DNA of 64,000 bases from Alphaproteobacteria bacterium (GTDB lineage: Bacteria > Pseudomonadota > Alphaproteobacteria > UBA828), in assembly GCA_963422645.2 (NCBI GenBank), contig CAXXVO010000007.1, positions 1 to 64,000 on the forward strand, written 5' to 3'. Below the pieces are notes generated by a model. It worked only from the letters and a program-made list of their open reading frames with translations, did not search any database and had not been told where the DNA came from. Both the position numbers and the translations under genes were made by a program. Positions within the stretch are counted from its first letter, which is position 1. Every line of letters begins with the position of its first letter. Below, piece by piece: positions 1 to 64,000 of the stretch.

Positions 1-1
1 G

Positions 2-1060
2 CCGGACCTGACCGCCGAGCATCCCGGCCAGCCGGCGCTCACCCTGGTCTTCGACCGCGAGGGCTGGAGCCCGGATCTGTTCCGCCGGCTGGCGAGGCGC
101 GGCGTCGCCTGCCTGACCTGGCACAAGAACTTCAGGGGCGAGGACTGGCCGGCCGAGGACTTCGGCGCGATGACCGTTCCCATTCACGGACCGGCGGCGG
201 ACGGCAGCGCCACCATGCGGCTGGCTGAGAAGCCGGTGACGTTGCCGAACGGCTTCAGGGTGCGCCAGATCCGCCGCCTGCTCGACAACGGCCGTCAGGT
301 GCCGCTGATCACCACCGATCCGCACAAGCCGATGGCTGAGGTTGCGGGCGCCATGTTCTCGCGCTGGTCGCAGGAGAACTTCTTCAAGTACATGCGTGAC
401 GAGTTCAATCTCGACGCCCTGCCGACCCACGAGCTCGAGCCTCTCGATCCCGCCGCCATGGTCGTCAACCCGCTGCGGCGGGCCTATGACAAGGCAATCC
501 ATCGCCTCGACCGCCAGCTTGGCCGCCTGCGCAACCGCATCGCCGACACGGCCCGGAAGAAGCAGCCGACGGCGGAACTCAGGAGGGAAGTCAGGGACCT
601 CCAGGATGTCCGCGACATCGTCAGGGCCAGCCGCAGGGAGACGCCCAAGCACTGCCGGGCCGGCGACCTCGACGAAGCCGAGCAGCTCGATGCCTTGCCC
701 GCGCGCGAGCGCCTCCTCCTCGACGTCATCCGGATGATCGCCTACCGCGCCGAAACCCGCATGATGCTTCCCGTCATGCAGGCGCAGGGCCACAAGCCCC
801 ATCCCCGGAAACTGCTTCAAGCGCTGCTCACCGCCGATGCCGACATCCTGCCGGATCCTGGCAATGGCCTCCTGCGGGTCCACATTCTTGGCCTCGCAAA
901 CGACGCCTGCGACCGTTGGATCGATGCGGTTCTGAGCGACCTGAACGCCACCGAAACGGTCTTCCCCGGCACCCGTCTGCGCATAGTCTACGACATCGAC
1001 GGGGCCTCGGAATCCGCGCGGCTCGTGTCACCTAAAATCAGCAGAGGTCAGGAAGTCTGA
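2..1060 (+). mobile_element. Putative DDE-type transposase, 5'-truncated by the window edge; the element's right end is probably at about 1060
   Basis: Frame is open from position 2 (LTLVFDREGWSPDLF...RWSQENFFKYMR...). The stop falls in GGTCAGGAAGTCTGA, which abuts a truncated copy of another IS. Family not assigned. Confidence 0.7.
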
Positions 1061-1434
1061 GGTTCTCTCGCCTATGGGTTGCACTCTCGCATGAGAGGAG
1101 CAGCCGGTGGGGTATTTCGGGTCGAAGGCGACGACCGGTCTGAGCCAGGCGCTGATTGCGCTGATGCCGCGGCACTCTGTCTATATCGAGAGCCATCTTG
1201 GGGGCGGGGCGCTGATGAAGCGCAAGCCTGCGGCCATGCGCTCGATCGGGATCGACCGCGACGAGCGGGCGCTTGAGGCCTTTGGCTGCGACTACCCGGT
1301 GGAGTTGGTGCACGGCTGCGCCCATTCCTTCCTGGCCTCGTTCCCGTTTCTGGGCCCGGAGCTGGTCTACAGCGATCCGCCCTATCTGCACGCGACCCGG
1401 CGTTCGTCGCAGCGCTACCGCTTCGAGTACGAGG
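1060..1434 (+). pseudogene. Truncated fragment of the methyltransferase-carrying IS66 element (5' half of the Dam-like MTase, GTG at 1107)
   Basis: Near-identical to the stretch starting at 39751. The match stops after ...RYRFEYE. The left IR and the -35 box are missing. Confidence 0.9.
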
Positions 1435-1539
1435 CAGAAGGCGTGTCCCGAGCGCGTTTGGCCGCCGTCGCGATAGCCGGCGCGGGCGGGGGAGTGCTAT
1501 AAGGGCGCGCTCTCGATCGTCGCGCGGCGGTACGGCTTC

Positions 1540-2709
1540 ATGAACCTCCACGAATATCAGGCCAAGCAAGTGCTGGCGGGGTTCGGCGTGCCGGTGCCGC
1601 GCGGCGTGCCCGTACTCGCGCCGGAGGAAACCGCTGCCGCCGTGGACGAACTCGGCGGACCGGTCTGGGTGGTGAAGGCGCAGATCCACGCGGGCGGTCG
1701 CGGCAAGGCCGGCGGCGTCAAGGTCTGCACTGGCCGCGACGAGGCGGTTGCGGCGGCGCAGGCCATGTTTGGCAAGGTGCTCGTCACCCATCAGACGGGA
1801 CCCGCCGGCCGCGAGGTGCGCCGCGTCTATCTGGAGGACGGCGCTGATATCGCCCACGAGTACTATCTCGGCGCCGTGGTGGACCGCGAGAGCGGTTGCG
1901 TCGCGCTCATCGCTTCACGCGAAGGCGGTGTCGAGATCGAAGCGGTCGCGGCGGAGAACCCGCAAGCCATCGTGACCGTGCCCATCGATCCCGCGAGCGG
2001 CTTCCAGCCCCACCACGGGCGGAGCATTGCGTTCGGCCTCGGCCTCTCCGGCGAGAGCGCGAAAGCGGCGGGAAAGCTCGCCCGCGCCGTCCACGACGCA
2101 GTCATGGGTACCGACGCGAGCCTGGTGGAGATCAACCCACTGATCGAGACGAGGGCGGGATCGCTCATCGCCCTCGATGCCAAGATGAGCATCGACGACA
2201 ACGCGCTCTACCGCCAGCGGGAGATCGCGGTGCTGCGCGACGCAAAGGAGGAAGACCCGACCGAACGCGCCGCCGGCGAGCACGGGCTGAGCTACGTCAA
2301 GCTCGACGGCAACATCGGCTGCATGGTCAACGGCGCGGGCCTCGCCATGGCGACCATGGACATCATCAAGCTGCATGGCGCCGCGCCTGCCAACTTCCTC
2401 GATGTGGGCGGCGGCGCCACCCGTGAGCGGGTCACCGAAGCCTTCAAGATCATCCTCTCCGACCCCAACGTGCGCGGCATCCTGGTCAACATTTTTGGGG
2501 GCATCATGCGCTGCGACGTGATCGCCGAGGGAATCGTCGCCGCTGCGCGGGAGGTTTCGCTGGAGCTCCCCCTTGTCGTCAGGCTCGAGGGCACCAATGT
2601 GGAGAAGGGCAAGGAAATCCTGGATGGCGCAGGCATTGACCTGATCGCGGCCGACGACCTCGGCGATGCCGCGGCCAAGGTGGTTCAGGCAATCGAGCGG
2701 ACGGGTTGA
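1540..2709 (+). CDS. sucC: Succinyl-CoA synthetase beta subunit
   Basis: [45 protein letters not shown]. Confidence 0.98.
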
Positions 2710-3608
2710 TGGCGGTCCTCGTCGATCGAGACACACGCGTGATCTGCCAGGGTTTCACTGGCGCCCAGGGCACCTTCCATTCGGAGCAGGCGATCGCCTA
2801 TGGCACGCACATGGTGGGCGGTGTCACCCCCGGCAAGGGGGGCAGTACCCATCTCGACTTGCCGGTGTTCGACACCGTGGCCGAGGCCCGCTCGGCAACC
2901 GGGGCCGACGCCTCCGTGATCTACGTGCCGGCGCCCTTCGCGGCGGACGCGATCCTGGAGGCCATCGACGCCGGGATCGGCCTCGTCGTCTGCATCACCG
3001 AGGGCATCCCCGTGCTCGACATGGTGCGGGTCAAGCGCGCGCTCAGCGGCTCCCGGACCCGTCTCATCGGACCGAACTGTCCCGGCATCATCACGCCGGA
3101 CGAGTGCAAGATTGGCATCATGCCGGGTCACATCCACCGGCGCGGCCGGGTGGGCATCGTTTCGCGCTCGGGCACGCTGACCTACGAGGCCGTGGGGCAG
3201 ACCACCGCTGCGGGGCTGGGACAATCGACCTGCATCGGCATCGGCGGCGATCCGGTCGCGGGCACCGACTTTATCGACTGCCTCGCCCGCTTCGCACGCG
3301 ACGACGAGACCGAGGCCATCGTGATGATCGGCGAGATCGGCGGCAGCGCGGAGGAGAAGGCGGCCGAATTCGTGCGTGCGGAGAAGCTTGCCAAGCCCAT
3401 CGTGGGCTTCATCGCAGGCCTGACAGCGCCGCCCGGCCGGCGCATGGGCCATGCTGGCGCCATCATCTCGGGCGGCAAGGGCGGGGCGGCGGACAAGATC
3501 GAGGCCATGCGGAGCGCCGGCATCACCGTGACGGAGTCGCCGGCGGCCATCGGCACCACGGTGCTGGACGTGCTGGAGCGGCGACGCTCGCCGGGGCGGG
3601 CGGCATGA
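2709..3608 (+). CDS. sucD: Succinyl-CoA synthetase alpha subunit
   Basis: [24 protein letters not shown]; ATG overlaps the sucC stop. Confidence 0.98.
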
Positions 3609-6475
3609 GCAAGGGGCTCGACGGCGCGTCCTCCTTCCTCGGCGGGGCCGACCCCGCCGTCATCGAGCAGCTTCACGCGCAGTATCTGCGCGACCCCAAC
3701 TCGGTCGACCCGAGCTGGCGCCGCATCTTCGAGAGCGAAGGCGCCTTCGAGGGCCGGGACGGCACGGCACGGAGCGCGCCGGCTTCTACGCAGGAGGACC
3801 GGGAGATGGGGCTGCCGGAGCCCCGCCCGCCCGCTGCCCCGCAGGCGCCCGGCACCGATCCGGACGCACCGGTCCAGGCCGAGACCATCGATTCCATCCG
3901 CGCTCTCATGATGATCCGTGCCTACCGGGTGCGCGGCCATCTGATCGCGAGCCTCGACCCCCTCAGCCTGGAGGGCGAGCGGCACCACCCGGAGCTCGAC
4001 CCCAAGAGCTACGGCTTCTCGGAGGCGGACTACGACCGGCCCATCTATGTCGACGGCGTGCTCGGGTTGAAGCGGGCAACGCTGCGCCAGGTGCTGGCGA
4101 TCCTCAAGCAGACCTATTGCGCGCGCATCGGCGTCGAGTTCATGCACATTCAGCACCCTGACCGGAAGGCCTGGGTGCAGCGGATGATGGAGGGCGAGCG
4201 CAACCGGCAGTCGCTCTCGCGCGGAGAGAAGACGGAGATCCTGCGCCATCTGCACGAGGCCGAAGGCTTCGAGCGCTTCCTCGACGTGAAGTACGCCGGC
4301 GCCAAGCGCTTCTCTCTGGAGGGGTCGGAGAGCGTCATCCCCGCGCTCGAGGCGGTGATCGCGCAGGCCGCCGATCACGGCGTCGAGGAGATCGTCATCG
4401 GCATGGCCCATCGCGGGCGGCTCAACGTGCTGACCAGCATCATGGGCAAGTCCTATGCCGCGGTCTTCTCCGAGTTCCAGGGGGGCCAGACCGCGGCCGG
4501 CGAGGTCCAAGGCTCGGGCGACGTCAAGTACCACCTCGGTGCCTCGGCAGATCGCGTGCTCGAAGACGGCCATTCGCTCCACATCTCGCTCACGCCCAAC
4601 CCCTCGCACCTGGAGGCGGTCAACCCGGTGGTGCTGGGCAAGGTCCGCGCCAAGCAGGCGATGCGCCGCGACAAGACCCGCGAGCGGGTCATGGGGCTCC
4701 TTATCCACGGCGATGCCGCGCTCGCTGGCCAGGGGACATGCTCGGAGGTCTTCGAGCTATCCGAACTGCGCGGCTACCGCACCGGCGGCACGGTCCACAT
4801 CGTCATCAACAACCAGATCGGCTTCACCACGAGCCCGAGCCAGGCGCGCACCTCGCCCTATCCGTCGGAGGTGGCGAAGATCATCCAGGCGCCGGTCTTC
4901 CACGCGAACGGGGACGACCCGGAGGCGGTCGTGCGCGTCTGCCAGATCGCGGCCGACTATCGCCAGCAGTTCAAGGCGGACGTGGTGGTGGACATCTTCT
5001 GCTACCGCCGCCACGGCCATAACGAGGGCGACGAGCCGGCCTTCACGCAGCCCGCGATGTATCGCGCGGTCCGCGAGCGGCCCACGACGCGGCAGATCTA
5101 TACCGAGCAGCTGGTGGCCGAGGGCGTGCTCACGGTCAAGGACGCGGACCGCATGATGGAGACCTTCCGCACCCGGCTGGAGACCGAACTCGAGGCCTCC
5201 AAGAACTACCGTCCCAACAAGGCGGACTGGCTGGAAGGCGACTGGGCGGACATCGAGGCGGCGCCCCGCGACGAACGGCCCGGCGATACGGCCGTGGCGC
5301 CTGAGGTGCTGTCCGAAATTGGCCGGGCGGTTAGCCGCGTGCCGGACGACTTCGCCGTGCACCCCCGCATCCAGCGCCAGCTGGAGGAGAAGCGCCTTAC
5401 GCTCGCGGCGGGCGGCCCGATCGACTGGGCGACGGCGGAGGCATTGGCCTTCGGCTCGCTGCTGCTGGAGGGCAAGCCGATCAGGCTCTCGGGCCAGGAT
5501 TGCTCGCGCGGCACCTTCTCCCAGCGCCATGCGGGCCTGATCGATCAGGAAAGCGAGGCCCGTTACGTCCCACTCAACAACATCAGGCCGGACCAGGCCA
5601 AGATCAAGCTCGCGGACAGTCTCCTCTCCGAGGCCGGCGTGCTCGGATTCGAGTACGGCCATTCCATCGCGGACCCGAACGCGCTCGCGATCTGGGAAGC
5701 CCAGTTCGGCGACTTCGCCAACGGCGCCCAGGTCATCATCGACCAGTTCGTCATCGCCGGCGAGACCAAGTGGCTGCGTATGTCAGGCCTCGTCATGCTG
5801 CTGCCGCACGCCTTCGAGGGGCAGGGGCCGGAGCACAGCTCTGCACGGCTCGAACGCTATCTACAGCTCTACGCCGACGGCAACATCCAGGTAGCGAATT
5901 GCTCGACGCCGGCCTCCTACTTCCACGTGCTGCGCCGCCAGCTCCGCCGCAGCTTCCGCAAGCCGCTCATCGTCATGTCGCCCAAGTCCCTGCTGCGCCA
6001 TAAGCGCTGCGTGTCCCGGCTGGAGGAAATGAGCGGCGGCAACCGCTTTCACCGGGTGATCGGGGAGACGGACCCCGCGATCACGCCCGAGCGCGCCCGC
6101 CGGGTCGTCTTCTGCTCCGGCAAGCTCTACTACGACCTGCTGGCGGCGCGCGAAGAGCGTGGCATCGACGACGTGGCGCTGCTCAGGCTGGAGCAGATCG
6201 CGCCCTTCCCGAGCCGGAGCTTCATGGTGGAGGTCGCGAAGTACGGCGGGGCCGAGGTGGTCTGGTGCCAGGAGGAGCCCGAGAACATGGGCGCCTGGAC
6301 CTTCGTCGCACCCCGCATCGAGCAGGTCCTGACCGAGCTCGACGGTGCGGCGCGCCGGCCCCGCTACGCCGGGCGCGCCGCCGCCGCCTCGCCCGCCACG
6401 GGCTTCCTCGTCGTCCACCAGCGCGAACAGCGGACGCTGATCGACGAGGCCCTCGACGGGGAGGCCGGGCCGTGA
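3605..6475 (+). CDS. sucA: 2-oxoglutarate dehydrogenase E1 component
   Basis: [40 protein letters not shown]; ATG at 3605 overlaps the sucD stop. Confidence 0.97.
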
Positions 6476-7785
6476 CCATCGATATCACCGTCCCCGCCCT
6501 CGGCGAATCGATCACCGAGGCGACCGTCATGCGCTGGCACAAGGCGCCGGGCGAAGCGGTGGCGCTCGACGAGACCCTGGTAGAGCTGGAGACCGACAAG
6601 ATCGCCGTCGAGGTCAAGGCCGAGAGCGCCGGCGCACTGGCGGAAATCGTCGCCGGCGAGGGCGCGGACGTCGAGGTGGGCGCGCTGCTGGGTCGCTTGG
6701 AGCCCGGAGCGGCTGCCTCCACCGCCGCGGCCAAACCGACCGCGCGCGAGTCATCTGTTGCGCGCCAGACAGTCCCTGCTCGCGTGAGCGCGCACGTGCC
6801 GCCAGCCTCGCCTGCCGTGCGTCACCTGCTCGAGGAACACGGCCTCGATCCGGCAGAGATCGAGGGGACCGGCAAGGGCGGGCGCCTGCTCAAGAGCGAT
6901 GTGCTCGCCGCCGTGGTGGCGCGCGCCTCGGCCGCAGCGCCCGAACCAGAGCCGCCGTCGGAACCTGTCCGACCCGAGGCTTCACCGGCCGTCGCTTCTC
7001 CGCCGAAGCCCGCGCCCGCAACGGTTCCTGCGCCCGACTCTTCTACCGCGCGAGAGACGGCCCCCGCCCCCGCAGCCGCTGAACACCGGCGCGAGGAGCG
7101 GGTGCCGATGAGCCGCCTGCGCCGGCGTGCGGCGGAGCGCCTCAAACTCGCGCAGGACACGGCGGCGATGCTCACCACCTTCAACGAGGTGGACATGAGC
7201 GCCGCCCAAGCGCTGCGTGAGGCCCACGGCGAGGCGTTCGAGCGGAAGCACGGCGTCCGCCTCGGCTTCATGTCCTTCTTTGTGAAGGCATCCGTCGCCG
7301 CGCTCGTCGAATACCCGACGGTCAACGCGCAGATCGACGGCGACGATATCGTCTACAAGCACTATCACGACATCGGCGTCGCGGTGAGCGCGCCTCAGGG
7401 CCTGGTGGTGCCGGTGCTGCGCGATGCCGCGCAGATGAGCTTCGCCGACGTCGAGCAGGCGATCCGTACCCTCGGCATCAAGGCCCGCGACGGCAAGCTC
7501 GCGCTGGACGACCTCCTGGGCGGCACCTTCACCATCTCCAACGGCGGGGTCTTCGGCTCGCTCATGTCGACGCCAATCATCAACCCGCCGCAGTCCGCGA
7601 TCCTCGGTATGCACAAGGTGGAGGAGCGCCCGGTCGCCGTCGCCGGTGCGGTTGAAATCCGCCCCATGATGTACCTTGCGCTGAGCTACGATCACCGCAT
7701 CATCGACGGCCGCGAGGCGGTGAGCTTCCTGGTCCGCATCAAGGAATGCATCGAGGATCCTCAGCGCCTCTTGCTCGATCTCTAG
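6472..7785 (+). CDS. sucB: Dihydrolipoamide succinyltransferase (E2)
   Basis: Lipoyl motif [10 protein letters not shown], catalytic SYDHRIIDG; GTG overlaps the sucA stop. Confidence 0.97.
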
Positions 7786-7810
7786 CCCCGCAAGGCCAGC
7801 CGGAGCCACC

Positions 7811-9210
<1,400 letters not shown>

Positions 9211-9214
<4 letters not shown>

Positions 9215-9329
9215 CCCGCATTTCCGTTTCACACGGAAACGCTCTAGCATTTCGTCGCTCACGGCAGCCGGCTAACGGTCGACGCAGCCGTGGCCTGTTG
9301 CGAGCCCGTCGATGACGTCCTCGCTCTAA
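9211..9329. repeat. Intergenic palindromic repeat, copy 1 (RPE/CIR/BRU-RS-like)
   Basis: Shares CCGTTTCACACGGAA, GTCGCTCACGGCAGCCGGC, GGCCTGT and CGCTCTA blocks with 21725-21857; begins at the lpdA TAG. Confidence 0.7.
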
Positions 9330-9355
9330 GCGGGCTTCAGGGGAGCAGACGAGAC

Positions 9356-11662
9356 ATGAATACCGGCCCACAGGCCACGACCATGCGGCGCATCAGCGAG
9401 ATGACGGACACCCGCTTCGACGGTGTGGCCAAGCCCTATGTGCCGCCGCGCGAGCTCACCATCTCCGAGTCCCTCACCCTGCACCGGGATTGGGAGACGG
9501 ATATCGACCCGGTGACCTACGAGGTGATCCGCCACAACCTTTGGAACATCAACGAGGAGCACGGCGCCACCATCCAGCGCATCTCGGGCTCGCCGGTGGC
9601 GATCTACGCGCTCGACCTCAATCCCTCGATCCTCACCGAGGACGCCGAGTTCGTCTATTTCGGCCCCTACATGCAGTACATGTCGGGCGTCACCGACACG
9701 CAGGTGAAGTGGATCCTGGAGTACCGCAGCGACAACCCGGGCATCCGCGAGGGCGACATGTTCCTCGCCAACGATCCCTGGGTGGGCGCTGCGCACCAGA
9801 TGGACGTGATGTTGATCTGCCCGGTGTTCTGGGAGGGCGAGCTTTTCTGCTGGATCACCAACTGCCTGCATCAGTACGACATCGGCGGCATCACGCCGGG
9901 GAGCTTCTGCCCCGCCGCCGAGAGCGCCTTCGACGAAGGGATTCTGATCCCGCCGGTGAAGATCGTCGAGCATGACGTGGTTCGCCGCGATATCGAGGAG
10001 CTCTACCTGCGCTCCTCACGCAAGCCCGAGATGGTGGCGCTCGACTTCCGCGCCCAGCTCGCCGGCAACATGAGCGCACGCGAGCGCCTGCTGCAGCTCG
10101 TCCGCCGCTACGGGCCCCGCACGGTCAAGGGCGTGATGAAGCGCATCATCGACAATGCGGAAACCGCCTTCCTCGCCAAGCTTGAGCGGCTGCCCGATGG
10201 CGCCTGGAGCGACCGCACCTATGTCGAGGCCTGCCGGCCGGGGGACCGGCGCACCCACCGGGTCCAGATCAAGGTCACCAAGAAGGGCGACCGGCTGATC
10301 TTCGACAACGACGGCACGGCACCCCAGGACGGCGCCATGAACGCCACCTATTCCGGCTGGCGCGGCTCGGTCATGGTGGCGATCAACGAGCTGCTCGCGT
10401 GGGACCAGTATTTCGCGGTGGGCGGCGCGCTGCGGCACATCGACTTCGACCCGACGGCAGGCACGCTCAACTGCGCCGACTTCCCGGCCAGCGTCTCGAC
10501 CGCGCCCACCCAGTCGATGGAGATATCGCTCTACCCCGCCTACAACGCGATCTCCAAGATGCTCTTCTCGGACGAAGAGTTGCGCGGCGACATCATGGGC
10601 ATCGGCGGCATCGACCAGTGGGGCGAGCGCTACGGCTACCTGCTGATCGACCCCATCGGCGGCTCCATCGGCGCCTTCGCCCACGCCGACGGCATCAACA
10701 CAGGTGGCCAGGCGCGCACGCCGATCTGCCAGCTCCCCAACGTGGAGCACAACGAGCAGAACTTCCCGCTGCTCGTGCTCTACCGCAAGGAGCTGCCGGA
10801 TTCGGGCGGCGCCGGCCGGTACCGGGGCGGGCTCTCCGCCGAGACCTGCTTCATCCCCCACAACACCGAGCGCATCACCCAGGACACGCTGTCGTCCGGC
10901 AACGCGACACCCACCTCGACAGGCATGATGGGGGGGTTCCCGTCGACCACCAACGCCTACCAGTTCATCCGCGAGAGCGACATTCTGGAGCGCATGGCCG
11001 AGAGCCGCATGATCGACGACCATTCGCAGGTCTCAGGCAGGCCCGAGCACCTGGAGCTGCGGCAGGAGAACTTCGACCAGAATCCGGCGGATGTCTACGC
11101 GGTGCGCTGGTCCGGCGGCGGCGGCTTCGGCGACCCCATGCGGCGCGACCCCGCGAAGATCCAGCACGATCTGCTGCACCAGAACGTCACGCCGGAGGCG
11201 GCGCGGGCGATCTTCGGTGCCGTGCTGAGCGAGGACGAGACCACCGTCGACATCGAGATGACCGAACGCAACCGCGCCGCCATCAAGGCCGACCGCCTCA
11301 CCCGGCTCACCAACAGCGCGACGCCGCAGCCTGAGCGCAACGGCGACCTCCGCCTGCGCGCGACCGATTCTCTCGACCTGCGCGAGGATGCATCGGGCGC
11401 CTACTGGGCTTGCGGCGAGTGCGCGGCCTCCCTCGGCCCGCTCGATGCCAACTACAAGGATGCCTGCCTGCAGGACGTGCGGCCGGTCTCGGACTCCAAC
11501 CCGCTGATCGGCGATCCCTCCCTCTTCGTGGACGATGCCGTCGAGTTCCGGCTCTTCTGCTGCCCCGGCTGCGGCGCGCAGATCGAGAACGAGATCGCCG
11601 TCGCCACCGACCCGATCCTCCGCGATATTTCGATCGCGCTCCCGGCCGCGCCCGATGGCTGA
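9356..11662 (+). CDS. Hydantoinase B/oxoprolinase family protein with a C-terminal acetone-carboxylase-gamma-like CxxC...CCxxC domain
   Basis: DPVTYEVIRH, NDPWVGAAHQMD, DSGGAGRYRGG, GGGGFGDP; tail WACGEC...FCCPGCG. Start codon uncertain. Confidence 0.85.
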   Translation: MNTGPQATTMRRISEMTDTRFDGVAKPYVPPRELTISESLTLHRDWETDIDPVTYEVIRHNLWNINEEHGATIQRISGSPVAIYALDLNPSILTEDAEFVYFGPYMQYMSGVTDTQVKWILEYRSDNPGIREGDMFLANDPWVGAAHQMDVMLICPVFWEGELFCWITNCLHQYDIGGITPGSFCPAAESAFDEGILIPPVKIVEHDVVRRDIEELYLRSSRKPEMVALDFRAQLAGNMSARERLLQLVRRYGPRTVKGVMKRIIDNAETAFLAKLERLPDGAWSDRTYVEACRPGDRRTHRVQIKVTKKGDRLIFDNDGTAPQDGAMNATYSGWRGSVMVAINELLAWDQYFAVGGALRHIDFDPTAGTLNCADFPASVSTAPTQSMEISLYPAYNAISKMLFSDEELRGDIMGIGGIDQWGERYGYLLIDPIGGSIGAFAHADGINTGGQARTPICQLPNVEHNEQNFPLLVLYRKELPDSGGAGRYRGGLSAETCFIPHNTERITQDTLSSGNATPTSTGMMGGFPSTTNAYQFIRESDILERMAESRMIDDHSQVSGRPEHLELRQENFDQNPADVYAVRWSGGGGFGDPMRRDPAKIQHDLLHQNVTPEAARAIFGAVLSEDETTVDIEMTERNRAAIKADRLTRLTNSATPQPERNGDLRLRATDSLDLREDASGAYWACGECAASLGPLDANYKDACLQDVRPVSDSNPLIGDPSLFVDDAVEFRLFCCPGCGAQIENEIAVATDPILRDISIALPAAPDG

Positions 11663-13046
11663 CACCGCGCCGCCCCACGCGCCCTCCAACGCCCACGCCG
11701 ATTTGATGGCACGGGACGCCGCGCGGGTCTACGGCTGGCGCTACCAGCCGGCGATCCAGTTCGAGCGCGGCGAGGGCATCTGGCTCTACGACGTCGACGG
11801 CAAGCCTTACTATGACCTGACCGCCGGCATGATGTGCAACGTGCTGGGCCACTGCCACCCCGAACTGGTGGAGGTCATGCGTGCCGAAGCCGGCAGGCTC
11901 TGGCACGAGAATTCGTGGTATTCGAACCCCCATCTCGTGCGCTTCGCCGAGCGTATCGCCTCGACCCTGCCGGAGGGGCTGGAGGTGGTGAACTTCGCGG
12001 TCACGGGCTCGGAGGCGAACGAGGTCGCCATGCGCATGGCGCTGGCTGTCTCCGGCAAGCACGACATCCTATCGGTGATCCGGGGCCTCCACGGCGGCAG
12101 CCTTGCGGTGGAATCCGTGACCACCATCGGCGGCGCCCGGCGGCGCCATCTGGGCCCGCTGCTGGCACCCGCCAACGCGCCCGCGATCTACGCGCCCTTC
12201 TGCTACCGCTGCCCGATCAACCTCGAATACCCCTCCTGCGACGTGGCCTGCCTCACGCAATCTCGCGAGCTCATCGACCACATCACAAGCGGCGACATCG
12301 CGGCGGTGCTGGCCGAGACCATGCTGGTCGCGGGCGGCATGGTGGTGCCGCCGCCGGAGTGGCTGCCCCGGCTCAAACAGCTCGCCGAGACCGAGGGCGC
12401 GCTGCTGGTGCTGGACGAGGCCCAGCTTGCGCCGGCGCGCACGGGCAAGCTCTGGGGCTTCCAACACTACGACGTCACTCCCGACATCGTCACCTTCGCC
12501 AAGGGCATGAGCGCTGGGCTCGCGATCTGCGGCGCGGTGACCACGCGCGAAATCGCAGAGCAGGCGCGCGGCAAGGCGGGGCTCCCCTGGGCCGGCACCT
12601 ACTCCGGCGACCCGCTGCCGGCGGCAGTCGCCGACAAGCAGCTGGAGATCGTGCTGCGCGACAGGCTGGACGAGCGCGCCGCGGCCACGGGCCAGGTGCT
12701 GCGCACTTCGCTGGAGCGCCTGCGCGACGCCCACGCGGTGATCGGCGACGTGCGCGGCCAGGGCCTCTACCAGATGCTCGATATCGTGAGAGAAAAGGAG
12801 ACGCGCACGCCCGACCCCGCCATGGCCGAGCGCATCCGCCTCAACGCGGCGCTCGGCGGCGTGATCGTGATCTGCGTGAAGAATTTCCTCCGCATCTGCC
12901 CGCCGCTTACCGTCACCGAGGAGGAAATCGCGGCCTTCACCGAGCGACTCGACCGTGCCATCCGCCTCGCCCTCGACGGCCATCCGAAGGACGTGGATTT
13001 CCGCGCCTCAAGCTCGCTCGCCATGGGCGGCGGCGCCTCTGTCTGA
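11655..13046 (+). CDS. Class III PLP-dependent aminotransferase
   Basis: GEGIWLYDVDGKPYYD, TGSEANE, LDEAQ, FAKG; overlaps the upstream stop. Confidence 0.9.
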   Translation: MADTAPPHAPSNAHADLMARDAARVYGWRYQPAIQFERGEGIWLYDVDGKPYYDLTAGMMCNVLGHCHPELVEVMRAEAGRLWHENSWYSNPHLVRFAERIASTLPEGLEVVNFAVTGSEANEVAMRMALAVSGKHDILSVIRGLHGGSLAVESVTTIGGARRRHLGPLLAPANAPAIYAPFCYRCPINLEYPSCDVACLTQSRELIDHITSGDIAAVLAETMLVAGGMVVPPPEWLPRLKQLAETEGALLVLDEAQLAPARTGKLWGFQHYDVTPDIVTFAKGMSAGLAICGAVTTREIAEQARGKAGLPWAGTYSGDPLPAAVADKQLEIVLRDRLDERAAATGQVLRTSLERLRDAHAVIGDVRGQGLYQMLDIVREKETRTPDPAMAERIRLNAALGGVIVICVKNFLRICPPLTVTEEEIAAFTERLDRAIRLALDGHPKDVDFRASSSLAMGGGASV

Positions 13047-13173
13047 CCCAAGGCTTGGAGTAACTGCCCAGGTCGTCTGATTTGTCATTTTGGGCCAGTG
13101 GATTGAGGCGTTTCTCGTTCGGAGTTGGTGGAAAGGGCTTGACGGGAATTTCGGGAAATGACTCAACAACGAC

Positions 13174-14670
13174 ATGAGCAATCCCGAGTCGCCGCGCGGC
13201 CCTTCGACGGGAGCAGCGCCCGAAACGCCCGCGCAGAAGATCGCCCGCCTGGAGGAGGAGAACGCCCGGCTTCGGGAGGAAAATGCCTGGCTTCGGCAGC
13301 AGAACGCGCGGCTGGAAGAGCAAGTCGCGCGTCTCGTCGAGCGCATCGAGGAGTTGGAGCGCCGTCTCGGCCTCAACAGCGGCAAGCCGCCTTCGAGCGA
13401 TGGGCTGAGGAAGCCGAATTCGAAGCGGCGAACCCGAAGCCTGCGCGGCAAATCGGGCCGCAAGCCCGGTGGCCAGCCCGGCCACAAGGGCAAGACGCTG
13501 CGCCGCGCCGATCACCCGGATCGGGTGAAGGATCACGTCCCGGCTTCCTGCAAGGGATGCGGTTCGCCGCTTTCGGACGCGGCCAGGGCGGGAACGCCCG
13601 TCGCCCGCCAGGTGTTCGATCTGCCCGAGCCGAGCCCCCTGGAGGTGACCGAGCACCGGGCGCATGCCAAGTGCTGCGGGCATTGCGGGACGGTGACCCG
13701 GGCGGCGTTCCCCGACGGGGTGTCGGCGCCGGTGCAGTACGGCCCGCGCATTGCCGGGGTGGCGGTCTACCTTCAGCACGCTCACTTCCTGCCGGAGGAT
13801 CGGCTGTCGCAGGTGATGGCCGAGCTCTTCGGCGCGCCGGTGACGGCTGCGACGTTGGCGACGATGAGCGAGAGGGCGGCCGAGCGGCTGCGGGACGCGG
13901 CCTTGCACATACAGGACCTGGCGGCGGGCACGGCGCGGGTGAAACACATGGACGAGACCGGCTTGCGGATCGGCGGTCAGACGCAGTGGCTTCATGTGAT
14001 CTGCACGCCGCTGCTGGCGGCGTACCGGGTCAGCGGCAAGCGCGGCGCCCTGCTCTCGGGTGTCTCCGGCATCGTCGTGCACGATCACTGGAAGCCGTAC
14101 TTCGCGATGGAAGGGGTGGAGCACGGCCTGTGCAACGCCCATCACCTGCGGGAGTTGCAGGCGCTGGTGGACATCGAAGGGGAGGCTTGGGCCCGGCGGA
14201 TGCAGCAGCTCCTGCGCCGAGCCAATCGCGCCGCCCGCATCGCGCTGGACAAGGATATCGCCGTTCCGGCGAGGCTTGTGGCGCTGATCGAGCGCCGATA
14301 CGACGAGATCATCGCCGATGCGCTGGCCTTTCACGAGAGCCAACCACCGTTCTCGCCTGGCAAGAGGAAGAAGCGCCGGAAGCGAAGGATCGGTCACAAT
14401 CTGGCCTTGAGGCTGCGCGACCACAAATGCGCGGTGCTCCGGTTCCTGATCGACCTCGAGGTCGGGTTCACGAACAACGAGGCCGAGCGCGACCTTCGGA
14501 TGATGAAGCTGCGCCAGAAGATCTCCGGGGGCTTCCGGTCCGCGCAGGGGGCCGAGAACTTCGCCATCCTGCGCAGCGTCATCACCACCGCCAGAAAGCA
14601 GGGCTGGAATATCATCGAAGCCCTGACCAGCCCATCGGATCGGCTCATCGCCACCGTCAAGTGCGCGTAA
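13174..14670 (+). CDS. IS66 family transposase (TnpC-like), copy A1
   Basis: Coiled coil, KPPSSDG, GGQPGHKG, CxxC zinc motifs, HMDETG, HDHW, CNAHHLREL, TNNEAERDLR. Confidence 0.95.
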   Translation: MSNPESPRGPSTGAAPETPAQKIARLEEENARLREENAWLRQQNARLEEQVARLVERIEELERRLGLNSGKPPSSDGLRKPNSKRRTRSLRGKSGRKPGGQPGHKGKTLRRADHPDRVKDHVPASCKGCGSPLSDAARAGTPVARQVFDLPEPSPLEVTEHRAHAKCCGHCGTVTRAAFPDGVSAPVQYGPRIAGVAVYLQHAHFLPEDRLSQVMAELFGAPVTAATLATMSERAAERLRDAALHIQDLAAGTARVKHMDETGLRIGGQTQWLHVICTPLLAAYRVSGKRGALLSGVSGIVVHDHWKPYFAMEGVEHGLCNAHHLRELQALVDIEGEAWARRMQQLLRRANRAARIALDKDIAVPARLVALIERRYDEIIADALAFHESQPPFSPGKRKKRRKRRIGHNLALRLRDHKCAVLRFLIDLEVGFTNNEAERDLRMMKLRQKISGGFRSAQGAENFAILRSVITTARKQGWNIIEALTSPSDRLIATVKCA

Positions 14671-15080
14671 GCTCACCTGGCACGGGTTCTCCAACAGCGG
14701 AGCCATTCTCATAAACGATCATGGTCGACGCCGTGCTGGACCACCCCATAGAATGAAAATCGGTGCCCGTCGCGCGGGCGGACTTCGGGCCACATCGGGG
14801 TAGCTTACCGGTCGCAGTCCGCAAGAGGGGCATCGTGAGCTGTGAAACCCGGCGACCACAGAGGAGCACACGGGCGTCGCGTGGGTAGCGTTGTGCCGAA
14901 TCCCAGAGAATTTTCGTAACTGCCCAGGTACCCCCTCTCTCTTATGGAACAAGCCAGTTCCTTTTGCGTCAACGCCCCCACGCCGCGGGGGTGCCTACTC
15001 TCTTGAGCGCGAGAGGATGATGAACGCCGCGTCGCGAACAAGATGAGAGGACAGCGATACTCAGGATGAGCCGGAGAAGT

Positions 15081-16621
15081 TCAGGAGCGCAGTATAGGGA
15101 TCAGCTGCATCGGTTCCGGGTGCGCCAGGATTTGCAGGATGTTCCAGCCTTGCTTTCGAGCGGTGACGATGACGCTGCGCATTCCGGCGAAGTTGCAGGC
15201 GCCTTGCAGGGAGCGGAAGCCGCCTGAGATCTTCTCATGCACTTTGTTCATACGGATGTCACGCTCCGCCTCGTTATTCGTGAACGGCGTGCGCAGGTCG
15301 GTGAGGAAGCGCAGGCAGCCCTCCTTATGCTTTTGAAGGCGGCGCGCGAGGTTGTGGCCGATGCGGCGTTTCTTTCGCCCTCGCTTTGCGATCTGGAGCG
15401 GCGGTTGGGCCTCATGGAAGGCGATGGCTTCTTCGAGGATACGGTCCCATGCCCTTGAGATGCGGGCCACCAGGGAGGCGGGGACTTGACGGTCTTTCTC
15501 ACGGGCGAAGCGGGCGGCCCTGCGCGCGCGCTGAAGCAGGCGGTGCATGCTCGCCGCCCATTCCTCCTTCTCGATGTCGATCAGGGCCTGGAGTTCGCGC
15601 AGGTGATGTGCGTTGCAGGCGCCGTGGCGGACGCCCTTGATGGTGAAGTAGGGGGCGAAGTCGTCGTGGACGAGGATGCCTTTCAGGTTCTTTTCGACAT
15701 CGCCGCGTCCCTCGCCGATGCGCAGGACGGTGAGCAACGGGGTGCACAGCACATGGAGCCAGCGGGTACGGGCGGCGATACGCAGGCCGGTCTCGTCGAG
15801 GTGCTTGACCGGCGCCTGCGTGCGGATCAGATCGGCGACATGGTCGAGGAAGCCCTCGAAGCGCTGCGCTGTGCGCCGGCCCATGGCGGCGATCGTGGCA
15901 GTGGAGATGGACACCGCGAAGATGTCGCTCATGAGTTCGGCCAGACGCTTCTCGGGCACGAACTGGGCGTACAGCAGGTAACTCACCCAAGCGGTGATGC
16001 GAGGGCCGTACTGGACCGGGGCGGTGACGCCCGGCGGGAAGGCGGCTCGTGTCAGCGTGCCGCATGCGCCGCAGAGGCAGCGATGGGCGCGGTGTTCGGT
16101 GACCTCGAGAGGCTGCGGCTCGGGTACGTCGAAGACCTGCCGACAGGCGGGCGCGCCTTGCCGCGCGCGCTCACCGAGAGCTCGACGCCACAGCCGGAAC
16201 AGGTGGAGGGGTGGTGATCGACGACACGGTCCGGGCTGTCGCTCCGCGCGAGGGTGGTTCCCTTGTGGCCGGGCTGGCCGCCACTGGGCCCGCCGGACTT
16301 TCCGCGCTGGCTTTGGGTGCGCCTCTGGGCTCCGCTTTTCTTCTTGAGCCCGTCGCTGGCGGGGGGCTTGCTGCTTGTGGTGCTGTTGAGGGCCGCGCTG
16401 CGCTCGAGTTCGGCGATGCGCTCGCGCAGGGCCGCGTTCTCCTGCTCGAGTGCGGCATTTTCCCGGGCGAGCGCGGTGGCTGATCGCAGCAGCCCCTGCC
16501 CCCATTCCCGGACGGCAACGACGACAGTGGTTGCGAGGGATGATGGCTCGAGAAGCTCCTTCAGGCAGCAGAAGGCCTCGTTACGGGCGGCGAGGTCTTC
16601 GTGCCAGTGCGACACCGTCAC
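15081..16621 (-). pseudogene. IS66 transposase of B1, frameshifted by one extra CG in the (CG)n run at 16162-16170
   Basis: GTG at 16621 (VTVSHWHED) in one frame, GAPACRQVFD onward in another. Removing 2 nt gives LSVSARQGAP, collinear with B2 LSDADRHGAP. Confidence 0.85.
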
Positions 16622-17283
16622 GTGTCTTCGGCCTCGACGGCCATCATGGCGGCGAGCACGGCGAGGCGTTCGCCCGGCGGCAAGGCCTGGTAGCGCCGGC
16701 CCCAGTTGGCTGCCTTGCGCTTGATGCGCTGGCGGTCGGTGAAGTTCCGGCCTGCGTGGCTGGCCCAATGCATCCGGTCGGGGGCGTAGTTGAACCAGAC
16801 GACCTCGGTTCGCACCAGACCCTGGGTCGTGACCTGCAGCGCCAGCCGGCGCCATCCCGCCAGCACCTCGTCATAGAGCGCCGACGGATGGCCCGAGATC
16901 ATGACCTGGCAGGGCAGAGCCTTGAGCAGCGCGAGAAGCGCGACGTGGCCGGCCTCCTCGTACTCGAAGCGGTAGCGCTGCGCCGAGCGGCGGGTCGCGT
17001 GCAGATAGGGCGGATCGCTGTAAACCAGCTCCGGGCCCAGGAACGGGAACGAGGCCAGGAAGTCATGGGCACAGCCGTGAACCAGATCGACCGGGTAGTC
17101 GCAGACGAAGGCCTCGAGCGCCTGCGCATCGCGGTCGATGCCGATCGAACGCACGGCCGGCGGCTTGCGCTTCATCAGCGCCCCGCCCCCAAGGTGGCTT
17201 TCGATGTAGACGGAGTGCGGCGGCATCAGCGCAATCAGCGCTTGGCACAGACCTGCTGTCGCCTTCGAGCCGAAATACCCCAT
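16618..17283 (-). CDS. Dam-like (D12 class) N6-adenine DNA methyltransferase, IS passenger
   Basis: YFGSK, ESHLGGG (SAM-binding), YSDPPY (catalytic); stop overlaps the transposase start (GTGA). Confidence 0.88.
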   Translation of the reverse strand: MGYFGSKATAGLCQALIALMPPHSVYIESHLGGGALMKRKPPAVRSIGIDRDAQALEAFVCDYPVDLVHGCAHDFLASFPFLGPELVYSDPPYLHATRRSAQRYRFEYEEAGHVALLALLKALPCQVMISGHPSALYDEVLAGWRRLALQVTTQGLVRTEVVWFNYAPDRMHWASHAGRNFTDRQRIKRKAANWGRRYQALPPGERLAVLAAMMAVEAEDT

Positions 17284-17311
17284 GGACCGCTCCCGTCACG
17301 CGAGAGAGCAG

Positions 17312-17340
17312 TCCATAGTCCCGCAACTCTATGAGGTCAA
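17312..17340 (-). promoter_or_regulatory. Putative sigma70 promoter of the MTase-transposase operon (TTGACC-N17-TATGGA)
   Basis: Both boxes and the spacing are conserved in B2 while the spacer sequence diverges. Confidence 0.6.
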
Positions 17341-17464
17341 GAACCAATCGCGGTGGCAGAACCAGACCGCGGCCGCCGCCATAATCACCGTCCTCAACTC
17401 AGGATTGGGGTACCTGGGTAGTTACTAATTTTCACAGCAAGAACCTGGGCAGTTACGATTTTTC

Positions 17465-19343
17465 GTAACTGCCCAGGTTCTTGCTGTGAAAATTCTCTGG
17501 GATTCGGCACAACGCTACCCACGCGACGCCCGTGTGCTCCTCTGGGGTCGCCGGGTTTCACAGCTCACGATGCCCCTCTTGCGGACTGCGACCGGTAAGC
17601 TACCCCGATGTGGCCCGAAGTCCGCCCGCGCGACGGGCACCGATTTTCATTCTATGGGGTGGTCCAGCACGGCGTCGACCATGATCGTTTATGAGAATGG
17701 CTCCGCTGTTGGAGAACCCGTGCCAGGTGAGCTTACGCGCACTTGACGGTGGCGATGAGCCGATCCGATGGGCTGGTCAGGGCTTCGATGATATTCCAGC
17801 CCTGCTTTCTGGCGGTGGTGATGACGCTGCGCAGGATGGCGAAGTTCTCGGCCCCCTGCGCGGACCGGAAGCCCCCGGAGATCTTCTGGCGCAGCTTCAT
17901 CATCCGAAGGTCGCGCTCGGCCTCGTTGTTCGTGAACCCGACCTCGAGGTCGATCAGGAACCGGAGCACCGCGCATTTGTGGTCGCGCAGCCTCAAGGCC
18001 AGATTGTGACCGATCCTTCGCTTCCGGCGCTTCTTCCTCTTGCCAGGCGAGAACGGTGGTTGGCTCTCGTGAAAGGCCAGCGCATCGGCGATGATCTCGT
18101 CGTATCGGCGCTCGATCAGCGCCACAAGCCTCGCCGGAACGGCGATATCCTTGTCCAGCGCGATGCGGGCGGCGCGATTGGCTCGGCGCAGGAGCTGCTG
18201 CATCCGCCGGGCCCAAGCCTCCCCTTCGATGTCCACCAGCGCCTGCAACTCCCGCAGGTGATGGGCGTTGCACAGGCCGTGCTCCACCCCTTCCATCGCG
18301 AAGTACGGCTTCCAGTGATCGTGCACGACGATGCCGGAGACACCCGAGAGCAGGGCGCCGCGCTTGCCGCTGACCCGGTACGCCGCCAGCAGCGGCGTGC
18401 AGATCACATGAAGCCACTGCGTCTGACCGCCGATCCGCAAGCCGGTCTCGTCCATGTGTTTCACCCGCGCCGTGCCCGCCGCCAGGTCCTGTATGTGCAA
18501 GGCCGCGTCCCGCAGCCGCTCGGCCGCCCTCTCGCTCATCGTCGCCAACGTCGCAGCCGTCACCGGCGCGCCGAAGAGCTCGGCCATCACCTGCGACAGC
18601 CGATCCTCCGGCAGGAAGTGAGCGTGCTGAAGGTAGACCGCCACCCCGGCAATGCGCGGGCCGTACTGCACCGGCGCCGACACCCCGTCGGGGAACGCCG
18701 CCCGGGTCATCGTCCCGCAATGCCCGCAGCACTTGGCATGCGCCCGGTGCTCGGTCACCTCCAGGGGGCTCGGCTCGGGCAGATCGAACACCTGGCGGGC
18801 GACGGGCGTTCCCGCCCTGGCCGCGTCCGAAAGCGGCGAACCGCATCCCTTGCAGGAAGCCGGGACGTGATCCTTCACCCGATCCGGGTGATCGGCGCGG
18901 CGCAGCGTCTTGCCCTTGTGGCCGGGCTGGCCACCGGGCTTGCGGCCCGATTTGCCGCGCAGGCTTCGGGTTCGCCGCTTCGAATTCGGCTTCCTCAGCC
19001 CATCGCTCGAAGGCGGCTTGCCGCTGTTGAGGCCGAGACGGCGCTCCAACTCCTCGATGCGCTCGACGAGACGCGCGACTTGCTCTTCCAGCCGCGCGTT
19101 CTGCTGCCGAAGCCAGGCATTTTCCTCCCGAAGCCGGGCGTTCTCCTCCTCCAGGCGGGCGATCTTCTGCGCGGGCGTTTCGGGCGCTGCTCCCGTCGAA
19201 GGGCCGCGCGGCGACTCGGGATTGCTCATGTCGTTGTTGAGTCATTTCCCGAAATTCCCGTCAAGCCCTTTCCACCAACTCCGAACGAGAAACGCCTCAA
19301 TCCACTGGCCCAAAATGACAAATCAGACGACCTGGGCAGTTAC
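17465..19343 (-). mobile_element. IS66 element A, copy 2 (transposase 17733-19229)
   Basis: Near-identical to A1 and inverted; 8 bp from the A1 right end; flanks GATTTTTC and CATTTCCA. Confidence 0.95.
17733..19229 (-). CDS. IS66 family transposase, copy A2
   Basis: 498 aa; one V>M difference from A1. Confidence 0.95.
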   Translation of the reverse strand: MSNPESPRGPSTGAAPETPAQKIARLEEENARLREENAWLRQQNARLEEQVARLVERIEELERRLGLNSGKPPSSDGLRKPNSKRRTRSLRGKSGRKPGGQPGHKGKTLRRADHPDRVKDHVPASCKGCGSPLSDAARAGTPVARQVFDLPEPSPLEVTEHRAHAKCCGHCGTMTRAAFPDGVSAPVQYGPRIAGVAVYLQHAHFLPEDRLSQVMAELFGAPVTAATLATMSERAAERLRDAALHIQDLAAGTARVKHMDETGLRIGGQTQWLHVICTPLLAAYRVSGKRGALLSGVSGIVVHDHWKPYFAMEGVEHGLCNAHHLRELQALVDIEGEAWARRMQQLLRRANRAARIALDKDIAVPARLVALIERRYDEIIADALAFHESQPPFSPGKRKKRRKRRIGHNLALRLRDHKCAVLRFLIDLEVGFTNNEAERDLRMMKLRQKISGGFRSAQGAENFAILRSVITTARKQGWNIIEALTSPSDRLIATVKCA

Positions 19344-19417
19344 CATTTCCAACCGAAATATCCTGCATTCCGGCATGGAAATGCTCCGTCGGTGCTCACC
19401 GCCGGCTTGAGGCGGTT

Positions 19418-19666
19418 CTAGCGCCGACAGTGGGCGCCCGAGCGACGGTCTTCACCCGTCGCAGCCCTTCGCAACCGTGTTATTTCGTCCTTTACCTTGA
19501 GTTTTCGTCGCTTCAGGTGGGTTAGAGACAGTCCGTCGGGCGCCGGCCGGCAGGCCTCTTCCTGGATAGCCCGTTCGAGTCCGGCGTGCCTCGCGGCAAG
19601 CGTAGCGAGATAGTCATCGACCCCAATTTCAAAGGCCAGCGTGGCAGGGTCGAGCCGCGAGTACAT
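19418..19666 (-). CDS. YdcH/DUF465-like small protein
   Basis: L..RHAGLERAIQEE..RPAPD...LTHLKRRKLKVKDEI pattern. Confidence 0.75.
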   Translation of the reverse strand: MYSRLDPATLAFEIGVDDYLATLAARHAGLERAIQEEACRPAPDGLSLTHLKRRKLKVKDEITRLRRAATGEDRRSGAHCRR

Positions 19667-19832
19667 CAGTTAATGGACCTCACTGGGACAATCTCGTTGA
19701 AGCAGTCTAGAAGGCGAACCGGGGCAACCGTGAATCTGCCACCACTATGTCATATCGCGCGCCCTGCCGCCACGCCGTATCACGTTGTATCGCGTCGGAT
19801 GTGAATGAGTCGGCAAGTTCCCTCGTCTAAAC

Positions 19833-21720
19833 GTAACCGCCCAGGTTCTTGCTGTGAAAATTCTCTGGGATTCGGCACAACGCTACCCACGCGACGCCCG
19901 TGTGCTCCTCTGGGGTCGCCGGGTTTCACAGCTCACGATGCCCCTCTTGCGGACTGCGACCGGTAAGCTACCCCGATGTGGCCCGAAGTCCGCCCGCGCG
20001 ACGGGCACCGATTTTCATTCTATGGGGTGGTCCAGCACGGCGTCGACCATGATCGTTTATGAGAATGGCTCCGCTGTTGGAGAACCCGTGCCAGGTGAGC
20101 TTACGCGCACTTGACGGTGGCGATGAGCCGATCCGATGGGCTGGTCAGGGCTTCGATGATATTCCAGCCCTGCTTTCTGGCGGTGGTGATGACGCTGCGC
20201 AGGATGGCGAAGTTCTCGGCCCCCTGCGCGGACCGGAAGCCCCCGGAGATCTTCTGGCGCAGCTTCATCATCCGAAGGTCGCGCTCGGCCTCGTTGTTCG
20301 TGAACCCGACCTCGAGGTCGATCAGGAACCGGAGCACCGCGCATTTGTGGTCGCGCAGCCTCAAGGCCAGATTGTGACCGATCCTTCGCTTCCGGCGCTT
20401 CTTCCTCTTGCCAGGCGAGAACGGTGGTTGGCTCTCGTGAAAGGCCAGCGCATCGGCGATGATCTCGTCGTATCGGCGCTCGATCAGCGCCACAAGCCTC
20501 GCCGGAACGGCGATATCCTTGTCCAGCGCGATGCGGGCGGCGCGATTGGCTCGGCGCAGGAGCTGCTGCATCCGCCGGGCCCAAGCCTCCCCTTCGATGT
20601 CCACCAGCGCCTGCAACTCCCGCAGGTGATGGGCGTTGCACAGGCCGTGCTCCACCCCTTCCATCGCGAAGTACGGCTTCCAGTGATCGTGCACGACGAT
20701 GCCGGAGACACCCGAGAGCAGGGCGCCGCGCTTGCCGCTGACCCGGTACGCCGCCAGCAGCGGCGTGCAGATCACATGAAGCCACTGCGTCTGACCGCCG
20801 ATCCGCAAGCCGGTCTCGTCCATGTGTTTCACCCGCGCCGTGCCCGCCGCCAGGTCCTGTATGTGCAAGGCCGCGTCCCGCAGCCGCTCGGCCGCCCTCT
20901 CGCTCATCGTCGCCAACGTCGCAGCCGTCACCGGCGCGCCGAAGAGCTCGGCCATCACCTGCGACAGCCGATCCTCCGGCAGGAAGTGAGCGTGCTGAAG
21001 GTAGACCGCCACCCCGGCAATGCGCGGGCCGTACTGCACCGGCGCCGACACCCCGTCGGGGAACGCCGCCCGGGTCACCGTCCCGCAATGCCCGCAGCAC
21101 TTGGCATGCGCCCGGTGCTCGGTCACCTCCAGGGGGCTCGGCTCGGGCAGATCGAACACCTGGCGGGCGACGGGCGTTCCCGCCCTGGCCGCGTCCGAAA
21201 GCGGCGAACCGCATCCCTTGCAGGAAGCCGGGACGTGATCCTTCACCCGATCCGGGTGATCGGCGCGGCGCAGCGTCTTGCCCTTGTGGCCGGGCTGGCC
21301 ACCGGGCTTGCGGCCCGATTTGCCGCGCAGGCTTCGGGTTCGCCGCTTCGAATTCGGCTTCCTCAGCCCATCGCTCGAAGGCGGCTTGACGCTGTTGCCG
21401 CTGTTGAGGCCGAGACGGCGCTCCAACTCCTCGATGCGCTCGACGAGACGCGCGACTTGCTCTTCCAGCCGCGCGTTCTGCTGCCGAAGCCAGGCATTTT
21501 CCTCCCGAAGCCGGGCGTTCTCCTCCTCCAGGCGGGCGATCTTCTGCGCGGGCGTTTCGGGCGCTGCTCCCGTCGAAGGGCCGCGCGGCGACTCGGGATT
21601 GCTCATGTCGTTGTTGAGTCATTTCCCGAAATTCCCGTCAAGCCCTTTCCACCAACTCCGAACGAGAAACGCCTCAATCCACTGGCCCAAAATGACAAAT
21701 CAGACGACCTGGGCAGTTAC
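19833..21720 (-). mobile_element. IS66 element A, copy 3 (transposase 20101-21606)
   Basis: IRR variant GTAACCGCCCAGG; flanks GTCTAAAC and CTTTCTAG do not match. Confidence 0.95.
20101..21606 (-). CDS. IS66 family transposase, copy A3
   Basis: 501 aa, NSGNSVKPP variant. Confidence 0.95.
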   Translation of the reverse strand: MSNPESPRGPSTGAAPETPAQKIARLEEENARLREENAWLRQQNARLEEQVARLVERIEELERRLGLNSGNSVKPPSSDGLRKPNSKRRTRSLRGKSGRKPGGQPGHKGKTLRRADHPDRVKDHVPASCKGCGSPLSDAARAGTPVARQVFDLPEPSPLEVTEHRAHAKCCGHCGTVTRAAFPDGVSAPVQYGPRIAGVAVYLQHAHFLPEDRLSQVMAELFGAPVTAATLATMSERAAERLRDAALHIQDLAAGTARVKHMDETGLRIGGQTQWLHVICTPLLAAYRVSGKRGALLSGVSGIVVHDHWKPYFAMEGVEHGLCNAHHLRELQALVDIEGEAWARRMQQLLRRANRAARIALDKDIAVPARLVALIERRYDEIIADALAFHESQPPFSPGKRKKRRKRRIGHNLALRLRDHKCAVLRFLIDLEVGFTNNEAERDLRMMKLRQKISGGFRSAQGAENFAILRSVITTARKQGWNIIEALTSPSDRLIATVKCA

Positions 21721-21724
21721 CTTT

Positions 21725-21857
21725 CTAGAGCGTATCCGTTTCACACGGAACGCCCTGATTCTTTGTCGCTCACGGCAGCCGGCCTACGGCCGGCGCCTGC
21801 GCGGGCGGGCCGCGGTCGCGGCCTGTCGCGCGTCCGTCAAAGGCGGACGCGCTCTAG
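21725..21857. repeat. Intergenic palindromic repeat, copy 2 (CTAGAGCG...CGCTCTAG)
   Basis: Terminal inverted repeats; the right end includes the ubiB TAG; similar to 9211-9329. Confidence 0.75.
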
Positions 21858-23392
21858 AGGAGCTGTACAGCCAGAAGGCCCGCGAGCAGCGCGGCGATTA
21901 CGCCAAGCAGGATGGGCATCGTGCTGGCGCCGCGCCGGCGTCCGCCCATCGCCTCCAGCGTGTCGGGCGACAGCGAGACCCCCGCCTCCAGCCCGTCCAG
22001 CACCTGCTCGGCACGCGCAGCGAGGCGCGGCAGCCGGCCCGCCCCTTCCAGAAACTCCTCCGCCATGTCACGCATGCGCGCCTGAACGCCCAGGTTCTCC
22101 CGCGCCCAGCCCTCGATCAGCGGCCGGGTGAAGACCCACATGTTCTGGTCAGGGGTAAGCCGGCGGGTCAGCCCCTCGGCCATGAGCATCGTCTTCTGGA
22201 GCAGCAGGAGCTGGGGCTGGGTCTCCATCTCGAAGGCTTCGGTGATCTGGAAGAGCTGGCCGAGCAGCTGGGCGATGGATATCTCGTTGAGCGGCCGGCC
22301 CAGGATCGGCTCACCGATGGACCGCAGGGCCTGCACGAACGCCGCTCTCGAGGTCCGCCGCGGCACGTAGCCGGCCTCCAGATGCACTTCGGCGACGCGC
22401 TCGTAGTCGCCGATCAGGAATCCTAAGAGCATCTCGGCGAGATAGCGCCGGGTCTGGGTGTCGAGCCGTCCCATGATCCCGAAATCGACGGCGACCACGT
22501 TGCCCTCGGCGTTCACCAGCAGGTTGCCGGGGTGCAGATCGGCGTGGAAGAAACCGTCCCGAAAGGCCTGGTTGAAGAAGGCTTCGGCCGCCTTGCCCAG
22601 AACCTCGTGCGGGTCGTGGCCAGCCTCCACCAGGGCGTCGCGCTCGTCGATCGGGATGCCTTCGACGCGCTCCAGCGTGAGCACGCGGCGGCTGGTGCGC
22701 CGCCAATCGACCGCCGGCACCAGGAAGCCGGGGTCCTCGGCGAAGTTCTGGCGCAGCTCCGAGGCGGCGGCGGCCTCGAAGCGGAGGTCCATCTCGATCA
22801 TCACGCTCTGGGCAAGGGTGCGGATGACTTCGACCGGTCGCAGCCGGCGCCAGGAGGGCAGCGCCCGCTCGGCAAGCTCCGCGAGCCAGTAGAAGAGCTC
22901 CAGGTCGCGCTCGAAGGCGCGCTCGACACCGGGCCGGAGGATCTTGACCGCAACCGGCTCGCCGGTCGCGGTGACCGCAAAATGAACCTGCGCGATGGAG
23001 GCCGCCGCCACGGGCTCGTCGGTGAATTCCTTGAAGAGGGACTCCAGGGGCACACCGAACTCGGATTCCACGATGGCGCGCGCGGCCTTGCCCTCGAAGG
23101 GCGGCAGTCGGTCCTGCAGGGCGGAGAGTTCGGTGGCGATCTCGTCGCCCACCAGGTCCGGCCGGGTGGAGAGCGCCTGGCCGAACTTGATGAAGCTCGG
23201 GCCCAGCATCTGCAATGCGCCAGCGAGCCGCCGCCCCGGCGTGCCCAATCCCCGCTTCTTGGGTGCCATGCCGGCAAGAAAGGTGACCGACGGCACGAGG
23301 CCGTGGTCGCGCAGGAGAAAGAGCGCGTCCCAGCGCGCCAAGGTCCAGGCGATCCGCAGCAGCCGCCCGATATTTCTGAGCGCCCGGCGCAT
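21854..23392 (-). CDS. ubiB: Ubiquinone biosynthesis regulatory kinase UbiB
   Basis: LGPSFIKFGQALSTRPD, AAASIAQVH, GFFHADLHPGN, DFGIMG. Confidence 0.95.
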   Translation of the reverse strand: MRRALRNIGRLLRIAWTLARWDALFLLRDHGLVPSVTFLAGMAPKKRGLGTPGRRLAGALQMLGPSFIKFGQALSTRPDLVGDEIATELSALQDRLPPFEGKAARAIVESEFGVPLESLFKEFTDEPVAAASIAQVHFAVTATGEPVAVKILRPGVERAFERDLELFYWLAELAERALPSWRRLRPVEVIRTLAQSVMIEMDLRFEAAAASELRQNFAEDPGFLVPAVDWRRTSRRVLTLERVEGIPIDERDALVEAGHDPHEVLGKAAEAFFNQAFRDGFFHADLHPGNLLVNAEGNVVAVDFGIMGRLDTQTRRYLAEMLLGFLIGDYERVAEVHLEAGYVPRRTSRAAFVQALRSIGEPILGRPLNEISIAQLLGQLFQITEAFEMETQPQLLLLQKTMLMAEGLTRRLTPDQNMWVFTRPLIEGWARENLGVQARMRDMAEEFLEGAGRLPRLAARAEQVLDGLEAGVSLSPDTLEAMGGRRRGASTMPILLGVIAALLAGLLAVQLL

Positions 23393-23407
23393 GGCGAGGG
23401 TTCCGGG

Positions 23408-24190
23408 TTAGACGCGCCAGCCCGAATGGAGCGTGGCGATGCCGGCCGAGAGCGAACGCACGCGCACACCGCCGAAGCTGGCATCGGCCATCATGGCGGC
23501 AAGCCGCTCCGGCGGGGGGAAGCGCCGGATGCTCTCCACAAGATAGGCGTAGGCGTCGTGCTGGCCCGTCACCGCCGCGCCCAGCAGCGGAATCACGGCG
23601 AAGGAATAGGCATTGTAGAGACGGTCGACGCCGGCAGGCGGGCGCGAGCTGAACTCCAGGCAAAGGAAGCGCCCGCCGGGGCGGAGCACACGCGCCGCCT
23701 CCTCCAGCGCGCGCTCGATCCGCGTCAGGTTGCGGATGCCGAAGGCGATCGTATAGGCATCCACCGAACGCGGCGGCAGCGGCAGCGCCTCGGCATCGCC
23801 CACCAGCCATTCGATGCCGCCGATGAGGCCCGCGTTCCAGGTGCGCTCGCGGCCTGCGTCCACCATCCGCTCGCTCGCGTCGCAGACGATGACGCGGCCC
23901 TCGCCCGCCATCGCCTCCCAGACCCGGCGCGAGATGTCGCCGGTACCGCCCGCCGCGTCGAGCACGGCCATGCCGGAGCGGGGCGCGAGCCAGGTTACCA
24001 TCTCGCGCTTCCAAAGGCGATGGACGCCGCCGCTCATCAGGTCGTTCATGAGGTCGTAGCGGCCGGCGACCCGGTCGAAGAGGTCGCGGACGAGCTCCGG
24101 CTTCTCGTCCTCGCCGACGCGGCGGAAGCCGAAATCGGCGCCATCCGTGGCGTCGTGCTCACCGCGCGCGGAGGCCATGGCGGCGACCAT
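23408..24190 (-). CDS. ubiE: Ubiquinone/menaquinone C-methyltransferase
   Basis: [35 protein letters not shown]; the start may be 24178. Confidence 0.95.
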
Positions 24191-24227
24191 AGCCCAGCGG
24201 CGGAACCCGCGCTACCGTGACCGCAGG

Positions 24228-25052
24228 ATGCCGGAATTGCCCGAGGTCGAAACCGTGCGCCGCGGGCTCGCCGCGCAGCTCACCGGCCGGCGCATCAGCC
24301 ATGTCACGGTGCGGCGCGGCGATCTCCGCCGGCCGCTGCCGCCGGACATGGGGCAGGTGCTCACGGGCCGGGCGGTGCAGAGCTTCGGGCGGCGCGGCAA
24401 GTATCTTCTGGTGCACCTCGATGGCGGCCAGGTGTTGATCGTCCACCTCGGCATGTCGGGGCGCCTCTTCGTCGATGCGGCGCCGAGCGGCGCTGCGCAC
24501 GAGCACGTCGTCCTCCACTTCGACGACGGCGCGGTGCTGAGCTACGTCGACCACCGGCGCTTCGGCCTGATGGACCTGTGCGAGGCGGCGCGGCTCGACG
24601 AGCACGTGCTGCTGAGCGCCATGGGCCCCGAGCCGCTTGCGGCGGACTTCGACGGGCCGGCGCTGGCCAAACGGCTCAGCGGCAAGGACACGCCGATCAA
24701 GGCCGCGCTGCTCGACCAGCGCGTGGTCGCGGGCCTCGGCAACATCTACGTGTGCGAGGCGCTCTTCTACGCGGGCTTGAGCCCGCGGCGCCGCGCGGGC
24801 TCGGTGCAGGGCGGGCGCGCGGTCCGGCTCGCCGGCGCGATCAAGGACGTGCTCGAGGCGGCCATCGCGGCAGGCGGTTCGTCGCTGCGGGACTACGTCC
24901 AGGCAACGGGCGAGCTTGGCTACTTTCAGCACCGCTTCGCGGTCTACGACCGGGCTGGCCAGCCCTGCCCCGGCTGCGATTGCGGGGCCGCGGTGCGCCG
25001 TATCGTGCAAAGCAACCGCTCGACATTCTATTGCGCAAAGCGGCAACGGTGA
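24228..25052 (+). CDS. mutM: Formamidopyrimidine-DNA glycosylase
   Basis: [24 protein letters not shown]-terminal zinc finger. Confidence 0.97.
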
Positions 25053-25144
25053 GTTATCAGGCGGTCCGGACGCCCCTTGCGGCGCCCTTCCGGCAGCAGC
25101 CCGCCGACCAGAATGCGGGCCCCGGCCCCTTGAGGGAGAACACG

Positions 25145-25915
25145 ATGGCCTATGAGAACATCACCGTCGACCGGCGCGGCCGGGTCGGCCTGATTACGCT
25201 GAACCGGCCCAAGGCGCTCAACGCGCTGAACGGCGCGCTGATTGGCGAGCTCAACGCCGTGCTCGACAGCTTCGAGGAGGAGGGGATCGGCGCCGTCGTC
25301 ATCACCGGCAACGAGAAAGCCTTCGCGGCCGGCGCCGACATCTCCGAGATGCGCAGGCTGAATTTCGTCGATGCCCACGGCAGCGACTTCATCGCCGCGT
25401 GGAACCGCATCACCACCTTCCGCAAGCCGGTGATCGCGGCGGTCGCGGGCTATGCTTTGGGCGGCGGCTGCGAGCTTGCGATGATGTGCGACATCGTGAT
25501 CGCCGCCGACAACGCCAGATTCGGCCAGCCGGAGATCAAGCTCGGCACCATCCCCGGCGCCGGCGGCACCCAGCGGCTCACGCGCGCCGTCGGCAAGTCG
25601 AAGGCGATGGAGATGATCCTGACCGGGCGCATGATGAATGCCGAGGAGGCCGAGCGCAGCGGGCTCGCGAGCCGGGTCGTGCCGGCCGCCGACGTGGTGG
25701 ACGAGGCGGTCGCCGTCGCCGAGCGGATCGCGCATTTCTCGGCGCCCACCGTCGCGCTCGCCAAGGCAAGCGTGAACCGCGCGTTCGAGACCACGCTCAC
25801 GGAGGGCGTGCTCTACGAGCGGGCGGTGTTCTACGCGAGCTTCGCGACCGAGGATCAGAAGGAAGGGATGGACGCCTTCATCGAGAAGCGCGAGCCCGCC
25901 TTCAACAACCGTTAG
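25145..25915 (+). CDS. Enoyl-CoA hydratase
   Basis: [37 protein letters not shown]. Confidence 0.95.
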
Positions 25916-25926
25916 CGCCGGCGCCG

Positions 25927-25954
25927 TTGACCCGGGCGGCCTGCGTGGTATAAC
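25927..25954 (+). promoter_or_regulatory. Sigma70 promoter of rpsT (TTGACC-N16-TATAAC, extended TG)
   Basis: Near-consensus boxes 30 nt upstream of the ATG. Confidence 0.7.
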
Positions 25955-25984
25955 GCCGCCCGACCACAGGAAAGGCCCTCAGCC

Positions 25985-26254
25985 ATGGCCCATTCGCGCC
26001 AGGCCCGCAAGCGGGTTCGGCAGAACAAGCGCCGCGTCGCGGTCAACCGCACACGGATTTCACGCCTCCGCACCTTCATCCGCCGGGTGGAGGAAGCCAT
26101 CGCGAGCGGCGACAAGCGCCAGGCGGAAGAGGCATTGCGTGCGGCCCAGCCCGAGATCATGCGGGGCGCGCAGCAAGCGGTGCTGCATCGGCGTACCGCA
26201 GCACGCCGGGTCTCGCTGCTCGCACGCCGCGTGGGTGCACTCCCCGACGGCTAA
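25985..26254 (+). CDS. rpsT: 30S ribosomal protein S20
   Basis: [13 protein letters not shown]...[11 protein letters not shown]...AARRVS; conserved position after mutM and enoyl-CoA hydratase. Confidence 0.93.
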
Positions 26255-26273
26255 CCGGGATCTCTACAGCTCT

Positions 26274-27347
26274 CTATAGCCGCTGCTCGCTGGTCGGATC
26301 GAACAGGTAGACCCGGCTGGCGCTGAAACCGAGCCCGACCTGGGCACCGATTGCCGGCGCATTGTCGGGATCGCAGACGGCTGTCACGGCCATGCCGCTG
26401 ACATCGCAGTCCACATAGGTCACGGGGCCCACCGGCTCGACCAGGAACACTTCGCCCCGGAGCGAAAGCTCGCGCTCGGCCTCGACCAGGAGGTCGGTCG
26501 GCCGAACGCCCATCATCGCCTTTCGGGGAATCTCGCCGCCAACCAGATCCGCCGGCAAGACCAGAGGCTGCGCGCCCGCGCGGCATTGAATGCGCCCGTC
26601 CCCGCGGGCGACGTCCACCTCGAGGAAGTTCATCGCCGGCGAGCCGATGAAGGAGGCGACGAAGAGGTTTCTCGGGTCGCGGTAGACCTCCATCGGGGGG
26701 CCGATCTGCTGCAGTTCGCCGAGACGCATGACGGCCACGCGGTCGGAGAGCACCATTGCCTCTTCCTGGTCGTGGGTGACGAAGATGGTGGTGGCCTTGA
26801 GCTCGCGCTGCAGGCGCTTGATCTCGGTCCGGGTGTGCACCCGTAGCGCTGCGTCGAGGTTTGAGAGCGGCTCGTCCATCAACAGCACCGAGGGATTGCG
26901 CACCACGGCCCGGCCGACCGCCACACGCTGGCGCTGCCCGCCGCTCAACTCCGAGGGGCGCCGCTCGAGGAGATCGCCCAGATCGAGCATGTCGGCCGCG
27001 ACCTCGACCTGTCGCCGAATTTTCGCCGTCTCGATCTTCTGCTGCTTGAGGCCGAAGCTCATGTTCTGGCGCGCGGTCATGTGCGGGTAGAGCGCGTAGT
27101 CCTGAAACACCATGGCGACGTTGCGCTCATGCGGCTCCAGCCGGCTGACATCGGCATCGTCGAACAGGATCGTGCCGCCCGAGATCAGCTCGAGCCCGGC
27201 AATGCAGTTCAGCGCCGTGCTCTTGCCGCAGCCGGAAGGGCCGAGCAGGGTCAGGAACTCGCCGTCCTCGATCGACAGGCTGAGGCTGTCCACCGCGACC
27301 ACCTCGGCGAAGCGCTTGGTCAGGTTCTGCAAGGTGACGCTGGCCAA
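26274..27347 (-). CDS. CUT1 (MalK-like) ABC transporter ATP-binding protein
   Basis: GPSGCGKS, VFQDYALYPH, LSGGQRQR, DEPLSNLD. Confidence 0.95.
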   Translation of the reverse strand: MASVTLQNLTKRFAEVVAVDSLSLSIEDGEFLTLLGPSGCGKSTALNCIAGLELISGGTILFDDADVSRLEPHERNVAMVFQDYALYPHMTARQNMSFGLKQQKIETAKIRRQVEVAADMLDLGDLLERRPSELSGGQRQRVAVGRAVVRNPSVLLMDEPLSNLDAALRVHTRTEIKRLQRELKATTIFVTHDQEEAMVLSDRVAVMRLGELQQIGPPMEVYRDPRNLFVASFIGSPAMNFLEVDVARGDGRIQCRAGAQPLVLPADLVGGEIPRKAMMGVRPTDLLVEAERELSLRGEVFLVEPVGPVTYVDCDVSGMAVTAVCDPDNAPAIGAQVGLGFSASRVYLFDPTSEQRL

Positions 27348-27357
27348 ATCGCCCTCC

Positions 27358-29295
27358 CTATCCCTTCAACGAGCCGGTCAGCATGCCCCGCACCAGATAG
27401 CCCTGGAAGGCGAAGGCGACGAACACCGGGGGGACGACCGCGAGCACCGCGGCCGCGAACATCGGCCCGTAGTCGTAGAACCTCAGCTGGACGAGGAAAC
27501 CCGCGATGATGACCGGAATGGTCTGCGCCTTCGGGCTGCCGGTGAGGATGAGGGCGAAGATGAACTCGTTCCAGCTGACCAGGAAGCAGAAGATCCCGGT
27601 GGCGACAATACCCGGCCGCGCCACCGGCAGGATGATCTTCCAGATCGCCTTCAGCCGCGTACAGCCATCGACCAGGGCCGCGCGTTCCAGATTGGGGGGC
27701 AGCCCCTCGAAGTAGCTTTTCATCATCCAGGTCGACAGCGGGAGGATCAGGCTGCAATAGGCGATGATCAGCGCCCAGAGCGTGTCGATCAGGCCGAGTG
27801 CCCTGAAGAGGATGAAGAAGGGCAGGATGAGCGCCAGGCTCGGCGTCATCCGGGTCATCATCAGCCCCCACAGCGTGCCGCTCATGATGCGGCTCTTGCC
27901 GTGCCGGGCATAGGCGTAGCCCGCGAGCGAGCCGAGCACGAGATTGATCAGGGTAACGCCGGTGGCCACGATCAGGCTGTTGAGGATGGAAAAGGGCACA
28001 CGCGTCGCCTGGATGCTCGACTGGCCGTCTTCGATCCCGCCGGGGAAGAGCACGAAGCGGTAATTCTCTATCGTCAGCGTGTCGGGGACTATGGTCGGTG
28101 GTGTTCTCACCAGGGATGCCGATGGGGAGAGGCTCATGATCAGAAGCCAGATAAAGGGGCCGAGCGACCAGCAGAAAATCAGAATGGCCACGATCGCCAG
28201 TGCCGCCTGCGCGAGCGGGCGGCGGGCGGTCGCCGGAATCAAGCCTCGGCGCGGACGAACCGGCAGCTTCTCCAGTCGCGTCGCGATGTGGTCGCCGGCG
28301 CCTGCGACCATTTGAATCAGGGTTCGGCCGAGGCGCTCCTCCGCCGCGCCGCCGATCGCCACCTTGGCTTTGGCCTGGGGCGGGAAGAGCAGCTTCAGAT
28401 AGATCCAGGCAAGGATCAGACAGACGATCGTGAGCACGAACAGGATCGCAGCGCCCTCGCCCATCCTAAAGAAGTGATAGGCGTAGGCGTAGCCCATCCA
28501 GGCAAACACGGTGGTGGCACTGCCGGGGCCGCCGCTGGTCATGACCCAGAACAGATCGAACGCCATGATCGAATTGATCGTGGTCAGGATCATGGTGAGC
28601 AGCAACATCGGCTTGAGCCAGGGCAACGTGATCTTGAAAAAACGCTGAAGAGGACCGGCGCCGTCCATGCGTGCCGCGCGGTGCAGGTTTTCCGGTATCG
28701 ACTGGAGGCCTGCGAGAATCAGCAGAGCGGCCAGGGGCGCCTGGTTCCAAATGTGCACCAGCGCGACCAGGTTGAAGGCGACAGTGCCGTCGCCGAACCA
28801 GTGGATTGGCTTCTCGATCAGACCGAGATCGAACAGGATGGCATTGAAGGTCCCGTACTCACCGTTGAACATCCATCCCCAGAGCACGCCCACGGCGACC
28901 GGCGCCATCGCCCAGGGGACGAGCACAACACTCCTCAGGAAATTGCGTGCCGGAAAAACCATGTTGAGAATCAGCGCCATGCCCATGCCGAGCAACAGCC
29001 CGCCGGCGACCGTGACGAAGGCGAAATACGCGGTCCGCCCGAGCGCGGCGATGAACTCGGGGTCCGGCAGGATGTCGATGTAATTGTCGAGGCCGACGAA
29101 GATCCATTGCTGGGTCAGCATGTTGATGCGATGCATGCTGAGCGCCAGCGCGTAGACCAGCGGAATGCCGAAGATGACGAAGACGACGAGCAGCGTCGGC
29201 GACGTCAGCAGCAGCGGCAGCTTGATGGATGGTTGATCGGCGCGGCGCTTGAATAGCGCGAACGCGCCCGGTTCAAAGAGTCTCGATAGAGCCAT
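27358..29295 (-). CDS. Fused double ABC permease (MalF-like plus MalG-like)
   Basis: Two EAA-like loops (LHRAARMDGA, LERAALVDGC) in one 645-aa ORF. Confidence 0.9.
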   Translation of the reverse strand: MALSRLFEPGAFALFKRRADQPSIKLPLLLTSPTLLVVFVIFGIPLVYALALSMHRINMLTQQWIFVGLDNYIDILPDPEFIAALGRTAYFAFVTVAGGLLLGMGMALILNMVFPARNFLRSVVLVPWAMAPVAVGVLWGWMFNGEYGTFNAILFDLGLIEKPIHWFGDGTVAFNLVALVHIWNQAPLAALLILAGLQSIPENLHRAARMDGAGPLQRFFKITLPWLKPMLLLTMILTTINSIMAFDLFWVMTSGGPGSATTVFAWMGYAYAYHFFRMGEGAAILFVLTIVCLILAWIYLKLLFPPQAKAKVAIGGAAEERLGRTLIQMVAGAGDHIATRLEKLPVRPRRGLIPATARRPLAQAALAIVAILIFCWSLGPFIWLLIMSLSPSASLVRTPPTIVPDTLTIENYRFVLFPGGIEDGQSSIQATRVPFSILNSLIVATGVTLINLVLGSLAGYAYARHGKSRIMSGTLWGLMMTRMTPSLALILPFFILFRALGLIDTLWALIIAYCSLILPLSTWMMKSYFEGLPPNLERAALVDGCTRLKAIWKIILPVARPGIVATGIFCFLVSWNEFIFALILTGSPKAQTIPVIIAGFLVQLRFYDYGPMFAAAVLAVVPPVFVAFAFQGYLVRGMLTGSLKG

Positions 29296-29312
29296 CGATG
29301 GACTTCCGACGG

Positions 29313-29343
29313 GGCCGCCCCCGCGCTTCAGGCGGGAGCGGCC
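29313..29343 (-). other. Intergenic GC hairpin after the substrate-binding gene (mRNA-stabilising or attenuating)
   Basis: GGCCGC-c-CCCGC / GCGGG-a-GCGGCC stem. Confidence 0.5.
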
Positions 29344-29364
29344 GGAACAATTGTCGGATCAGGA

Positions 29365-30699
29365 TCAGGCCGGATAGAGCGCCTTCAGCTCAACCGCCTT
29401 GTCATGCAGCTTGTCGATGACCTCGTCCGTGGACTGCTCACCACGGATGTAGTCCTGCATTTCGCCCATCATGTACCAATCCCATTCGGGGAACCACATG
29501 GTCTTGGCGACGTCGCGCGTGGTCGCGGTCTCGAGCTGCTGGGTCGCAACGTCCAGGTCCTTCCACTGCGAGAAGGCCGCCTGTACTGCGTCGCTCTCGA
29601 TAACCTCCTTGTGCGGCGTGCCGAGGCCGAAATCGAGGGCCCAGCGGGTGGCGACATGGTAGTTGCCGTCCTTGGCCTTGCCGCCGAAGAACTGCATCAG
29701 ATCCCAGGCCCTGAGCTCGTCGACCGGATCGGCGCCCATCTGATAGACCGCGGTCCAGATGAAGGTCGACCGTGTCTTGCCGGGCATGATGGCGTTTCGA
29801 CAGGCGCCGGCGATCTGCGACATCTCGGGCGTGTTGAAAACCTTCTGGTCGTATTCGTGGACGATCATGTAGGTGTGCTGGCCGGTGGCAAAGTTGGGCA
29901 CCGCCTCGCCCTGCAGCGTCATGATGTCCGGCACCACCAGCTCTTCCTCGTAGAGCGCGCGGTGAACTTCGAGGACCTTGCGGAAGTTCTCGTCGAAGGC
30001 GGGATCGAAGTTCTCGTCGAAGACCTTTGCACCTTCGGAATACCAAGCGGCGAACAGGCTCCACGACAGCGTGGGCCATTGCCGCGTCCAGGCTGAGATG
30101 TAGGGGTAGTCGGAAATGCCGTCGGCCTTCAGCTTGCGGCACTGATCCAGCAGCTCGTCCCAGGTGGCGGGCGGCTCGATGCCACCGGCGTCCAGATGCT
30201 TCTGGTTGCACACGAACGAGTTGAAGCCGGTGTAATAGGGCAATCCGCCGAGCGAGCCGTCGGGCAGCGCCATGTTGTGCACGTTGACGTCGTACATGTT
30301 CGCCTTGATCTCATCGAGCCCCGGCAGCCCGTCGAGCGAGCGGGTCCAGCCGGCCCGGTTCCAGCGCAGGATGCGGTCCTCTTCGGAATACATCATGTCG
30401 ATGTGCTGGCCGGCGATCAGCTTGGTCTCGACGACCGCGTGATACTCGCCGGGAACCAGCTCGTAGTTCACGTTCTCGTCGTTGAGCGTTTTGAAGGTCT
30501 CGACGTTCTCGGCGACGATCTGCGGGTTGTACTGCCAGCCGACGAAATGCAGCGGGTCCTCCGGCGCTGCCAGCGCCTTGCCCGCGACGCCCGGCACGGC
30601 CAGCGCGGCGCCTGCGGCCAGACCGCCCTTGAGCACGGACCGACGATCGACCAGGTACTGCTCGAGATTACGACGTTTACGCGACCACTCGCTTGACAT
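29365..30699 (-). CDS. ABC transporter substrate-binding protein with a Tat signal
   Basis: DRRSVLKG twin-arginine motif, ALA cleavage site, PPATWDEL. Confidence 0.9.
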   Translation of the reverse strand: MSSEWSRKRRNLEQYLVDRRSVLKGGLAAGAALAVPGVAGKALAAPEDPLHFVGWQYNPQIVAENVETFKTLNDENVNYELVPGEYHAVVETKLIAGQHIDMMYSEEDRILRWNRAGWTRSLDGLPGLDEIKANMYDVNVHNMALPDGSLGGLPYYTGFNSFVCNQKHLDAGGIEPPATWDELLDQCRKLKADGISDYPYISAWTRQWPTLSWSLFAAWYSEGAKVFDENFDPAFDENFRKVLEVHRALYEEELVVPDIMTLQGEAVPNFATGQHTYMIVHEYDQKVFNTPEMSQIAGACRNAIMPGKTRSTFIWTAVYQMGADPVDELRAWDLMQFFGGKAKDGNYHVATRWALDFGLGTPHKEVIESDAVQAAFSQWKDLDVATQQLETATTRDVAKTMWFPEWDWYMMGEMQDYIRGEQSTDEVIDKLHDKAVELKALYPA

Positions 30700-30982
30700 G
30701 GCATAGTCTCCCTGTTGCCTTTGGATTCAACGTCTCGTGGTCAGCGACTTCCGAGCGGCGCGAGACAAGCAACGGTGCGCCTTACCGGGTCGTCGCCGAT
30801 CCGATATCTCCCATTTGGGGGCCGGATCCAGCGACATTATGAGCCCTTTGGAGGCACGAGAAAAGCCGGATCGGCGGCGAGGTGGGCGGGCGGTTGCGTT
30901 CCGGACGCGGTGTTGGGACCATGGCCGGCACCGGCGCCGGGTGGCGGCCGGCACTCCCCTCAGCAGGCGGTAGGGCGCCAGC

Positions 30983-31690
30983 GTGACCGACATCGCCGAG
31001 GCCTTCGCGGCGGCCTTCTCCCTCGTCTACCGGCTCGACAGCGATCTCGGCGAGATCGTGCTGCTTTCGCTCCAGGTCAGCGTGGGCGCCGTGGCGGTGG
31101 CGAGCGTCGTCGGCCTGCCCTTGGGCGCGGCGGTGGCGCTCTTCCGCTTCCCCGGCCGGGGGGCGCTCGTCGTCCTGCTCAACGCGCTCATGGGGCTGCC
31201 GCCGGTGGTGGTGGGCTTGCTGGTCTACCTCGTGCTCTCGCGCGCAGGCCCGCTCGGCGTGCTCGGCCTGCTCTTCACGCCGACCGCGATGGTCATTGCC
31301 CAGGTGCTGCTGGTGACCCCGATCATCGCCGCACTCGCCCGCCAGGTGATCGAGGACATGTGGGACGAGTACGAGGAGCAGCTGCGTTCGCTCGGGGCGA
31401 CGCCCCGCCGCGCGCTGATGGCGCTGCTCTGGGACGGGCGCGTAAGCCTGCTCACCGCCGTGCTCGCGGGCTTCGGCCGCGCCATCGCGGAGGTCGGCGC
31501 GGTGATGATCGTGGGCGGCAATATCGATCACGTGACCCGCGTCATGACCACGGCGATCGCGCTCGAGGTCTCCAAGGGCGACCTCGCCCTCGCGCTCGGC
31601 CTCGGCATCGTCCTGGTCGCGCTCTCGATCGCGGTGAGCGCCGCCGCCGCGCTCCTGCGCGGCACGCTGGCGCAGGGGCTGCCGCGATGA
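30983..31690 (+). CDS. tupB: Tungstate ABC transporter permease
   Basis: NALMGLPPVVVGL, GFGRAIAEVGAVMIVGGNI, TRVMTTAI. Confidence 0.9.
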   Translation: MTDIAEAFAAAFSLVYRLDSDLGEIVLLSLQVSVGAVAVASVVGLPLGAAVALFRFPGRGALVVLLNALMGLPPVVVGLLVYLVLSRAGPLGVLGLLFTPTAMVIAQVLLVTPIIAALARQVIEDMWDEYEEQLRSLGATPRRALMALLWDGRVSLLTAVLAGFGRAIAEVGAVMIVGGNIDHVTRVMTTAIALEVSKGDLALALGLGIVLVALSIAVSAAAALLRGTLAQGLPR

Positions 31691-32442
31691 CAGCGCCCTC
31701 CATCCTGCCCCTGGAGCTCCGCGGCGTGAGCTTCGAGCGCGACCGGCAAAGATTGCTCAAGTCGGTCTCGATGCGCGTCGCCGAGGGGCCGAAGACGATC
31801 ATCATGGGGCCCAACGGTGCCGGGAAGAGCCTCCTGCTCCGGCTCTGCCACGGGCTGCTCGCGCCGAGCGAGGGCGAGGTGCTGTGGCATGGCGCCGCCG
31901 GGCGCGACCCGCTGCGCTTCCAGGCGATGGTGATGCAGCGGCCGGTGATGCTGCGCCGCTCGGTCGCCGCCAACATCGACTTCGCGCTCGGCCTGCGCCG
32001 CATCCCCCGGCCCGAGCGCCGGCGGCTCATTGACGACGCGCTGGAGCGCACCGGGCTCGGCGCCTTCGCGCGCATTCCGGCGCGCGTGCTCTCCTTCGGC
32101 GAGCAGCAGCGGCTGGCGCTCGCGCGCTCCTGGGCGCTGCACCCGCAGGTGCTCTTCCTCGACGAGCCGACCGCCAATCTCGACCCGGCGGCGACCCACG
32201 TGATAGAGGGCGCGATCGAGGCGATGGCCCGGGAGGGCACCAAGATCATCATGACCACCCACGATCTCGGCCAGGCGCGGCGGCTCGCCGACGAGGTGAT
32301 GTTCCTGCACCGCGGCCGCGTGCTGGAGCACGCAGTAGCCGAGACCTTCTTTGCGGGGCCTGAGAACGAGCTCGCCAGCGCCTTCCTACGCGGGGAGCTC
32401 TTGTGGTGGGAGCGCCGCGAGCTCACCCCGCCCGGGGCCTGA
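31687..32442 (+). CDS. tupC: Tungstate ABC transporter ATP-binding protein
   Basis: GPNGAGKS, LSFGEQQR, DEPTANLD; lies between tupB and tupA. Confidence 0.85.
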   Translation: MTAPSILPLELRGVSFERDRQRLLKSVSMRVAEGPKTIIMGPNGAGKSLLLRLCHGLLAPSEGEVLWHGAAGRDPLRFQAMVMQRPVMLRRSVAANIDFALGLRRIPRPERRRLIDDALERTGLGAFARIPARVLSFGEQQRLALARSWALHPQVLFLDEPTANLDPAATHVIEGAIEAMAREGTKIIMTTHDLGQARRLADEVMFLHRGRVLEHAVAETFFAGPENELASAFLRGELLWWERRELTPPGA

Positions 32443-32459
32443 AGCAGAGACCGCTGCCC

Positions 32460-33299
32460 ATGCGACTCTACGGCCGCTCCCGAGGCCGCGTCCTCCGCCT
32501 CTTCGCGGCGTTGGCCCTCGCGCTCCTGCTGGCAGCGCCGGGCGCGCGGGCCGGGGACTTCATCACCGTCGCCTCGACCACGTCGACCCAGAACGCCGGG
32601 CTCTTCGATCATCTGCTGCCGCTCTTCGAGGCCGAGACCGGGATCGAGGTGCGCGTCGTCGCGGTCGGCACCGGCCAAGCGCTGCGGCTCGCGCGGAACG
32701 GCGATGCGGACTTGCTGCTGGTGCACGACAAGCCGTCCGAGAAAGCGTTCGTTGCCGAAGGCTACGGCAGCGCGCGCTTCGACCTGATGTACAACGACTT
32801 CGTGGTGGTCGGGCCGGCGAGCGATCCGGCTGGAATCGCCGGCACGGACGACGCAGCCGCGGCGCTTGCCAGCATCGCGGCGGCGAAAGCGCCCTTCGTC
32901 AGCCGAGGCGACGACAGCGGCACCCACCGGCGCGAGCAGGCACTCTGGGCGGCTGCTGGGGTGGACCCCACCGGTGCGTCCGGCACCTGGTACCGCGAAG
33001 CAGGCCAAGGCATGGGGGCGACGCTCAACACCGCGACGATGATGGAGGCTTACACGCTCGCCGACCGCGGCACGTGGCTCGCCATGCGGGGCAGGCTCGA
33101 CCTCCGGGTCGTGGTGGAGGGCGATGCGCGGCTCCGCAACCAGTACGGCATCACCCTGGTAAGCCCGGAGCGGCACCCGCACGTCAAGGCGGCGCTTGCC
33201 CGGCGCTTCGCCGATTGGCTGCTCTCGCCCGCGGGCCAGGCGGCGATCGACGGCTTCGCCATCGACGGCGAGCGCCTCTTCATCCCCAACGCGCGCTAA
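32460..33299 (+). CDS. tupA: Tungstate ABC transporter substrate-binding protein
   Basis: ASTTSTQNAGL, AVGTGQAL, MYNDF, SRGDDSGTH. Confidence 0.9.
   Translation: MRLYGRSRGRVLRLFAALALALLLAAPGARAGDFITVASTTSTQNAGLFDHLLPLFEAETGIEVRVVAVGTGQALRLARNGDADLLLVHDKPSEKAFVAEGYGSARFDLMYNDFVVVGPASDPAGIAGTDDAAAALASIAAAKAPFVSRGDDSGTHRREQALWAAAGVDPTGASGTWYREAGQGMGATLNTATMMEAYTLADRGTWLAMRGRLDLRVVVEGDARLRNQYGITLVSPERHPHVKAALARRFADWLLSPAGQAAIDGFAIDGERLFIPNAR
33200..33292 (+). repeat. 93-bp direct repeat, left copy (tupA 3' end; attL-like)
   Basis: 89/93 identical to 35797-35889 by manual alignment. Confidence 0.9.
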
Positions 33300-33415
33300 C
33301 CCGTATTTCTGTCGGGATCACGGCTTGCGTCGGGCGGGACGCGGGCGACGACGCCCCTCGCCCTAGACACGCATCAAGATATTGTGGATTGCGGGGAAAG
33401 CCATACAGAATCTGG

Positions 33416-33444
33416 TTGACAGCACCGGCCGAATTCTCCAGAAC
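33416..33444 (+). promoter_or_regulatory. Putative promoter of the tRNA (TTGACA-N17-CAGAAC)
   Basis: Perfect -35 and weak -10, 21 nt upstream of the tRNA. Confidence 0.55.
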
Positions 33445-33465
33445 TCGACCAGTGCTGCACATTGC

Positions 33466-33551
33466 GGGCGCGTGGCGGAATTGGTAGACGCAGCGGTCTA
33501 GAAAACCGTGGCCTGAGGAGCATGTGGGTTCGAGTCCCACCGCGCCCACCA
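33466..33551 (+). tRNA. Class II tRNA with anticodon AGA (Ser by anticodon) on a tRNA-Leu-type body; CCA encoded
   Basis: Acceptor GGGCGCG/CGCGCCC + A73 + CCA; D arm GCGGAATTGGTAGACGC; anticodon stem GCGGT/ACCGT with loop CT-AGA-AA (anticodon 33500-33502); 14-nt variable region; T arm GTGGG-TTCGAGT-CCCAC. Confidence 0.93.
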
Positions 33552-33585
33552 GGGGCGGCCCAGTAGGGTCGCCCCTTTCCTTTCC
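33551..33585 (+). terminator. Rho-independent terminator after the tRNA
   Basis: AGGGGCGGCCC-AGTA-GGGTCGCCCCT hairpin followed by TTCCTTTCC. Confidence 0.8.
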
Positions 33586-33632
33586 ACCCGCATCTTGAGC
33601 CGAGAGGATCACCGGGTCAAGAAGAAATTGGC

Positions 33633-35520
33633 GTAACTGCCCAGGTTCTTGCTGTGAAAATTCTCTGGGATTCGGCACAACGCTACCCACGCGACGCCCG
33701 TGTGCTCCTCTGGGGTCGCCGGGTTTCACAGCTCACGATGCCCCTCTTGCGGACTGCGACCGGTAAGCTACCCCGATGTGGCCCGAAGTCCGCCCGCGCG
33801 ACGGGCACCGATTTTCATTCTATGGGGTGGTCCAGCACGGCGTCGACCATGATCGTTTATGAGAATGGCTCCGCTGTTGGAGAACCCGTGCCAGGTGAGC
33901 TTACGCGCACTTGACGGTGGCGATGAGCCGATCCGATGGGCTGGTCAGGGCTTCGATGATATTCCAGCCCTGCTTTCTGGCGGTGGTGATGACGCTGCGC
34001 AGGATGGCGAAGTTCTCGGCCCCCTGCGCGGACCGGAAGCCCCCGGAGATCTTCTGGCGCAGCTTCATCATCCGAAGGTCGCGCTCGGCCTCGTTGTTCG
34101 TGAACCCGACCTCGAGGTCGATCAGGAACCGGAGCACCGCGCATTTGTGGTCGCGCAGCCTCAAGGCCAGATTGTGACCGATCCTTCGCTTCCGGCGCTT
34201 CTTCCTCTTGCCAGGCGAGAACGGTGGTTGGCTCTCGTGAAAGGCCAGCGCATCGGCGATGATCTCGTCGTATCGGCGCTCGATCAGCGCCACAAGCCTC
34301 GCCGGAACGGCGATATCCTTGTCCAGCGCGATGCGGGCGGCGCGATTGGCTCGGCGCAGGAGCTGCTGCATCCGCCGGGCCCAAGCCTCCCCTTCGATGT
34401 CCACCAGCGCCTGCAACTCCCGCAGGTGATGGGCGTTGCACAGGCCGTGCTCCACCCCTTCCATCGCGAAGTACGGCTTCCAGTGATCGTGCACGACGAT
34501 GCCGGAGACACCCGAGAGCAGGGCGCCGCGCTTGCCGCTGACCCGGTACGCCGCCAGCAGCGGCGTGCAGATCACATGAAGCCACTGCGTCTGACCGCCG
34601 ATCCGCAAGCCGGTCTCGTCCATGTGTTTCACCCGCGCCGTGCCCGCCGCCAGGTCCTGTATGTGCAAGGCCGCGTCCCGCAGCCGCTCGGCCGCCCTCT
34701 CGCTCATCGTCGCCAACGTCGCAGCCGTCACCGGCGCGCCGAAGAGCTCGGCCATCACCTGCGACAGCCGATCCTCCGGCAGGAAGTGAGCGTGCTGAAG
34801 GTAGACCGCCACCCCGGCAATGCGCGGGCCGTACTGCACCGGCGCCGACACCCCGTCGGGGAACGCCGCCCGGGTCACCGTCCCGCAATGCCCGCAGCAC
34901 TTGGCATGCGCCCGGTGCTCGGTCACCTCCAGGGGGCTCGGCTCGGGCAGATCGAACACCTGGCGGGCGACGGGCGTTCCCGCCCTGGCCGCGTCCGAAA
35001 GCGGCGAACCGCATCCCTTGCAGGAAGCCGGGACGTGATCCTTCACCCGATCCGGGTGATCGGCGCGGCGCAGCGTCTTGCCCTTGTGGCCGGGCTGGCC
35101 ACCGGGCTTGCGGCCCGATTTGCCGCGCAGGCTTCGGGTTCGCCGCTTCGAATTCGGCTTCCTCAGCCCATCGCTCGAAGGCGGCTTGACGCTGTTGCCG
35201 CTGTTGAGGCCGAGACGGCGCTCCAACTCCTCGATGCGCTCGACGAGACGCGCGACTTGCTCTTCCAGCCGCGCGTTCTGCTGCCGAAGCCAGGCATTTT
35301 CCTCCCGAAGCCGGGCGTTCTCCTCCTCCAGGCGGGCGATCTTCTGCGCGGGCGTTTCGGGCGCTGCTCCCGTCGAAGGGCCGCGCGGCGACTCGGGATT
35401 GCTCATGTCGTTGTTGAGTCATTTCCCGAAATTCCCGTCAAGCCCTTTCCACCAACTCCGAACGAGAAACGCCTCAATCCACTGGCCCAAAATGACAAAT
35501 CAGACGACCTGGGCAGTTAC
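33633..35520 (-). mobile_element. IS66 element A, copy 4 (transposase 33901-35406) with a perfect 8-bp target duplication
   Basis: AAATTGGC at 33625-33632 and 35521-35528. Confidence 0.97.
33901..35406 (-). CDS. IS66 family transposase, copy A4
   Basis: 501 aa, same protein as A3. Confidence 0.95.
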   Translation of the reverse strand: MSNPESPRGPSTGAAPETPAQKIARLEEENARLREENAWLRQQNARLEEQVARLVERIEELERRLGLNSGNSVKPPSSDGLRKPNSKRRTRSLRGKSGRKPGGQPGHKGKTLRRADHPDRVKDHVPASCKGCGSPLSDAARAGTPVARQVFDLPEPSPLEVTEHRAHAKCCGHCGTVTRAAFPDGVSAPVQYGPRIAGVAVYLQHAHFLPEDRLSQVMAELFGAPVTAATLATMSERAAERLRDAALHIQDLAAGTARVKHMDETGLRIGGQTQWLHVICTPLLAAYRVSGKRGALLSGVSGIVVHDHWKPYFAMEGVEHGLCNAHHLRELQALVDIEGEAWARRMQQLLRRANRAARIALDKDIAVPARLVALIERRYDEIIADALAFHESQPPFSPGKRKKRRKRRIGHNLALRLRDHKCAVLRFLIDLEVGFTNNEAERDLRMMKLRQKISGGFRSAQGAENFAILRSVITTARKQGWNIIEALTSPSDRLIATVKCA

Positions 35521-35524
35521 AAAT

Positions 35525-35566
35525 TGGCTCTCAATTGGATTCCAAATGGATTCCAATTGAGAGCCA
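35525..35566. promoter_or_regulatory. 42-bp imperfect palindrome, probable operator
   Basis: TGGCTCTCAATTGGA-TTCCAAATGGAT-TCCAATTGAGAGCCA, with TGGATTCCAA twice; 24 nt upstream of an RHH-like gene. Confidence 0.65.
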
Positions 35567-35590
35567 CGTGCTGTACCGTGCATCTCTGCC

Positions 35591-35779
35591 ATGGCCGAAA
35601 ACAAGCCGATCCATGTCCGAATTTCGCAGATCATGCATGAGTACCTGCAGGACTTGACTGATACTGGGGCTTACGGAGCTAACCCCACGGACGTAGCTCG
35701 GACACTGATCGAAGAAGGAGTGAGAAGGGCTCTGGCGGAGAAGATTATCGAAGTTCGGCGCGGCACCAAGTCGGGTTAG
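35591..35779 (+). CDS. Small ribbon-helix-helix (CopG/Arc-like) protein
   Basis: 62 aa; alternating strand KPIHVRIS, helix, GAYG-NPTDVARTLIEEGV helix; lower GC than the flanks. Confidence 0.65.
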   Translation: MAENKPIHVRISQIMHEYLQDLTDTGAYGANPTDVARTLIEEGVRRALAEKIIEVRRGTKSG

Positions 35780-35796
35780 CACACCAGCGCAAGCGT

Positions 35797-35889
35797 CCGG
35801 CGCTTCGCCGAATGGCTGCTCTCGCCCGCAGGCCAGGCGGCGATCGACGGCTTCACCATCGATGGCGAGCGCCTCTTCATCCCCAACGC
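35797..35889 (+). repeat. 93-bp direct repeat, right copy (displaced tupA 3' end; attR-like)
   Basis: Encodes RRFAEWLLSPAGQAAIDGFTIDGERLFIPNA; 4 mismatches to tupA. Confidence 0.9.
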
Positions 35890-35968
35890 AAACTGGACAC
35901 GGGGCGGTCGGTCCGGATAAGTCCGGCATAGTCCGGGTTCTTCCGGCCATCCGCGCGGAGGCCAGCTC

Positions 35969-37285
35969 ATGGCGGTCAAGATTCTACCCAAGGAGGACGC
36001 CACCAACGGCTGGAGCCGCATCCTGCCCCCACGCGAGCCCACGCCTGCGCTCAAGGGTGACGTGCGCGCCGACTGGCTGGTGGTGGGCGCGGGCTTCGCC
36101 GGCCTGGCGGCGGCACGCAGGCTCGCCGAGAACCGCCCCGACGATCACATCGTCCTGCTCGACGCCCACGAGGTGGGCGAGGGCGCCTCAGGCCGCAACT
36201 CGGGCTTCGCCATCGACCTGCCGCACAATGTCGGCGGCGAGTTCGAGGAGCTTTCGGGGGCGCACGACTACATCCGCCTCAGCCGGGCGGCGATCGACTA
36301 TCTGGATGCGTGCGTGGCGCAGAACGGGATCGAGTGCGCCTACACCCATCGCGGCAAGTACCACGCCGCCCGCACGGAGCTCGGGCGCGAGAAGATCCTG
36401 GAGCCCTTCGCGCGCGCGCTCGACGAACTCGACGAGCCCTATCGCTGGGTCGACGCCGCCGGTCTCAAGCGGGAGCTCGGCACGTCCTATCACACATCGG
36501 CGCTCTACACGGCGGGCTTGCGGCTCATGAACCCGGCGGGCCTCACCAAGGGCCTCGCCGACACGCTGCCCGGAAACGTGACGCTGCACGAGCACACACC
36601 GGTGATGGAGGTGGAGGAGCGGAACGGCATTCGCGCGACCACCCCGGGCGGCACCGTCGACGCCCAGGCCATGGTGCTCGCAGTCAACGGCTTTGCGCCG
36701 CAGTTCTCGGTCTTCAAGGGCTCCTTGCTCAACTTCGCGGCCCACGGCAGCCTGACCCGGCCGCTCACCGAGGCCGAGCACCAGGCGCTCGGCGGCGTCG
36801 ATGACTGGGGCCTCACCCCGGCCAACTCCCACATCAGCGTCACCATGCGCTACACCACCGAGCGGCGCATCCTGATCCGCCAACGCTTCTTTTATGCGCC
36901 GAGGCTCCGGCGCTCGGACGCCGAAATGGAGACGATCCGACGGGACCATCAGCGGGCTTTCGAAGCGCGCTTCCCGATGCTGCCGGAGGTCAAGATCGAG
37001 CACACCTGGCGCGGCTATGTCTGCCTCTCGCGCAACCATGCGCCGGGCTTCGGCAAGGTGGGCCCCCACACCTTCGCCGCCGTGTGCCAGAACGGGGTGG
37101 GCGTCACCAAGGGCACCATCTCGGGCGTGCTGGCGGCGGACATGGCCACCGGCCAGGACAACCCGCTCATCGCCGACTTGGAGGCACAGGGGAAACCGGA
37201 CCCGTTGCCGCCGGCCCCCATCACGTACCTGGGCGTGCGCGCCCGCCTCGCCCTCGACGATATCCGCTGGCGGCGCGAGCGTTAG
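35969..37285 (+). CDS. FAD-dependent oxidoreductase (DAO/DadA family)
   Basis: VVGAGFAGLAAA, GASGRNSGF. Confidence 0.88.
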   Translation: MAVKILPKEDATNGWSRILPPREPTPALKGDVRADWLVVGAGFAGLAAARRLAENRPDDHIVLLDAHEVGEGASGRNSGFAIDLPHNVGGEFEELSGAHDYIRLSRAAIDYLDACVAQNGIECAYTHRGKYHAARTELGREKILEPFARALDELDEPYRWVDAAGLKRELGTSYHTSALYTAGLRLMNPAGLTKGLADTLPGNVTLHEHTPVMEVEERNGIRATTPGGTVDAQAMVLAVNGFAPQFSVFKGSLLNFAAHGSLTRPLTEAEHQALGGVDDWGLTPANSHISVTMRYTTERRILIRQRFFYAPRLRRSDAEMETIRRDHQRAFEARFPMLPEVKIEHTWRGYVCLSRNHAPGFGKVGPHTFAAVCQNGVGVTKGTISGVLAADMATGQDNPLIADLEAQGKPDPLPPAPITYLGVRARLALDDIRWRRER

Positions 37286-38130
37286 TCCAACTCGTCGCGC
37301 AGGTCGCGCAAGGAATTGCCGGCCACATGGGCCGGCACGGTCGAGGCTCGCACCAGGGCGTCGAAGTGGCGTGAGAGCACGCGAATATGCGCGATCGTGT
37401 TGAAGGCGAAAAACATCTGGCCGACATAGACCACCGCCCGCTGCGGCCCGAACACGGTGTAGGGCACGGAGAAATGGGTAAGGCCGTCGAAGAAGAACAC
37501 GCGGAGCGTGGGGTAGAGTTCGTCGATCAACGCGATCATGTGATCGAGCTGCTCGCGCCTGGCCGCTAACGAAAGGTCGCGCCAGATGCCCTCGGCACGG
37601 GCAAAGGACTCCATGGACTGACGCGACACACAGATTTCGATATCCGTCTCCGGCAGCCGCACATAGGCGAGGCGGCCGTGGGAAATCGCGATCGCCCGGT
37701 CGGGCGATCTGGCGGCGAAGTCGCGATATTCGTAATCCAACACCGCCTCGGTCTTGAGCATGTCCGGGAGCGTGGTCGGCACATGGCGGATCTTGTAGCC
37801 GACCGCCTCGGCGTACCAGGCGGCGAGGCTTTCATCCGCGGGCTCGTCCGCGCTCGCCTTCACTTCAACCGATTCTTCCAGGATATCGGCGCCGAGCTTC
37901 GCCTGCTGGCTGAGGCCGAGCAGCCAATCGAGGCTCACGTGAAGAGCTGCCGCGATCGCTGCGGCGGTGTCGGCGCGCGGCAGGCGGTCGGCCTCGGCCG
38001 ATAGAAGCTGCGACAGCGTGGAGCGGTCGATGCCGATGCGCGCGGCGAGGGCGGACCGGTTGACCTGCCCCCTCTCCATGGCCTCGCGCAGCCGCTCGCG
38101 GAAGCGTTGCGCCGTGTCACGCCGATCCAT
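37282..38130 (-). CDS. XRE-family HTH transcriptional regulator
   Basis: NRSALAARIGIDRSTLSQLL...VSLDWLLGL; divergent from the desaturase. Confidence 0.85.
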   Translation of the reverse strand: MDRRDTAQRFRERLREAMERGQVNRSALAARIGIDRSTLSQLLSAEADRLPRADTAAAIAAALHVSLDWLLGLSQQAKLGADILEESVEVKASADEPADESLAAWYAEAVGYKIRHVPTTLPDMLKTEAVLDYEYRDFAARSPDRAIAISHGRLAYVRLPETDIEICVSRQSMESFARAEGIWRDLSLAARREQLDHMIALIDELYPTLRVFFFDGLTHFSVPYTVFGPQRAVVYVGQMFFAFNTIAHIRVLSRHFDALVRASTVPAHVAGNSLRDLRDELD

Positions 38131-38232
38131 GCGCCAATTCTCCTGTTTGAGCGCTACATCATCTCTTGGTGATAAATATCACAATAGTCGCGAATTTTGC
38201 GCGCAGTATGACAATCCAAGCGAATTCCCACG

Positions 38233-39240
38233 TTGTTTCACCGCGCGACGGGCCACAGAGTGGACCGTCGCCGTCGCCACAGCCGGGTCATCGTGCACAG
38301 TAACCCCGACAATTCCCTCGCTCGAGCGGACCTCCCTGCCCTCTGGCGCTGGATCGAGGGGCCGACCTGGCTCGTGGCGGCGGCGGTCTACGGCGGCTGG
38401 CTGGCGCTCACTTGGTACCATCATGCGCTGCCCTGGTGGCTGGTCCTGCCGCTCGGCGGCTGGCTGGTCGGCTGGCACGGCAGCCTGCAGCACGAGATCA
38501 TCCACGGCCATCCCACGCGCCGGCCCTGGGTCAACACCGCGCTCGCCATGGCGCCGGTCGCGCTCTGGCTACCCTATCCCCTCTACCGCAGCCGCCACCT
38601 CAGCCATCACGCCACGCCGCACCTCACGGAACCGCCTGCCGATACCGAAAGCTTCTACGTGGAGCCCGAGCGCTGGCGTCGGCTGGGGCCGGTTCATCGG
38701 GCGCTGCTCCGGGTCCACAACACTCTGGCCGGCCGGCTGCTGCTGGGACCTGCGCTCGCAATGCTCGCGTTCTGGCGGGAGGAAGGCGCGCGGCTGATGC
38801 GGGGCGAGTCGGGATGTGTTCAAATCTGGGCCACGCATGCGGTGTTGACTGCGCTGGTGCTGGTCTGGGTGCTGGTCGTCTGCGGCATCCCGCTCTGGGC
38901 CTACGTGATGCTCTACGTCTATCCGGGCACCGCACTGATCCTGCTGCGCTCCTACACCGAGCATCGGCCGGCGACGAACCAAGCAAAGCGCACGGTGATC
39001 GTGGAAGCCGGGCCACTGATGAGGCTGCTCTTCCTCAGCAACAATTTTCACGCGCTCCACCACGAGCGCCCCGGCATCGCCTGGTACGACCTGCCCCATG
39101 TCTACCGCGAGGAGCGGCAGCGGTTGCTTGCCGACAACGGCAGCTTCCTGTTCACCGGCTACGGCGATATCGTGCGGCGGTTCTTGTGGCGGGTGAAGGA
39201 TTCGCCACTCCACCCCGGCCCGGCCGGCCAGAACCAATAG
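38233..39240 (+). CDS. Fatty acid desaturase-like membrane di-iron enzyme
   Basis: His boxes HEIIHGH, HLSHH, HALHH; start uncertain. Confidence 0.85.
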   Translation: MFHRATGHRVDRRRRHSRVIVHSNPDNSLARADLPALWRWIEGPTWLVAAAVYGGWLALTWYHHALPWWLVLPLGGWLVGWHGSLQHEIIHGHPTRRPWVNTALAMAPVALWLPYPLYRSRHLSHHATPHLTEPPADTESFYVEPERWRRLGPVHRALLRVHNTLAGRLLLGPALAMLAFWREEGARLMRGESGCVQIWATHAVLTALVLVWVLVVCGIPLWAYVMLYVYPGTALILLRSYTEHRPATNQAKRTVIVEAGPLMRLLFLSNNFHALHHERPGIAWYDLPHVYREERQRLLADNGSFLFTGYGDIVRRFLWRVKDSPLHPGPAGQNQ

Positions 39241-39740
39241 GGAGCGTTATCCATGACTGACGCCGCAGTATCCAGCGGACCGGATCTTCTCGAGCGGCTG
39301 GCGGCAGGGCCTGTCATCTGCGCCGAGGGCTATCTGTTCGAGATCGAGCGCCGCGGCTATCTCTCCGCAGGCGCCTACGTGCCGGAGGCGGTTCTCGACC
39401 ACCCGGAGGTCGTGGCCCAATTGCACCGCGATTTTCTGCACGCGGGCTCCGACGTCATGCTGGCCTTCACCTACTACGCCCATCGCGAGAAGCTGCGGGT
39501 GATCGGCAGGGAGGACACGCTCGAGGAGATGAACCGCACGGCGCTCCGCCTGGCGCGGGAGGCGGCGCAGGGGAGCGACGCGCTGGTCGCCGGCAATGTG
39601 TCCAACTCCAGCATTTACGTAACTGCCCAGGTCGTCTGATTTGTCGTAACTACCCAGGTACCCCGCCGCCAGTTCTGAGTGCGTGCTGATGTTGCTTGCC
39701 GTCGGTGCCGTTTCGCCGTCGGCGCGTCGTTGATCCCCGC

Positions 39741-39769
39741 TTGACTGTATAGGTTCTCTCGCCTATGGG
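39741..39769 (+). promoter_or_regulatory. Putative sigma70 promoter of the MTase-transposase operon (TTGACT-N17-TATGGG)
   Basis: Conserved with the B1 promoter. Confidence 0.6.
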
Positions 39770-39797
39770 TTGCACTCTCGCATGAGAGGAGCAGCCG

Positions 39798-40466
39798 GTG
39801 GGGTATTTCGGGTCGAAGGCGACGACCGGTCTGAGCCAGGCGCTGATTGCGCTGATGCCGCCGCACTCTGTCTATATCGAGAGCCATCTTGGGGGCGGGG
39901 CGCTGATGAAGCGCAAGCCTGCGGCCATGCGCTCGATCGGGATCGACCGCGACGAGCGGGCGCTTGAGGCCTTTGGCTGCGACTACCCGGTGGAGTTGGT
40001 GCCCGGCTGCGCCCATTCCTTCCTGGCCTCGTTCCCGTTTCTGGGCCCGGAGCTGGTCTACAGCGATCCGCCCTATCTGCACGCGACCCGGCGTTCGTCG
40101 CAGCGCTACCGCTTCGAGTACGAGGAGGCCGACCACGTCGCGCTCCTCGAACTGCTCAAGGGTCTGCCCTGCCAGGTGATGGTCTCGGGCCACCCGTCTG
40201 CGCTCTATGACGAGCTGCTGGCGGGCTGGCGCCGGCTGGCGCTGCAGGTGACGACCCAGGCCCAGGTGCGGACCGAGGTCGTGTGGTTCAACTTCGCGCC
40301 TGACCGGGTGCACTGGGCGAGCTTCGCCGGCCGGAACTTCACCGAGCGCCAGTGCATCAAGCGCAAGGCGGCCAACTGGGGCCGGCGCTACGAGGCCATG
40401 CCGGCGGGCGAACGCCTGGCGGTGCTGGCCGCGATCATGGCCGTCGAGGCCGACGAGGGTTCGTGA
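39798..40466 (+). CDS. Dam-like N6-adenine DNA methyltransferase, IS passenger
   Basis: YFGSK, ESHLGGG, DPPY; GTGA overlap with the transposase. Confidence 0.88.
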   Translation: MGYFGSKATTGLSQALIALMPPHSVYIESHLGGGALMKRKPAAMRSIGIDRDERALEAFGCDYPVELVPGCAHSFLASFPFLGPELVYSDPPYLHATRRSSQRYRFEYEEADHVALLELLKGLPCQVMVSGHPSALYDELLAGWRRLALQVTTQAQVRTEVVWFNFAPDRVHWASFAGRNFTERQCIKRKAANWGRRYEAMPAGERLAVLAAIMAVEADEGS

Positions 40467-42004
40467 CAGTGTCGCGCTGGCACGAGGACCTCGCTGCCCA
40501 CGACGAGGCCTTCGCGTGCCTGCAGGACCTTTTCACCCCACAATCCTTCGCAATGACCGCCGTCAAAGCCATTCGGGAATGGGGCCAGAGGTTGCTGCGC
40601 CTGAGCGCGGCCCTGGTCAAGGAGAACGACGCGCTGGAGCGGGAGAACGCCCGCTTGCGCGAGCGGATCGCCGAACTCGAGCGCAGCGCCGCGCTCGACA
40701 GCACCACCAGCTCCAAGCCGCCGGCCAGCGACGGTCTGAAGAAGAAGAGCGGTGACCGGGAGAAGCGCACCCGGAGCCAGCGCGGCAAGTCCGACAGGCC
40801 CAGTGGCGGCCAGCCGGGCCACAAGGGAACTACCCTGGAGCGGACCGCGACGCCCGACCATGTCGTCGATCATGATCCGTCCGCCTGTGAGGGCTGCGGC
40901 GCGCCGCTGTCGGACGCTGACCGTCACGGAGCCCCCGTCTGCCGGCAGGTCTTCGATGTGCCCGAGCCGCAGCCCCTCGAGGTCACCGAACATCGCGGCC
41001 ATCGTTGCCTCTGCGCTGCCTGCGGCACCGTGACGACAGCCGTCTTCCCGAACGGCGTGAGCGCACCGGTCCAATACGGGCCGCGCATCACCGCGTGGGT
41101 GACCTACCTGCTGCACGCTCAGTTCATTCCCGAGAAGCGGGTCGCCGAGGTCATGAGCGACCTCTTCGCGGTCAAGCTCTCAACAGCCACCATCGTCGCC
41201 ATGGGAAGGCGCACCGCCCGGCGCTTCGAGGGCTTCCTCGATCGCCTCGCGGAGATCATCCGCACCGCAGCCCCAGTCAAACACCTCGACGAGACCGGCA
41301 TCCGCATCGCCGCCCGGACCCATTGGCTCCATGTGCTGTGCACCCCGTTGCTCACCATCCTGCGCGTCGCCACCGGGCGCAGCCACATCGACGAGAAGCT
41401 CAACGGCATCGTCATCCATGACGACTACGCCACCTACTTCGCTCTCGAGGGCGTGCGCCACGGGGCCTGCAACGCCCATCACCTGCGCGAGCTCCAAGCC
41501 CTCATCGAGATCGAGAAGGAAGACTGGGCAACGAGCACGCACCGGCTCCTCATCCGTGCCAACAGAGCCGCCCGCTTCGCCCACAAGAACGACCGCGACG
41601 TGCCCGCCTCACTGGTGGCCCGCATCTCGCGAGCCTGGGACCGCATCCTCGAACGTGCCATCGCCTCTCACGAAGAAATGCCACCGCTCCAGACCGGAAA
41701 GCGCGGACGACAAAAGCGCCGCATCGGTCACAACCTCGCCCTCCGACTCCAGAAGTACAAGGAGGGGTGCCTGCGCTTCCTCACCGATCCGCGAACCCCC
41801 TTCTCCAACAACGAGGCCGAGCGCGACCTCCGAATGGGCAAGCTGCGCCAGAAAATCTCAGGCGGCTTCCGCTCGATACAAGGCGCCCGCGACTTCGCAA
41901 ACCTGCGATCCGTCATCGCCACCGCTCGAAAACAGCGCTGGAATGTCCTCGAAACCCTGGCGCACCCCGATCCAATCCAGCTGATCCCCGTATTGCGCTT
42001 CTGA
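40463..42004 (+). CDS. IS66 family transposase of B2 (intact)
   Basis: KPPASDG, GGQPGHKG, HLDETG, HDDY, CNAHHLREL, SNNEAERDLR. Confidence 0.93.
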   Translation: MTVSRWHEDLAAHDEAFACLQDLFTPQSFAMTAVKAIREWGQRLLRLSAALVKENDALERENARLRERIAELERSAALDSTTSSKPPASDGLKKKSGDREKRTRSQRGKSDRPSGGQPGHKGTTLERTATPDHVVDHDPSACEGCGAPLSDADRHGAPVCRQVFDVPEPQPLEVTEHRGHRCLCAACGTVTTAVFPNGVSAPVQYGPRITAWVTYLLHAQFIPEKRVAEVMSDLFAVKLSTATIVAMGRRTARRFEGFLDRLAEIIRTAAPVKHLDETGIRIAARTHWLHVLCTPLLTILRVATGRSHIDEKLNGIVIHDDYATYFALEGVRHGACNAHHLRELQALIEIEKEDWATSTHRLLIRANRAARFAHKNDRDVPASLVARISRAWDRILERAIASHEEMPPLQTGKRGRQKRRIGHNLALRLQKYKEGCLRFLTDPRTPFSNNEAERDLRMGKLRQKISGGFRSIQGARDFANLRSVIATARKQRWNVLETLAHPDPIQLIPVLRF

Positions 42005-42201
42005 AATCCTGCGCTGCTCCGGGAAAGCGCCGCCTGACCCCTGGCTGGTCAGAACCATCAATCCATCACGTCCGAGTGCTCGGCAGAATCAGACCTGGGC
42101 AGTTACGATTTGTCATTTTGGGCCAGTGGATTGAGGCGTTTCTCGTTCGGAGTTGGTGGAAAGGGCTTGACGGGAATTTCGGGAAATGACTCAACAACGA
42201 C

Positions 42202-43707
42202 ATGAGCAATCCCGAGTCGCCGCGCGGCCCTTCGACGGGAGCAGCGCCCGAAACGCCCGCGCAGAAGATCGCCCGCCTGGAGGAGGAGAACGCCCGGCTT
42301 CGGGAGGAAAATGCCTGGCTTCGGCAGCAGAACGCGCGGCTGGAAGAGCAAGTCGCGCGTCTCGTCGAGCGCATCGAGGAGTTGGAGCGCCGTCTCGGCC
42401 TCAACAGCGGCAACAGCGGCAAGCCGCCTTCGAGCGATGGGCTGAGGAAGCCGAATTCGAAGCGGCGAACCCGAAGCCTGCGCGGCAAATCGGGCCGCAA
42501 GCCCGGTGGCCAGCCCGGCCACAAGGGCAAGACGCTGCGCCGCGCCGATCACCCGGATCGGGTGAAGGATCACGTCCCGGCTTCCTGCAAGGGATGCGGT
42601 TCGCCGCTTTCGGACGCGGCCAGGGCGGGAACGCCCGTCGCCCGCCAGGTGTTCGATCTGCCCGAGCCGAGCCCCCTGGAGGTGACCGAGCACCGGGCGC
42701 ATGCCAAGTGCTGCGGGCATTGCGGGACGGTGACCCGGGCGGCGTTCCCCGACGGGGTGTCGGCGCCGGTGCAGTACGGCCCGCGCATTGCCGGGGTGGC
42801 GGTCTACCTTCAGCACGCTCACTTCCTGCCGGAGGATCGGCTGTCGCAGGTGATGGCCGAGCTCTTCGGCGCGCCGGTGACGGCTGCGACGTTGGCGACG
42901 ATGAGCGAGAGGGCGGCCGAGCGGCTGCGGGACGCGGCCTTGCACATACAGGACCTGGCGGCGGGCACGGCGCGGGTGAAACACATGGACGAGACCGGCT
43001 TGCGGATCGGCGGTCAGACGCAGTGGCTTCATGTGATCTGCACGCCGCTGCTGGCGGCGTACCGGGTCAGCGGCAAGCGCGGCGCCCTGCTCTCGGGTGT
43101 CTCCGGCATCGTCGTGCACGATCACTGGAAGCCGTACTTCGCGATGGAAGGGGTGGAGCACGGCCTGTGCAACGCCCATCACCTGCGGGAGTTGCAGGCG
43201 CTGGTGGACATCGAAGGGGAGGCTTGGGCCCGGCGGATGCAGCAGCTCCTGCGCCGAGCCAATCGCGCCGCCCGCATCGCGCTGGACAAGGATATCGCCG
43301 TTCCGGCGAGGCTTGTGGCGCTGATCGAGCGCCGATACGACGAGATCATCGCCGATGCGCTGGCCTTTCACGAGAGCCAACCACCGTTCTCGCCTGGCAA
43401 GAGGAAGAAGCGCCGGAAGCGAAGGATCGGTCACAATCTGGCCTTGAGGCTGCGCGACCACAAATGCGCGGTGCTCCGGTTCCTGATCGACCTCGAGGTC
43501 GGGTTCACGAACAACGAGGCCGAGCGCGACCTTCGGATGATGAAGCTGCGCCAGAAGATCTCCGGGGGCTTCCGGTCCGCGCAGGGGGCCGAGAACTTCG
43601 CCATCCTGCGCAGCGTCATCACCACCGCCAGAAAGCAGGGCTGGAATATCATCGAAGCCCTGACCAGCCCATCGGATCGGCTCATCGCCACCGTCAAGTG
43701 CGCGTAA
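42202..43707 (+). CDS. IS66 family transposase, copy A5
   Basis: 501 aa, NSGNSGKPP variant. Confidence 0.95.
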   Translation: MSNPESPRGPSTGAAPETPAQKIARLEEENARLREENAWLRQQNARLEEQVARLVERIEELERRLGLNSGNSGKPPSSDGLRKPNSKRRTRSLRGKSGRKPGGQPGHKGKTLRRADHPDRVKDHVPASCKGCGSPLSDAARAGTPVARQVFDLPEPSPLEVTEHRAHAKCCGHCGTVTRAAFPDGVSAPVQYGPRIAGVAVYLQHAHFLPEDRLSQVMAELFGAPVTAATLATMSERAAERLRDAALHIQDLAAGTARVKHMDETGLRIGGQTQWLHVICTPLLAAYRVSGKRGALLSGVSGIVVHDHWKPYFAMEGVEHGLCNAHHLRELQALVDIEGEAWARRMQQLLRRANRAARIALDKDIAVPARLVALIERRYDEIIADALAFHESQPPFSPGKRKKRRKRRIGHNLALRLRDHKCAVLRFLIDLEVGFTNNEAERDLRMMKLRQKISGGFRSAQGAENFAILRSVITTARKQGWNIIEALTSPSDRLIATVKCA

Positions 43708-44749
43708 GCTCACCTGGCACGGGTTCTCCAACAGCGGAGCCATTCTCATAAACGATCATGGTCGACGCCGTGCTGGACCACCCCATAGAATGAAAATCGG
43801 TGCCCGTCGCGCGGGCGGACTTCGGGCCACATCGGGGTAGCTTACCGGTCGCAGTCCGCAAGAGGGGCATCGTGAGCTGTGAAACCCGGCGACCACAGAG
43901 GAGCACACGGGCGTCGCGTGGGTAGCGTTGTGCCGAATCCCAGAGAATTTTCACAGCAAGAACCTGGGCAGTTACACATTTACGTGGACGGCGACGCCGA
44001 GTCCGCCCGCGAGGTGCGCACGATGTTCGACGAGCAGGTGGCCTGGGCCGTCGACGAGGGCGTGGATTACATCGTCGCCGAGACCATCTCCTTCGTCGGC
44101 GAGGCCCTGCTCGCGCTTGAAGCGATCAAGGCGGCCGGCCAGACGGCAGTGATCAACCTCGCCGTCCACCGCGACCCGACCACGCGGGACGGATTGAGCC
44201 TGGCCGAGGCAGCCAAGCGCCTGGAAGACGCGGGCGCCGACGTGGTCGGGCTCAACTGCACGCGCGGCCCGGCCACCATGCTGCCGCTGCTCGGCCCCAT
44301 TCGCGAGGCGGTGAGCTGCCACGTCGCGGCGCTGCCGGTGGCCTACCGCACCACCGCCGAGCAACCCAGCTTCCAGGCCCTGGAGGATCCCGGCTGCGCC
44401 TGTCTGCCGCGGGAGCGGCCCTTCCCCACCGCGCTCGACCCCTTCACCGTCAATCGTTACGAGATCGAGAAATTCACCAGGGACGCGCAGGCGCTCGGCG
44501 TCAACTATCTCGGCGTCTGCTGCGGCGCGTCCCCCCACCACATCCGCAGCATGGCGGAGGCCCTCGGCCGGCACCCGCCGGGGAGCAGGTACTCGCCCGA
44601 CATGTCCACACACGCCTTCTACGGCACCTCGGACAAGGTCCCGTCCGAATACAAGGACTTCGCGAAGCACCTTTAGGAGGGGTCGGGCACCAGGGCTGCG
44701 GGAGACGCCGCACGCCCGCGTAACCATCGTGAACTGGGAGAACATGTCC

Positions 44750-45803
44750 ATGACTGACGCCGAAGCGTCTGGCGTATCGAGTCCTGACTTCGACGGTTGG
44801 GCCGGTCCTCTGCGCAGAGGGCTATCTGTTCGAGCTCGAGCGCAGCGGCTATGTCGCCGCCGGCCCCTATGTGCCCGAGGCAGTGCTGGAACACCCCGAT
44901 GCGGTGATCCGGCTGCACCGTGATTTCCTGCGCGCGGGCTCCGACGTGATGCTCGCTTTCACTTACTACGCACACCGGGAAAAGCTCAGGCTGATCGGCA
45001 AAGAGGGCGCACTGGAAGAGATCAACCGCACCGCGATCCGTCTTGCGCGGGAGGCGGCGCGGGAGGGCGACGCTCTGGTCGCCGGCAACGTCTGCAACTC
45101 CAACATCTACGTGGACGGCGAGACCGAGTCCGCGCGGCGGGTGCGTGCCATGTTCGACGAGCAAGTGGGCTGGGCCGTGGACGAGGGTGTGGACTTCATC
45201 GTTGCCGAAACGATCTCTTACGTCAGCGAGGCGCTGTTGGCGCTGGAGGCGATCAAGGAGGCAGGCCTGCCGGCGGTGATCAACCTCGCCATCTTCCGTG
45301 ACCCGCTGACGCGCGAAGGACTGACCCCGGCCGAGGCCTGCAAGCGCCTGGAGGATGCTGGCGCCGACGTTGTGGGACTCAACTGCGCGCGCGGCCCGGC
45401 CACCATGCTGCCCTTGCTCGGGGAAATCCGCGAAACGGTGAGCTGCCACGTCGCGGCGCTCCCGGTGGCCTACCGCACCACCGAGGACGAGCCGACCTTC
45501 CTGTCGCTCAGCGATTCCGAGTGCGTTTGCATACCGGAAGAACGCCCCTTCCCCACGGCGCTCGACCCCTTCACCTGCAACCGCTATGAGATTGCGGAAT
45601 TCACCAGAGACGCGCGGGCACTCGGCGTCAACTATCTTGGCGTCTGTTGCGGCGCGGCACCCCACCATATCCGCAGCATGGCGGAGGCGCTCGGCCGCCA
45701 GCCGCCGGCGAGCAAGTACTCGCCCGACATGACTCGGCACGCCTACTTGGGGACCGTCGACGAAATCCCGGCTGCGAACAGGTCGTTCGCCAGGTACTTG
45801 TAG
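44750..45803 (+). pseudogene. Second homocysteine S-methyltransferase paralog with an apparent 5' frameshift
   Basis: ATG 44750 (MTDA..., like the paralog) is out of frame with GPVLCAEGYLFE; that frame has a stop at 44751-44753. Confidence 0.7.
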
Positions 45804-45809
45804 CGCCGC

Positions 45810-47420
45810 TCAGCCGCCCACGCCGCCGTAGGCGACGCCCGAGAGGCGGGACATATCCTCTTTCCAGGTCACGAGGTCGTCGGGCGCGAGTTGGTTCAGG
45901 TGCGTGTGCCCGCAGGCGCGCGCCATGATCTTCATCAGCTCGACGCTCGCTTCGAAGAAGTTAGCAAGACGCCGCGCCGACTTCTCGATTTCGATCCGGG
46001 CGGTGAGATGCGGCTTCTGAGTCGCGATGCCGACCGGGCAGTTGTTGGTGTGGCAGGCGCGCATGCCGAGGCAGCCGATCGCCTGGATCGCGGCGTTGGA
46101 GACCGCGACCGCATCCGCGCCCAGCGCCAGCGCCTTGGCGAAATCGGCGGGCTTGCGCAGGCCCCCGGTGATCACCAGCGTCACGTCCTGGCGCTCGGAC
46201 GCATCTAGATGGCGCCGCGCGCGGGCGAGCGCTGGGATGGTCGGCACCGAGATGTTGTCGCGGAATATCAGCGGTGCCGCCCCCGTGCCGCCGCCGCGGC
46301 CGTCGAGAATGACGTAGTCGACCCCCACCTCGAGCGCGGCGTCGATGTCCTTCTCGATGTGCTGGGCTGAGAGCTTGTAGCCGATTGGGATGCCGCCGGT
46401 GTGGCTGCGTACCGCGTCGGCGAAGTCCTTCACCTGGCGCCAGTCGGTCCAGTCCGGGAAGCGCGGCGGTGAGACCGCGGGCGAGCCTTCCGGCAACCCC
46501 CGTACCTCGGCGATCTTGCCCCTCACCTTGTTTCCCGGCAGATGCCCGCCGGTTCCGGTCTTGGCGCCCTGGCCACCCTTGAAGTGGAAGGCTTGCACGT
46601 TCTCCAGCTTGTCCCACGAGAAGCCGAAGCGGCCTGAGGCATACTCGTAGAAGTAGCGGCTGCAGGCCTGCTGTTCCTCCGGCAGCATGCCGCCCTCGCC
46701 CGAGCAGATGCCGGTGCCGGAAAGCTCGGCGCCGCGCGAGAGAGAGACCTTGGCGGGCTCCGAAAGCGCCCCGAAACTCATGTCCGAAACCAGCAGCGGA
46801 ATTTCGAGGGTGAGCGGTTTCTGCGCGTTGGGGCCGACCACCACCTCGGTACCGACGGGCTCGTCGTCGAGGTGCGGCATGCGGTGGAGCTGCGCCGTGA
46901 TGAACTGGATGTCGTCCCAGCTCGGCAGGTCTTGGCGCGGCACGCCCATGGCCACGACCACGCCGTGATGGCCGGTCTTGGAGAGCCCGTCCCTGGCGTA
47001 ACCCTGGATCAGCCCGACGTGAGGCTCCTCCGGCGCGGGGTGGGTGTCGGCGTAAAGCCCGAGATAGTCGTCGCGCTTGAAGGGCTGCGGGTGCTCCTCC
47101 TGCCAGGCGCCGATCTCGTCCGCATCGACCAGAACCTGCCCGTCTTCGATCCAAGACGTGAACTTGGGCAGGACTTCCGCGTTGTTGTATTCGCTCACGC
47201 CGGTATCGAGGCGGTAGTCCCAATAATGGACGCCGCAGATCAGGTTTTCGCCATCGACGAACCCGTCGGCCATGAGCGCGCCCCGGTGCAGGCAGCGGCC
47301 GTAGAAGACCGAGACGTTGTCGTCGTAGCGCACCAGGCAAAGATCGACCTCGCCGACGAGGGCATAGGCCGGCTGGCGGTCTTCCAACTCGTCGAGCGTC
47401 TTGATTGCGATCTTGTTCAT
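45810..47420 (-). CDS. Rieske [2Fe-2S] domain fused to an FMN-binding glutamate-synthase-like domain
   Basis: CLHRG...CGVH; SDMSFGALS, SGEGG, GQGAKTGTGGHLPG, DGRGGGTGA, CLGMRACHTNNCPVG. Confidence 0.88.
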   Translation of the reverse strand: MNKIAIKTLDELEDRQPAYALVGEVDLCLVRYDDNVSVFYGRCLHRGALMADGFVDGENLICGVHYWDYRLDTGVSEYNNAEVLPKFTSWIEDGQVLVDADEIGAWQEEHPQPFKRDDYLGLYADTHPAPEEPHVGLIQGYARDGLSKTGHHGVVVAMGVPRQDLPSWDDIQFITAQLHRMPHLDDEPVGTEVVVGPNAQKPLTLEIPLLVSDMSFGALSEPAKVSLSRGAELSGTGICSGEGGMLPEEQQACSRYFYEYASGRFGFSWDKLENVQAFHFKGGQGAKTGTGGHLPGNKVRGKIAEVRGLPEGSPAVSPPRFPDWTDWRQVKDFADAVRSHTGGIPIGYKLSAQHIEKDIDAALEVGVDYVILDGRGGGTGAAPLIFRDNISVPTIPALARARRHLDASERQDVTLVITGGLRKPADFAKALALGADAVAVSNAAIQAIGCLGMRACHTNNCPVGIATQKPHLTARIEIEKSARRLANFFEASVELMKIMARACGHTHLNQLAPDDLVTWKEDMSRLSGVAYGGVGG

Positions 47421-47473
47421 GGAGACCCTGCCTTCCGCCACCGCGCGACCGCGCGGCGCGTCTCAATCGACCG

Positions 47474-47713
47474 TCACGAACCCTCGTCGGCAGCGGGCGT
47501 CTTGCGCTTGCACAGCAGGCGCTCGGTGTAGGTGGAGACGAGTTGCGCCACGCTGAGCAGGGCGAACACGCCCATGACGCCGACGAAGATGCCGAAGCCC
47601 GAAATCAGCGTGCCGCGAGTGCTGGCCTGCACCTCCAGATAGACCCAGTAGGAGGCATAGCCGAGCCCGGCAGTCACGATCGCACCGGCAATGATCCAGG
47701 CGAATTGCTTCAT
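47474..47713 (-). CDS. Small two-helix membrane protein
   Basis: Two hydrophobic segments; 3 nt from the upstream stop. Confidence 0.6.
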   Translation of the reverse strand: MKQFAWIIAGAIVTAGLGYASYWVYLEVQASTRGTLISGFGIFVGVMGVFALLSVAQLVSTYTERLLCKRKTPAADEGS

Positions 47714-47716
47714 CGC

Positions 47717-48505
47717 TCAGAACACCTTGGCCGCGTCGATATCGACCTTGAAGACCAGGAGATCGTCGAGGCGTTCGACCTCGCCTTCGAGCTGGAGGCG
47801 GACCGCCACATAGTCGCCAAAGTGGTCGGGGAGCGGCCCGCCATCCTCATTGGCCATGAGCAGGAAGGTCTCGCCCTCGACCGCGCCCTCCTCCGCCGTG
47901 ACGAAGATCGGCGGCGCGCCGGAGGAAATGCAGAGGTTGGCGCAGGCCTTGTGCGCGAGCCCGTCGCCCGGGCGCATGGCGCCCAGATGGCACTTGCTGT
48001 CGCAAATCTCGCCGATGAGGCGCCAGCGGCCGAGCGGTTCCGCGGGCACCGGAGTGAATTCGGGCGGCGGCTCGCCTTCGCCGGCCTCGACGGCTTTCAG
48101 GGAGTTCTTGCCCTGGACCTGCAGCATGTCGATGTCGCCGCGCTGGAACATGAAGCCCGTCACGTCGACGAGCTGGCCGAAGAGCTTGCGGCCGCGCCGC
48201 TTGACGCTGCGCTTGCCGGGCACGGTGAGCATGACCGTGCGTGCTTCGGGATTCTTCGCGTCGGCGCGCACGCGCAGGATCGGATAGGGATTCTCCACCA
48301 GAATCCCCGACATCTCCTGTTTTCCGAGCTTGCGGGCGAAGGTGCCGTCGCCTGGGTCATTCACGTTGGTGCCAAGGGCGAAGGCCAACCCCGCCATGCC
48401 GCCCACGAGCGCCGCGGCGACCACCACCAGGAAGATCGCGAGCGGACGCGGCACCGAGTTGAGGTAGCCGACGAAGAAGCCGGGATCCGGCAAGCGGCCT
48501 GCCAT
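47717..48505 (-). CDS. Membrane-anchored hypothetical protein with a Cys/His cluster
   Basis: N-terminal TM; GEICDSKCHLG...HKACANLCISSG. Confidence 0.75.
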   Translation of the reverse strand: MAGRLPDPGFFVGYLNSVPRPLAIFLVVVAAALVGGMAGLAFALGTNVNDPGDGTFARKLGKQEMSGILVENPYPILRVRADAKNPEARTVMLTVPGKRSVKRRGRKLFGQLVDVTGFMFQRGDIDMLQVQGKNSLKAVEAGEGEPPPEFTPVPAEPLGRWRLIGEICDSKCHLGAMRPGDGLAHKACANLCISSGAPPIFVTAEEGAVEGETFLLMANEDGGPLPDHFGDYVAVRLQLEGEVERLDDLLVFKVDIDAAKVF

Positions 48506-48506
48506 G

Positions 48507-49574
48507 TTACGCCTCCGTCACCCGCACGGGCTCGACATAGGTGCCGGGCTCATTCGCTCGGGGATCGAGCAGGATCCGCCTGCCGTCGAGCTTGAGCCGG
48601 TAGGTCGCGACCTTCTCGGTGAAGGGCGGTGGCGAGCAGCCGTCCTCGGGCCGGTACTGGAAGCCGTGCCACGGGCAGGTCACGCAGCCGTCCATGATCC
48701 GTCCCTCGCCGAGCGGTCCGTTCTGATGGGCGCAGACGTTGGCGAGCGCCGACAGCTTGTCGCCGTAGCGGAACACCGCAACGCGTTCGCCATGCTCCAG
48801 CGGCACCACGATGCCGCGCCCGTCCGCCACCGAATCCACGTCGCCGGCGACGACCCAGGGAGTCTCGTCGGTGCTTTCAGGGACGCTCTCCGCCGCGTTG
48901 CGGTCCTTCTGCCGCTCGATACGCCCGGCAACGAGGTGCAGGCCCGTCACCGCCACCACGCTCAAGCCCACGATGACGGCGAGCAGCGGGCTCTGCTTCG
49001 CCTGCAGGGAGCCGAGCGCCACATGGCAGACGATTGCCGCATAGGCGACGTAGACCGAGATGTGGATCGCCTTCCAGATCGGCGGAGTCAGGAACCTGAG
49101 CCAGAAGTCGTGACTCGTGGCCGCGAGCACCAGCAGCAGGAAGAGCGCGAAGATGCCGAAGGTCTCGAACGGAAAGCCGAGAAAGCGGTCGTAGCTCGTG
49201 TTGCTCGCCAGCACGGCGACGTATTTGTTCAGCGGGCTGAAGGAGTAATAGATGCTGACCACGTGCGTTGCGTGTGTGAAGGCGATGGCACACGTGATCA
49301 CGCCGAAATGGCGCCTGTTGTAGAGCAGCGGCAGGAAGCGCTGATCGAGGCGCGCGAGCGGTCCGATGCACAGGATGAAGGTGAGCATCAGGAAGGCGCA
49401 GGTGCCGAAGGCCTGCGCCCTGAGGATCGCCCCGCTGGTCGGCTTGGTGACGTCCTGGAAGCTCGGCGCAATCTTGATGAAGAGCAGGATGTAGGCGACG
49501 GCGGCGGCCAGCACCACGACGTCGTAAATGATCTTGTTGCGGTTCCAGCCGACCGGCGCGTAACGCACGCTCAT
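48507..49574 (-). CDS. Ferric-reductase/MsrQ-like heme-binding membrane domain fused to a Rieske domain
   Basis: RRHFGV, LAATSHD, WKAIHISVY; CAHQNGPL...CPWHG. Confidence 0.85.
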   Translation of the reverse strand: MSVRYAPVGWNRNKIIYDVVVLAAAVAYILLFIKIAPSFQDVTKPTSGAILRAQAFGTCAFLMLTFILCIGPLARLDQRFLPLLYNRRHFGVITCAIAFTHATHVVSIYYSFSPLNKYVAVLASNTSYDRFLGFPFETFGIFALFLLLVLAATSHDFWLRFLTPPIWKAIHISVYVAYAAIVCHVALGSLQAKQSPLLAVIVGLSVVAVTGLHLVAGRIERQKDRNAAESVPESTDETPWVVAGDVDSVADGRGIVVPLEHGERVAVFRYGDKLSALANVCAHQNGPLGEGRIMDGCVTCPWHGFQYRPEDGCSPPPFTEKVATYRLKLDGRRILLDPRANEPGTYVEPVRVTEA

Positions 49575-49589
49575 CGCTCAGCCGCCCCC

Positions 49590-49769
49590 TTACTCTTCCG
49601 CCCTAGCAGCGGGCGCCTCGGCCTGCGCCCCGGGCTTTTCGAGCTGGACGGCGGATTTCTCCGTCGGCCCGTGCTGGCGAATGGCAAGCGCCGCGATCAG
49701 CATCGCCGGCAGAAAGATCGCGAGCACCTTCCACATGTAGGCGTGGGTCTTGCGATGGCGGCGCTGCAT
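49590..49769 (-). CDS. Small membrane protein (59 aa, not in the ORF track)
   Basis: MQRRHRKTHAYMWKVLAIFLPAMLIAALAIRQ...; fills the gap in the operon. Confidence 0.6.
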   Translation of the reverse strand: MQRRHRKTHAYMWKVLAIFLPAMLIAALAIRQHGPTEKSAVQLEKPGAQAEAPAARAEE

Positions 49770-49782
49770 GACGACGAGCCGC

Positions 49783-49995
49783 TCAGCCGCGCTGCCGCTC
49801 AGCCGCGACCCAGCGGGCGATGACCAGCGGCCAGAGCACGATACAGCCGGGAATCAGCAGCGGGCGGAAGGCGTAGGAACGGCGCGCGCCCTCATCCACG
49901 CGCTCGATGCCATAGAGCAGGAACGCGGCCGCGACGGCGAGCCCGACGTAGCCGTAGTACTGGAGGACTTCGATGACGATTCGTGCCGCGTCCAC
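49783..49995 (-). CDS. Small membrane protein, first gene of the Rieske operon
   Basis: GGAGG RBS; two hydrophobic segments, FRPLLIPGCIVLWP. Confidence 0.65.
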   Translation of the reverse strand: MDAARIVIEVLQYYGYVGLAVAAAFLLYGIERVDEGARRSYAFRPLLIPGCIVLWPLVIARWVAAERQRG

Positions 49996-50421
49996 GCTCT
50001 ACCTCCTGGAAGAGCAGGAGCCGCTCTCGGCCCCCGTCGCATATCGCATGTCGTCGCCCAGCCCCTGCAACTCGGCGGGGCTGAACGATACGAACGATCG
50101 CGACGCGTGCCAACCCCGCAACGGATCAACGGCGATCAACATTGCGCGACCGACATAGCGGATATGCTGGGGTTCGGCCCTTACCGGCCCCTTTACCGTG
50201 CCGGGCGCCATGTCAGTCGCTCAGTCCCGCGAGCGCGGCGGTCTTGGTCGGATACACCGTAATAAGCCTGTCCACACCGCCTCCCGAGAAGACCGCAGCG
50301 ACGACGCCCTGCGGCGCGCAAACTGCCAGGCTGACGTCCCGGTCGCGCAAAACCCTGGTCGTGATCCGCAGCGCGCGAACGCCGACGTTGCCGATGTAGG
50401 CGAGCTGCTCGAAATCTAGGA

Positions 50422-51472
50422 ACCGCTTATGCACATGGCTCCGGTCGCGAGAGTTTGCCACCAGATGTTGAGGTTGAGGTTAGGGCGGGAGAACGGGTAG
50501 AATGTTGCCTATACGTTCCTGCCGACGGAGCCACCACATGAAACAGGTCGCCGACAGCCTCCTCGCCTTCCAGCACATGTTCCCGGACGATGACGCCTGC
50601 GCCGCCTGGCTGATCGAAATGCGCTGGCCGGACGGCTTCGTCTGTCCCGCGTGCGGCCATGAAAAGGGATGGGCGCTGCGCAGAAAAGCACACACCTTCG
50701 AGTGCGCCGGCTGCCGCCGGCAGACCTCGGTGACGGCCGGGACGATCCTGCACGCCAGCAAGCTGCCGCTCACCGTCTGGTTCTGGGCCGCCTACCTGAT
50801 GGCGACCCACTCCAACGGCATCTCTGCCCTGCAGCTCCAGAAACAGCTCGGTATCGGCTCTTACCGCAGCGCTTGGCTGCTCGCCCACAAGCTGCGCGCC
50901 AGCATGGTCGACCCCGAGCGCAACCCGTTGTCGGGCCTGGTGGAAATCGACGAGGCCAGCCTTCCATTCCGGACCAAAGACGATCCTCCCACCGGAGGGC
51001 AAGGACGCAGCCACGACGGCAAGATGCTCATCGTCGGCGCCATCGAACTGGGGGATGGAACCATCCCGGGCCGCCTGCGGCTGGCCGAAATCTCCTCCTA
51101 CGGCGCCGCCGACCTCGGACACTTCGTCGAAACCGCCGCCGATCCCGACGCCATCGCGAAAACCGACGGCTGGTCCGGCTACGCTGCGGTCCCCGCCGAT
51201 CGCCACAATGTCCATGTCGTCGGGAAGACCGCCGCTCACCTCGTCCTGCCGTGGATCCACCAAGTCTTCTCCAACCTCAAAGGATGGGCGCGAGGCGTCT
51301 ACCACGGGCTGCGCCGCAAGCATCTGCAGGCCTATCTCGATGAGTTCGCCTTTCGCTTCAACCGCCGCAAAACCCGCCACGCTGCTTTCCGCTCGCTCTT
51401 CCGCATCGCCACCAATGCAAAACCCCTTACCTACAGCATGTTGATCGAACCGGAGCCATGTGCATAAGCGGT
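50422..51472 (+). mobile_element. IS1595-family element (ISSod11-like ends)
   Basis: Perfect 24-bp IR ACCGCTTATGCACATGGCTCCGGT; 8-bp duplication ATCTAGGA at 50414-50421 and 51473-51480. Confidence 0.96.
50538..51467 (+). CDS. IS1595 family transposase
   Basis: RWPDGFVCPACG...CAGC zinc ribbon, VEIDE, TDGW, YLDEFAFRFNRR. Confidence 0.93.
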   Translation: MKQVADSLLAFQHMFPDDDACAAWLIEMRWPDGFVCPACGHEKGWALRRKAHTFECAGCRRQTSVTAGTILHASKLPLTVWFWAAYLMATHSNGISALQLQKQLGIGSYRSAWLLAHKLRASMVDPERNPLSGLVEIDEASLPFRTKDDPPTGGQGRSHDGKMLIVGAIELGDGTIPGRLRLAEISSYGAADLGHFVETAADPDAIAKTDGWSGYAAVPADRHNVHVVGKTAAHLVLPWIHQVFSNLKGWARGVYHGLRRKHLQAYLDEFAFRFNRRKTRHAAFRSLFRIATNAKPLTYSMLIEPEPCA

Positions 51473-51915
51473 ATCTAGGATTACGGCACGGTCGCCATTC
51501 TGAAGCGACGCAGTGATCGTCGACTCGAGCGCCTGCGCGTTGGCGGGCTCGATCCGCCCGCTCACGCGGGCGACCAGCACGCCATCCTGCCGCTCGATCG
51601 TCGCTTCCATTGTGCTCCTCCCCGTGAAGACGGCGCGCGCCTATAGCACGAGCGGAGGATTGCCCACCAGTCCGGACGAAGATGACCGAACCAACCGCCT
51701 GGGCTACCTGGTCTTCCGATGCGCTATCGGTCGTGCGTTGGCCGCGCCGGCTTCGGCGGCGAATGCGTCCTGGCATAGGGTCCGGGCCGACCGGCATAGC
51801 GGAAGGACTGGAATTCGGCCGTCACCAACCCCATGATAGAAACAGGCGGCGGTACCCTGTGGCCTGCCTGCGCCGCGGGACGAGGGGCAGGGGCACGACC
51901 GCAGAGGGCTGGGAG

Positions 51916-53398
51916 ATGGCGTCCTCGAACATGCCGCTCGCACGCGGCCTGCCGGTCGTCGGCAGCGTGTTTGACATGGCGCGGGACATGCGCGCCTTCC
52001 TCACTGACAACTACCATGAGCTCGGGCCGGTCTACGGCATGCGCCTGCTCAACCGGCGCTTCACCGTGCTGGCGGGCGTGGAGGCCAACCGCTTCCTCGC
52101 CCGGCAGGGTACGAAGCACTTCCGCTCCTTCGAGTTCTGGAGCGGCTTCAACGCCTGGTTCGGCGCCGCGCGCTCCACGCTCAGCGCCGACGGGGCCGAG
52201 CACGCGGCCTTCCGGCGCACGTTGAAGCGCGGCTATTCGCGCGAGTACGCCGTGGAGCATATGGGCGGCATGATCGACATCGCGCGACGGGAGATCGCGG
52301 CGTGGCCGGCAGAACGTCCGATGGCTGCAGTGCCGGCGCTGCAACGGATCGTCACCGACCAGGTGGGCACGCTGGTGGCCGGCGTCTCGCCGCGTCCCTA
52401 CAACGACGACCTGGTCTGCTATGTCCACGGTCTGCTGTCCGCCACCGTCGTGCCGAGGCCCTACCTGCGCTGGTCGCCGCGTTTCCGCCGCGCCTCGGCG
52501 CAGGTGGACAAGCTCTATAACGAAGTCATCGAGTGCCATTCCGGCACGATGCGGGAGCGGCACGGCGCCGCGCCGGACTTGATCGACGACCTCTTGGACC
52601 TTCACGAAGAGGACCCGAAATTCTTCCCGGAGGCGGACCTGAAGATCGCGGCCATGGGCCCCTTCGTCGCGGCGCTGGACACGGTGGCTGGCACCTGCGC
52701 CTTCATGCTCTACGCCCTGCTCAGGAACCCGGACGTGCTGGAGAAGGTGCGCGAAGAGGCCGCCGCCCTCCTCAGCGGCGACGTGCCGGCCGGTCAGGCG
52801 CTGCGCGAGATGGACGCGATGCACCGTGCGGCCATGGAAACCATGCGGATGTATCCGGTCACGCCGCTCCTGGTCCGGACCGCCGCGAATTCCTTCGAGT
52901 TCGCGGGCCATCGCATCCCCGCCGGCGAGCAGGTGATGATCGCGACCGCGGTGCCGCACTACCTGCCGGAATTCTTCCCGGAGCCCGAGCGCTTCGACAT
53001 CGACCGCTACACGCCGGAGCGGGCGGAGCACAAGCAAGCCCTACGTCTACGCGCCCTTCGGCCTGGGCCCCCACCGCTGCCTCGGCAACGGCTTCGCCGA
53101 GGTGCAGATCGCCGCCACAATGGCGACCATCCTGCACGAGGTGGACCTCGACCCCGACAGGGCCGACTACAGCCTCAAGACCACCCAGATACCCCTTCCC
53201 GCGCCCGACGAATCCTTCAAGGTCCGCGTTAGGGCGCGGCGCGGCACCCCGCAGCCGCTTGCGGAACCCAAGCCCTGGGGCGCGCTCGGGGCGGTGCTCG
53301 GCGGCGCGCTCTGGGGCGCACTCGGCGCCGAAGCCGCGAGAGAGGCCTTTCGCTCGTTGACTCCCGCGCACCTCAGCCGGCGTCAGCTCAGCCGATAA
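51916..53398 (+). pseudogene. Cytochrome P450 with a +1 frameshift at about 53036
   Basis: ETMR (ExxR) and PERF are in frame 1; the heme motif FGLGPHRCLG is in a different frame after CAAGCAAGCCC. Confidence 0.88.
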
Positions 53399-54224
53399 GG
53401 GTGGCGTAGCGGTCGACGACCGGCATCACCCCGTCGCGCCCTTCCGGCGGCAGGATTAGCAGGGCACGGTCCATCCCGGCCTCCCGGCAGGCGTCCAGAT
53501 AGCCGGATTCAGGCGCGGCGCCGAAGACCGTGGCGGAGACCGTGGCCGGGTCGCGCCCGGCGCCTTCGGCGGCGGCGCGGAGCCTCGCCATGCCTTCGGC
53601 CGGATCGGGCAGCAGCGGGCCGCGCGGGAACCAGCCCGAGCAGAAATCCATCACGCGCCGCATGGTGTGCACGGTCTCGCCGCCCAGCAGAATCGGCGGA
53701 TGCGGCTTCTGCACAGGCTTCGGCCACGACCAGATGGGCTCGAAGGACGTGAACTCGCCCTCGTAGCTCGCCTCGTCCGCGGCCCAGATTGCCTGCATGG
53801 CCTTGACCCGGTCCTCCATGAGGCGAAAGCGGGTCTCGAAGCGGGTGCCGTGATGCTCCATCTCTTCGGCGTTCCAGCCCGCGCCGATACCGAAGTCGAA
53901 GCGCCCGCCGGAGACCAGATCGAGGCTCGCCACCGCCTTCGCGGTGACGATGGGGTCGCGCTCGGTGACCAGGCAAATGCCGGTGCCAAGGCGGAGCGTA
54001 CCGGTCACCGCCGCGGCCGCCGCCAGCCCCACGAAGGGGTCGAGCGTGTGGGAGTATTCCGGCGGCAGCTCCGCCCCGCCCCGCCAGGGCGAGCGCCGGC
54101 TGGTGGGGATGTGGGTGTGCTCGGGCACGAAGAGCGAGTCGAACCCCCGCTCCTCCAGCGCTGGCGCAAGCTCGGTGAGCGCAATGCAATAGTCGGTGGC
54201 GAAGATGGCGGCGCCGATCTTCAT
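53388..54224 (-). CDS. LLM-class (F420-dependent-like) oxidoreductase
   Basis: PEHTHIP, DPFVGLAAAA, SGGRFDFGIGAGWNAEEM, PKPVQKPHPP. Confidence 0.88.
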   Translation of the reverse strand: MKIGAAIFATDYCIALTELAPALEERGFDSLFVPEHTHIPTSRRSPWRGGAELPPEYSHTLDPFVGLAAAAAVTGTLRLGTGICLVTERDPIVTAKAVASLDLVSGGRFDFGIGAGWNAEEMEHHGTRFETRFRLMEDRVKAMQAIWAADEASYEGEFTSFEPIWSWPKPVQKPHPPILLGGETVHTMRRVMDFCSGWFPRGPLLPDPAEGMARLRAAAEGAGRDPATVSATVFGAAPESGYLDACREAGMDRALLILPPEGRDGVMPVVDRYATLIG

Positions 54225-54377
54225 GGCTCGATGCTCCGGGTGCGGTGTTCAATCGCGGCGCGTCTGGCGCGGCGCACGCTCTCACGCGCTACGGTGCGGC
54301 GCAACCGCCCGCCTTGACAAGGCGCGGGCACGCCCACAGCCTTCCCGCGCTGCCTCAGCCATCGCCCGAGTATCGCC

Positions 54378-55229
54378 ATGAACGAGGAGACTTCCGCCGC
54401 AAGCGCGGCGCCCTGGCAAAGCCCGACGCTGAGCCTCGACGGCCGGGTCGCGATCGTGGCCGGCGCCGGCCAGACGCCGGGACCGGTGATCGGCAACGGC
54501 CGGGCCACCTGCGTGCTCTTCGCCCGCGCCGGCGCGCACGTGGTGGCCCTCGACCGCGACCGCGCGTCCGCCGAGGAAACTGCCGCAACCATCAAGGCAG
54601 AGGGCGCCGCAGCCGAGGCGCTGGTCGCCGATGTCACGGACGAGCGCGCGCTGATCAAGGCCGTCCGCTCCGTCGTCGCCCGCCACGGGCGCATCGACGT
54701 GCTGCAGAACAACGTGGGCGTCGCCTATACCGGCGGGGATTCGCCGCTCGCGGACCTCGACGAGGCGAGCTTCGACCGGGTCATGGCGATCAACCTGCGC
54801 GGCACGGTGATGGCCTGCAAGCACGTGGTCCCGGTCATGCAGAGCCAGGGCAGCGGGGTGATCACCAACATCTCATCGATCGCCGCGGTGGTCGACTACA
54901 AGTCGGTCACCTACAAGACGAGCAAGGCAGGCATGATCGCCTTCTCCCGCCAGCTCGCGCTCGACTGCGCGCCCGACGGCGTGCGCGTGAACGCCATCCT
55001 GCCGGGATACATGGACACGCCCATGGCGGTGGACACGCAAGCCCGCCGCTACGGCAAGCCGCGCGAGGAGATCGCCGCCACCCGCGACACCTGGAGCCCG
55101 CTCAGGGGCGGCATGGGCAGCGCCTGGGACGTGGCCCAAGCCTCGCTCTTCCTCGCCTCCGACGCCGCCCGCTTCATCACCGGCGTGGCGCTCCCGGTGG
55201 ACGGCGGGGTCATGGCCCGGATCGGCTGA
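54378..55229 (+). CDS. Short-chain dehydrogenase/reductase
   Basis: GAG...GNG, NNVG, YKTSK, VNAILPG, VDGG. Confidence 0.92.
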   Translation: MNEETSAASAAPWQSPTLSLDGRVAIVAGAGQTPGPVIGNGRATCVLFARAGAHVVALDRDRASAEETAATIKAEGAAAEALVADVTDERALIKAVRSVVARHGRIDVLQNNVGVAYTGGDSPLADLDEASFDRVMAINLRGTVMACKHVVPVMQSQGSGVITNISSIAAVVDYKSVTYKTSKAGMIAFSRQLALDCAPDGVRVNAILPGYMDTPMAVDTQARRYGKPREEIAATRDTWSPLRGGMGSAWDVAQASLFLASDAARFITGVALPVDGGVMARIG

Positions 55230-55255
55230 CAGGTTCGTCTGACGCGCTCCTCCGC

Positions 55256-55933
55256 TCAGGCGTTCCAGATCGGATCCTTCAGCGTCGCGACGAAGGCGGC
55301 ATGGGCCGCCACCTCGGCCTCGGTCGGCGCGTGCGGGCGCGGCGGGCGGGCAGCACGGTCGGCGCGGGACGCGGGCGCGGCTCCAGGCGTGGGTACCGCG
55401 CGTTGCAGCTCGAGCCCGGGCTGACGGCCGCCGGTCAGTTCCAGATAGACCTCGGTCAGCAGCTCGGCGTCCAGCAGCGCGCCGTGCTTTTCCCGCATCG
55501 ACCGGTCGATCGCGAAGCGCTTGCAGAGTGCATCGAGGCTCGCCGGTGCGCCGGGAAACTTGCGCCTGGCGATCGCCAGTGTGTCCACTGTCCGCTCCAC
55601 CGGGATTGGCGGCTTGCCGATGCGCTCAAGCTCGGCATTGAGGAAGCCGAGGTCGAAGGGCGCGTTGTGCATGACCAGCTTGTCATCGCCGATGAAGTCG
55701 AGAATCGCGTCGACCTCCTCGGCGAAGCGCCGGTGCTTGGCGAGAAAATCCCGGGTGAGACCATGCACCCGCTCGGCGCCCTCCGGCATGTCGCGCTCGG
55801 GGTCGAGATAGCGCTGGAAACGCCGGCCCGAGGGGATGTGGTTGACAAGCTCGACCGCGCCGACCTCGACGATCCTGTGGCCCTCCGCCGGCTCCAGGCC
55901 GGTGGTCTCGGTATCGAGCACGACCTCACGCAT
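55256..55933 (-). CDS. dnaQ: DNA polymerase III epsilon subunit
   Basis: LDTETTG, HNAPFD, HGALLDAELL. Confidence 0.96.
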   Translation of the reverse strand: MREVVLDTETTGLEPAEGHRIVEVGAVELVNHIPSGRRFQRYLDPERDMPEGAERVHGLTRDFLAKHRRFAEEVDAILDFIGDDKLVMHNAPFDLGFLNAELERIGKPPIPVERTVDTLAIARRKFPGAPASLDALCKRFAIDRSMREKHGALLDAELLTEVYLELTGGRQPGLELQRAVPTPGAAPASRADRAARPPRPHAPTEAEVAAHAAFVATLKDPIWNA

Positions 55934-56594
55934 AGTCACCCTCCTGAACCGGCTTCAGCGCGCCCGCCCAGCACGCGGGCCAACACGTGCCGCGCTCTGC
56001 GGCAAGGCGGGCCGCGATCCGCCTTGCAGCCATTCGTGACACCCGCCGGTCGAGCCCGGTGCGGATCACGAAGTCCGCGCGCCGCCGCTTCTCGGCGTCC
56101 GGCATCTGGCGGGCGAGGATCGCGGCCAGGCGTTCCTCGGTCATCCGGGCCCGGCCCAGCACCCGTGCGCGCTGCACGAAATCCGGCGCCGAGACCACCA
56201 GAGTCGCATCGCAGTGCGTCTCGCCGCCGGTCTCGAAGAGCAGTGGCATGTCGAGGACCGCGAGGCGGCAGCCCCGTCGCTGGCTCGTCGCGAGGAAATG
56301 CCGCTCGCCCGCGCGGACCAGGGGATGGAGGATCGCCTCCAGCTCCGCCAGCGCCTCGGGGTCCGCGAAGACGCGCGCACCGAGCACCCGGCGATCAGCC
56401 GCGCGCGCTGCGCCCTCGCCCGATGCAGCATCGGGGAAGCGCGCGAGCACCGGCGCCACCGCGGTCCCGCCGGGCGCGAGCAGCCGGTGCACCGCCGCAT
56501 CGGCGTCGTAGACGGTGGCGCCGCACGCGCGCAAGGCGTTTGCCACGGTCGTCTTGCCCATGCCGATGGAGCCGCTAAGGCCAAGGATGACCAC
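55926..56594 (-). CDS. coaE: Dephospho-CoA kinase
   Basis: GLSGSIGMGKTT, DADAAVH, PLLFE. Confidence 0.95.
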   Translation of the reverse strand: MVILGLSGSIGMGKTTVANALRACGATVYDADAAVHRLLAPGGTAVAPVLARFPDAASGEGAARAADRRVLGARVFADPEALAELEAILHPLVRAGERHFLATSQRRGCRLAVLDMPLLFETGGETHCDATLVVSAPDFVQRARVLGRARMTEERLAAILARQMPDAEKRRRADFVIRTGLDRRVSRMAARRIAARLAAERGTCWPACWAGALKPVQEGDYA

Positions 56595-56606
56595 GGCCGC
56601 CCCCCT

Positions 56607-57446
56607 TCACAGCCCTTCGGCGGCGAAGCTGCGGAGTGCCTCCGTCGCCTCGGCCTCGCGGCCAAACCAGGCAGCGAAGCCTGGCCGCGCCTGATGGATC
56701 AACATGCCGAGCCCGTCCACCGCCACATGGCCGCGCGCCCGCGCCGCCTTCAGCAGCTCCGTCTCCAGCGGCGCGTAGACCAGGTCGTAGACCACCGCAT
56801 CGGCAGGCAGACGGTCGAGAGCGAGGTCGAGCCTGGGCTTGCCCACCTGGCCGAGCGTCGTGGTGTTGACGAGCAGCCCGCAGCCGTCGAGCGCTGCTTC
56901 CCTCTGCTCCCAAGGGAGCGGGTCGACTGCGTTGCCCGCTTCTTCGGCGAGCGCCGCCGCGCGTTCGCCCGAGCGGTTGAGCAGGCGCATTTCGGCGACG
57001 CCTGCGGTAGAGAGCGCATCTAACACCGCGCGCGCCGCGCCGCCGGCCCCCAGCACTGTGACCGGCGACGCAAGCTCCCAGCCTGGCGCTTCCTGGCGCA
57101 GGTGGCTGATGAAGCCGAAGCCATCGCTGTTGTCGCCGTGCAACGCACCGTCGTCCGCGACCGTCACGGTGTTCACCGCGCCGATCCGGCGCGCGCTCTC
57201 CGACAGCGAGTCCATGCGCGCGAGGGCGGCCTCCTTGTGCGGCGCGGTCAGGTTGCACCCACGAAATCCAAGAGCAGGCAGCGCAGCGAGGGCGGAGTCC
57301 AGAGCCTCGGGCCGCACCGCGAGCGGCAGGTAGGCGCCGTCGATCCCCTTCTCTTCGAGCCAGTAGCCGTGAATGCGCGGCGAGCGCGAGTGCGCCACCG
57401 GCCAGCCCATGACCCCGGCGAGCTGCGCCGCCCCGGTAAGGATCAT
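56607..57446 (-). CDS. aroE: Shikimate dehydrogenase
   Basis: GWPVAHSRSP, NLTAPHK, GAVNT, GAGGAARA, GLGMLIHQA. Confidence 0.96.
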   Translation of the reverse strand: MILTGAAQLAGVMGWPVAHSRSPRIHGYWLEEKGIDGAYLPLAVRPEALDSALAALPALGFRGCNLTAPHKEAALARMDSLSESARRIGAVNTVTVADDGALHGDNSDGFGFISHLRQEAPGWELASPVTVLGAGGAARAVLDALSTAGVAEMRLLNRSGERAAALAEEAGNAVDPLPWEQREAALDGCGLLVNTTTLGQVGKPRLDLALDRLPADAVVYDLVYAPLETELLKAARARGHVAVDGLGMLIHQARPGFAAWFGREAEATEALRSFAAEGL

Positions 57447-58084
57447 GTCTCCACCAGCCCGTGCTCGCGAAGGAAGCCAAGGAGCGGCAGAAGCGGCAGG
57501 CCCAGCACCGCAAACCAGTCGCCCTTGATTTCCGCGAGCAGCTGCCCGCCCATGCCCTCCGCCTCGTAGCCGCCGACGCAGGCGAGAATCCCGTCTCCCG
57601 CCTGCTCCAGATAGCGCTCCAGGAAAGCGTCCGAGAAAGGCCGCATCGTGAGTTGCGGACACACCACCTCGCCCCAGATTTCGGCCTCGTCGCGGACCAC
57701 GGAGACCGCTGTCACCAGCGTGTGCTGGCGGCCCCGGAGCCGCTGGAGCTGCCCCCGCGCGTCGTCGACACCCATGGGCTTGTCGAACCACTCGTCGCCG
57801 CAGACGAGGAGCTGGTCGGCGCCGATGACGAAGGCGCTTGGCGCGCCCGTGCTGACCCGCCGGGCTTTGAGCGCGGCGAGCGCCCGTGCGGTCTCTCGAC
57901 CCTCGGGGTCCTCGGCCCGCATGGCGTCCTTGACCGCGCCTTCGTCCACCCGCGCCGGCTGGACCGAAAAGGAGAGGCCAACGGCGCGCAGCATCGCGGC
58001 GCGCACGGCCGCCTGAGAGGCGAGCACTAGATGCCGGTCGCCAGCCTCTCCGTGCGAGGCTGGGCCACCCTCAGCCATTGCCAT
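57443..58084 (-). CDS. maf: Maf family nucleotide pyrophosphatase
   Basis: LVLASQ, IGADQ, FDKP, LGLPL. Confidence 0.9.
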   Translation of the reverse strand: MAMAEGGPASHGEAGDRHLVLASQAAVRAAMLRAVGLSFSVQPARVDEGAVKDAMRAEDPEGRETARALAALKARRVSTGAPSAFVIGADQLLVCGDEWFDKPMGVDDARGQLQRLRGRQHTLVTAVSVVRDEAEIWGEVVCPQLTMRPFSDAFLERYLEQAGDGILACVGGYEAEGMGGQLLAEIKGDWFAVLGLPLLPLLGFLREHGLVET

Positions 58085-58156
58085 GGATTCGCTTTCCTGT
58101 CCCGGCTCGCCCGCGCGATGCTGAAGAATATACGCTTCCCGCGCCGCGCCAACCGC

Positions 58157-58972
58157 TCAGCCCGAAAGCGCGCGGCGGTCGTGCAGCTGCAGGATTGCGG
58201 CGGTGGTCTCCTCGATCGAGCGGTCGGTCACGTCGATGACCGGCCATGCGGCCTCGGCAAAGAGCCGCCTGGCCTGCCGCACCTCCTCCTCCACCTGCAG
58301 CGGGTCCACGTAGGCGGTCTCTCCGACATCGCCGATCATGCGCATGCGGCTGCGCCGAATGTCGATCAAGTGCTCCGGGTGACACGTGAGGCCCACCACC
58401 AGCGCACCCCTCAGCGCCGGGAGTTCGGGCGGCAGCGGACAACCGGGCACCATCGGCACATTGGCCGCCTTGAGGCCGCGATTGGCCAGGTAGAAGCAGG
58501 TCGGGGTCTTCGAGGTCCGCGAGACGCCGACGAGCACGATGTCCGCCTCGCGCAGCGACGCCGGCGAGTGTCCGTCGTCATGGGCGAGCGCATAGTTCAT
58601 CGCCTCGATGCGCTTGAGATAGGCCGCGTCCATGACATGCTGTCGGCCCGGCTGATTGCGGCTCTCGACGCCGAGAAATGCGCTCAATGCCGTAATCGCC
58701 GCGTCGAGGAGCGGGATGCAGGGCACCGCGAGGCGCCGGCATTGCACGTCCAGGAGGATACGGAGTTGCGGATCGACGAGGGTGTACATCACCACGCCGG
58801 GCTCAGTCTCCACATGCGTGAGCACGCGGCGCAACTGACTCTCAGTTCGCACCAGAGACCACAGGTGCTCGACCGCATCCACGCCCTGAAACTGCGCCGC
58901 CGCCGCGCGCGCGATCGTGATGCAGGTCTCGCCGGTAGCATCTGAGACCAGATGCAGATGAAACCTTGGCAT
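58157..58972 (-). CDS. PEP synthase/PPDK regulatory kinase-pyrophosphorylase (DUF299)
   Basis: HLVSDATGET, HDDG, GVSRTSKTPT, SIEET. Confidence 0.93.
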   Translation of the reverse strand: MPRFHLHLVSDATGETCITIARAAAAQFQGVDAVEHLWSLVRTESQLRRVLTHVETEPGVVMYTLVDPQLRILLDVQCRRLAVPCIPLLDAAITALSAFLGVESRNQPGRQHVMDAAYLKRIEAMNYALAHDDGHSPASLREADIVLVGVSRTSKTPTCFYLANRGLKAANVPMVPGCPLPPELPALRGALVVGLTCHPEHLIDIRRSRMRMIGDVGETAYVDPLQVEEEVRQARRLFAEAAWPVIDVTDRSIEETTAAILQLHDRRALSG

Positions 58973-59386
58973 GAGCTCGCCTGGACCCTCCGCGCTGCGC
59001 CCGCACGGGCACGATTCCTCAACACCCTCATGTGGGGAATCCGTGGGCAACCCCGCCCAGCCCGCAAGTCCCCAGCCTATCCCATCATCCATGTCACAGG
59101 ACAGCCACAGTGGGGATAACGCTCTTACGATCGGCCCTGTCAGGTGTCCTTCCACAGAATCCACATTTTCCCACGACCGCTGAAGGACCCGGACGTATTG
59201 GCCCTTCGTTGCTTTTTCACCTCGAGCCCTTCTGCGGCAAGATCCACCCGATGATTCACCGGACCCATGGGATGAACGCCACAATCCACTCCGCTACGCC
59301 AACAACATCATCCACCCTTACTTAACTTAAGACTCAATTAATGAAGATAGTCTGACGAAACCGGGGACAAGGGCCGACTCGCAATC
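58973..59386. other. Probable chromosomal replication origin (oriC)
   Basis: Position between DUF299 and hemE; several degenerate DnaA boxes; six GANTC sites; AT-rich patch with TTAA-N7-TTAA at 59327-59341. Confidence 0.8.
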
Positions 59387-60439
59387 GTGGACGCAGATAC
59401 CAAACCACTTCTCGCGGCACTTCGGGGAGAGGCACAACGGCCGCCGCCGCTCTGGCTGATGCGCCAGGCAGGGCGCTACTTGCCTGAGTATCGGGCGTTG
59501 CGGGCAAAGGCGGGATCCTTCCTCGACCTTTGCTATGACCCAGCGCTGGCGGCGGAGGCCACACTTCAACCTCTGCGTCGCTTCCCCCTCGACGGGATCA
59601 TCCTGTTCTCCGACATCCTGGTGGTGGCGGATGCGCTGGGCGTGAAGCTCTGGTTCGAGGAAGGCGAGGGACCGCGTCTTGAGCCAGTCCCGGAGGGCGG
59701 TCCCCTTCCCGAGTTCGATGCGGATCGGCAACGGCGCCATCTCGCGCCCGTCTACGAGGCGATGGAACGGGTCGTGGCGGCGGCGCCGGCCGAGGCGACG
59801 GTGCTGGGTTTCGCTGGGGCGCCGTGGACGCTTGCGACCTACATGGTCGGCGGCGGCCGGAGCCGGGATTTTGCCGCTACCAAGGGCTGGGCTTACCGCG
59901 ATCCCGGGAGCTTCGGTCACCTAATCGAGACGGTACGCGAGGCGGTGACGACGCACTTGATCGCCCAGCTCGACGCCGGCGCCGACGCGGTTCAGGTCTT
60001 TGACAGCTGGGCCGGAGCGCTGCCAGAGAGCGAGCTAGAAGGGTGGAGCATCGATCCCATCAAGCGGATCGTGGCCGACGTAAAGGCGGCGCACCCGGCG
60101 GCTCCCATCATCGGCTATCCGCGCGGCGTGGGCGTGCTCTACGAGCGCTTCGCGGCGGAGACCGGCGTGGACGCAGTCTCCATCGACAGCACCGTGCCGC
60201 TGGCCTGGGCGGCGTTAAGGCTGCAGCCGCACTGTACGGTGCAGGGCAACCTCGATCCGGTGGCGCTGCTGGCGGGCGGCGATGCGCTGCGTCACGCGGC
60301 CGGCCGTATTCTGGGAGCGCTCAGTCAGGGCCCCTTCGTGTTCAACCTGGGTGAAGGTGTGCTGCCCCGGACCCCGCCTGAGCATGTCGCGGAGCTTGCC
60401 GACCTCGTACACGCGTGGCCGGATGAGACCAGGCGATGA
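59387..60439 (+). CDS. hemE: Uroporphyrinogen decarboxylase
   Basis: WLMRQAGRYLPEY, FSDIL, QGNLDP. Confidence 0.96.
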   Translation: MDADTKPLLAALRGEAQRPPPLWLMRQAGRYLPEYRALRAKAGSFLDLCYDPALAAEATLQPLRRFPLDGIILFSDILVVADALGVKLWFEEGEGPRLEPVPEGGPLPEFDADRQRRHLAPVYEAMERVVAAAPAEATVLGFAGAPWTLATYMVGGGRSRDFAATKGWAYRDPGSFGHLIETVREAVTTHLIAQLDAGADAVQVFDSWAGALPESELEGWSIDPIKRIVADVKAAHPAAPIIGYPRGVGVLYERFAAETGVDAVSIDSTVPLAWAALRLQPHCTVQGNLDPVALLAGGDALRHAAGRILGALSQGPFVFNLGEGVLPRTPPEHVAELADLVHAWPDETRR

Positions 60440-61470
60440 GCCGCGTTGCGGTGGTTCTCATGAATCTCGGCGGCCCGGACTCTCTCGATGCCGTCGAACC
60501 CTATCTGCGCAATCTGTTCCGGGACCCGGCGATCATCGGCGCGCCGCGGCCGGTGCGCCGGCTGCTCGCGCGCCTGATCGCGAAGCGGCGCGGCCCCGAA
60601 GCCCGCGAAATTTACCGCTCGATCGGCGGCCGGTCGCCGCTGCTTGAGGAAAGCGAGGCGCAGGCGGCGGCCCTGCAGGCTGCTCTCGGCGATCTCGCTG
60701 AGGTCGAGGTCGCCATCGCGATGCGTTACTGGCACCCGATGAGCGGCGCTGCGGCGCAGCAGGTGGCTGCCTTCGGGCCGGAGCGGATCGTGCTTTTGCC
60801 CCTCTACCCGCAGTTCTCGACCACGACCGTGGCTTCGTCGCTGGCGGCTTGGCATTCGGCGGCCAGAGCCATCGGCATCGCCATACCGACGCAAGCCCTT
60901 TGCTGTTACCCGCGGGCGGACGGGCTGATAGCGGCTCATGCAGCGCTGATCGAGCCCCTGCTGGCGGCGGCGGCCGAGGCCGGGAAGCCGCGGCTTCTCT
61001 TCTCCGCCCATGGCCTGCCCAAGCGTGTGGTCGCCCGCGGCGATCCCTACCAGTGGCAGGTGGAGGAGACGGCGCGGTGCATCGTCGCCCGCCTCGGCCG
61101 CGACGGGCTGGATTGGACGGTCTGCTACCAGAGCAAGGTGGGGCCGCTCGCCTGGCTGGAGCCCGCCACTGTCGACGAGCTCGACCGCGCCGGGCGGGAC
61201 CGCGTACCCGTGGTCCTCGTGCCTATCGCCTTCGTTTCCGAGCACAGCGAGACCCTGGTGGAACTCGATGTCACCTATCGCGAGCACGCGGAGCGAGCCG
61301 GCGTACCCGCCTACCATCGCGTGCCCGCGCTCGGCACGCATCCGGCCTTCATCGAAGCACTTGCGAGGCTGGTGCGCCGCGCCCTGGATGGCGAGGCCTA
61401 TCTCGGCTCCGGCGAAGGCGGGCGGCTTTGCCCCGCGGCCCATGGCGGCTGCCCGCTGGCGGTGCGCTGA
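60436..61470 (+). CDS. hemH: Ferrochelatase
   Basis: NLGGP, LPLYPQFS, FSAHGLP, FVSEHSETL. Confidence 0.96.
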   Translation: MSRVAVVLMNLGGPDSLDAVEPYLRNLFRDPAIIGAPRPVRRLLARLIAKRRGPEAREIYRSIGGRSPLLEESEAQAAALQAALGDLAEVEVAIAMRYWHPMSGAAAQQVAAFGPERIVLLPLYPQFSTTTVASSLAAWHSAARAIGIAIPTQALCCYPRADGLIAAHAALIEPLLAAAAEAGKPRLLFSAHGLPKRVVARGDPYQWQVEETARCIVARLGRDGLDWTVCYQSKVGPLAWLEPATVDELDRAGRDRVPVVLVPIAFVSEHSETLVELDVTYREHAERAGVPAYHRVPALGTHPAFIEALARLVRRALDGEAYLGSGEGGRLCPAAHGGCPLAVR

Positions 61471-61913
61471 TGGCCGACGATCTCTATACCTGGCTGCGGG
61501 CGCTCCACGTGATCGCGGTGATCGCCTGGATGGCAGGGATGCTCTATCTGCCCCGGCTCTACGTCTATCACGCCGATGCCGAGCCGGGGTCGCAGCTGTC
61601 CGAAACCCTCAAGGTGATGGAGCACCGCCTGCTCCGGATCATCATCAACCCGGCCATGGTGGCGACTTTCGGCTTCGGCGGCGCCCTGCTGGCGCAGCCC
61701 GGCGGGGTCGACTGGTCCGGCGATATCTGGATCTACGTCAAGCTCGCCCTGGTGGCGCTGCTTGCGGCCTTCCACGGGCTGCTCGCGCGTTGGCGCCGCG
61801 ACTTCGCCGCCGACCGCAACCGCCGGAGCGCGCGCTTCTATCGCAGGGTGAACGAGGTGCCGACGCTCGCCATGATCGCTATTGTCATCATGGTCATCGT
61901 CAGGCCGTTCTGA
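61470..61913 (+). CDS. hemJ: Protoporphyrinogen oxidase HemJ
   Basis: HVIAVIAWMAGMLYLPRLYVYH, NEVPT. Confidence 0.93.
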   Translation: MADDLYTWLRALHVIAVIAWMAGMLYLPRLYVYHADAEPGSQLSETLKVMEHRLLRIIINPAMVATFGFGGALLAQPGGVDWSGDIWIYVKLALVALLAAFHGLLARWRRDFAADRNRRSARFYRRVNEVPTLAMIAIVIMVIVRPF

Positions 61914-61934
61914 GCCGGATTGGGAGCGAGAGGC

Positions 61935-63053
61935 GTGACTGAGCGAGCCGGGGTCTTGTCCAGCACCGCGATCGCCGCGTTGATCGAACGCGGCGAGGTC
62001 GCCGCAGAAGCCCCTGTCGGCGCGCCCCAGATCCAACCGGCGAGTCTCGATCTCAGGCTCGGGCCGATCGCCTACCGCGTGCGCGCGAGCTTCCTGCCGG
62101 GCCGCGAGAGCGTGCGCGCGAAGATCGCGCGCCTCGGCATGCATGAAATCGACCTCACGCGTGACGCCGTGCTGGAGCGCGGCTGTGTCTACATCGTGCC
62201 GCTGATGGAACGCCTCGCGCTCGCGCCCGCCGTTGCCGCCCACGCCAACCCCAAGAGCTCCACCGGGCGGCTCGACATCTTCACCCGGCTCATCGCCGAC
62301 GAGGCGCACGAGTTCGACCGGGTGCAGGCCGGCTACCGGGGACCGCTTTATGCCGAGGTCTCGCCCCGCACTTTCAGCGTCGTGGTGCGGGCCGGAAGCC
62401 GGCTCAACCAGATCCGCTTCAAGCGGGGCGATCTCGGCTATTCCGAAGGCGCGCTGGAGCGCCTCCACGCCGAACGGCAGCTGATTGAGGGCGAGGTCGC
62501 GCGCGGCGGCTTCAGCGGCGGCCTGCCGCTCTCCGTCGATCTCGCCGGCACCGGCGCCGACTTTGTTGGCTGGAAGGCGAAACGCCATACCGACCTGATC
62601 GATATTGACGTCGTCGGCTGCTACGAGCCCGCCGATTTCTGGGAGCCGATCGCGCGCCCTTCCGGCGGCGGCGTGATCCTGAACCCGGATGATTTCTACA
62701 TTCTGGCCTCAAAGGAATCGGTGCGCATCCCGCCGGACCACGCCGCCGAGATGGTGGCCTACGACACCCTGGTCGGCGAGTTCCGCGCCCATTACGCGGG
62801 TTTCTTCGATCCGGGCTTCGGTCACGACGAAGCGGGCGGCGGCGGCACCCGGGCGGTGCTCGAAGTGCGCTCCCACGACGTGCCCTTCGTGATCGAGGAC
62901 GGGCAGACCATCGGCCGACTCCTGTTCGAGCCGCTGACCGAACGTCCCGCCGAGCTCTACGGTCAACGGATCGGCTCCTCCTACCAGCGCCAGGGGCTCG
63001 CGCTCGCCAAGCAGTTCAAGCGGCCCGTCCTTGAGGACATCGCAACGGCATAA
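61935..63053 (+). CDS. dcd: dCTP deaminase (long alphaproteobacterial type)
   Basis: QIQPASLDLRLG, NPKSSTGRLD, HYAGFFDPGFG. Confidence 0.9.
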   Translation: MTERAGVLSSTAIAALIERGEVAAEAPVGAPQIQPASLDLRLGPIAYRVRASFLPGRESVRAKIARLGMHEIDLTRDAVLERGCVYIVPLMERLALAPAVAAHANPKSSTGRLDIFTRLIADEAHEFDRVQAGYRGPLYAEVSPRTFSVVVRAGSRLNQIRFKRGDLGYSEGALERLHAERQLIEGEVARGGFSGGLPLSVDLAGTGADFVGWKAKRHTDLIDIDVVGCYEPADFWEPIARPSGGGVILNPDDFYILASKESVRIPPDHAAEMVAYDTLVGEFRAHYAGFFDPGFGHDEAGGGGTRAVLEVRSHDVPFVIEDGQTIGRLLFEPLTERPAELYGQRIGSSYQRQGLALAKQFKRPVLEDIATA

Positions 63054-63083
63054 CCCGCAGGCATAGCAACATCGAATCTTCGT

Positions 63084-63113
63084 TTGACACGGCAGAACGG
63101 CACCCGATAGGCT
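63084..63113 (+). promoter_or_regulatory. Putative rho promoter (TTGACA-N18-TAGGCT)
   Basis: Near-consensus boxes about 150 nt upstream of rho. Confidence 0.6.
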
Positions 63114-63266
63114 AACGCACACGTCCGCCGCAGCGGGCGGGCTCCCCGCCTGCCGTCGGCGCATTCTCTCGGAAAAATAAGCCGCACGCCGTCCTCACTA
63201 GGTTTGCGCCCTCAGCGTGCCGCCGGCCGGCGGTGCGATTCCCGGTCCACAACGGCAGCGCCCGTC

Positions 63267-64000
63267 ATGCATCTGCAAGAACTCAAGACCCAGACCCCTA
63301 CCCAGCTGATCGACTACGCCAAAGAGCTCGAGATCGAGAACGCGAACTCGATGCGCCGGCAGGACCTGATGTTCGCGATCCTCCGGCAGCTTGCCGAGAA
63401 CGATCAGGCGATCTTCGGCTCAGGCGTACTGGAGACCTTGCAGGACGGCTTCGGCTTCCTGCGCTCGCCGGAATCCAACTACCTGCCCGGCCCCGACGAC
63501 ATCTACGTGAGCCCGAGCCAGATCTGCCGCTTCGGGCTCAGGACCGGCGACACTCTGGAGGGCCAGATCCGGGCGCCCCGCGAGGGCGAACGCTACTTCG
63601 CGCTGCTCAAGCTTAACAACATAAACTTCGACCCGCCGGAGAATCTCCGCCACAAGGTCAACTTCGACAACCTGACTCCGCTCTACCCCGAGCAGCGCTT
63701 CAGCATGGAGGTCGCCGACCCCGCACGGAAAGACACCACCAGCCGCATCCTCGACATCGTGGCGCCGCTCGGCAAAGGGCAGCGGGCACTGATCGTTGCT
63801 CCGCCGCGCACCGGCAAGACCATGATGCTGCAGAACATCGCGCACTCGATCGAGGCGAACCACCCCGAGGCCTTCCTCATCGTGCTGCTGGTGGACGAGC
63901 GGCCCGAGGAGGTCACTGACATGGACCGCTCGGTGAGGGGCGAGGTGGTGAGTTCGACCTTCGACGAGCCGGCGACGCGCCACGTGCAGGTGGCGGAGAT
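63267..64000 (+). CDS. rho: Transcription termination factor Rho (3'-truncated by the window edge)
   Basis: [52 protein letters not shown]. Confidence 0.97.

What the first reader, a model, noticed from the sequence alone, without database searches (positions are those of the whole stretch)
33416..33585. Leucine-bodied tRNA with a serine (AGA) anticodon: candidate Ser-to-Leu mistranslating tRNA
Seen: a clean 7/5 cloverleaf with encoded CCA, a TTGACA -35 upstream and a terminator hairpin downstream, so it does not look decayed. The only 5-bp stem/7-nt loop register gives C32-U33-A34-G35-A36-A37-A38, anticodon AGA, which reads UCU. The body is Leu-type: A73, A15:U48, D arm GCGGAATTGGTAGACGC with A20a, G13:A22, and a 14-nt variable region ending in AU. 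It lacks the G73 and G15:C48 typical of bacterial tRNA-Ser. Established: bacterial LeuRS generally does not read the anticodon, and A34 tRNAs are rare in bacteria outside Arg(ACG). Mistranslating A34 tRNAs are known for Pro-bodied tRNAs in Streptomyces. A36-A37-A38 is a MiaA substrate motif. Inference: this tRNA may be charged with Leu by host LeuRS and insert it at UCU, or more UCN codons if A34 wobbles or is deaminated. The loop is two substitutions from Leu CAA/TAA loops, so one sequencing error does not explain it. TCT looks rare in these GC-rich genes, so damage might fall mainly on AT-rich foreign (phage) genes. That last point is speculation.
Basis: partly seen in the sequence, partly recalled or inferred. 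Interest (0 to 1): 0.92.

Follow-up and report, generated by a model that had tools for sequence, protein, structure and literature searches.

The report
Leucine-type tRNA carrying a serine anticodon
A foreign, structurally intact tRNA gene combines the features that leucine-charging enzymes recognise with a serine (UCU) anticodon arm, so it may put leucine where serine is coded, but this has not been tested.

Summary
Window 33466-33551 (+) is a good tRNA gene (Rfam 57.4 bits) with anticodon AGA at 33500-33502. Contigs of three further public runs show the same letters there.

It scores as Leu. My covariance models give Leu 83.6 and Ser 64.9 bits. It carries A73, A15-U48, G18G19 and A20a, the elements listed for E. 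coli LeuRS.

It is a hybrid, not a doubly mutated Leu tRNA. Its 17-nt anticodon arm equals this genus's tRNA-Ser(CGA) arm except C34>A. It has G2:C71 like all Ser tRNAs; all 30 Leu tRNAs compared have C2:G71.

The gene is foreign. It lies with a 62-aa ORF in an insertion absent from four congeners, between 93-nt direct repeats, later split by an IS66-family element.

I found no homologue in 460 related genomes, phage and plasmid records, or pattern scans. The genome has full Leu and Ser tRNA sets, one LeuRS, one SerRS and MiaA. TCT is rare (1.74 per 1000 codons).

Best reading (about 0.45): leucylated, decodes UCU, low-level Ser-to-Leu mistranslation. Charging and decoding are inferred. Transcription rests on one RNA-seq contig.

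Rivals: an inert relic, Ser or dual charging, or a role outside translation.

The parts
33200..33292 (+). Left copy of a 93-nt direct repeat. It is the 3' end of the solute-binding-protein gene 32403-33299 and looks like an attL.
   Evidence: family D12: 96% identical to 35797-35889. In some searches its left flank is native, while the letters after it, up to the stop codon, differ from the closest relative G005 and resemble G009.
33416..33421 (+). TTGACA hexamer, a possible -35 element
   Evidence: Read. The scan found no matching -10, and the one RNA contig starts at 33428, upstream of the start this hexamer would give.
33466..33551 (+). Hybrid class II tRNA gene with encoded CCA. The anticodon AGA is at 33500-33502 and the anticodon arm at 33493-33509.
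33480..33480 (+). tRNA position 15 (A15 of the A15-U48 pair). It reads G in run X5.
   Evidence: tables 3 and 8: this is the only difference in the 326 letters of X5 record 4.
33551..33576 (+). G+C-rich hairpin after the tRNA, terminator-like with a weak T run
33633..35520 (-). IS66-family insertion sequence, 1888 bp, with its transposase ORF at 33901-35406. It inserted after the module arrived, between the tRNA and the small ORF.
   Evidence: Pfam DDE_Tnp_IS66, E 3.5e-39. The 8-bp target duplication AAATTGGC is at 33625-33632 and 35521-35528. Identical copies lie elsewhere in the window, and the genome holds 79 full-length copies.
35525..35566 (.). Palindrome just upstream of the small ORF. 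A role as an operator is inference.
   Evidence: Read.
35591..35779 (+). 62-aa ORF (P0001), a member of a small conserved family of unknown function
   Evidence: It has 15 relatives at 63-92% identity, 17 metagenome loci, no Pfam or PHROG match, and an AlphaFold model with two helices at pLDDT 82.6.
35797..35889 (+). Right copy of the 93-nt direct repeat, attR-like, carrying the native 3' end of the solute-binding-protein gene
   Evidence: relatives run on without a break from here into the FAD-oxidoreductase gene 35969-37285.

Best explanation
Window 33466-33551 is an intact, horizontally acquired hybrid class II tRNA gene. Its D arm, T loop, discriminator A73 and the A15-U48 / G18G19 / A20a core are Leu-type. 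Its anticodon arm is the Ser(CGA)-type arm with A34, giving anticodon AGA, and its second acceptor pair is the Ser-type G2:C71.

It arrived together with a 62-aa ORF as a module of about 0.6 kb. The module was inserted between 93-nt direct repeats at the 3' end of a solute-binding-protein gene. An IS66-family element later landed between the tRNA and the ORF.

The most likely mechanism has four steps, all inferred. (1) The single host LeuRS ignores the anticodon and reads A73 plus the tertiary core, so it charges the tRNA with leucine. (2) MiaA probably modifies A37, given the A36-A37-A38 motif. (3) A34 probably stays unmodified, because the loop is not the Arg(ACG) loop. (4) The tRNA then pairs best with UCU and competes with tRNA-Ser(GGA) and tRNA-Ser(UGA), giving low-level Ser-to-Leu substitution at a rare codon.

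Shown: the gene, its hybrid make-up, its foreign origin, its presence in independent data, the rarity of TCT, and the single LeuRS and SerRS. Inferred: transcription level, processing, charging, modification and decoding.
For: - Gene quality: Rfam 57.4 bits. In ARAGORN's drawing the acceptor (7), anticodon (5) and T (5) stem pairs and the 3-bp D stem are all standard pairs, and the usual conserved tRNA letters are read from the sequence. By contrast, the genome's own tRNA-Ser(CGA) pseudogene at C8:555005 has a broken T arm.
- Leu-type body: profile HMMs built from 30 Leu and 23 Ser tRNAs of this genome and its relatives, anticodon masked, give Leu 56.9 and Ser 25.5 bits. True Leu tRNAs left out of the model score 33-73 on Leu; true Ser tRNAs score 7.6-14.5 on Leu.
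- Covariance models: Leu 83.6 and Ser 64.9 bits.
- Nearest BLAST neighbours: those checked with ARAGORN are Leu (CAA or TAA) tRNAs, and 9 of the 18 phage records are annotated tRNA-Leu. Identities run 75-82%.
- Identity rules: for E. coli, A73, A15-U48, G18G19 and A20a are the essential Leu elements, and the variable arm and anticodon arm are dispensable for leucylation (passages of PMC9976931). This tRNA has all four.
- Ser-type arm: there are 0 differences outside the anticodon and 1 in all (C34>A) against the tRNA-Ser(CGA) arm. The nearest Leu arms differ at 3 and 5 positions.
- Host machinery: full Leu and Ser tRNA sets, one LeuRS and one SerRS above cut-off, and MiaA present.
- Codon use: TCT is 1.74 per 1000 codons and 3.6% of Ser codons.
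- Sequence confirmed in runs X5, X7 and X10.
- One 151-nt contig of an RNA-seq run covers 33428-33558 and then runs into an Illumina adapter. This is a weak hint of a precursor transcript.
- Foreign origin: four congeners have the two flanking genes adjacent, without the insert.
Against: - No homologue of any anticodon was found, so there is no conservation or covariation evidence that the AGA form is selected. This covers 60 relatives, 400 genomes of the class with only two candidates scored per genome, plasmids and phages, a pattern scan of genome contigs and scans of viral contigs.
- The variable stem is poor: 2 Watson-Crick pairs, one G.U and 2 mismatches. All 30 Leu tRNAs compared have clean stems. 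This may mean relaxed constraint.
- G2:C71 removes what is an antideterminant against SerRS in E. coli, and G1-C72 with G2-C71 is the conserved bacterial Ser pattern. The Leu-minus-Ser margin is only +18.7 bits, against +57.7 for a true Leu tRNA.
- The promoter scan found nothing.
- The RNA evidence is a single contig, and DNA carry-over is not excluded.
- In run X5 the only difference in 326 letters is A15>G, in a pair listed as essential for leucylation. That fits drift, or selection against leucylation.
- 1495 of 3371 crude ORF-genes contain TCT, so an active mistranslator would carry a cost.
Confidence: 0.45

Rival explanations
1. Inert passenger. The hybrid gene is real but is poorly transcribed, badly processed or poorly charged, so it has no measurable effect on translation. 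It would be a by-product of recombination between tRNA genes on a decaying mobile remnant.
For: - It is a singleton with no homologue.
- It sits in an insertion with no integrase, next to one of 79 IS66-family copies.
- No promoter was called.
- The variable stem is degenerate and nucleotide 44 is missing relative to Leu-TAA-type tRNAs.
- One strain has A15>G.
- The conserved nematode nev-tRNAs are leucylated in vitro yet gave no detectable mistranslation in vivo (abstract of PMC4300185).
Against: - In ARAGORN's drawing the acceptor, anticodon, T and 3-bp D stems are all standard pairs, although the gene is about 20% diverged from any Leu tRNA. Changes relative to the Leu-TAA type in acceptor pairs 2:71 and 3:70 and in the T stem are compensated. 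The cloverleaf was therefore under selection for most of its history.
- The genome's true tRNA pseudogene looks quite different.
- One RNA-seq contig covers exactly the tRNA with short flanks.
Confidence: 0.25
2. A serine tRNA, or one with ambiguous identity. SerRS charges it, alone or alongside LeuRS. It would then act as a Watson-Crick UCU decoder, tRNA-Ser(AGA), for the mobile element or host, with little or only partial mistranslation.
For: - G1:C72 and G2:C71 are the conserved bacterial Ser pairs, and C2-G71 is the E. coli antideterminant against SerRS that this tRNA lacks. All 30 Leu tRNAs compared keep C2.
- The anticodon arm is identical to the Ser(CGA) arm except at position 34.
- Its Ser-model scores (25.5 bits HMM, 64.9 bits CM) are higher than those of any true Leu tRNA tested: at most 20.0 for the 30 left-out Leu tRNAs on the HMM, and 45.7 for the one true Leu tRNA (own Leu-TAG) scored with the CM.
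Against: - A73 is present, not G73.
- The variable region is 14 nt with a weak stem, against 16-21 nt with long stems in the Ser tRNAs compared. [quoted passage not shown]
- The D arm is Leu-type over its whole length.
- SerRS does not read the anticodon arm, so that likeness says nothing about charging.
Confidence: 0.2
3. A role outside translation, for instance as a decoy or substitute for a tRNA-targeting nuclease, a recombination site, or a regulatory RNA tied to the neighbouring small protein.
For: - It travels with a conserved 62-aa ORF that is preceded by a palindrome.
- One metagenome contig (L053) also has an odd class II tRNA about 190 nt upstream of a distant homologue of that ORF. 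That tRNA has a Ser-like body, G73 and anticodon UAU.
Against: - No nuclease or defence gene lies in the insert.
- In 15 of 17 metagenome loci and in 4 genomes, the ORF family has no tRNA within the DNA held.
- No non-coding sequence is conserved upstream of the ORF.
- Nothing in the tRNA departs from a translation-competent cloverleaf.
Confidence: 0.1

Closest known systems
tRNA-ProX family of Streptomyces and Kitasatospora (tRNA-ProA, -ProN, -ProT)
   Same: These are natural bacterial tRNAs whose body identity (Pro) disagrees with the anticodon (Ala, Asn, Thr). All have A34, which in bacteria is otherwise almost confined to tRNA-Arg(ACG). They cause mistranslation when expressed in E. coli (section 17 of PMC11415595).
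   Different: tRNA-ProX is a family conserved over many species, is co-encoded with a dedicated ProRSx, and has A33 and A15-A48. The tRNA here is a singleton with a normal U33 and A15-U48. It has no extra LeuRS or SerRS. It relies on a synthetase class that ignores the anticodon anyway.
Nematode nev-tRNAs (class II, Leu-derived, anticodons for Gly CCC or Ile UAU)
   Same: Both are class II tRNAs derived from tRNA-Leu that carry a non-Leu anticodon for a rare codon. nev-tRNAs are charged only with Leu in vitro and decode GGG as Leu in vitro (abstract and section headings of PMC3333845).
   Different: nev-tRNAs are eukaryotic, conserved across nematodes, and gave no detectable mistranslation in vivo (abstract of PMC4300185). 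The tRNA here is bacterial, sits in a foreign insert, carries a Ser anticodon, and has a Ser-type arm and Ser-type 2:71 pair.
tRNA-Ser(CAG) of CUG-clade yeasts
   Same: It crosses Ser and Leu identity between body and anticodon, with dual charging by SerRS and LeuRS in Candida (passages of section 16 of PMC11415595 seen by term search).
   Different: The direction is opposite (Ser body with a Leu anticodon), it is eukaryotic, it is fixed in a clade, and it is linked to codon reassignment.
Allo-tRNAs and the other bacterial hybrid-identity tRNAs (tRNA-Sec with GCA, selC* tRNA-Cys)
   Same: These are rare bacterial tRNAs with mismatched identity that were found by sequence mining (section 18 of PMC11415595; passages of PMC5389517).
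   Different: They have unusual 8/4 or 9/3 cloverleaves, or Sec-like structures, and Ser, Ala, Sec or Cys identity. The tRNA here has the standard 7/5 cloverleaf and Leu identity elements. A term search of PMC5389517 found no mention of tRNALeu or LeuRS.
Ordinary bacterial tRNA-Leu(UAA/CAA)
   Same: The D arm (positions 8-26) is identical to those of several Leu-TAA and Leu-CAA tRNAs of relatives. A73, the TTCGAGT T loop, the length and ends of the variable region and acceptor pairs 4-7 are of the Leu-TAA type.
   Different: The anticodon is AGA, the anticodon arm is Ser-type, pairs 2:71 and 3:70 are flipped, the variable stem is mismatched, and the best overall identity is only 79-81%.

Membership tests
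Bacterial tRNA-Leu | Discriminator A73 | tested here: met
   Read. The rule comes from PMC9976931.
Bacterial tRNA-Leu | Tertiary core A15-U48, G18G19, A20a, and a Leu-type D arm | tested here: met
   The D arm is identical to those of Leu tRNAs of relatives. The elements are those listed. Run X5 carries G15.
Bacterial tRNA-Leu | Leu anticodon (NAG or YAA) | tested here: not met
   The anticodon is AGA.
Bacterial tRNA-Leu | C2:G71, invariant in the 30 Leu tRNAs compared and an antideterminant against SerRS in E. coli | tested here: not met
   The tRNA has G2:C71.
Bacterial tRNA-Leu | A Leu isotype model scores above the Ser model | tested here: met
   HMM 56.9 against 25.5 bits; CM 83.6 against 64.9 bits. 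These are models I built myself. tRNAscan-SE was not available.
Bacterial tRNA-Ser | Long variable arm (16-21 nt here) with a long paired stem, the main SerRS determinant | tested here: not met
   The variable region is 14 nt with 2 Watson-Crick pairs.
Bacterial tRNA-Ser | G73 | tested here: not met
   The discriminator is A73.
Bacterial tRNA-Ser | G1:C72 and G2:C71 | tested here: met
   the rule is.
Bacterial tRNA-Ser | Ser anticodon and Ser-type anticodon arm | tested here: met
   One difference in 17 nt from the Ser(CGA) arm.
Natural mistranslating tRNAs (body and anticodon disagree) | Identity elements of one amino acid combined with the anticodon of another, in an intact cloverleaf | tested here: met
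Natural mistranslating tRNAs (body and anticodon disagree) | Shown to be mis-acylated relative to its anticodon and to miscode | not testable with these tools
   This needs aminoacylation assays, reporters or proteomics.
Natural mistranslating tRNAs (body and anticodon disagree) | Conserved across strains or species, as tRNA-ProX and nev-tRNA are | tested here: not met
   No homologue outside this lineage. Only near-identical copies turned up, in runs X5, X7, X9 and X10.
tRNA-ProX-like dedicated pair | A dedicated synthetase paralogue encoded alongside | tested here: not met
   One LeuRS and one SerRS score above cut-off in the genome, and neither is in the window. The neighbours are transporter genes, an IS66-family element, a small ORF and an oxidoreductase.

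The most novel reading that the evidence does not exclude
This would be the first natural bacterial tRNA with leucine identity and a serine anticodon. On this reading it is a deliberately hybrid adaptor (Leu core, Ser anticodon arm, Ser-type 2:71 pair) carried on foreign DNA, transcribed, leucylated by the host LeuRS, and inserting Leu at UCU.

The boldest version goes further. It may belong to a wider, unnoticed class of hybrid class II tRNAs that travel with the P0001 family of small proteins. Metagenome contig L053 has a tRNA with a Ser-like body and a UAU anticodon about 190 nt upstream of a P0001 homologue.
Probability: 0.3. Interest if true: 0.85.

Novelty: new variant of a known kind. 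Interest (0 to 1): 0.66.

Why it matters
The natural bacterial tRNAs whose body and anticodon disagree are few. The 2024 review lists tRNA-ProX, the Sec/Cys hybrids and the allo-tRNAs, and none has a Leu body.

LeuRS and SerRS ignore the anticodon, so class II tRNAs are the easiest route to sense-codon miscoding. That has been shown by engineering and in eukaryotes, but I found no report of it in a wild bacterium.

This gene offers a concrete, testable case that arrived on foreign DNA. It also looks like a recombinant of Leu and Ser tRNAs, which bears on how tRNA identity switches and codon reassignments begin.

If it is active, it would show that mobile DNA can import proteome-wide miscoding of a rare codon. 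If it is inert, it is a clean example of how a structurally perfect tRNA gene can mislead annotation, since ARAGORN calls it tRNA-Ser.

Tried and rejected
- **Sequencing or assembly error:** rejected. Contigs of X5 (326 letters laid) and single 151-nt contigs of X7 and X10 carry the same anticodon. X9's contig stops at 33496, before the anticodon.
- **Recent duplicate of a host Leu tRNA:** rejected. The best match in its own genome is 78%.
- **Phage or plasmid origin:** no support. The only matches are ordinary tRNA-Leu genes at 75-82%. No pattern hit in IMG/VR is a tRNA.
- **Other Leu-body/AGA tRNAs in species-representative genomes:** one pattern scan gave 2 stretches, and neither is a tRNA. 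The pattern demands a fixed D arm and loop, so variants could be missed.
- **Free-energy fold of the bare sequence:** it gave a non-cloverleaf structure with z -0.88. That says nothing for a tRNA.
- **A conserved tRNA partner for the small ORF:** rejected as a rule. tRNAs were found in 2 of 17 metagenome loci (one search used 16 of the 17, leaving out L048 for size). None lay within about 1.5 kb in 4 genomes of one genus. The one viral contig is the same contig as L048. No upstream non-coding sequence is conserved.
- **The small ORF in this order:** not found in the 48 other genomes of the order.
- **Function of P0001:** no Pfam hit below E 0.07 and no PHROG hit. The AlphaFold model has two helices. 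Foldseek against the PDB gave nothing at E <= 0.001; the best was E 1.6, and a ParD2 antitoxin came at E 6. 'Ribbon-helix-helix regulator' therefore stays a guess.
- **Other odd ARAGORN calls in the genome** (Met of 81 nt, Gln of 85 nt, Ala of 93 nt, one undetermined): these are mismatch-rich false positives. Asp of 79 nt is normal.
I do not use the lack of cover beside the tRNA in X10 as evidence.
- **Literature:** searches found no report of a bacterial Leu-bodied tRNA with a Ser anticodon. Only the held library was searched, and supplements were not seen. Supplementary tRNA lists of the tRNAscan-SE 2.0 and allo-tRNA papers could hold such cases.
Full report
**1. The observation**

ARAGORN finds a single tRNA in the 64-kb window, at 33466-33551 on the + strand. 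It calls it tRNA-Ser with anticodon AGA at tRNA position 35, which is window 33500-33502. The Rfam tRNA model matches the same interval end to end at 57.4 bits (gathering score 29, E 9.3e-10) and gives the same 5-bp stem and 7-nt loop.

The following are read from the sequence:
- a 7-bp acceptor stem and a 3-bp D stem with G13.A22;
- a 5-bp anticodon stem that includes G27.U43, and a 5-bp T stem;
- U8, A14, G18G19, A21, U33, T loop TTCGAGT, A73, and an encoded CCA.

TTGACA is at 33416-33421. The consensus scan finds no -35/-10 pair in 33200-33700, and it finds one terminator-like hairpin at 33551-33576 with a weak T run. A plain free-energy fold does not give the cloverleaf, which is usual for tRNAs and says nothing.

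**2. The sequence is not an error**

One search found public runs that hold the stretch. I laid four of them on 33150-33640; all are Logan contigs.
- X5 has the same species label but comes from another study. One of its contigs covers 33315-33640 with a single difference, 33480 A>G, which is tRNA position 15. The anticodon is unchanged.
- X7 is labelled as another organism. It has two 151-nt contigs, 33213-33363 and 33378-33528, with no difference. Between them they cover the left junction of the insert and the whole anticodon arm.
- X9 has a contig covering 33328-33496, identical, which stops four letters before the anticodon.
- X10 is an RNA-seq library labelled sponge metagenome. It has one 151-nt contig that covers 33428-33558 without difference and then runs into an Illumina adapter. 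The insert was therefore 131 nt: the tRNA with 38 nt of leader and 7 nt of trailer.

The X10 contig is a weak hint of a precursor transcript, because DNA in the library cannot be excluded. Its start at 33428 lies upstream of where a promoter using the TTGACA at 33416 would start.

**3. Which isotype the body is**

The genome (5.9 Mb, 23 contigs, 67% G+C) has Leu tRNAs with anticodons TAA, CAA, TAG, CAG and GAG. It has Ser tRNAs with GCT, CGA, TGA and GGA. The only A34 tRNAs are Arg(ACG) and this one.

From the genome and loci of relatives I collected 30 distinct Leu and 23 distinct Ser tRNAs. I scored the tRNA against models built from them.

| Model | This tRNA | True Leu tRNAs | True Ser tRNAs |
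|---|---|---|---|
| Leu HMM, anticodon masked | 56.9 | 33-73 (each left out in turn) | 7.6-14.5 |
| Ser HMM, anticodon masked | 25.5 | at most 20.0 | 34-88 (each left out in turn) |
| Leu CM, 27 sequences | 83.6 | 103.4 (own Leu-TAG) | 52.1 (own Ser-TGA) |
| Ser CM, 21 sequences | 64.9 | 45.7 (own Leu-TAG) | 115.5 (own Ser-TGA) |

Leu wins, but by +18.7 bits on the covariance models, against +57.7 for a true Leu tRNA.

The BLAST neighbours fit this. Those checked with ARAGORN are Leu (CAA or TAA) tRNAs, and 9 of the 18 phage records are annotated tRNA-Leu; identities run 75-82%.

**4. It is a hybrid**

I compared the tRNA arm by arm with the 30 Leu and 23 Ser tRNAs.
- **D arm:** positions 8-26 are letter for letter those of Leu-TAA and Leu-CAA tRNAs of relatives.
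- **T loop:** it is the Leu TTCGAGT. The Ser tRNAs compared have TTCGAAT.
- **Discriminator:** A73.
- **Variable region:** 14 nt, in the Leu range of 13-16 and below the Ser range of 16-21. It resembles the GGCC-loop-GGCC-AT arm of the Leu-TAA type, but with two mismatches in the stem and one nucleotide fewer at position 44.
- **Anticodon arm:** the 17 nt have no difference outside the anticodon, and one in all (C34>A), from the tRNA-Ser(CGA) arm of this genus, including its G27.U43. The nearest Leu arms differ at 3 positions outside the anticodon and 5 in all.
- **Acceptor stem:** pairs 2:71 and 3:70 are flipped, with compensation, relative to the Leu-TAA type. This gives G2:C71. All 30 Leu tRNAs have C2, and all Ser and Tyr tRNAs have G2.

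A Ser-derived arm is more parsimonious than five independent changes. The argument is suggestive rather than decisive. Only three positions outside the anticodon separate the two arm types, and the gene is about 20% diverged anyway.

**5. What the identity rules say**

I saw passages of the review PMC9976931. For E. coli it states:
- A73 is crucial for leucine identity, and A15-U48, G18G19 and A20a are essential.
- The sequence and folding of the variable arm do not correlate with leucylation.
- Variants without the anticodon arm and variable arm stay active.
- The C2-G71 pair of tRNA-Leu is a negative element against SerRS.
- G1-C72 and G2-C71 are conserved in bacterial tRNA-Ser.

The tRNA here has every listed Leu element. 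For Ser, it lacks the variable arm and G73. It has the Ser acceptor pairs and lacks the anti-SerRS pair. Leucylation is therefore the most likely outcome, and some serylation cannot be excluded.

The genome has one LeuRS and one SerRS above the family cut-offs, no extra paralogue, and MiaA for the A36-A37-A38 motif. From recall, not from any call: TadA needs the Arg(ACG) loop context. On that basis A34 would stay unmodified and read mainly U.

**6. Where the gene sits**

Upstream is a solute-binding-protein gene (32403-33299, PBP_like_2). Downstream is an FAD oxidoreductase gene (35969-37285). In four congeners (G005 at 93-95% identity, G009, G006, G008) these two genes are adjacent. In this genome, 33293-35796 is extra.

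The insert is bracketed by a 93-nt direct repeat, 33200-33292 and 35797-35889, 96% identical. The left copy ends the gene with letters that differ from the closest relative and resemble another congener. The right copy carries the native end. This is the pattern of integration through a shared segment, so the donor was probably a related organism.

Inside the insert, an IS66-family element (33633-35520) with a clean 8-bp duplication, AAATTGGC, has landed between the tRNA and a 62-aa ORF at 35591-35779. The genome carries 79 full-length copies of this IS. Without the IS, the module is about 0.6 kb. In order it holds 173 nt of leader, the tRNA, a hairpin, a palindrome at 35525-35566, and the ORF. 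It has no integrase.

**7. The small ORF**

- P0001 has 15 relatives at 63-92% identity in the large protein collection.
- It has no Pfam or PHROG family.
- Its AlphaFold model has two helices at pLDDT 82.6.
- There is no significant fold match in the PDB.
- It was not found in the 48 other genomes of the order.
- In a draw of 400 genomes of the phylum, it was found in 4, all of one genus.
- Seventeen metagenome loci encode relatives. Their neighbours are unrelated, and an IS1595-type transposase lies nearby in two of the five loci whose neighbours I scanned.

Only two of the 17 have a tRNA in the DNA held. One is an ordinary tRNA-Glu(CTC), 850 nt upstream in L037. The other, in L053, is a 95-nt class II tRNA with a Ser-like body, G73, two stem mismatches and anticodon UAU. 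It lies about 190 nt upstream of a 36%-identical homologue. That second odd class II tRNA is intriguing, but it is one case. No tRNA is found near the homologues in the four genomes.

**8. Searches for relatives of the tRNA**

None was found in any of these:
- 60 relatives, 20 of them of the same genus;
- 400 genomes of the class, where only two candidates per genome were scored and the two best hits are Leu-CAA at 78-81%;
- plasmids and phages;
- IMG/VR patterns;
- a pattern for a Leu D arm followed by a YTAGAAA loop over the 185,579 species genomes, which gave two stretches, neither a tRNA.

**9. Cost if it is active**

In 3371 crude ORF-genes (at least 150 aa, high GC3), TCT makes up 1.74 per 1000 codons and 3.6% of Ser codons. 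It is the eighth rarest codon, yet 1495 of these genes contain at least one. The ORF filter favours high GC3 and so slightly understates TCT.

**10. Weighing the readings**

For function:
- The acceptor, anticodon, T and 3-bp D stems are all standard pairs in ARAGORN's drawing, with compensated changes. The genome's real tRNA-Ser(CGA) pseudogene at C8:555005 has a broken T arm.
- The Leu element set is complete.
- The anticodon arm is of the type used by Ser tRNAs for UCN codons.
- There is one RNA contig.

Against function:
- It is a singleton.
- The variable stem is poor.
- No promoter was called.
- The only strain difference, A15>G in X5, hits an element listed as essential for leucylation. 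That fits either drift or selection against charging.
- The nematode precedent shows that leucylatable mismatched tRNAs need not miscode in vivo (abstract of PMC4300185).

I put the active Leu-at-UCU reading at about 0.45, an inert relic at 0.25, Ser or dual charging at 0.2, and a non-translational role at 0.1.

**11. Comparison with what is known**

The review of mistranslating tRNAs lists, for bacteria, tRNA-ProX, tRNA-Sec(GCA), selC* tRNA-Cys and the allo-tRNAs (sections 17 and 18 of PMC11415595 read). None has a Leu body.

A term search of the allo-tRNA paper finds no tRNALeu or LeuRS. The tRNAscan-SE 2.0 paper says only that body/anticodon conflicts are flagged (passages).

Six library searches found no report of a bacterial Leu-bodied tRNA with a Ser anticodon.

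The nearest parallels are the nematode nev-tRNAs and the yeast tRNA-Ser(CAG). The gene fails membership of ordinary tRNA-Leu (anticodon, 2:71) and of ordinary tRNA-Ser (variable arm, G73, D arm). It fits the general kind 'tRNA whose identity and anticodon disagree' as a new variant.

**12. Verdict**

The finding is real and is stranger than first described: a Leu/Ser hybrid inside a foreign insert. Its function is unproven and it stands alone. Interest 0.66.

Noticed in passing
L053:1299-1393 (metagenome contig), with an ORF at L053:1565-1777: A 95-nt class II tRNA with a Ser-like acceptor and D arm, G73, a very long variable arm, two stem mismatches and anticodon UAU (Ile AUA). It scores 51.3 bits on Rfam tRNA. 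A terminator follows it, and about 190 nt further on lies a distant homologue of the window's 62-aa ORF. It may be a second hybrid class II tRNA beside this ORF family.
   Followed up: partly
window 13060-14915, 17465-19343, 19833-21720, 33633-35520 and 42107-43975, and genome-wide: An IS66-family element has expanded massively. There are five copies in this window and 79 full-length copies in the 5.9-Mb genome.
   Followed up: partly
G000 C8:555005-555092 (outside the window): A decayed extra copy of tRNA-Ser(CGA). Its 5' two-thirds are almost identical to the functional gene at C16:56073-56162, but the variable arm has diverged and the T arm is broken by a 3-nt deletion. It could be a remnant of an integration site.
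   Followed up: partly
window 35591-35779: A 62-aa protein family with no Pfam or PHROG match and an invariant DVARTLIE-G-R-AL core. It is found in scattered metagenome contigs, often in low-coding islets or near IS1595-type transposases, and in all four sampled species of one distant genus. A palindrome precedes it here.
   Followed up: partly
window 1060-1359 vs 39751-40050; 15072-16163 vs 40922-42013; 16625-17341 vs 39740-40456: Further long direct and inverted repeats at 77-99% identity lie between 1 kb and 45 kb. They suggest duplicated gene blocks and rearrangements around the IS copies.
   Followed up: no
L038:1706-1848: A partial group II intron match (D1-D4-6, 41.2 bits, below the gathering score, cut off by the contig end) about 400 nt downstream of a homologue of the small ORF.
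   Followed up: no
window 33480: In run X5 (same species label, other study) the only difference across 33315-33640 is A>G at tRNA position 15. This breaks the A15-U48 pair that the identity review lists as essential for leucylation in E. coli.
   Followed up: partly

Follow-up and report, generated by a model that had tools for sequence, protein, structure and literature searches.

A Dam-fold gene with its own promoter precedes the transposase in IS66-family elements and probably restrains its expression

Results

Two IS66-family elements carry an additional gene

The window, that is, the whole stretch of 64,000 nucleotides analysed here (contig CAXXVO010000007.1 of assembly GCA_963422645.2, an alphaproteobacterium), holds two related insertion sequences, B1 and B2, in which a gene for a Dam-fold protein precedes the transposase. 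Their features are listed below in window coordinates.

1060..1434, + strand: fragment of B2 that starts within the promoter palindrome, at the end of another IS, and contains the first 113 codons of the Dam-fold gene
14916..17425, - strand: B1, second element family of the same kind, 79-89% related to B2, sitting in the right end of an element A
15081..16621, - strand: B1 transposase, broken in the window copy only (2-nt insertion and substitutions at 16164-16174)
16618..17283, - strand: B1 Upf31-like/Dam-fold gene, 221 aa, 86% identical to the B2 protein
17314..17333, no strand: B1 promoter palindrome CATAG-N10-CTATG, a pattern match in the genome
39620..39645, + strand: left 26 bp of element A, a methylase-less IS66 element interrupted by B2; the remainder of A lies at 42107-43975
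39638..39645, no strand: left target duplication of B2, GATTTGTC, inside the left end of an element A; the octamer recurs at 42107-42114
39646..42106, + strand: B2, complete IS66-family element of 2461 bp with an Upf31-like/Dam-fold gene and a transposase; its ends match 14 full-length genome copies
39646..39664, + strand: left terminal inverted repeat of B2, GTAACTACCCAGGTACCCC; the left ends of B1 and B2 are identical here
39741..39769, + strand: putative promoter of the B2 two-gene operon, TTGACT-N17-TATGGG, read in the sequence; relatives have TTGACA-17-TATGCT there
39748..39767, no strand: operator-like inverted repeat of B2, TATAG-N10-CTATG, between -35 and -10, its right arm overlapping -10
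39798..40466, + strand: B2 Upf31-family protein, 222 aa, with predicted Dam-like (D12) fold, motif I and DPPY, lacking a Dam-type target-recognition domain
40463..42004, + strand: B2 IS66-family transposase, 513 aa when read from the GTG within the GTGA overlap with the upstream stop codon
42093..42106, - strand: right terminal inverted repeat of B2, GTAACTGCCCAGGT on the - strand
42107..42114, no strand: right target duplication of B2, second copy of GATTTGTC

The window elements were compared with their own genome (5.9 Mb, 23 contigs) by blastn, which gave 14 full-length copies of B2 and 36 of B1. The latter measures 2510 bp in the window and 2508 bp in most of its 36 full-length copies. Because most of the 50 full-length copies are bracketed by perfect 8-bp direct repeats, they represent true transposition products. 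Three of the four B ends carry the terminal repeat GTAACT(A/G)CCCAGGTACC; the right end of B2 has GTAACTGCCCAGGTCTG instead. Apart from the Dam-fold gene and the transposase, no open reading frame lies between the ends, so neither element carries a restriction partner. A first-pass annotation, made from the letters alone, had already proposed most of this, and it was confirmed: the blastn alignments end exactly where it had placed the limits of B1 and B2, both families have the layout of inverted repeats, promoter, DPPY gene of 221-222 aa, GTGA overlap and transposase, the absence of a restriction partner stands, and the fragment at 1060-1434 is 99% identical to positions 39751-40125 of B2.

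The transposase contains the DDE_Tnp_IS66, zf-IS66 and DUF6444 domains and matches PF03050 (E 3.1e-38, 132 bits against a cut-off of 23.1) as well as NF033517 (284 bits against 180). Terminal inverted repeats and 8-bp target duplications, both characters of the IS66 family, are present in B1 and B2. The canonical IS66 end is GTAAGCG, and the canonical element has three genes; neither tnpA nor tnpB was found inside the B1 and B2 ends, where the Dam-fold and transposase frames are alone. The two elements are therefore placed in the single-transposase or ISBst12-type IS66 group. Features common to that group and to B1 and B2 are an IS66 transposase of the DDE type that has a zinc finger and a coiled coil at its N terminus, 8-bp target duplications, GTAA... 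terminal repeats and the lack of both tnpA and tnpB, whereas the additional upstream gene, with its own and apparently regulated promoter, sets B1 and B2 apart. Both B1 and B2 are active insertion sequences of the IS66 family with one transposase each. The transposase frame is single and open in 34 of the 36 full-length B1 copies. The frameshift that had been reported in B1 next to an intact methyltransferase gene is real, yet it is the private mutation of one copy and has no bearing on selection; a programmed or selected frameshift was therefore discarded.

The first gene encodes an Upf31-family protein with a Dam-like fold

By sequence, the first gene of B1 and B2 is assigned to the Upf31 family and not to the classical Dam enzymes. 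The B2 protein aligns over its full length with upf31.0 of an IncP-1 plasmid (44% identity, 224 columns, E 1e-62). Motif I (GGGA, residues 32-35) precedes DPPY (residues 90-93), which is the alpha-class order of D12 enzymes, and G32, D90, P91 and P92 are invariant among 38 aligned family sequences. The AlphaFold2 model (pLDDT 90.7) has an uninterrupted Rossmann fold, and its best fold matches in the PDB are E. coli Dam and DpnM (TM about 0.5). The B2 protein shares the Rossmann fold, motif I and DPPY with these D12-class enzymes (PF02086, TIGR00571). What it lacks is their helical domain for target recognition, some 90 residues long, which lies between motif III and DPPY. Motif I and DPPY are only about 55 residues apart, and the profile alignment to DpnM (1.4e-9) consists of two stretches flanking the missing domain, with DpnM residues about 73-178 skipped. 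Neither this alignment nor the AlphaFold2 model revealed a target-recognition domain between motif III and motif IV. The earlier label 'Dam-like methyltransferase' is thus apt for fold and motifs and wrong for the Dam target-recognition domain.

Profile libraries place the protein at some distance from known methylases. Pfam gave no family for the B1 or B2 protein at E values up to 0.01, the score against TIGR00571 (25.8 bits) lies below the cut-off of 114.85, and one relative (L077) barely exceeds the PF02086 threshold (25.8 against 22). PHROG families of DNA methyltransferases were matched, phrog_56 among them at 3.4e-20. Near the C terminus, R184 is invariant and R189 and E205 are nearly so in the broad alignment A1, while W194 and K188-K190 are invariant in the 8-sequence alignment A2. 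In outline, the Upf31-family protein measures about 220 aa and combines the catalytic fold of Dam with a basic helical hairpin at the C terminus. Upf31 of IncP-1β plasmids such as pBP136 and R751 (Elg et al. 2025, PMC11997246) has a similar make-up: about 222-225 aa, an N-terminal body resembling Dam, and a helical C-terminal domain in which a tryptophan is conserved and a basic patch occurs. Judged from the alignment, the invariant DPPY and SAM-binding motifs, which would be superfluous for a plain repressor, point to retained catalysis.

Between B1 and B2, the Dam-fold gene shows dN 0.070, dS 0.307 and dN/dS 0.227, and the transposase shows dN/dS 0.244; both genes are under purifying selection, and neutral evolution of the Dam-fold gene, raised earlier as a point to check, finds no support. 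The gene is intact in 50/50 full-length copies, inside the inverted repeats and target duplications. Both results bear out the earlier proposal that it is a conserved, integral part of the element.

A conserved palindrome lies in the promoter

The promoter of the cassette, by which we mean the Dam-fold gene with its own upstream region, is conserved as TTGACA-N17-TATGCT with the inverted repeat CATAG-N10-CTATG. A sigma-70 scanner calls TTGACA-17-TATGCT in relatives, and in two whole relatives this is the sole promoter-like site on the + strand. The same simple scan called no promoter in B2, the site described here included, because the B2 -10 is TATGGG, which falls below the simple promoter rule. 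Contigs from RNA libraries, at least 85% alike, cover the element and one of them crosses the gene junction; such contigs prove neither a transcript nor a start site or an operon, and DNA carry-over is possible.

At its fixed offset in 99 unique upstream sequences, the palindrome is perfect (5/5) in 55 and scores at least 4/5 in 79, compared with 0.35-1.6 of 5 for shifted registers. Its arms vary in a compensatory manner, as CGTAG/CTACG (5 sequences) and as CATCG/CGATG, the IncP form. The central T:A of the half-site is conserved in 93/99 sequences and across all three arm variants. A pattern scan of the genome returned 80 matches against about 3 expected, all of them upstream of the Dam-fold gene; 79 belong to promoter sequences of the known B1 or B2 type, and the last one represents an additional variant. 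No operator copy away from the cassette was found among these 80 matches in the 5.9-Mb genome.

It had been suggested that the protein might methylate the IS ends or the promoter. The conserved palindrome strengthens the promoter as a candidate site of action. GGTACC and CCAGGT, the end motifs that had been put forward, were rejected as targets: GGTACC is not conserved, no such motif is shared by the ends of other methylase-bearing elements (GTAACTACTCACCC, GTAACTATTCAGGGG and GTGAGCTCAAACTG, with unrelated ends in the IS701, IS4 and ISKra4 types), and the ends of the methylase-less element A carry the same GTAACTGCCCAGGT as those of the B elements.

The plasmid relative Upf31 suggests autorepression

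IncP-1β Upf31 represses its own promoter, lowering activity from 4.76 to 0.09 XylE units in an assay with an R751/pBP136 hybrid Upf31, and repression requires residues 173-225 (PMC11997246). The likely operator named by its authors is a CAGCATCG repeat (PMC11997246). In our comparison this repeat is the IncP palindrome CATCG-N10-CGATG, which stands at the same offset as TATAG-N10-CTATG in B2. Both promoters thus have an inverted repeat, and where the IncP arms read CAGCATCG, those of the IS cassettes read CAGCATAG.

On these grounds we consider it probable that a portable autorepressor cassette drives and limits transposase expression in B1 and B2. Such a cassette would consist of the Dam-fold gene and its own sigma-70 promoter, whose -35 and -10 boxes lie embedded in the conserved inverted repeat CATAG-N10-CTATG. 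Because the GTGA overlap fuses the transposase to the cassette in both B1 and B2, the only promoter of the element would make both proteins. Most likely, the Dam-fold protein binds to the palindrome, probably in dimeric form, and turns off the promoter. A negative feedback on transposase synthesis would follow: synthesis would be high upon arrival in a cell without Dam-fold protein and low once the protein from all copies has built up, and the outcome would be a copy-number-dependent self-restraint. Since the studied relative shuts off its own promoter, the Dam-fold gene most likely throttles the jumping of its own element; by analogy, we infer that the IS protein autorepresses like Upf31 and thereby limits transposition.

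Several observations speak against this reading. Autorepression was measured for Upf31, at 44% identity and outside any IS. Its authors ascribe part of the effect to KorB (PMC11997246), a plasmid protein absent from B1 and B2. The invariant DPPY and SAM-binding motifs, with their hint of retained catalysis, and the TATGGG of the B2 -10, which fails the simple promoter rule, also count against autorepression. Fifty full-length copies arose in spite of the proposed feedback. Moreover, the methylase-less element A, whose transposase is 57% identical, is more numerous in the same genome (76 copies), which argues that the cassette is not needed for success in this host.

Another reading, which we regard as rather unlikely, holds that the repressor methylates the invariant CTATG adenine at its own operator and nowhere else. 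The promoter would be silent when fully methylated and would fire for one generation after replication or single-strand transfer, which amounts to a self-contained version of the IS10/Dam logic. The right-arm CTATG adenine is the second base of the -10 hexamer, presumably the -11 base flipped out by sigma-70; this role of the adenine rests on textbook knowledge. The invariant catalytic motifs, the overlap of the right arm with -10, and the T:A conserved through all three arm variants agree with operator methylation, and the Upf31 reporter assay cannot separate binding from methylation. In the published work, digests and SMRT sequencing of methylase-free E. coli gave neither GATC methylation nor a SMRT signal for Upf31; the SMRT clone started some 15 nt ahead of the ATG and its host strain had no copy of the plasmid, so that the operator was absent and operator-only methylation would have been undetectable (PMC11997246). 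On the other hand, there is no direct sign of methyl transfer anywhere in the family, and a plain binding repressor fits the same data with fewer assumptions.

The cassette is shared by several transposase families and by plasmids

A metagenome scan with alignment A2 as query found the cassette ahead of an IS66 transposase in 54/68 loci, and the same arrangement was seen in most of 80 genome loci; the linkage of methyltransferase gene and IS66 transposase thus exists elsewhere, as the first-pass annotation had asked to be checked. IS66 lineages that retain the gene have transposases only 21-36% identical. The cassette also occurs, with its promoter kept, ahead of the transposase inside IS701, IS4 and ISKra4 elements, and with its promoter as a lone gene on conjugative plasmids. 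One search returned 2807 close proteins, and relatives of 44-54% identity were found in 198 plasmid records, 134 of them conjugative.

This distribution lends some weight to the view that the Dam-fold protein is an active orphan N6-adenine DNA methyltransferase of short or relaxed specificity, acting on host and vector DNA at large. It would guard the plasmid or phage vector of the IS against restriction in a new host, or remodel the host methylome, and the link to a transposase would serve its spread only. The invariant motif I and DPPY, the Dam-like fold, the phrog_56 match and the many relatives on conjugative plasmids fit this view, as do very similar copies filed under several phyla. There is also a precedent in Hia5 and others, Dam relatives with a divergent recognition region that are described as non-specific adenine methylases of Mu-like prophages (PMC3299994). 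Against it stand the negative digest and SMRT results for Upf31 in methylase-free E. coli (PMC11997246) and the absence of a recognisable target-recognition domain. For a chromosomal IS there is no gain in shielding DNA to which its host is already tolerant, the view leaves the conservation and the compensatory changes of the promoter palindrome unexplained, and placement in distant phyla comes from metagenome bins, which are prone to misassigning repeated elements. We therefore judge an orphan methylase improbable, though it is the strongest competitor of autorepression.

Passenger genes are an already known category in IS elements, and an IS with such a gene is a 'transporter IS'. The Dam-fold gene qualifies, being a non-transposition gene between the ends that is carried along in every full-length copy. 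It might in principle be a neutral hitch-hiker trapped there with no role for the element, and the greater number of the gene-less element A in the same genome would suit that idea. We disfavour it and consider it very improbable: dN/dS is 0.23, the gene is intact in all 50 copies, its translation is coupled to that of the transposase, the only promoter comes with it, and it has been kept across highly diverged IS66 lineages and acquired by three other IS families.

Discussion

An IS is commonly pictured as two ends flanking a transposase, with regulation left to host factors or to inhibitors derived from the transposase itself. IS1 InsA, IS911 OrfA and the Tn5 inhibitor are IS-encoded repressors that limit the expression or activity of the transposase in a copy-number-dependent manner. 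They are themselves derivatives of the transposase or of its DNA-binding domain, with the ends as their site of action, whereas the Dam-fold protein would act at a separate operator, has a methyltransferase fold, and is also found on plasmids and in IS of other families. Control of IS10, IS50 and IS903 by host Dam resembles the IS cassette in outline, with an adenine-methylase-fold protein at a site overlapping the -10 of the transposase promoter. In those elements the methylase belongs to the host, the site is GATC and methylation is proven; in the B elements the protein comes from the element itself, CTATG within a palindrome would serve as the site, and methylation is only proposed.

If autorepression is correct, a large and widespread IS group would in contrast carry a borrowed module of methyltransferase-fold autorepressor, operator and promoter, and one module would serve conjugative plasmids and at least four transposase families. 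It would provide a testable account of self-restraint in elements that still reach 50 or more copies. A bolder version, to which we give little credence, makes the cassette a self-contained epigenetic switch that any transposase can adopt: it would methylate only the CTATG adenine of its own operator, the promoter and transposition would fire only on unmethylated or hemimethylated DNA (after replication or entry into a new cell), and IS66, IS701, IS4, ISKra4 and conjugative plasmids would have recruited it independently. Whether a Dam-fold protein has turned into a sequence-specific repressor or an operator-specific methylase can be asked in this clean system.

The comparison also links Upf31, a plasmid protein characterised only recently, with the biology of transposons. 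On plasmids, upf31 is a solitary gene within the KorA/KorB circuit (PMC11997246), while the IS cassette is fused to a transposase and moves with the IS. In a plasmid-only search its authors found homologues almost only in IncP-1β, and a term search of the available text found neither 'transposase' nor 'insertion sequence' (PMC11997246). No paper on an IS66 or other IS with this gene turned up in our literature searches. Such genes now carry the label 'DNA adenine methylase', and a methylome or defence survey would take them for orphan methylases.

A discrete cassette with a fixed 3' boundary is unsupported, as homology stops at differing points past the stop codon. IS630 was considered as a fifth partner family and discarded: the locus in question (L067) and another (L068) keep an IS66-type left end and about 10 first transposase codons, and the IS630 gene is therefore a later insertion. 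In a quick tree, the IS-linked proteins form a clade of their own, separate from the two sampled plasmid proteins.

Structure, copy number and mobility of the B elements

The two related IS66-family elements of the window, B1 and B2, have the layout proposed in the first-pass annotation. In both families, terminal repeats of the form GTAACT(A/G)CCCAGGT... enclose a promoter (TTGACT-N17-TATGGG in B2), a DPPY open reading frame of 221-222 aa and, after a GTGA stop/start overlap, a transposase with the domains DDE_Tnp_IS66, zf-IS66 and DUF6444 (NF033517 match at 284 bits). When both elements were searched by blastn against the window's own genome (5.9 Mb, 23 contigs), the genomic copies terminated exactly at the annotated ends.

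Mobile elements in the window
14916-17425: B1; 36 full-length copies in the genome, mostly 2508 bp (blastn)
16164-16174: lesion in the B1 transposase; 2-nt insertion and five substitutions in an 11-bp stretch
39646-42106: B2, 2461 bp; 14 full-length copies in the genome (blastn)
1060-1434: piece of B2, starting inside the promoter
39620-39645 plus 42107-43975: element A, interrupted by B2
13060-14947, 17465-19343, 19833-21720, 33633-35520: other copies of element A

Most B copies lie between perfect direct repeats of 8 bp, e.g. CCGTACCC, CTCCTAAC and GTTTCCTG. Such repeats are a hallmark of IS66 and prove that the whole unit has transposed. As depicted by tblastn, the genome holds 91 matches to the 222-aa protein, about 75 of them full length and two of these with a stop. 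Element A, an IS66-family element of 1888 bp without the upstream gene, has 76 near-full genomic copies, five of them in the window; the combined length of A and B is about 205 + 219 kb, or ~7% of the genome.

The window copy of B1 does combine a frameshifted transposase with an intact upstream gene, as first described, but the lesion is private to it: a single open transposase frame was found in 34 of the 36 B1 copies and 13 of the 14 B2 copies. The upstream frame is open in all 50 full-length copies, in line with the initial proposal that it is a conserved part of the element. Nei-Gojobori comparison of one intact B1 copy with B2 gave dN 0.070, dS 0.307 and dN/dS 0.227 for the upstream gene (221 codons), and 0.153, 0.625 and 0.244 respectively for the transposase (512 codons). 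Purifying selection, not neutral drift, thus acts on the upstream gene, and it acts on the transposase as well. The tight cluster of changes at 16164-16174 looks like a small patch replacement and not like independent point mutations.

Linkage of the upstream gene to different transposases

The linkage to IS66 recurs elsewhere. An IS66 transposase lies directly downstream in most of the 80 best genome loci (tblastn). Among 80 metagenome loci, 68 could be classified by a downstream frame of at least 100 aa, the other 12 having a contig end or a shorter frame; 54 of the 68 carry IS66, one IS701 and one IS4, and 12 have a frame without family match, mostly short or truncated.

Non-IS66 partners were also identified. 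The IS701-type loci (L065, L066, L070, L072-L074; three Paracoccaceae/Rhodobacteraceae genomes) are 2.78-kb elements with CTCGACTTTGTACA ends and 5-bp CTNAG duplications, in which a cassette 84% identical to B2 precedes an IS701 transposase (NF049999, 309 bits). An ISKra4-type locus (L077) has 23-bp ends, an AATGACA duplication and a transposase matching NF033572 at 345 bits, and an IS4-type locus (L125) has perfect 26-bp ends. Two loci adjoining an IS630-like gene (L067, L068) were ruled to be remnants of IS66-type elements.

Across 74 non-redundant elements, the identities of upstream protein and transposase are loosely coupled. Within the B clade they are at least 86% and at least 75% identical to B2, respectively, whereas all remaining IS66-linked elements share 58-73% identity with B2 in the upstream protein and just 21-36% in the transposase; the element A transposase is 57% identical to that of B2. 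A quick maximum-likelihood tree with 67 proteins placed all 63 that are IS-linked in one clade (SH-aLRT 95), with two plasmid and two chromosomal proteins outside. The IS701-, ISKra4- and IS4-linked proteins were nested among the IS66-linked ones, and the IS701 group joined the B clade with support of 98. On these data, the cassette has changed transposase partners.

Copies 69-95% identical at the protein level were found in Dehalococcoidia, Binatia, Tectimicrobiota, Uhrbacteria and Planctomycetota bins (L005, L018, L060, L078, L079/L080). These reflect either very wide horizontal spread or mis-binned repeats in metagenome-assembled genomes.

The upstream protein as a Dam catalytic core

Similarity to catalogued families is weak: a Pfam scan of the B1 and B2 proteins gave no match, and TIGR00571 (dam) reached 25.8 bits where the cut-off is 114.85. 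PHROGs matches were to 'DNA methyltransferase' families (phrog_56 at 3.4e-20). A word-indexed search returned 2807 proteins at E <=0.001, the best 120 all at least 69% identical; among clusters at 50% identity, 6029 reached E <=0.001 and 508 reached 1e-30. In an alignment of 38 sequences, 38-86% identical to the B2 protein, G5, H23, G32, D90, P91, P92, H113, G178 and R184 are invariant. In the AlphaFold2 model (pLDDT 90.7), an uninterrupted Rossmann fold leads into two long helices at the C-terminus (181-200, 203-221), and Foldseek ranked E. coli Dam and DpnM at the top (TM ~0.5). In a profile search of PDB sequences, DpnM was matched at 1.4e-9 in two stretches either side of the missing target-recognition domain. 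The protein thus consists of the Dam catalytic core without the Dam recognition domain, plus a conserved basic C-terminal hairpin.

In two (G337, G127) of 400 genomes sampled from the same phylum, a relative of the Dam-fold protein (250-268 aa) is followed, with a 4-nt overlap, by a 257-aa Ogg-HhH (PF22175) DNA-glycosylase-like gene (L174 1426-2948, L175 716-2292). This could be a methylase and glycosylase pair.

Plasmid relatives and a conserved operator-promoter

Relatives 44-54% identical, annotated 'DNA adenine methylase', occur on 198 of 72,556 plasmid records (tblastn), 134 of them typed conjugative. Among them is the IncP-1 plasmid gene upf31.0, whose product shares 44% full-length identity with the B2 protein. 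According to Elg et al. 2025 (PMC11997246), Upf31 of pBP136 and R751 is modelled as a homodimer and represses its own promoter (4.76 to 0.09 XylE units), for which residues 173-225 are required. The likely operator is, per these authors, a conserved IncP-1β inverted repeat, CAGCATCG, and their search for homologues covered plasmids only. A term search of the paper text found neither 'transposase' nor 'insertion sequence'.

The aligned upstream regions show TTGAC-N2-CATAG-N10-CTATG, whose right arm overlaps the -10 (TATGCT in most sequences). From 149 loci with at least 140 nt upstream, 101 unique sequences were obtained, 99 of them with a -35-like anchor. At the fixed offset the inverted repeat is complete (5/5) in 55/99 and at least 4/5 in 79/99, with a mean of 4.24 complementary positions of 5 that falls to 0.35-1.6 when the right arm is slid by 1-3 positions. 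The arms co-vary (CGTAG/CTACG in five sequences; IncP-1 form CATCG/CGATG), and one-sided intermediates exist (CATAG/CTACG and TATAG/CTACG, three each). At several loci the arms are longer, 8-9 bp (ACAGCATAG...CTATGCTGT), and reach into the -35. CATAG-N10-CTATG also precedes a Xanthomonas MOBF plasmid gene. In the window's genome, [CT]ATAG-N10-CTAT[GA] occurs 80 times against ~3 expected; 79 of these are promoter sequences of the B1 or B2 type, and the remaining one is another variant. In two complete relatives, the only + strand site called by a promoter scanner was TTGACA-17-TATGCT (10 of 12), and the same scanner made no call for the weaker TATGGG promoter of B2.

Putative autorepression by the Dam-fold protein

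Since the only protein common to all palindrome contexts is the Dam-fold protein, and since its homologue is a proven autorepressor that depends on its C-terminal domain, we read the IS-borne gene as a putative autorepressor acting on the only promoter of the element. The protein would shut this promoter, and the transposase, being translationally coupled, would be subject to the same feedback. Autorepression predicts an expression burst upon arrival in a naive cell and trans-repression rising with copy number. B1 and B2 families probably cross-repress, because their operators have half-sites in common.

Another possibility is that repression involves flipping or methylating the half-site adenine, as the catalytic motifs are invariant and the central T:A of the half-site is kept in 93/99 sequences. 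In the right arm this adenine occupies the second position of the -10, which is important for sigma-70. Expression of Upf31 in methylase-free ER2796 gave neither Dam-type protection nor an SMRT signal; the clone begins ~15 nt before the ATG, and the promoter repeat was therefore absent from the SMRT strain (PMC11997246). The element ends had been suggested as a methylation target through GGTACC, and this idea was rejected: the motif is restricted to the B clade, and no motif is common to the cassette-bearing ends (GTAACTACCCAGGT, GTAACTACTCACCC, GTAACTATTCAGGGG, GTGAGCTCAAACTG, plus unrelated IS701, IS4 and ISKra4 ends).

Metatranscriptome contigs at least 85% alike (libraries X15, X16, X17) cover both genes of related elements, a weak hint of expression, with DNA carry-over possible. 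One 253-nt contig (X16, 40363-40595) spans the gene junction; the contigs do not show the transcript or its start.

We class B1 and B2 as members of the IS66 family that carry an additional regulatory gene as passenger. Searches of the literature found no published description of such a cassette-bearing IS; the present analysis contributes the kinship with Upf31, the conserved operator-promoter, the non-IS66 partners and the evidence of cassette shuffling between elements.

Insertion sites within and around the elements

B2 of the window is inserted in the left end of an A copy (target duplication GATTTGTC) and B1 in the right end of a different one, both within the terminal ~30 bp. The flanks of many further B copies come from the left 100 bp of A, so B appears to insert preferentially at the ends of A. 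The A::B2 insertion splits a gene into halves (39253-39619 and 43976-44275) that share 81-82% identity with an intact paralogue at 44794-45402, ~1 kb downstream (repeat families D10, D11).

A different IS family occupies 2-1060 (Transposase_29 ORF, terminus ...GAGGTCAGGAAGTCTG, junction 1059/1060). This IS and its short derivatives hit one point, TAT^AGG, in the B promoter palindrome at no fewer than 9 of 118 ends, in both orientations and with differing insert lengths. The point is either a hot spot or the site of a single event that was later copied.
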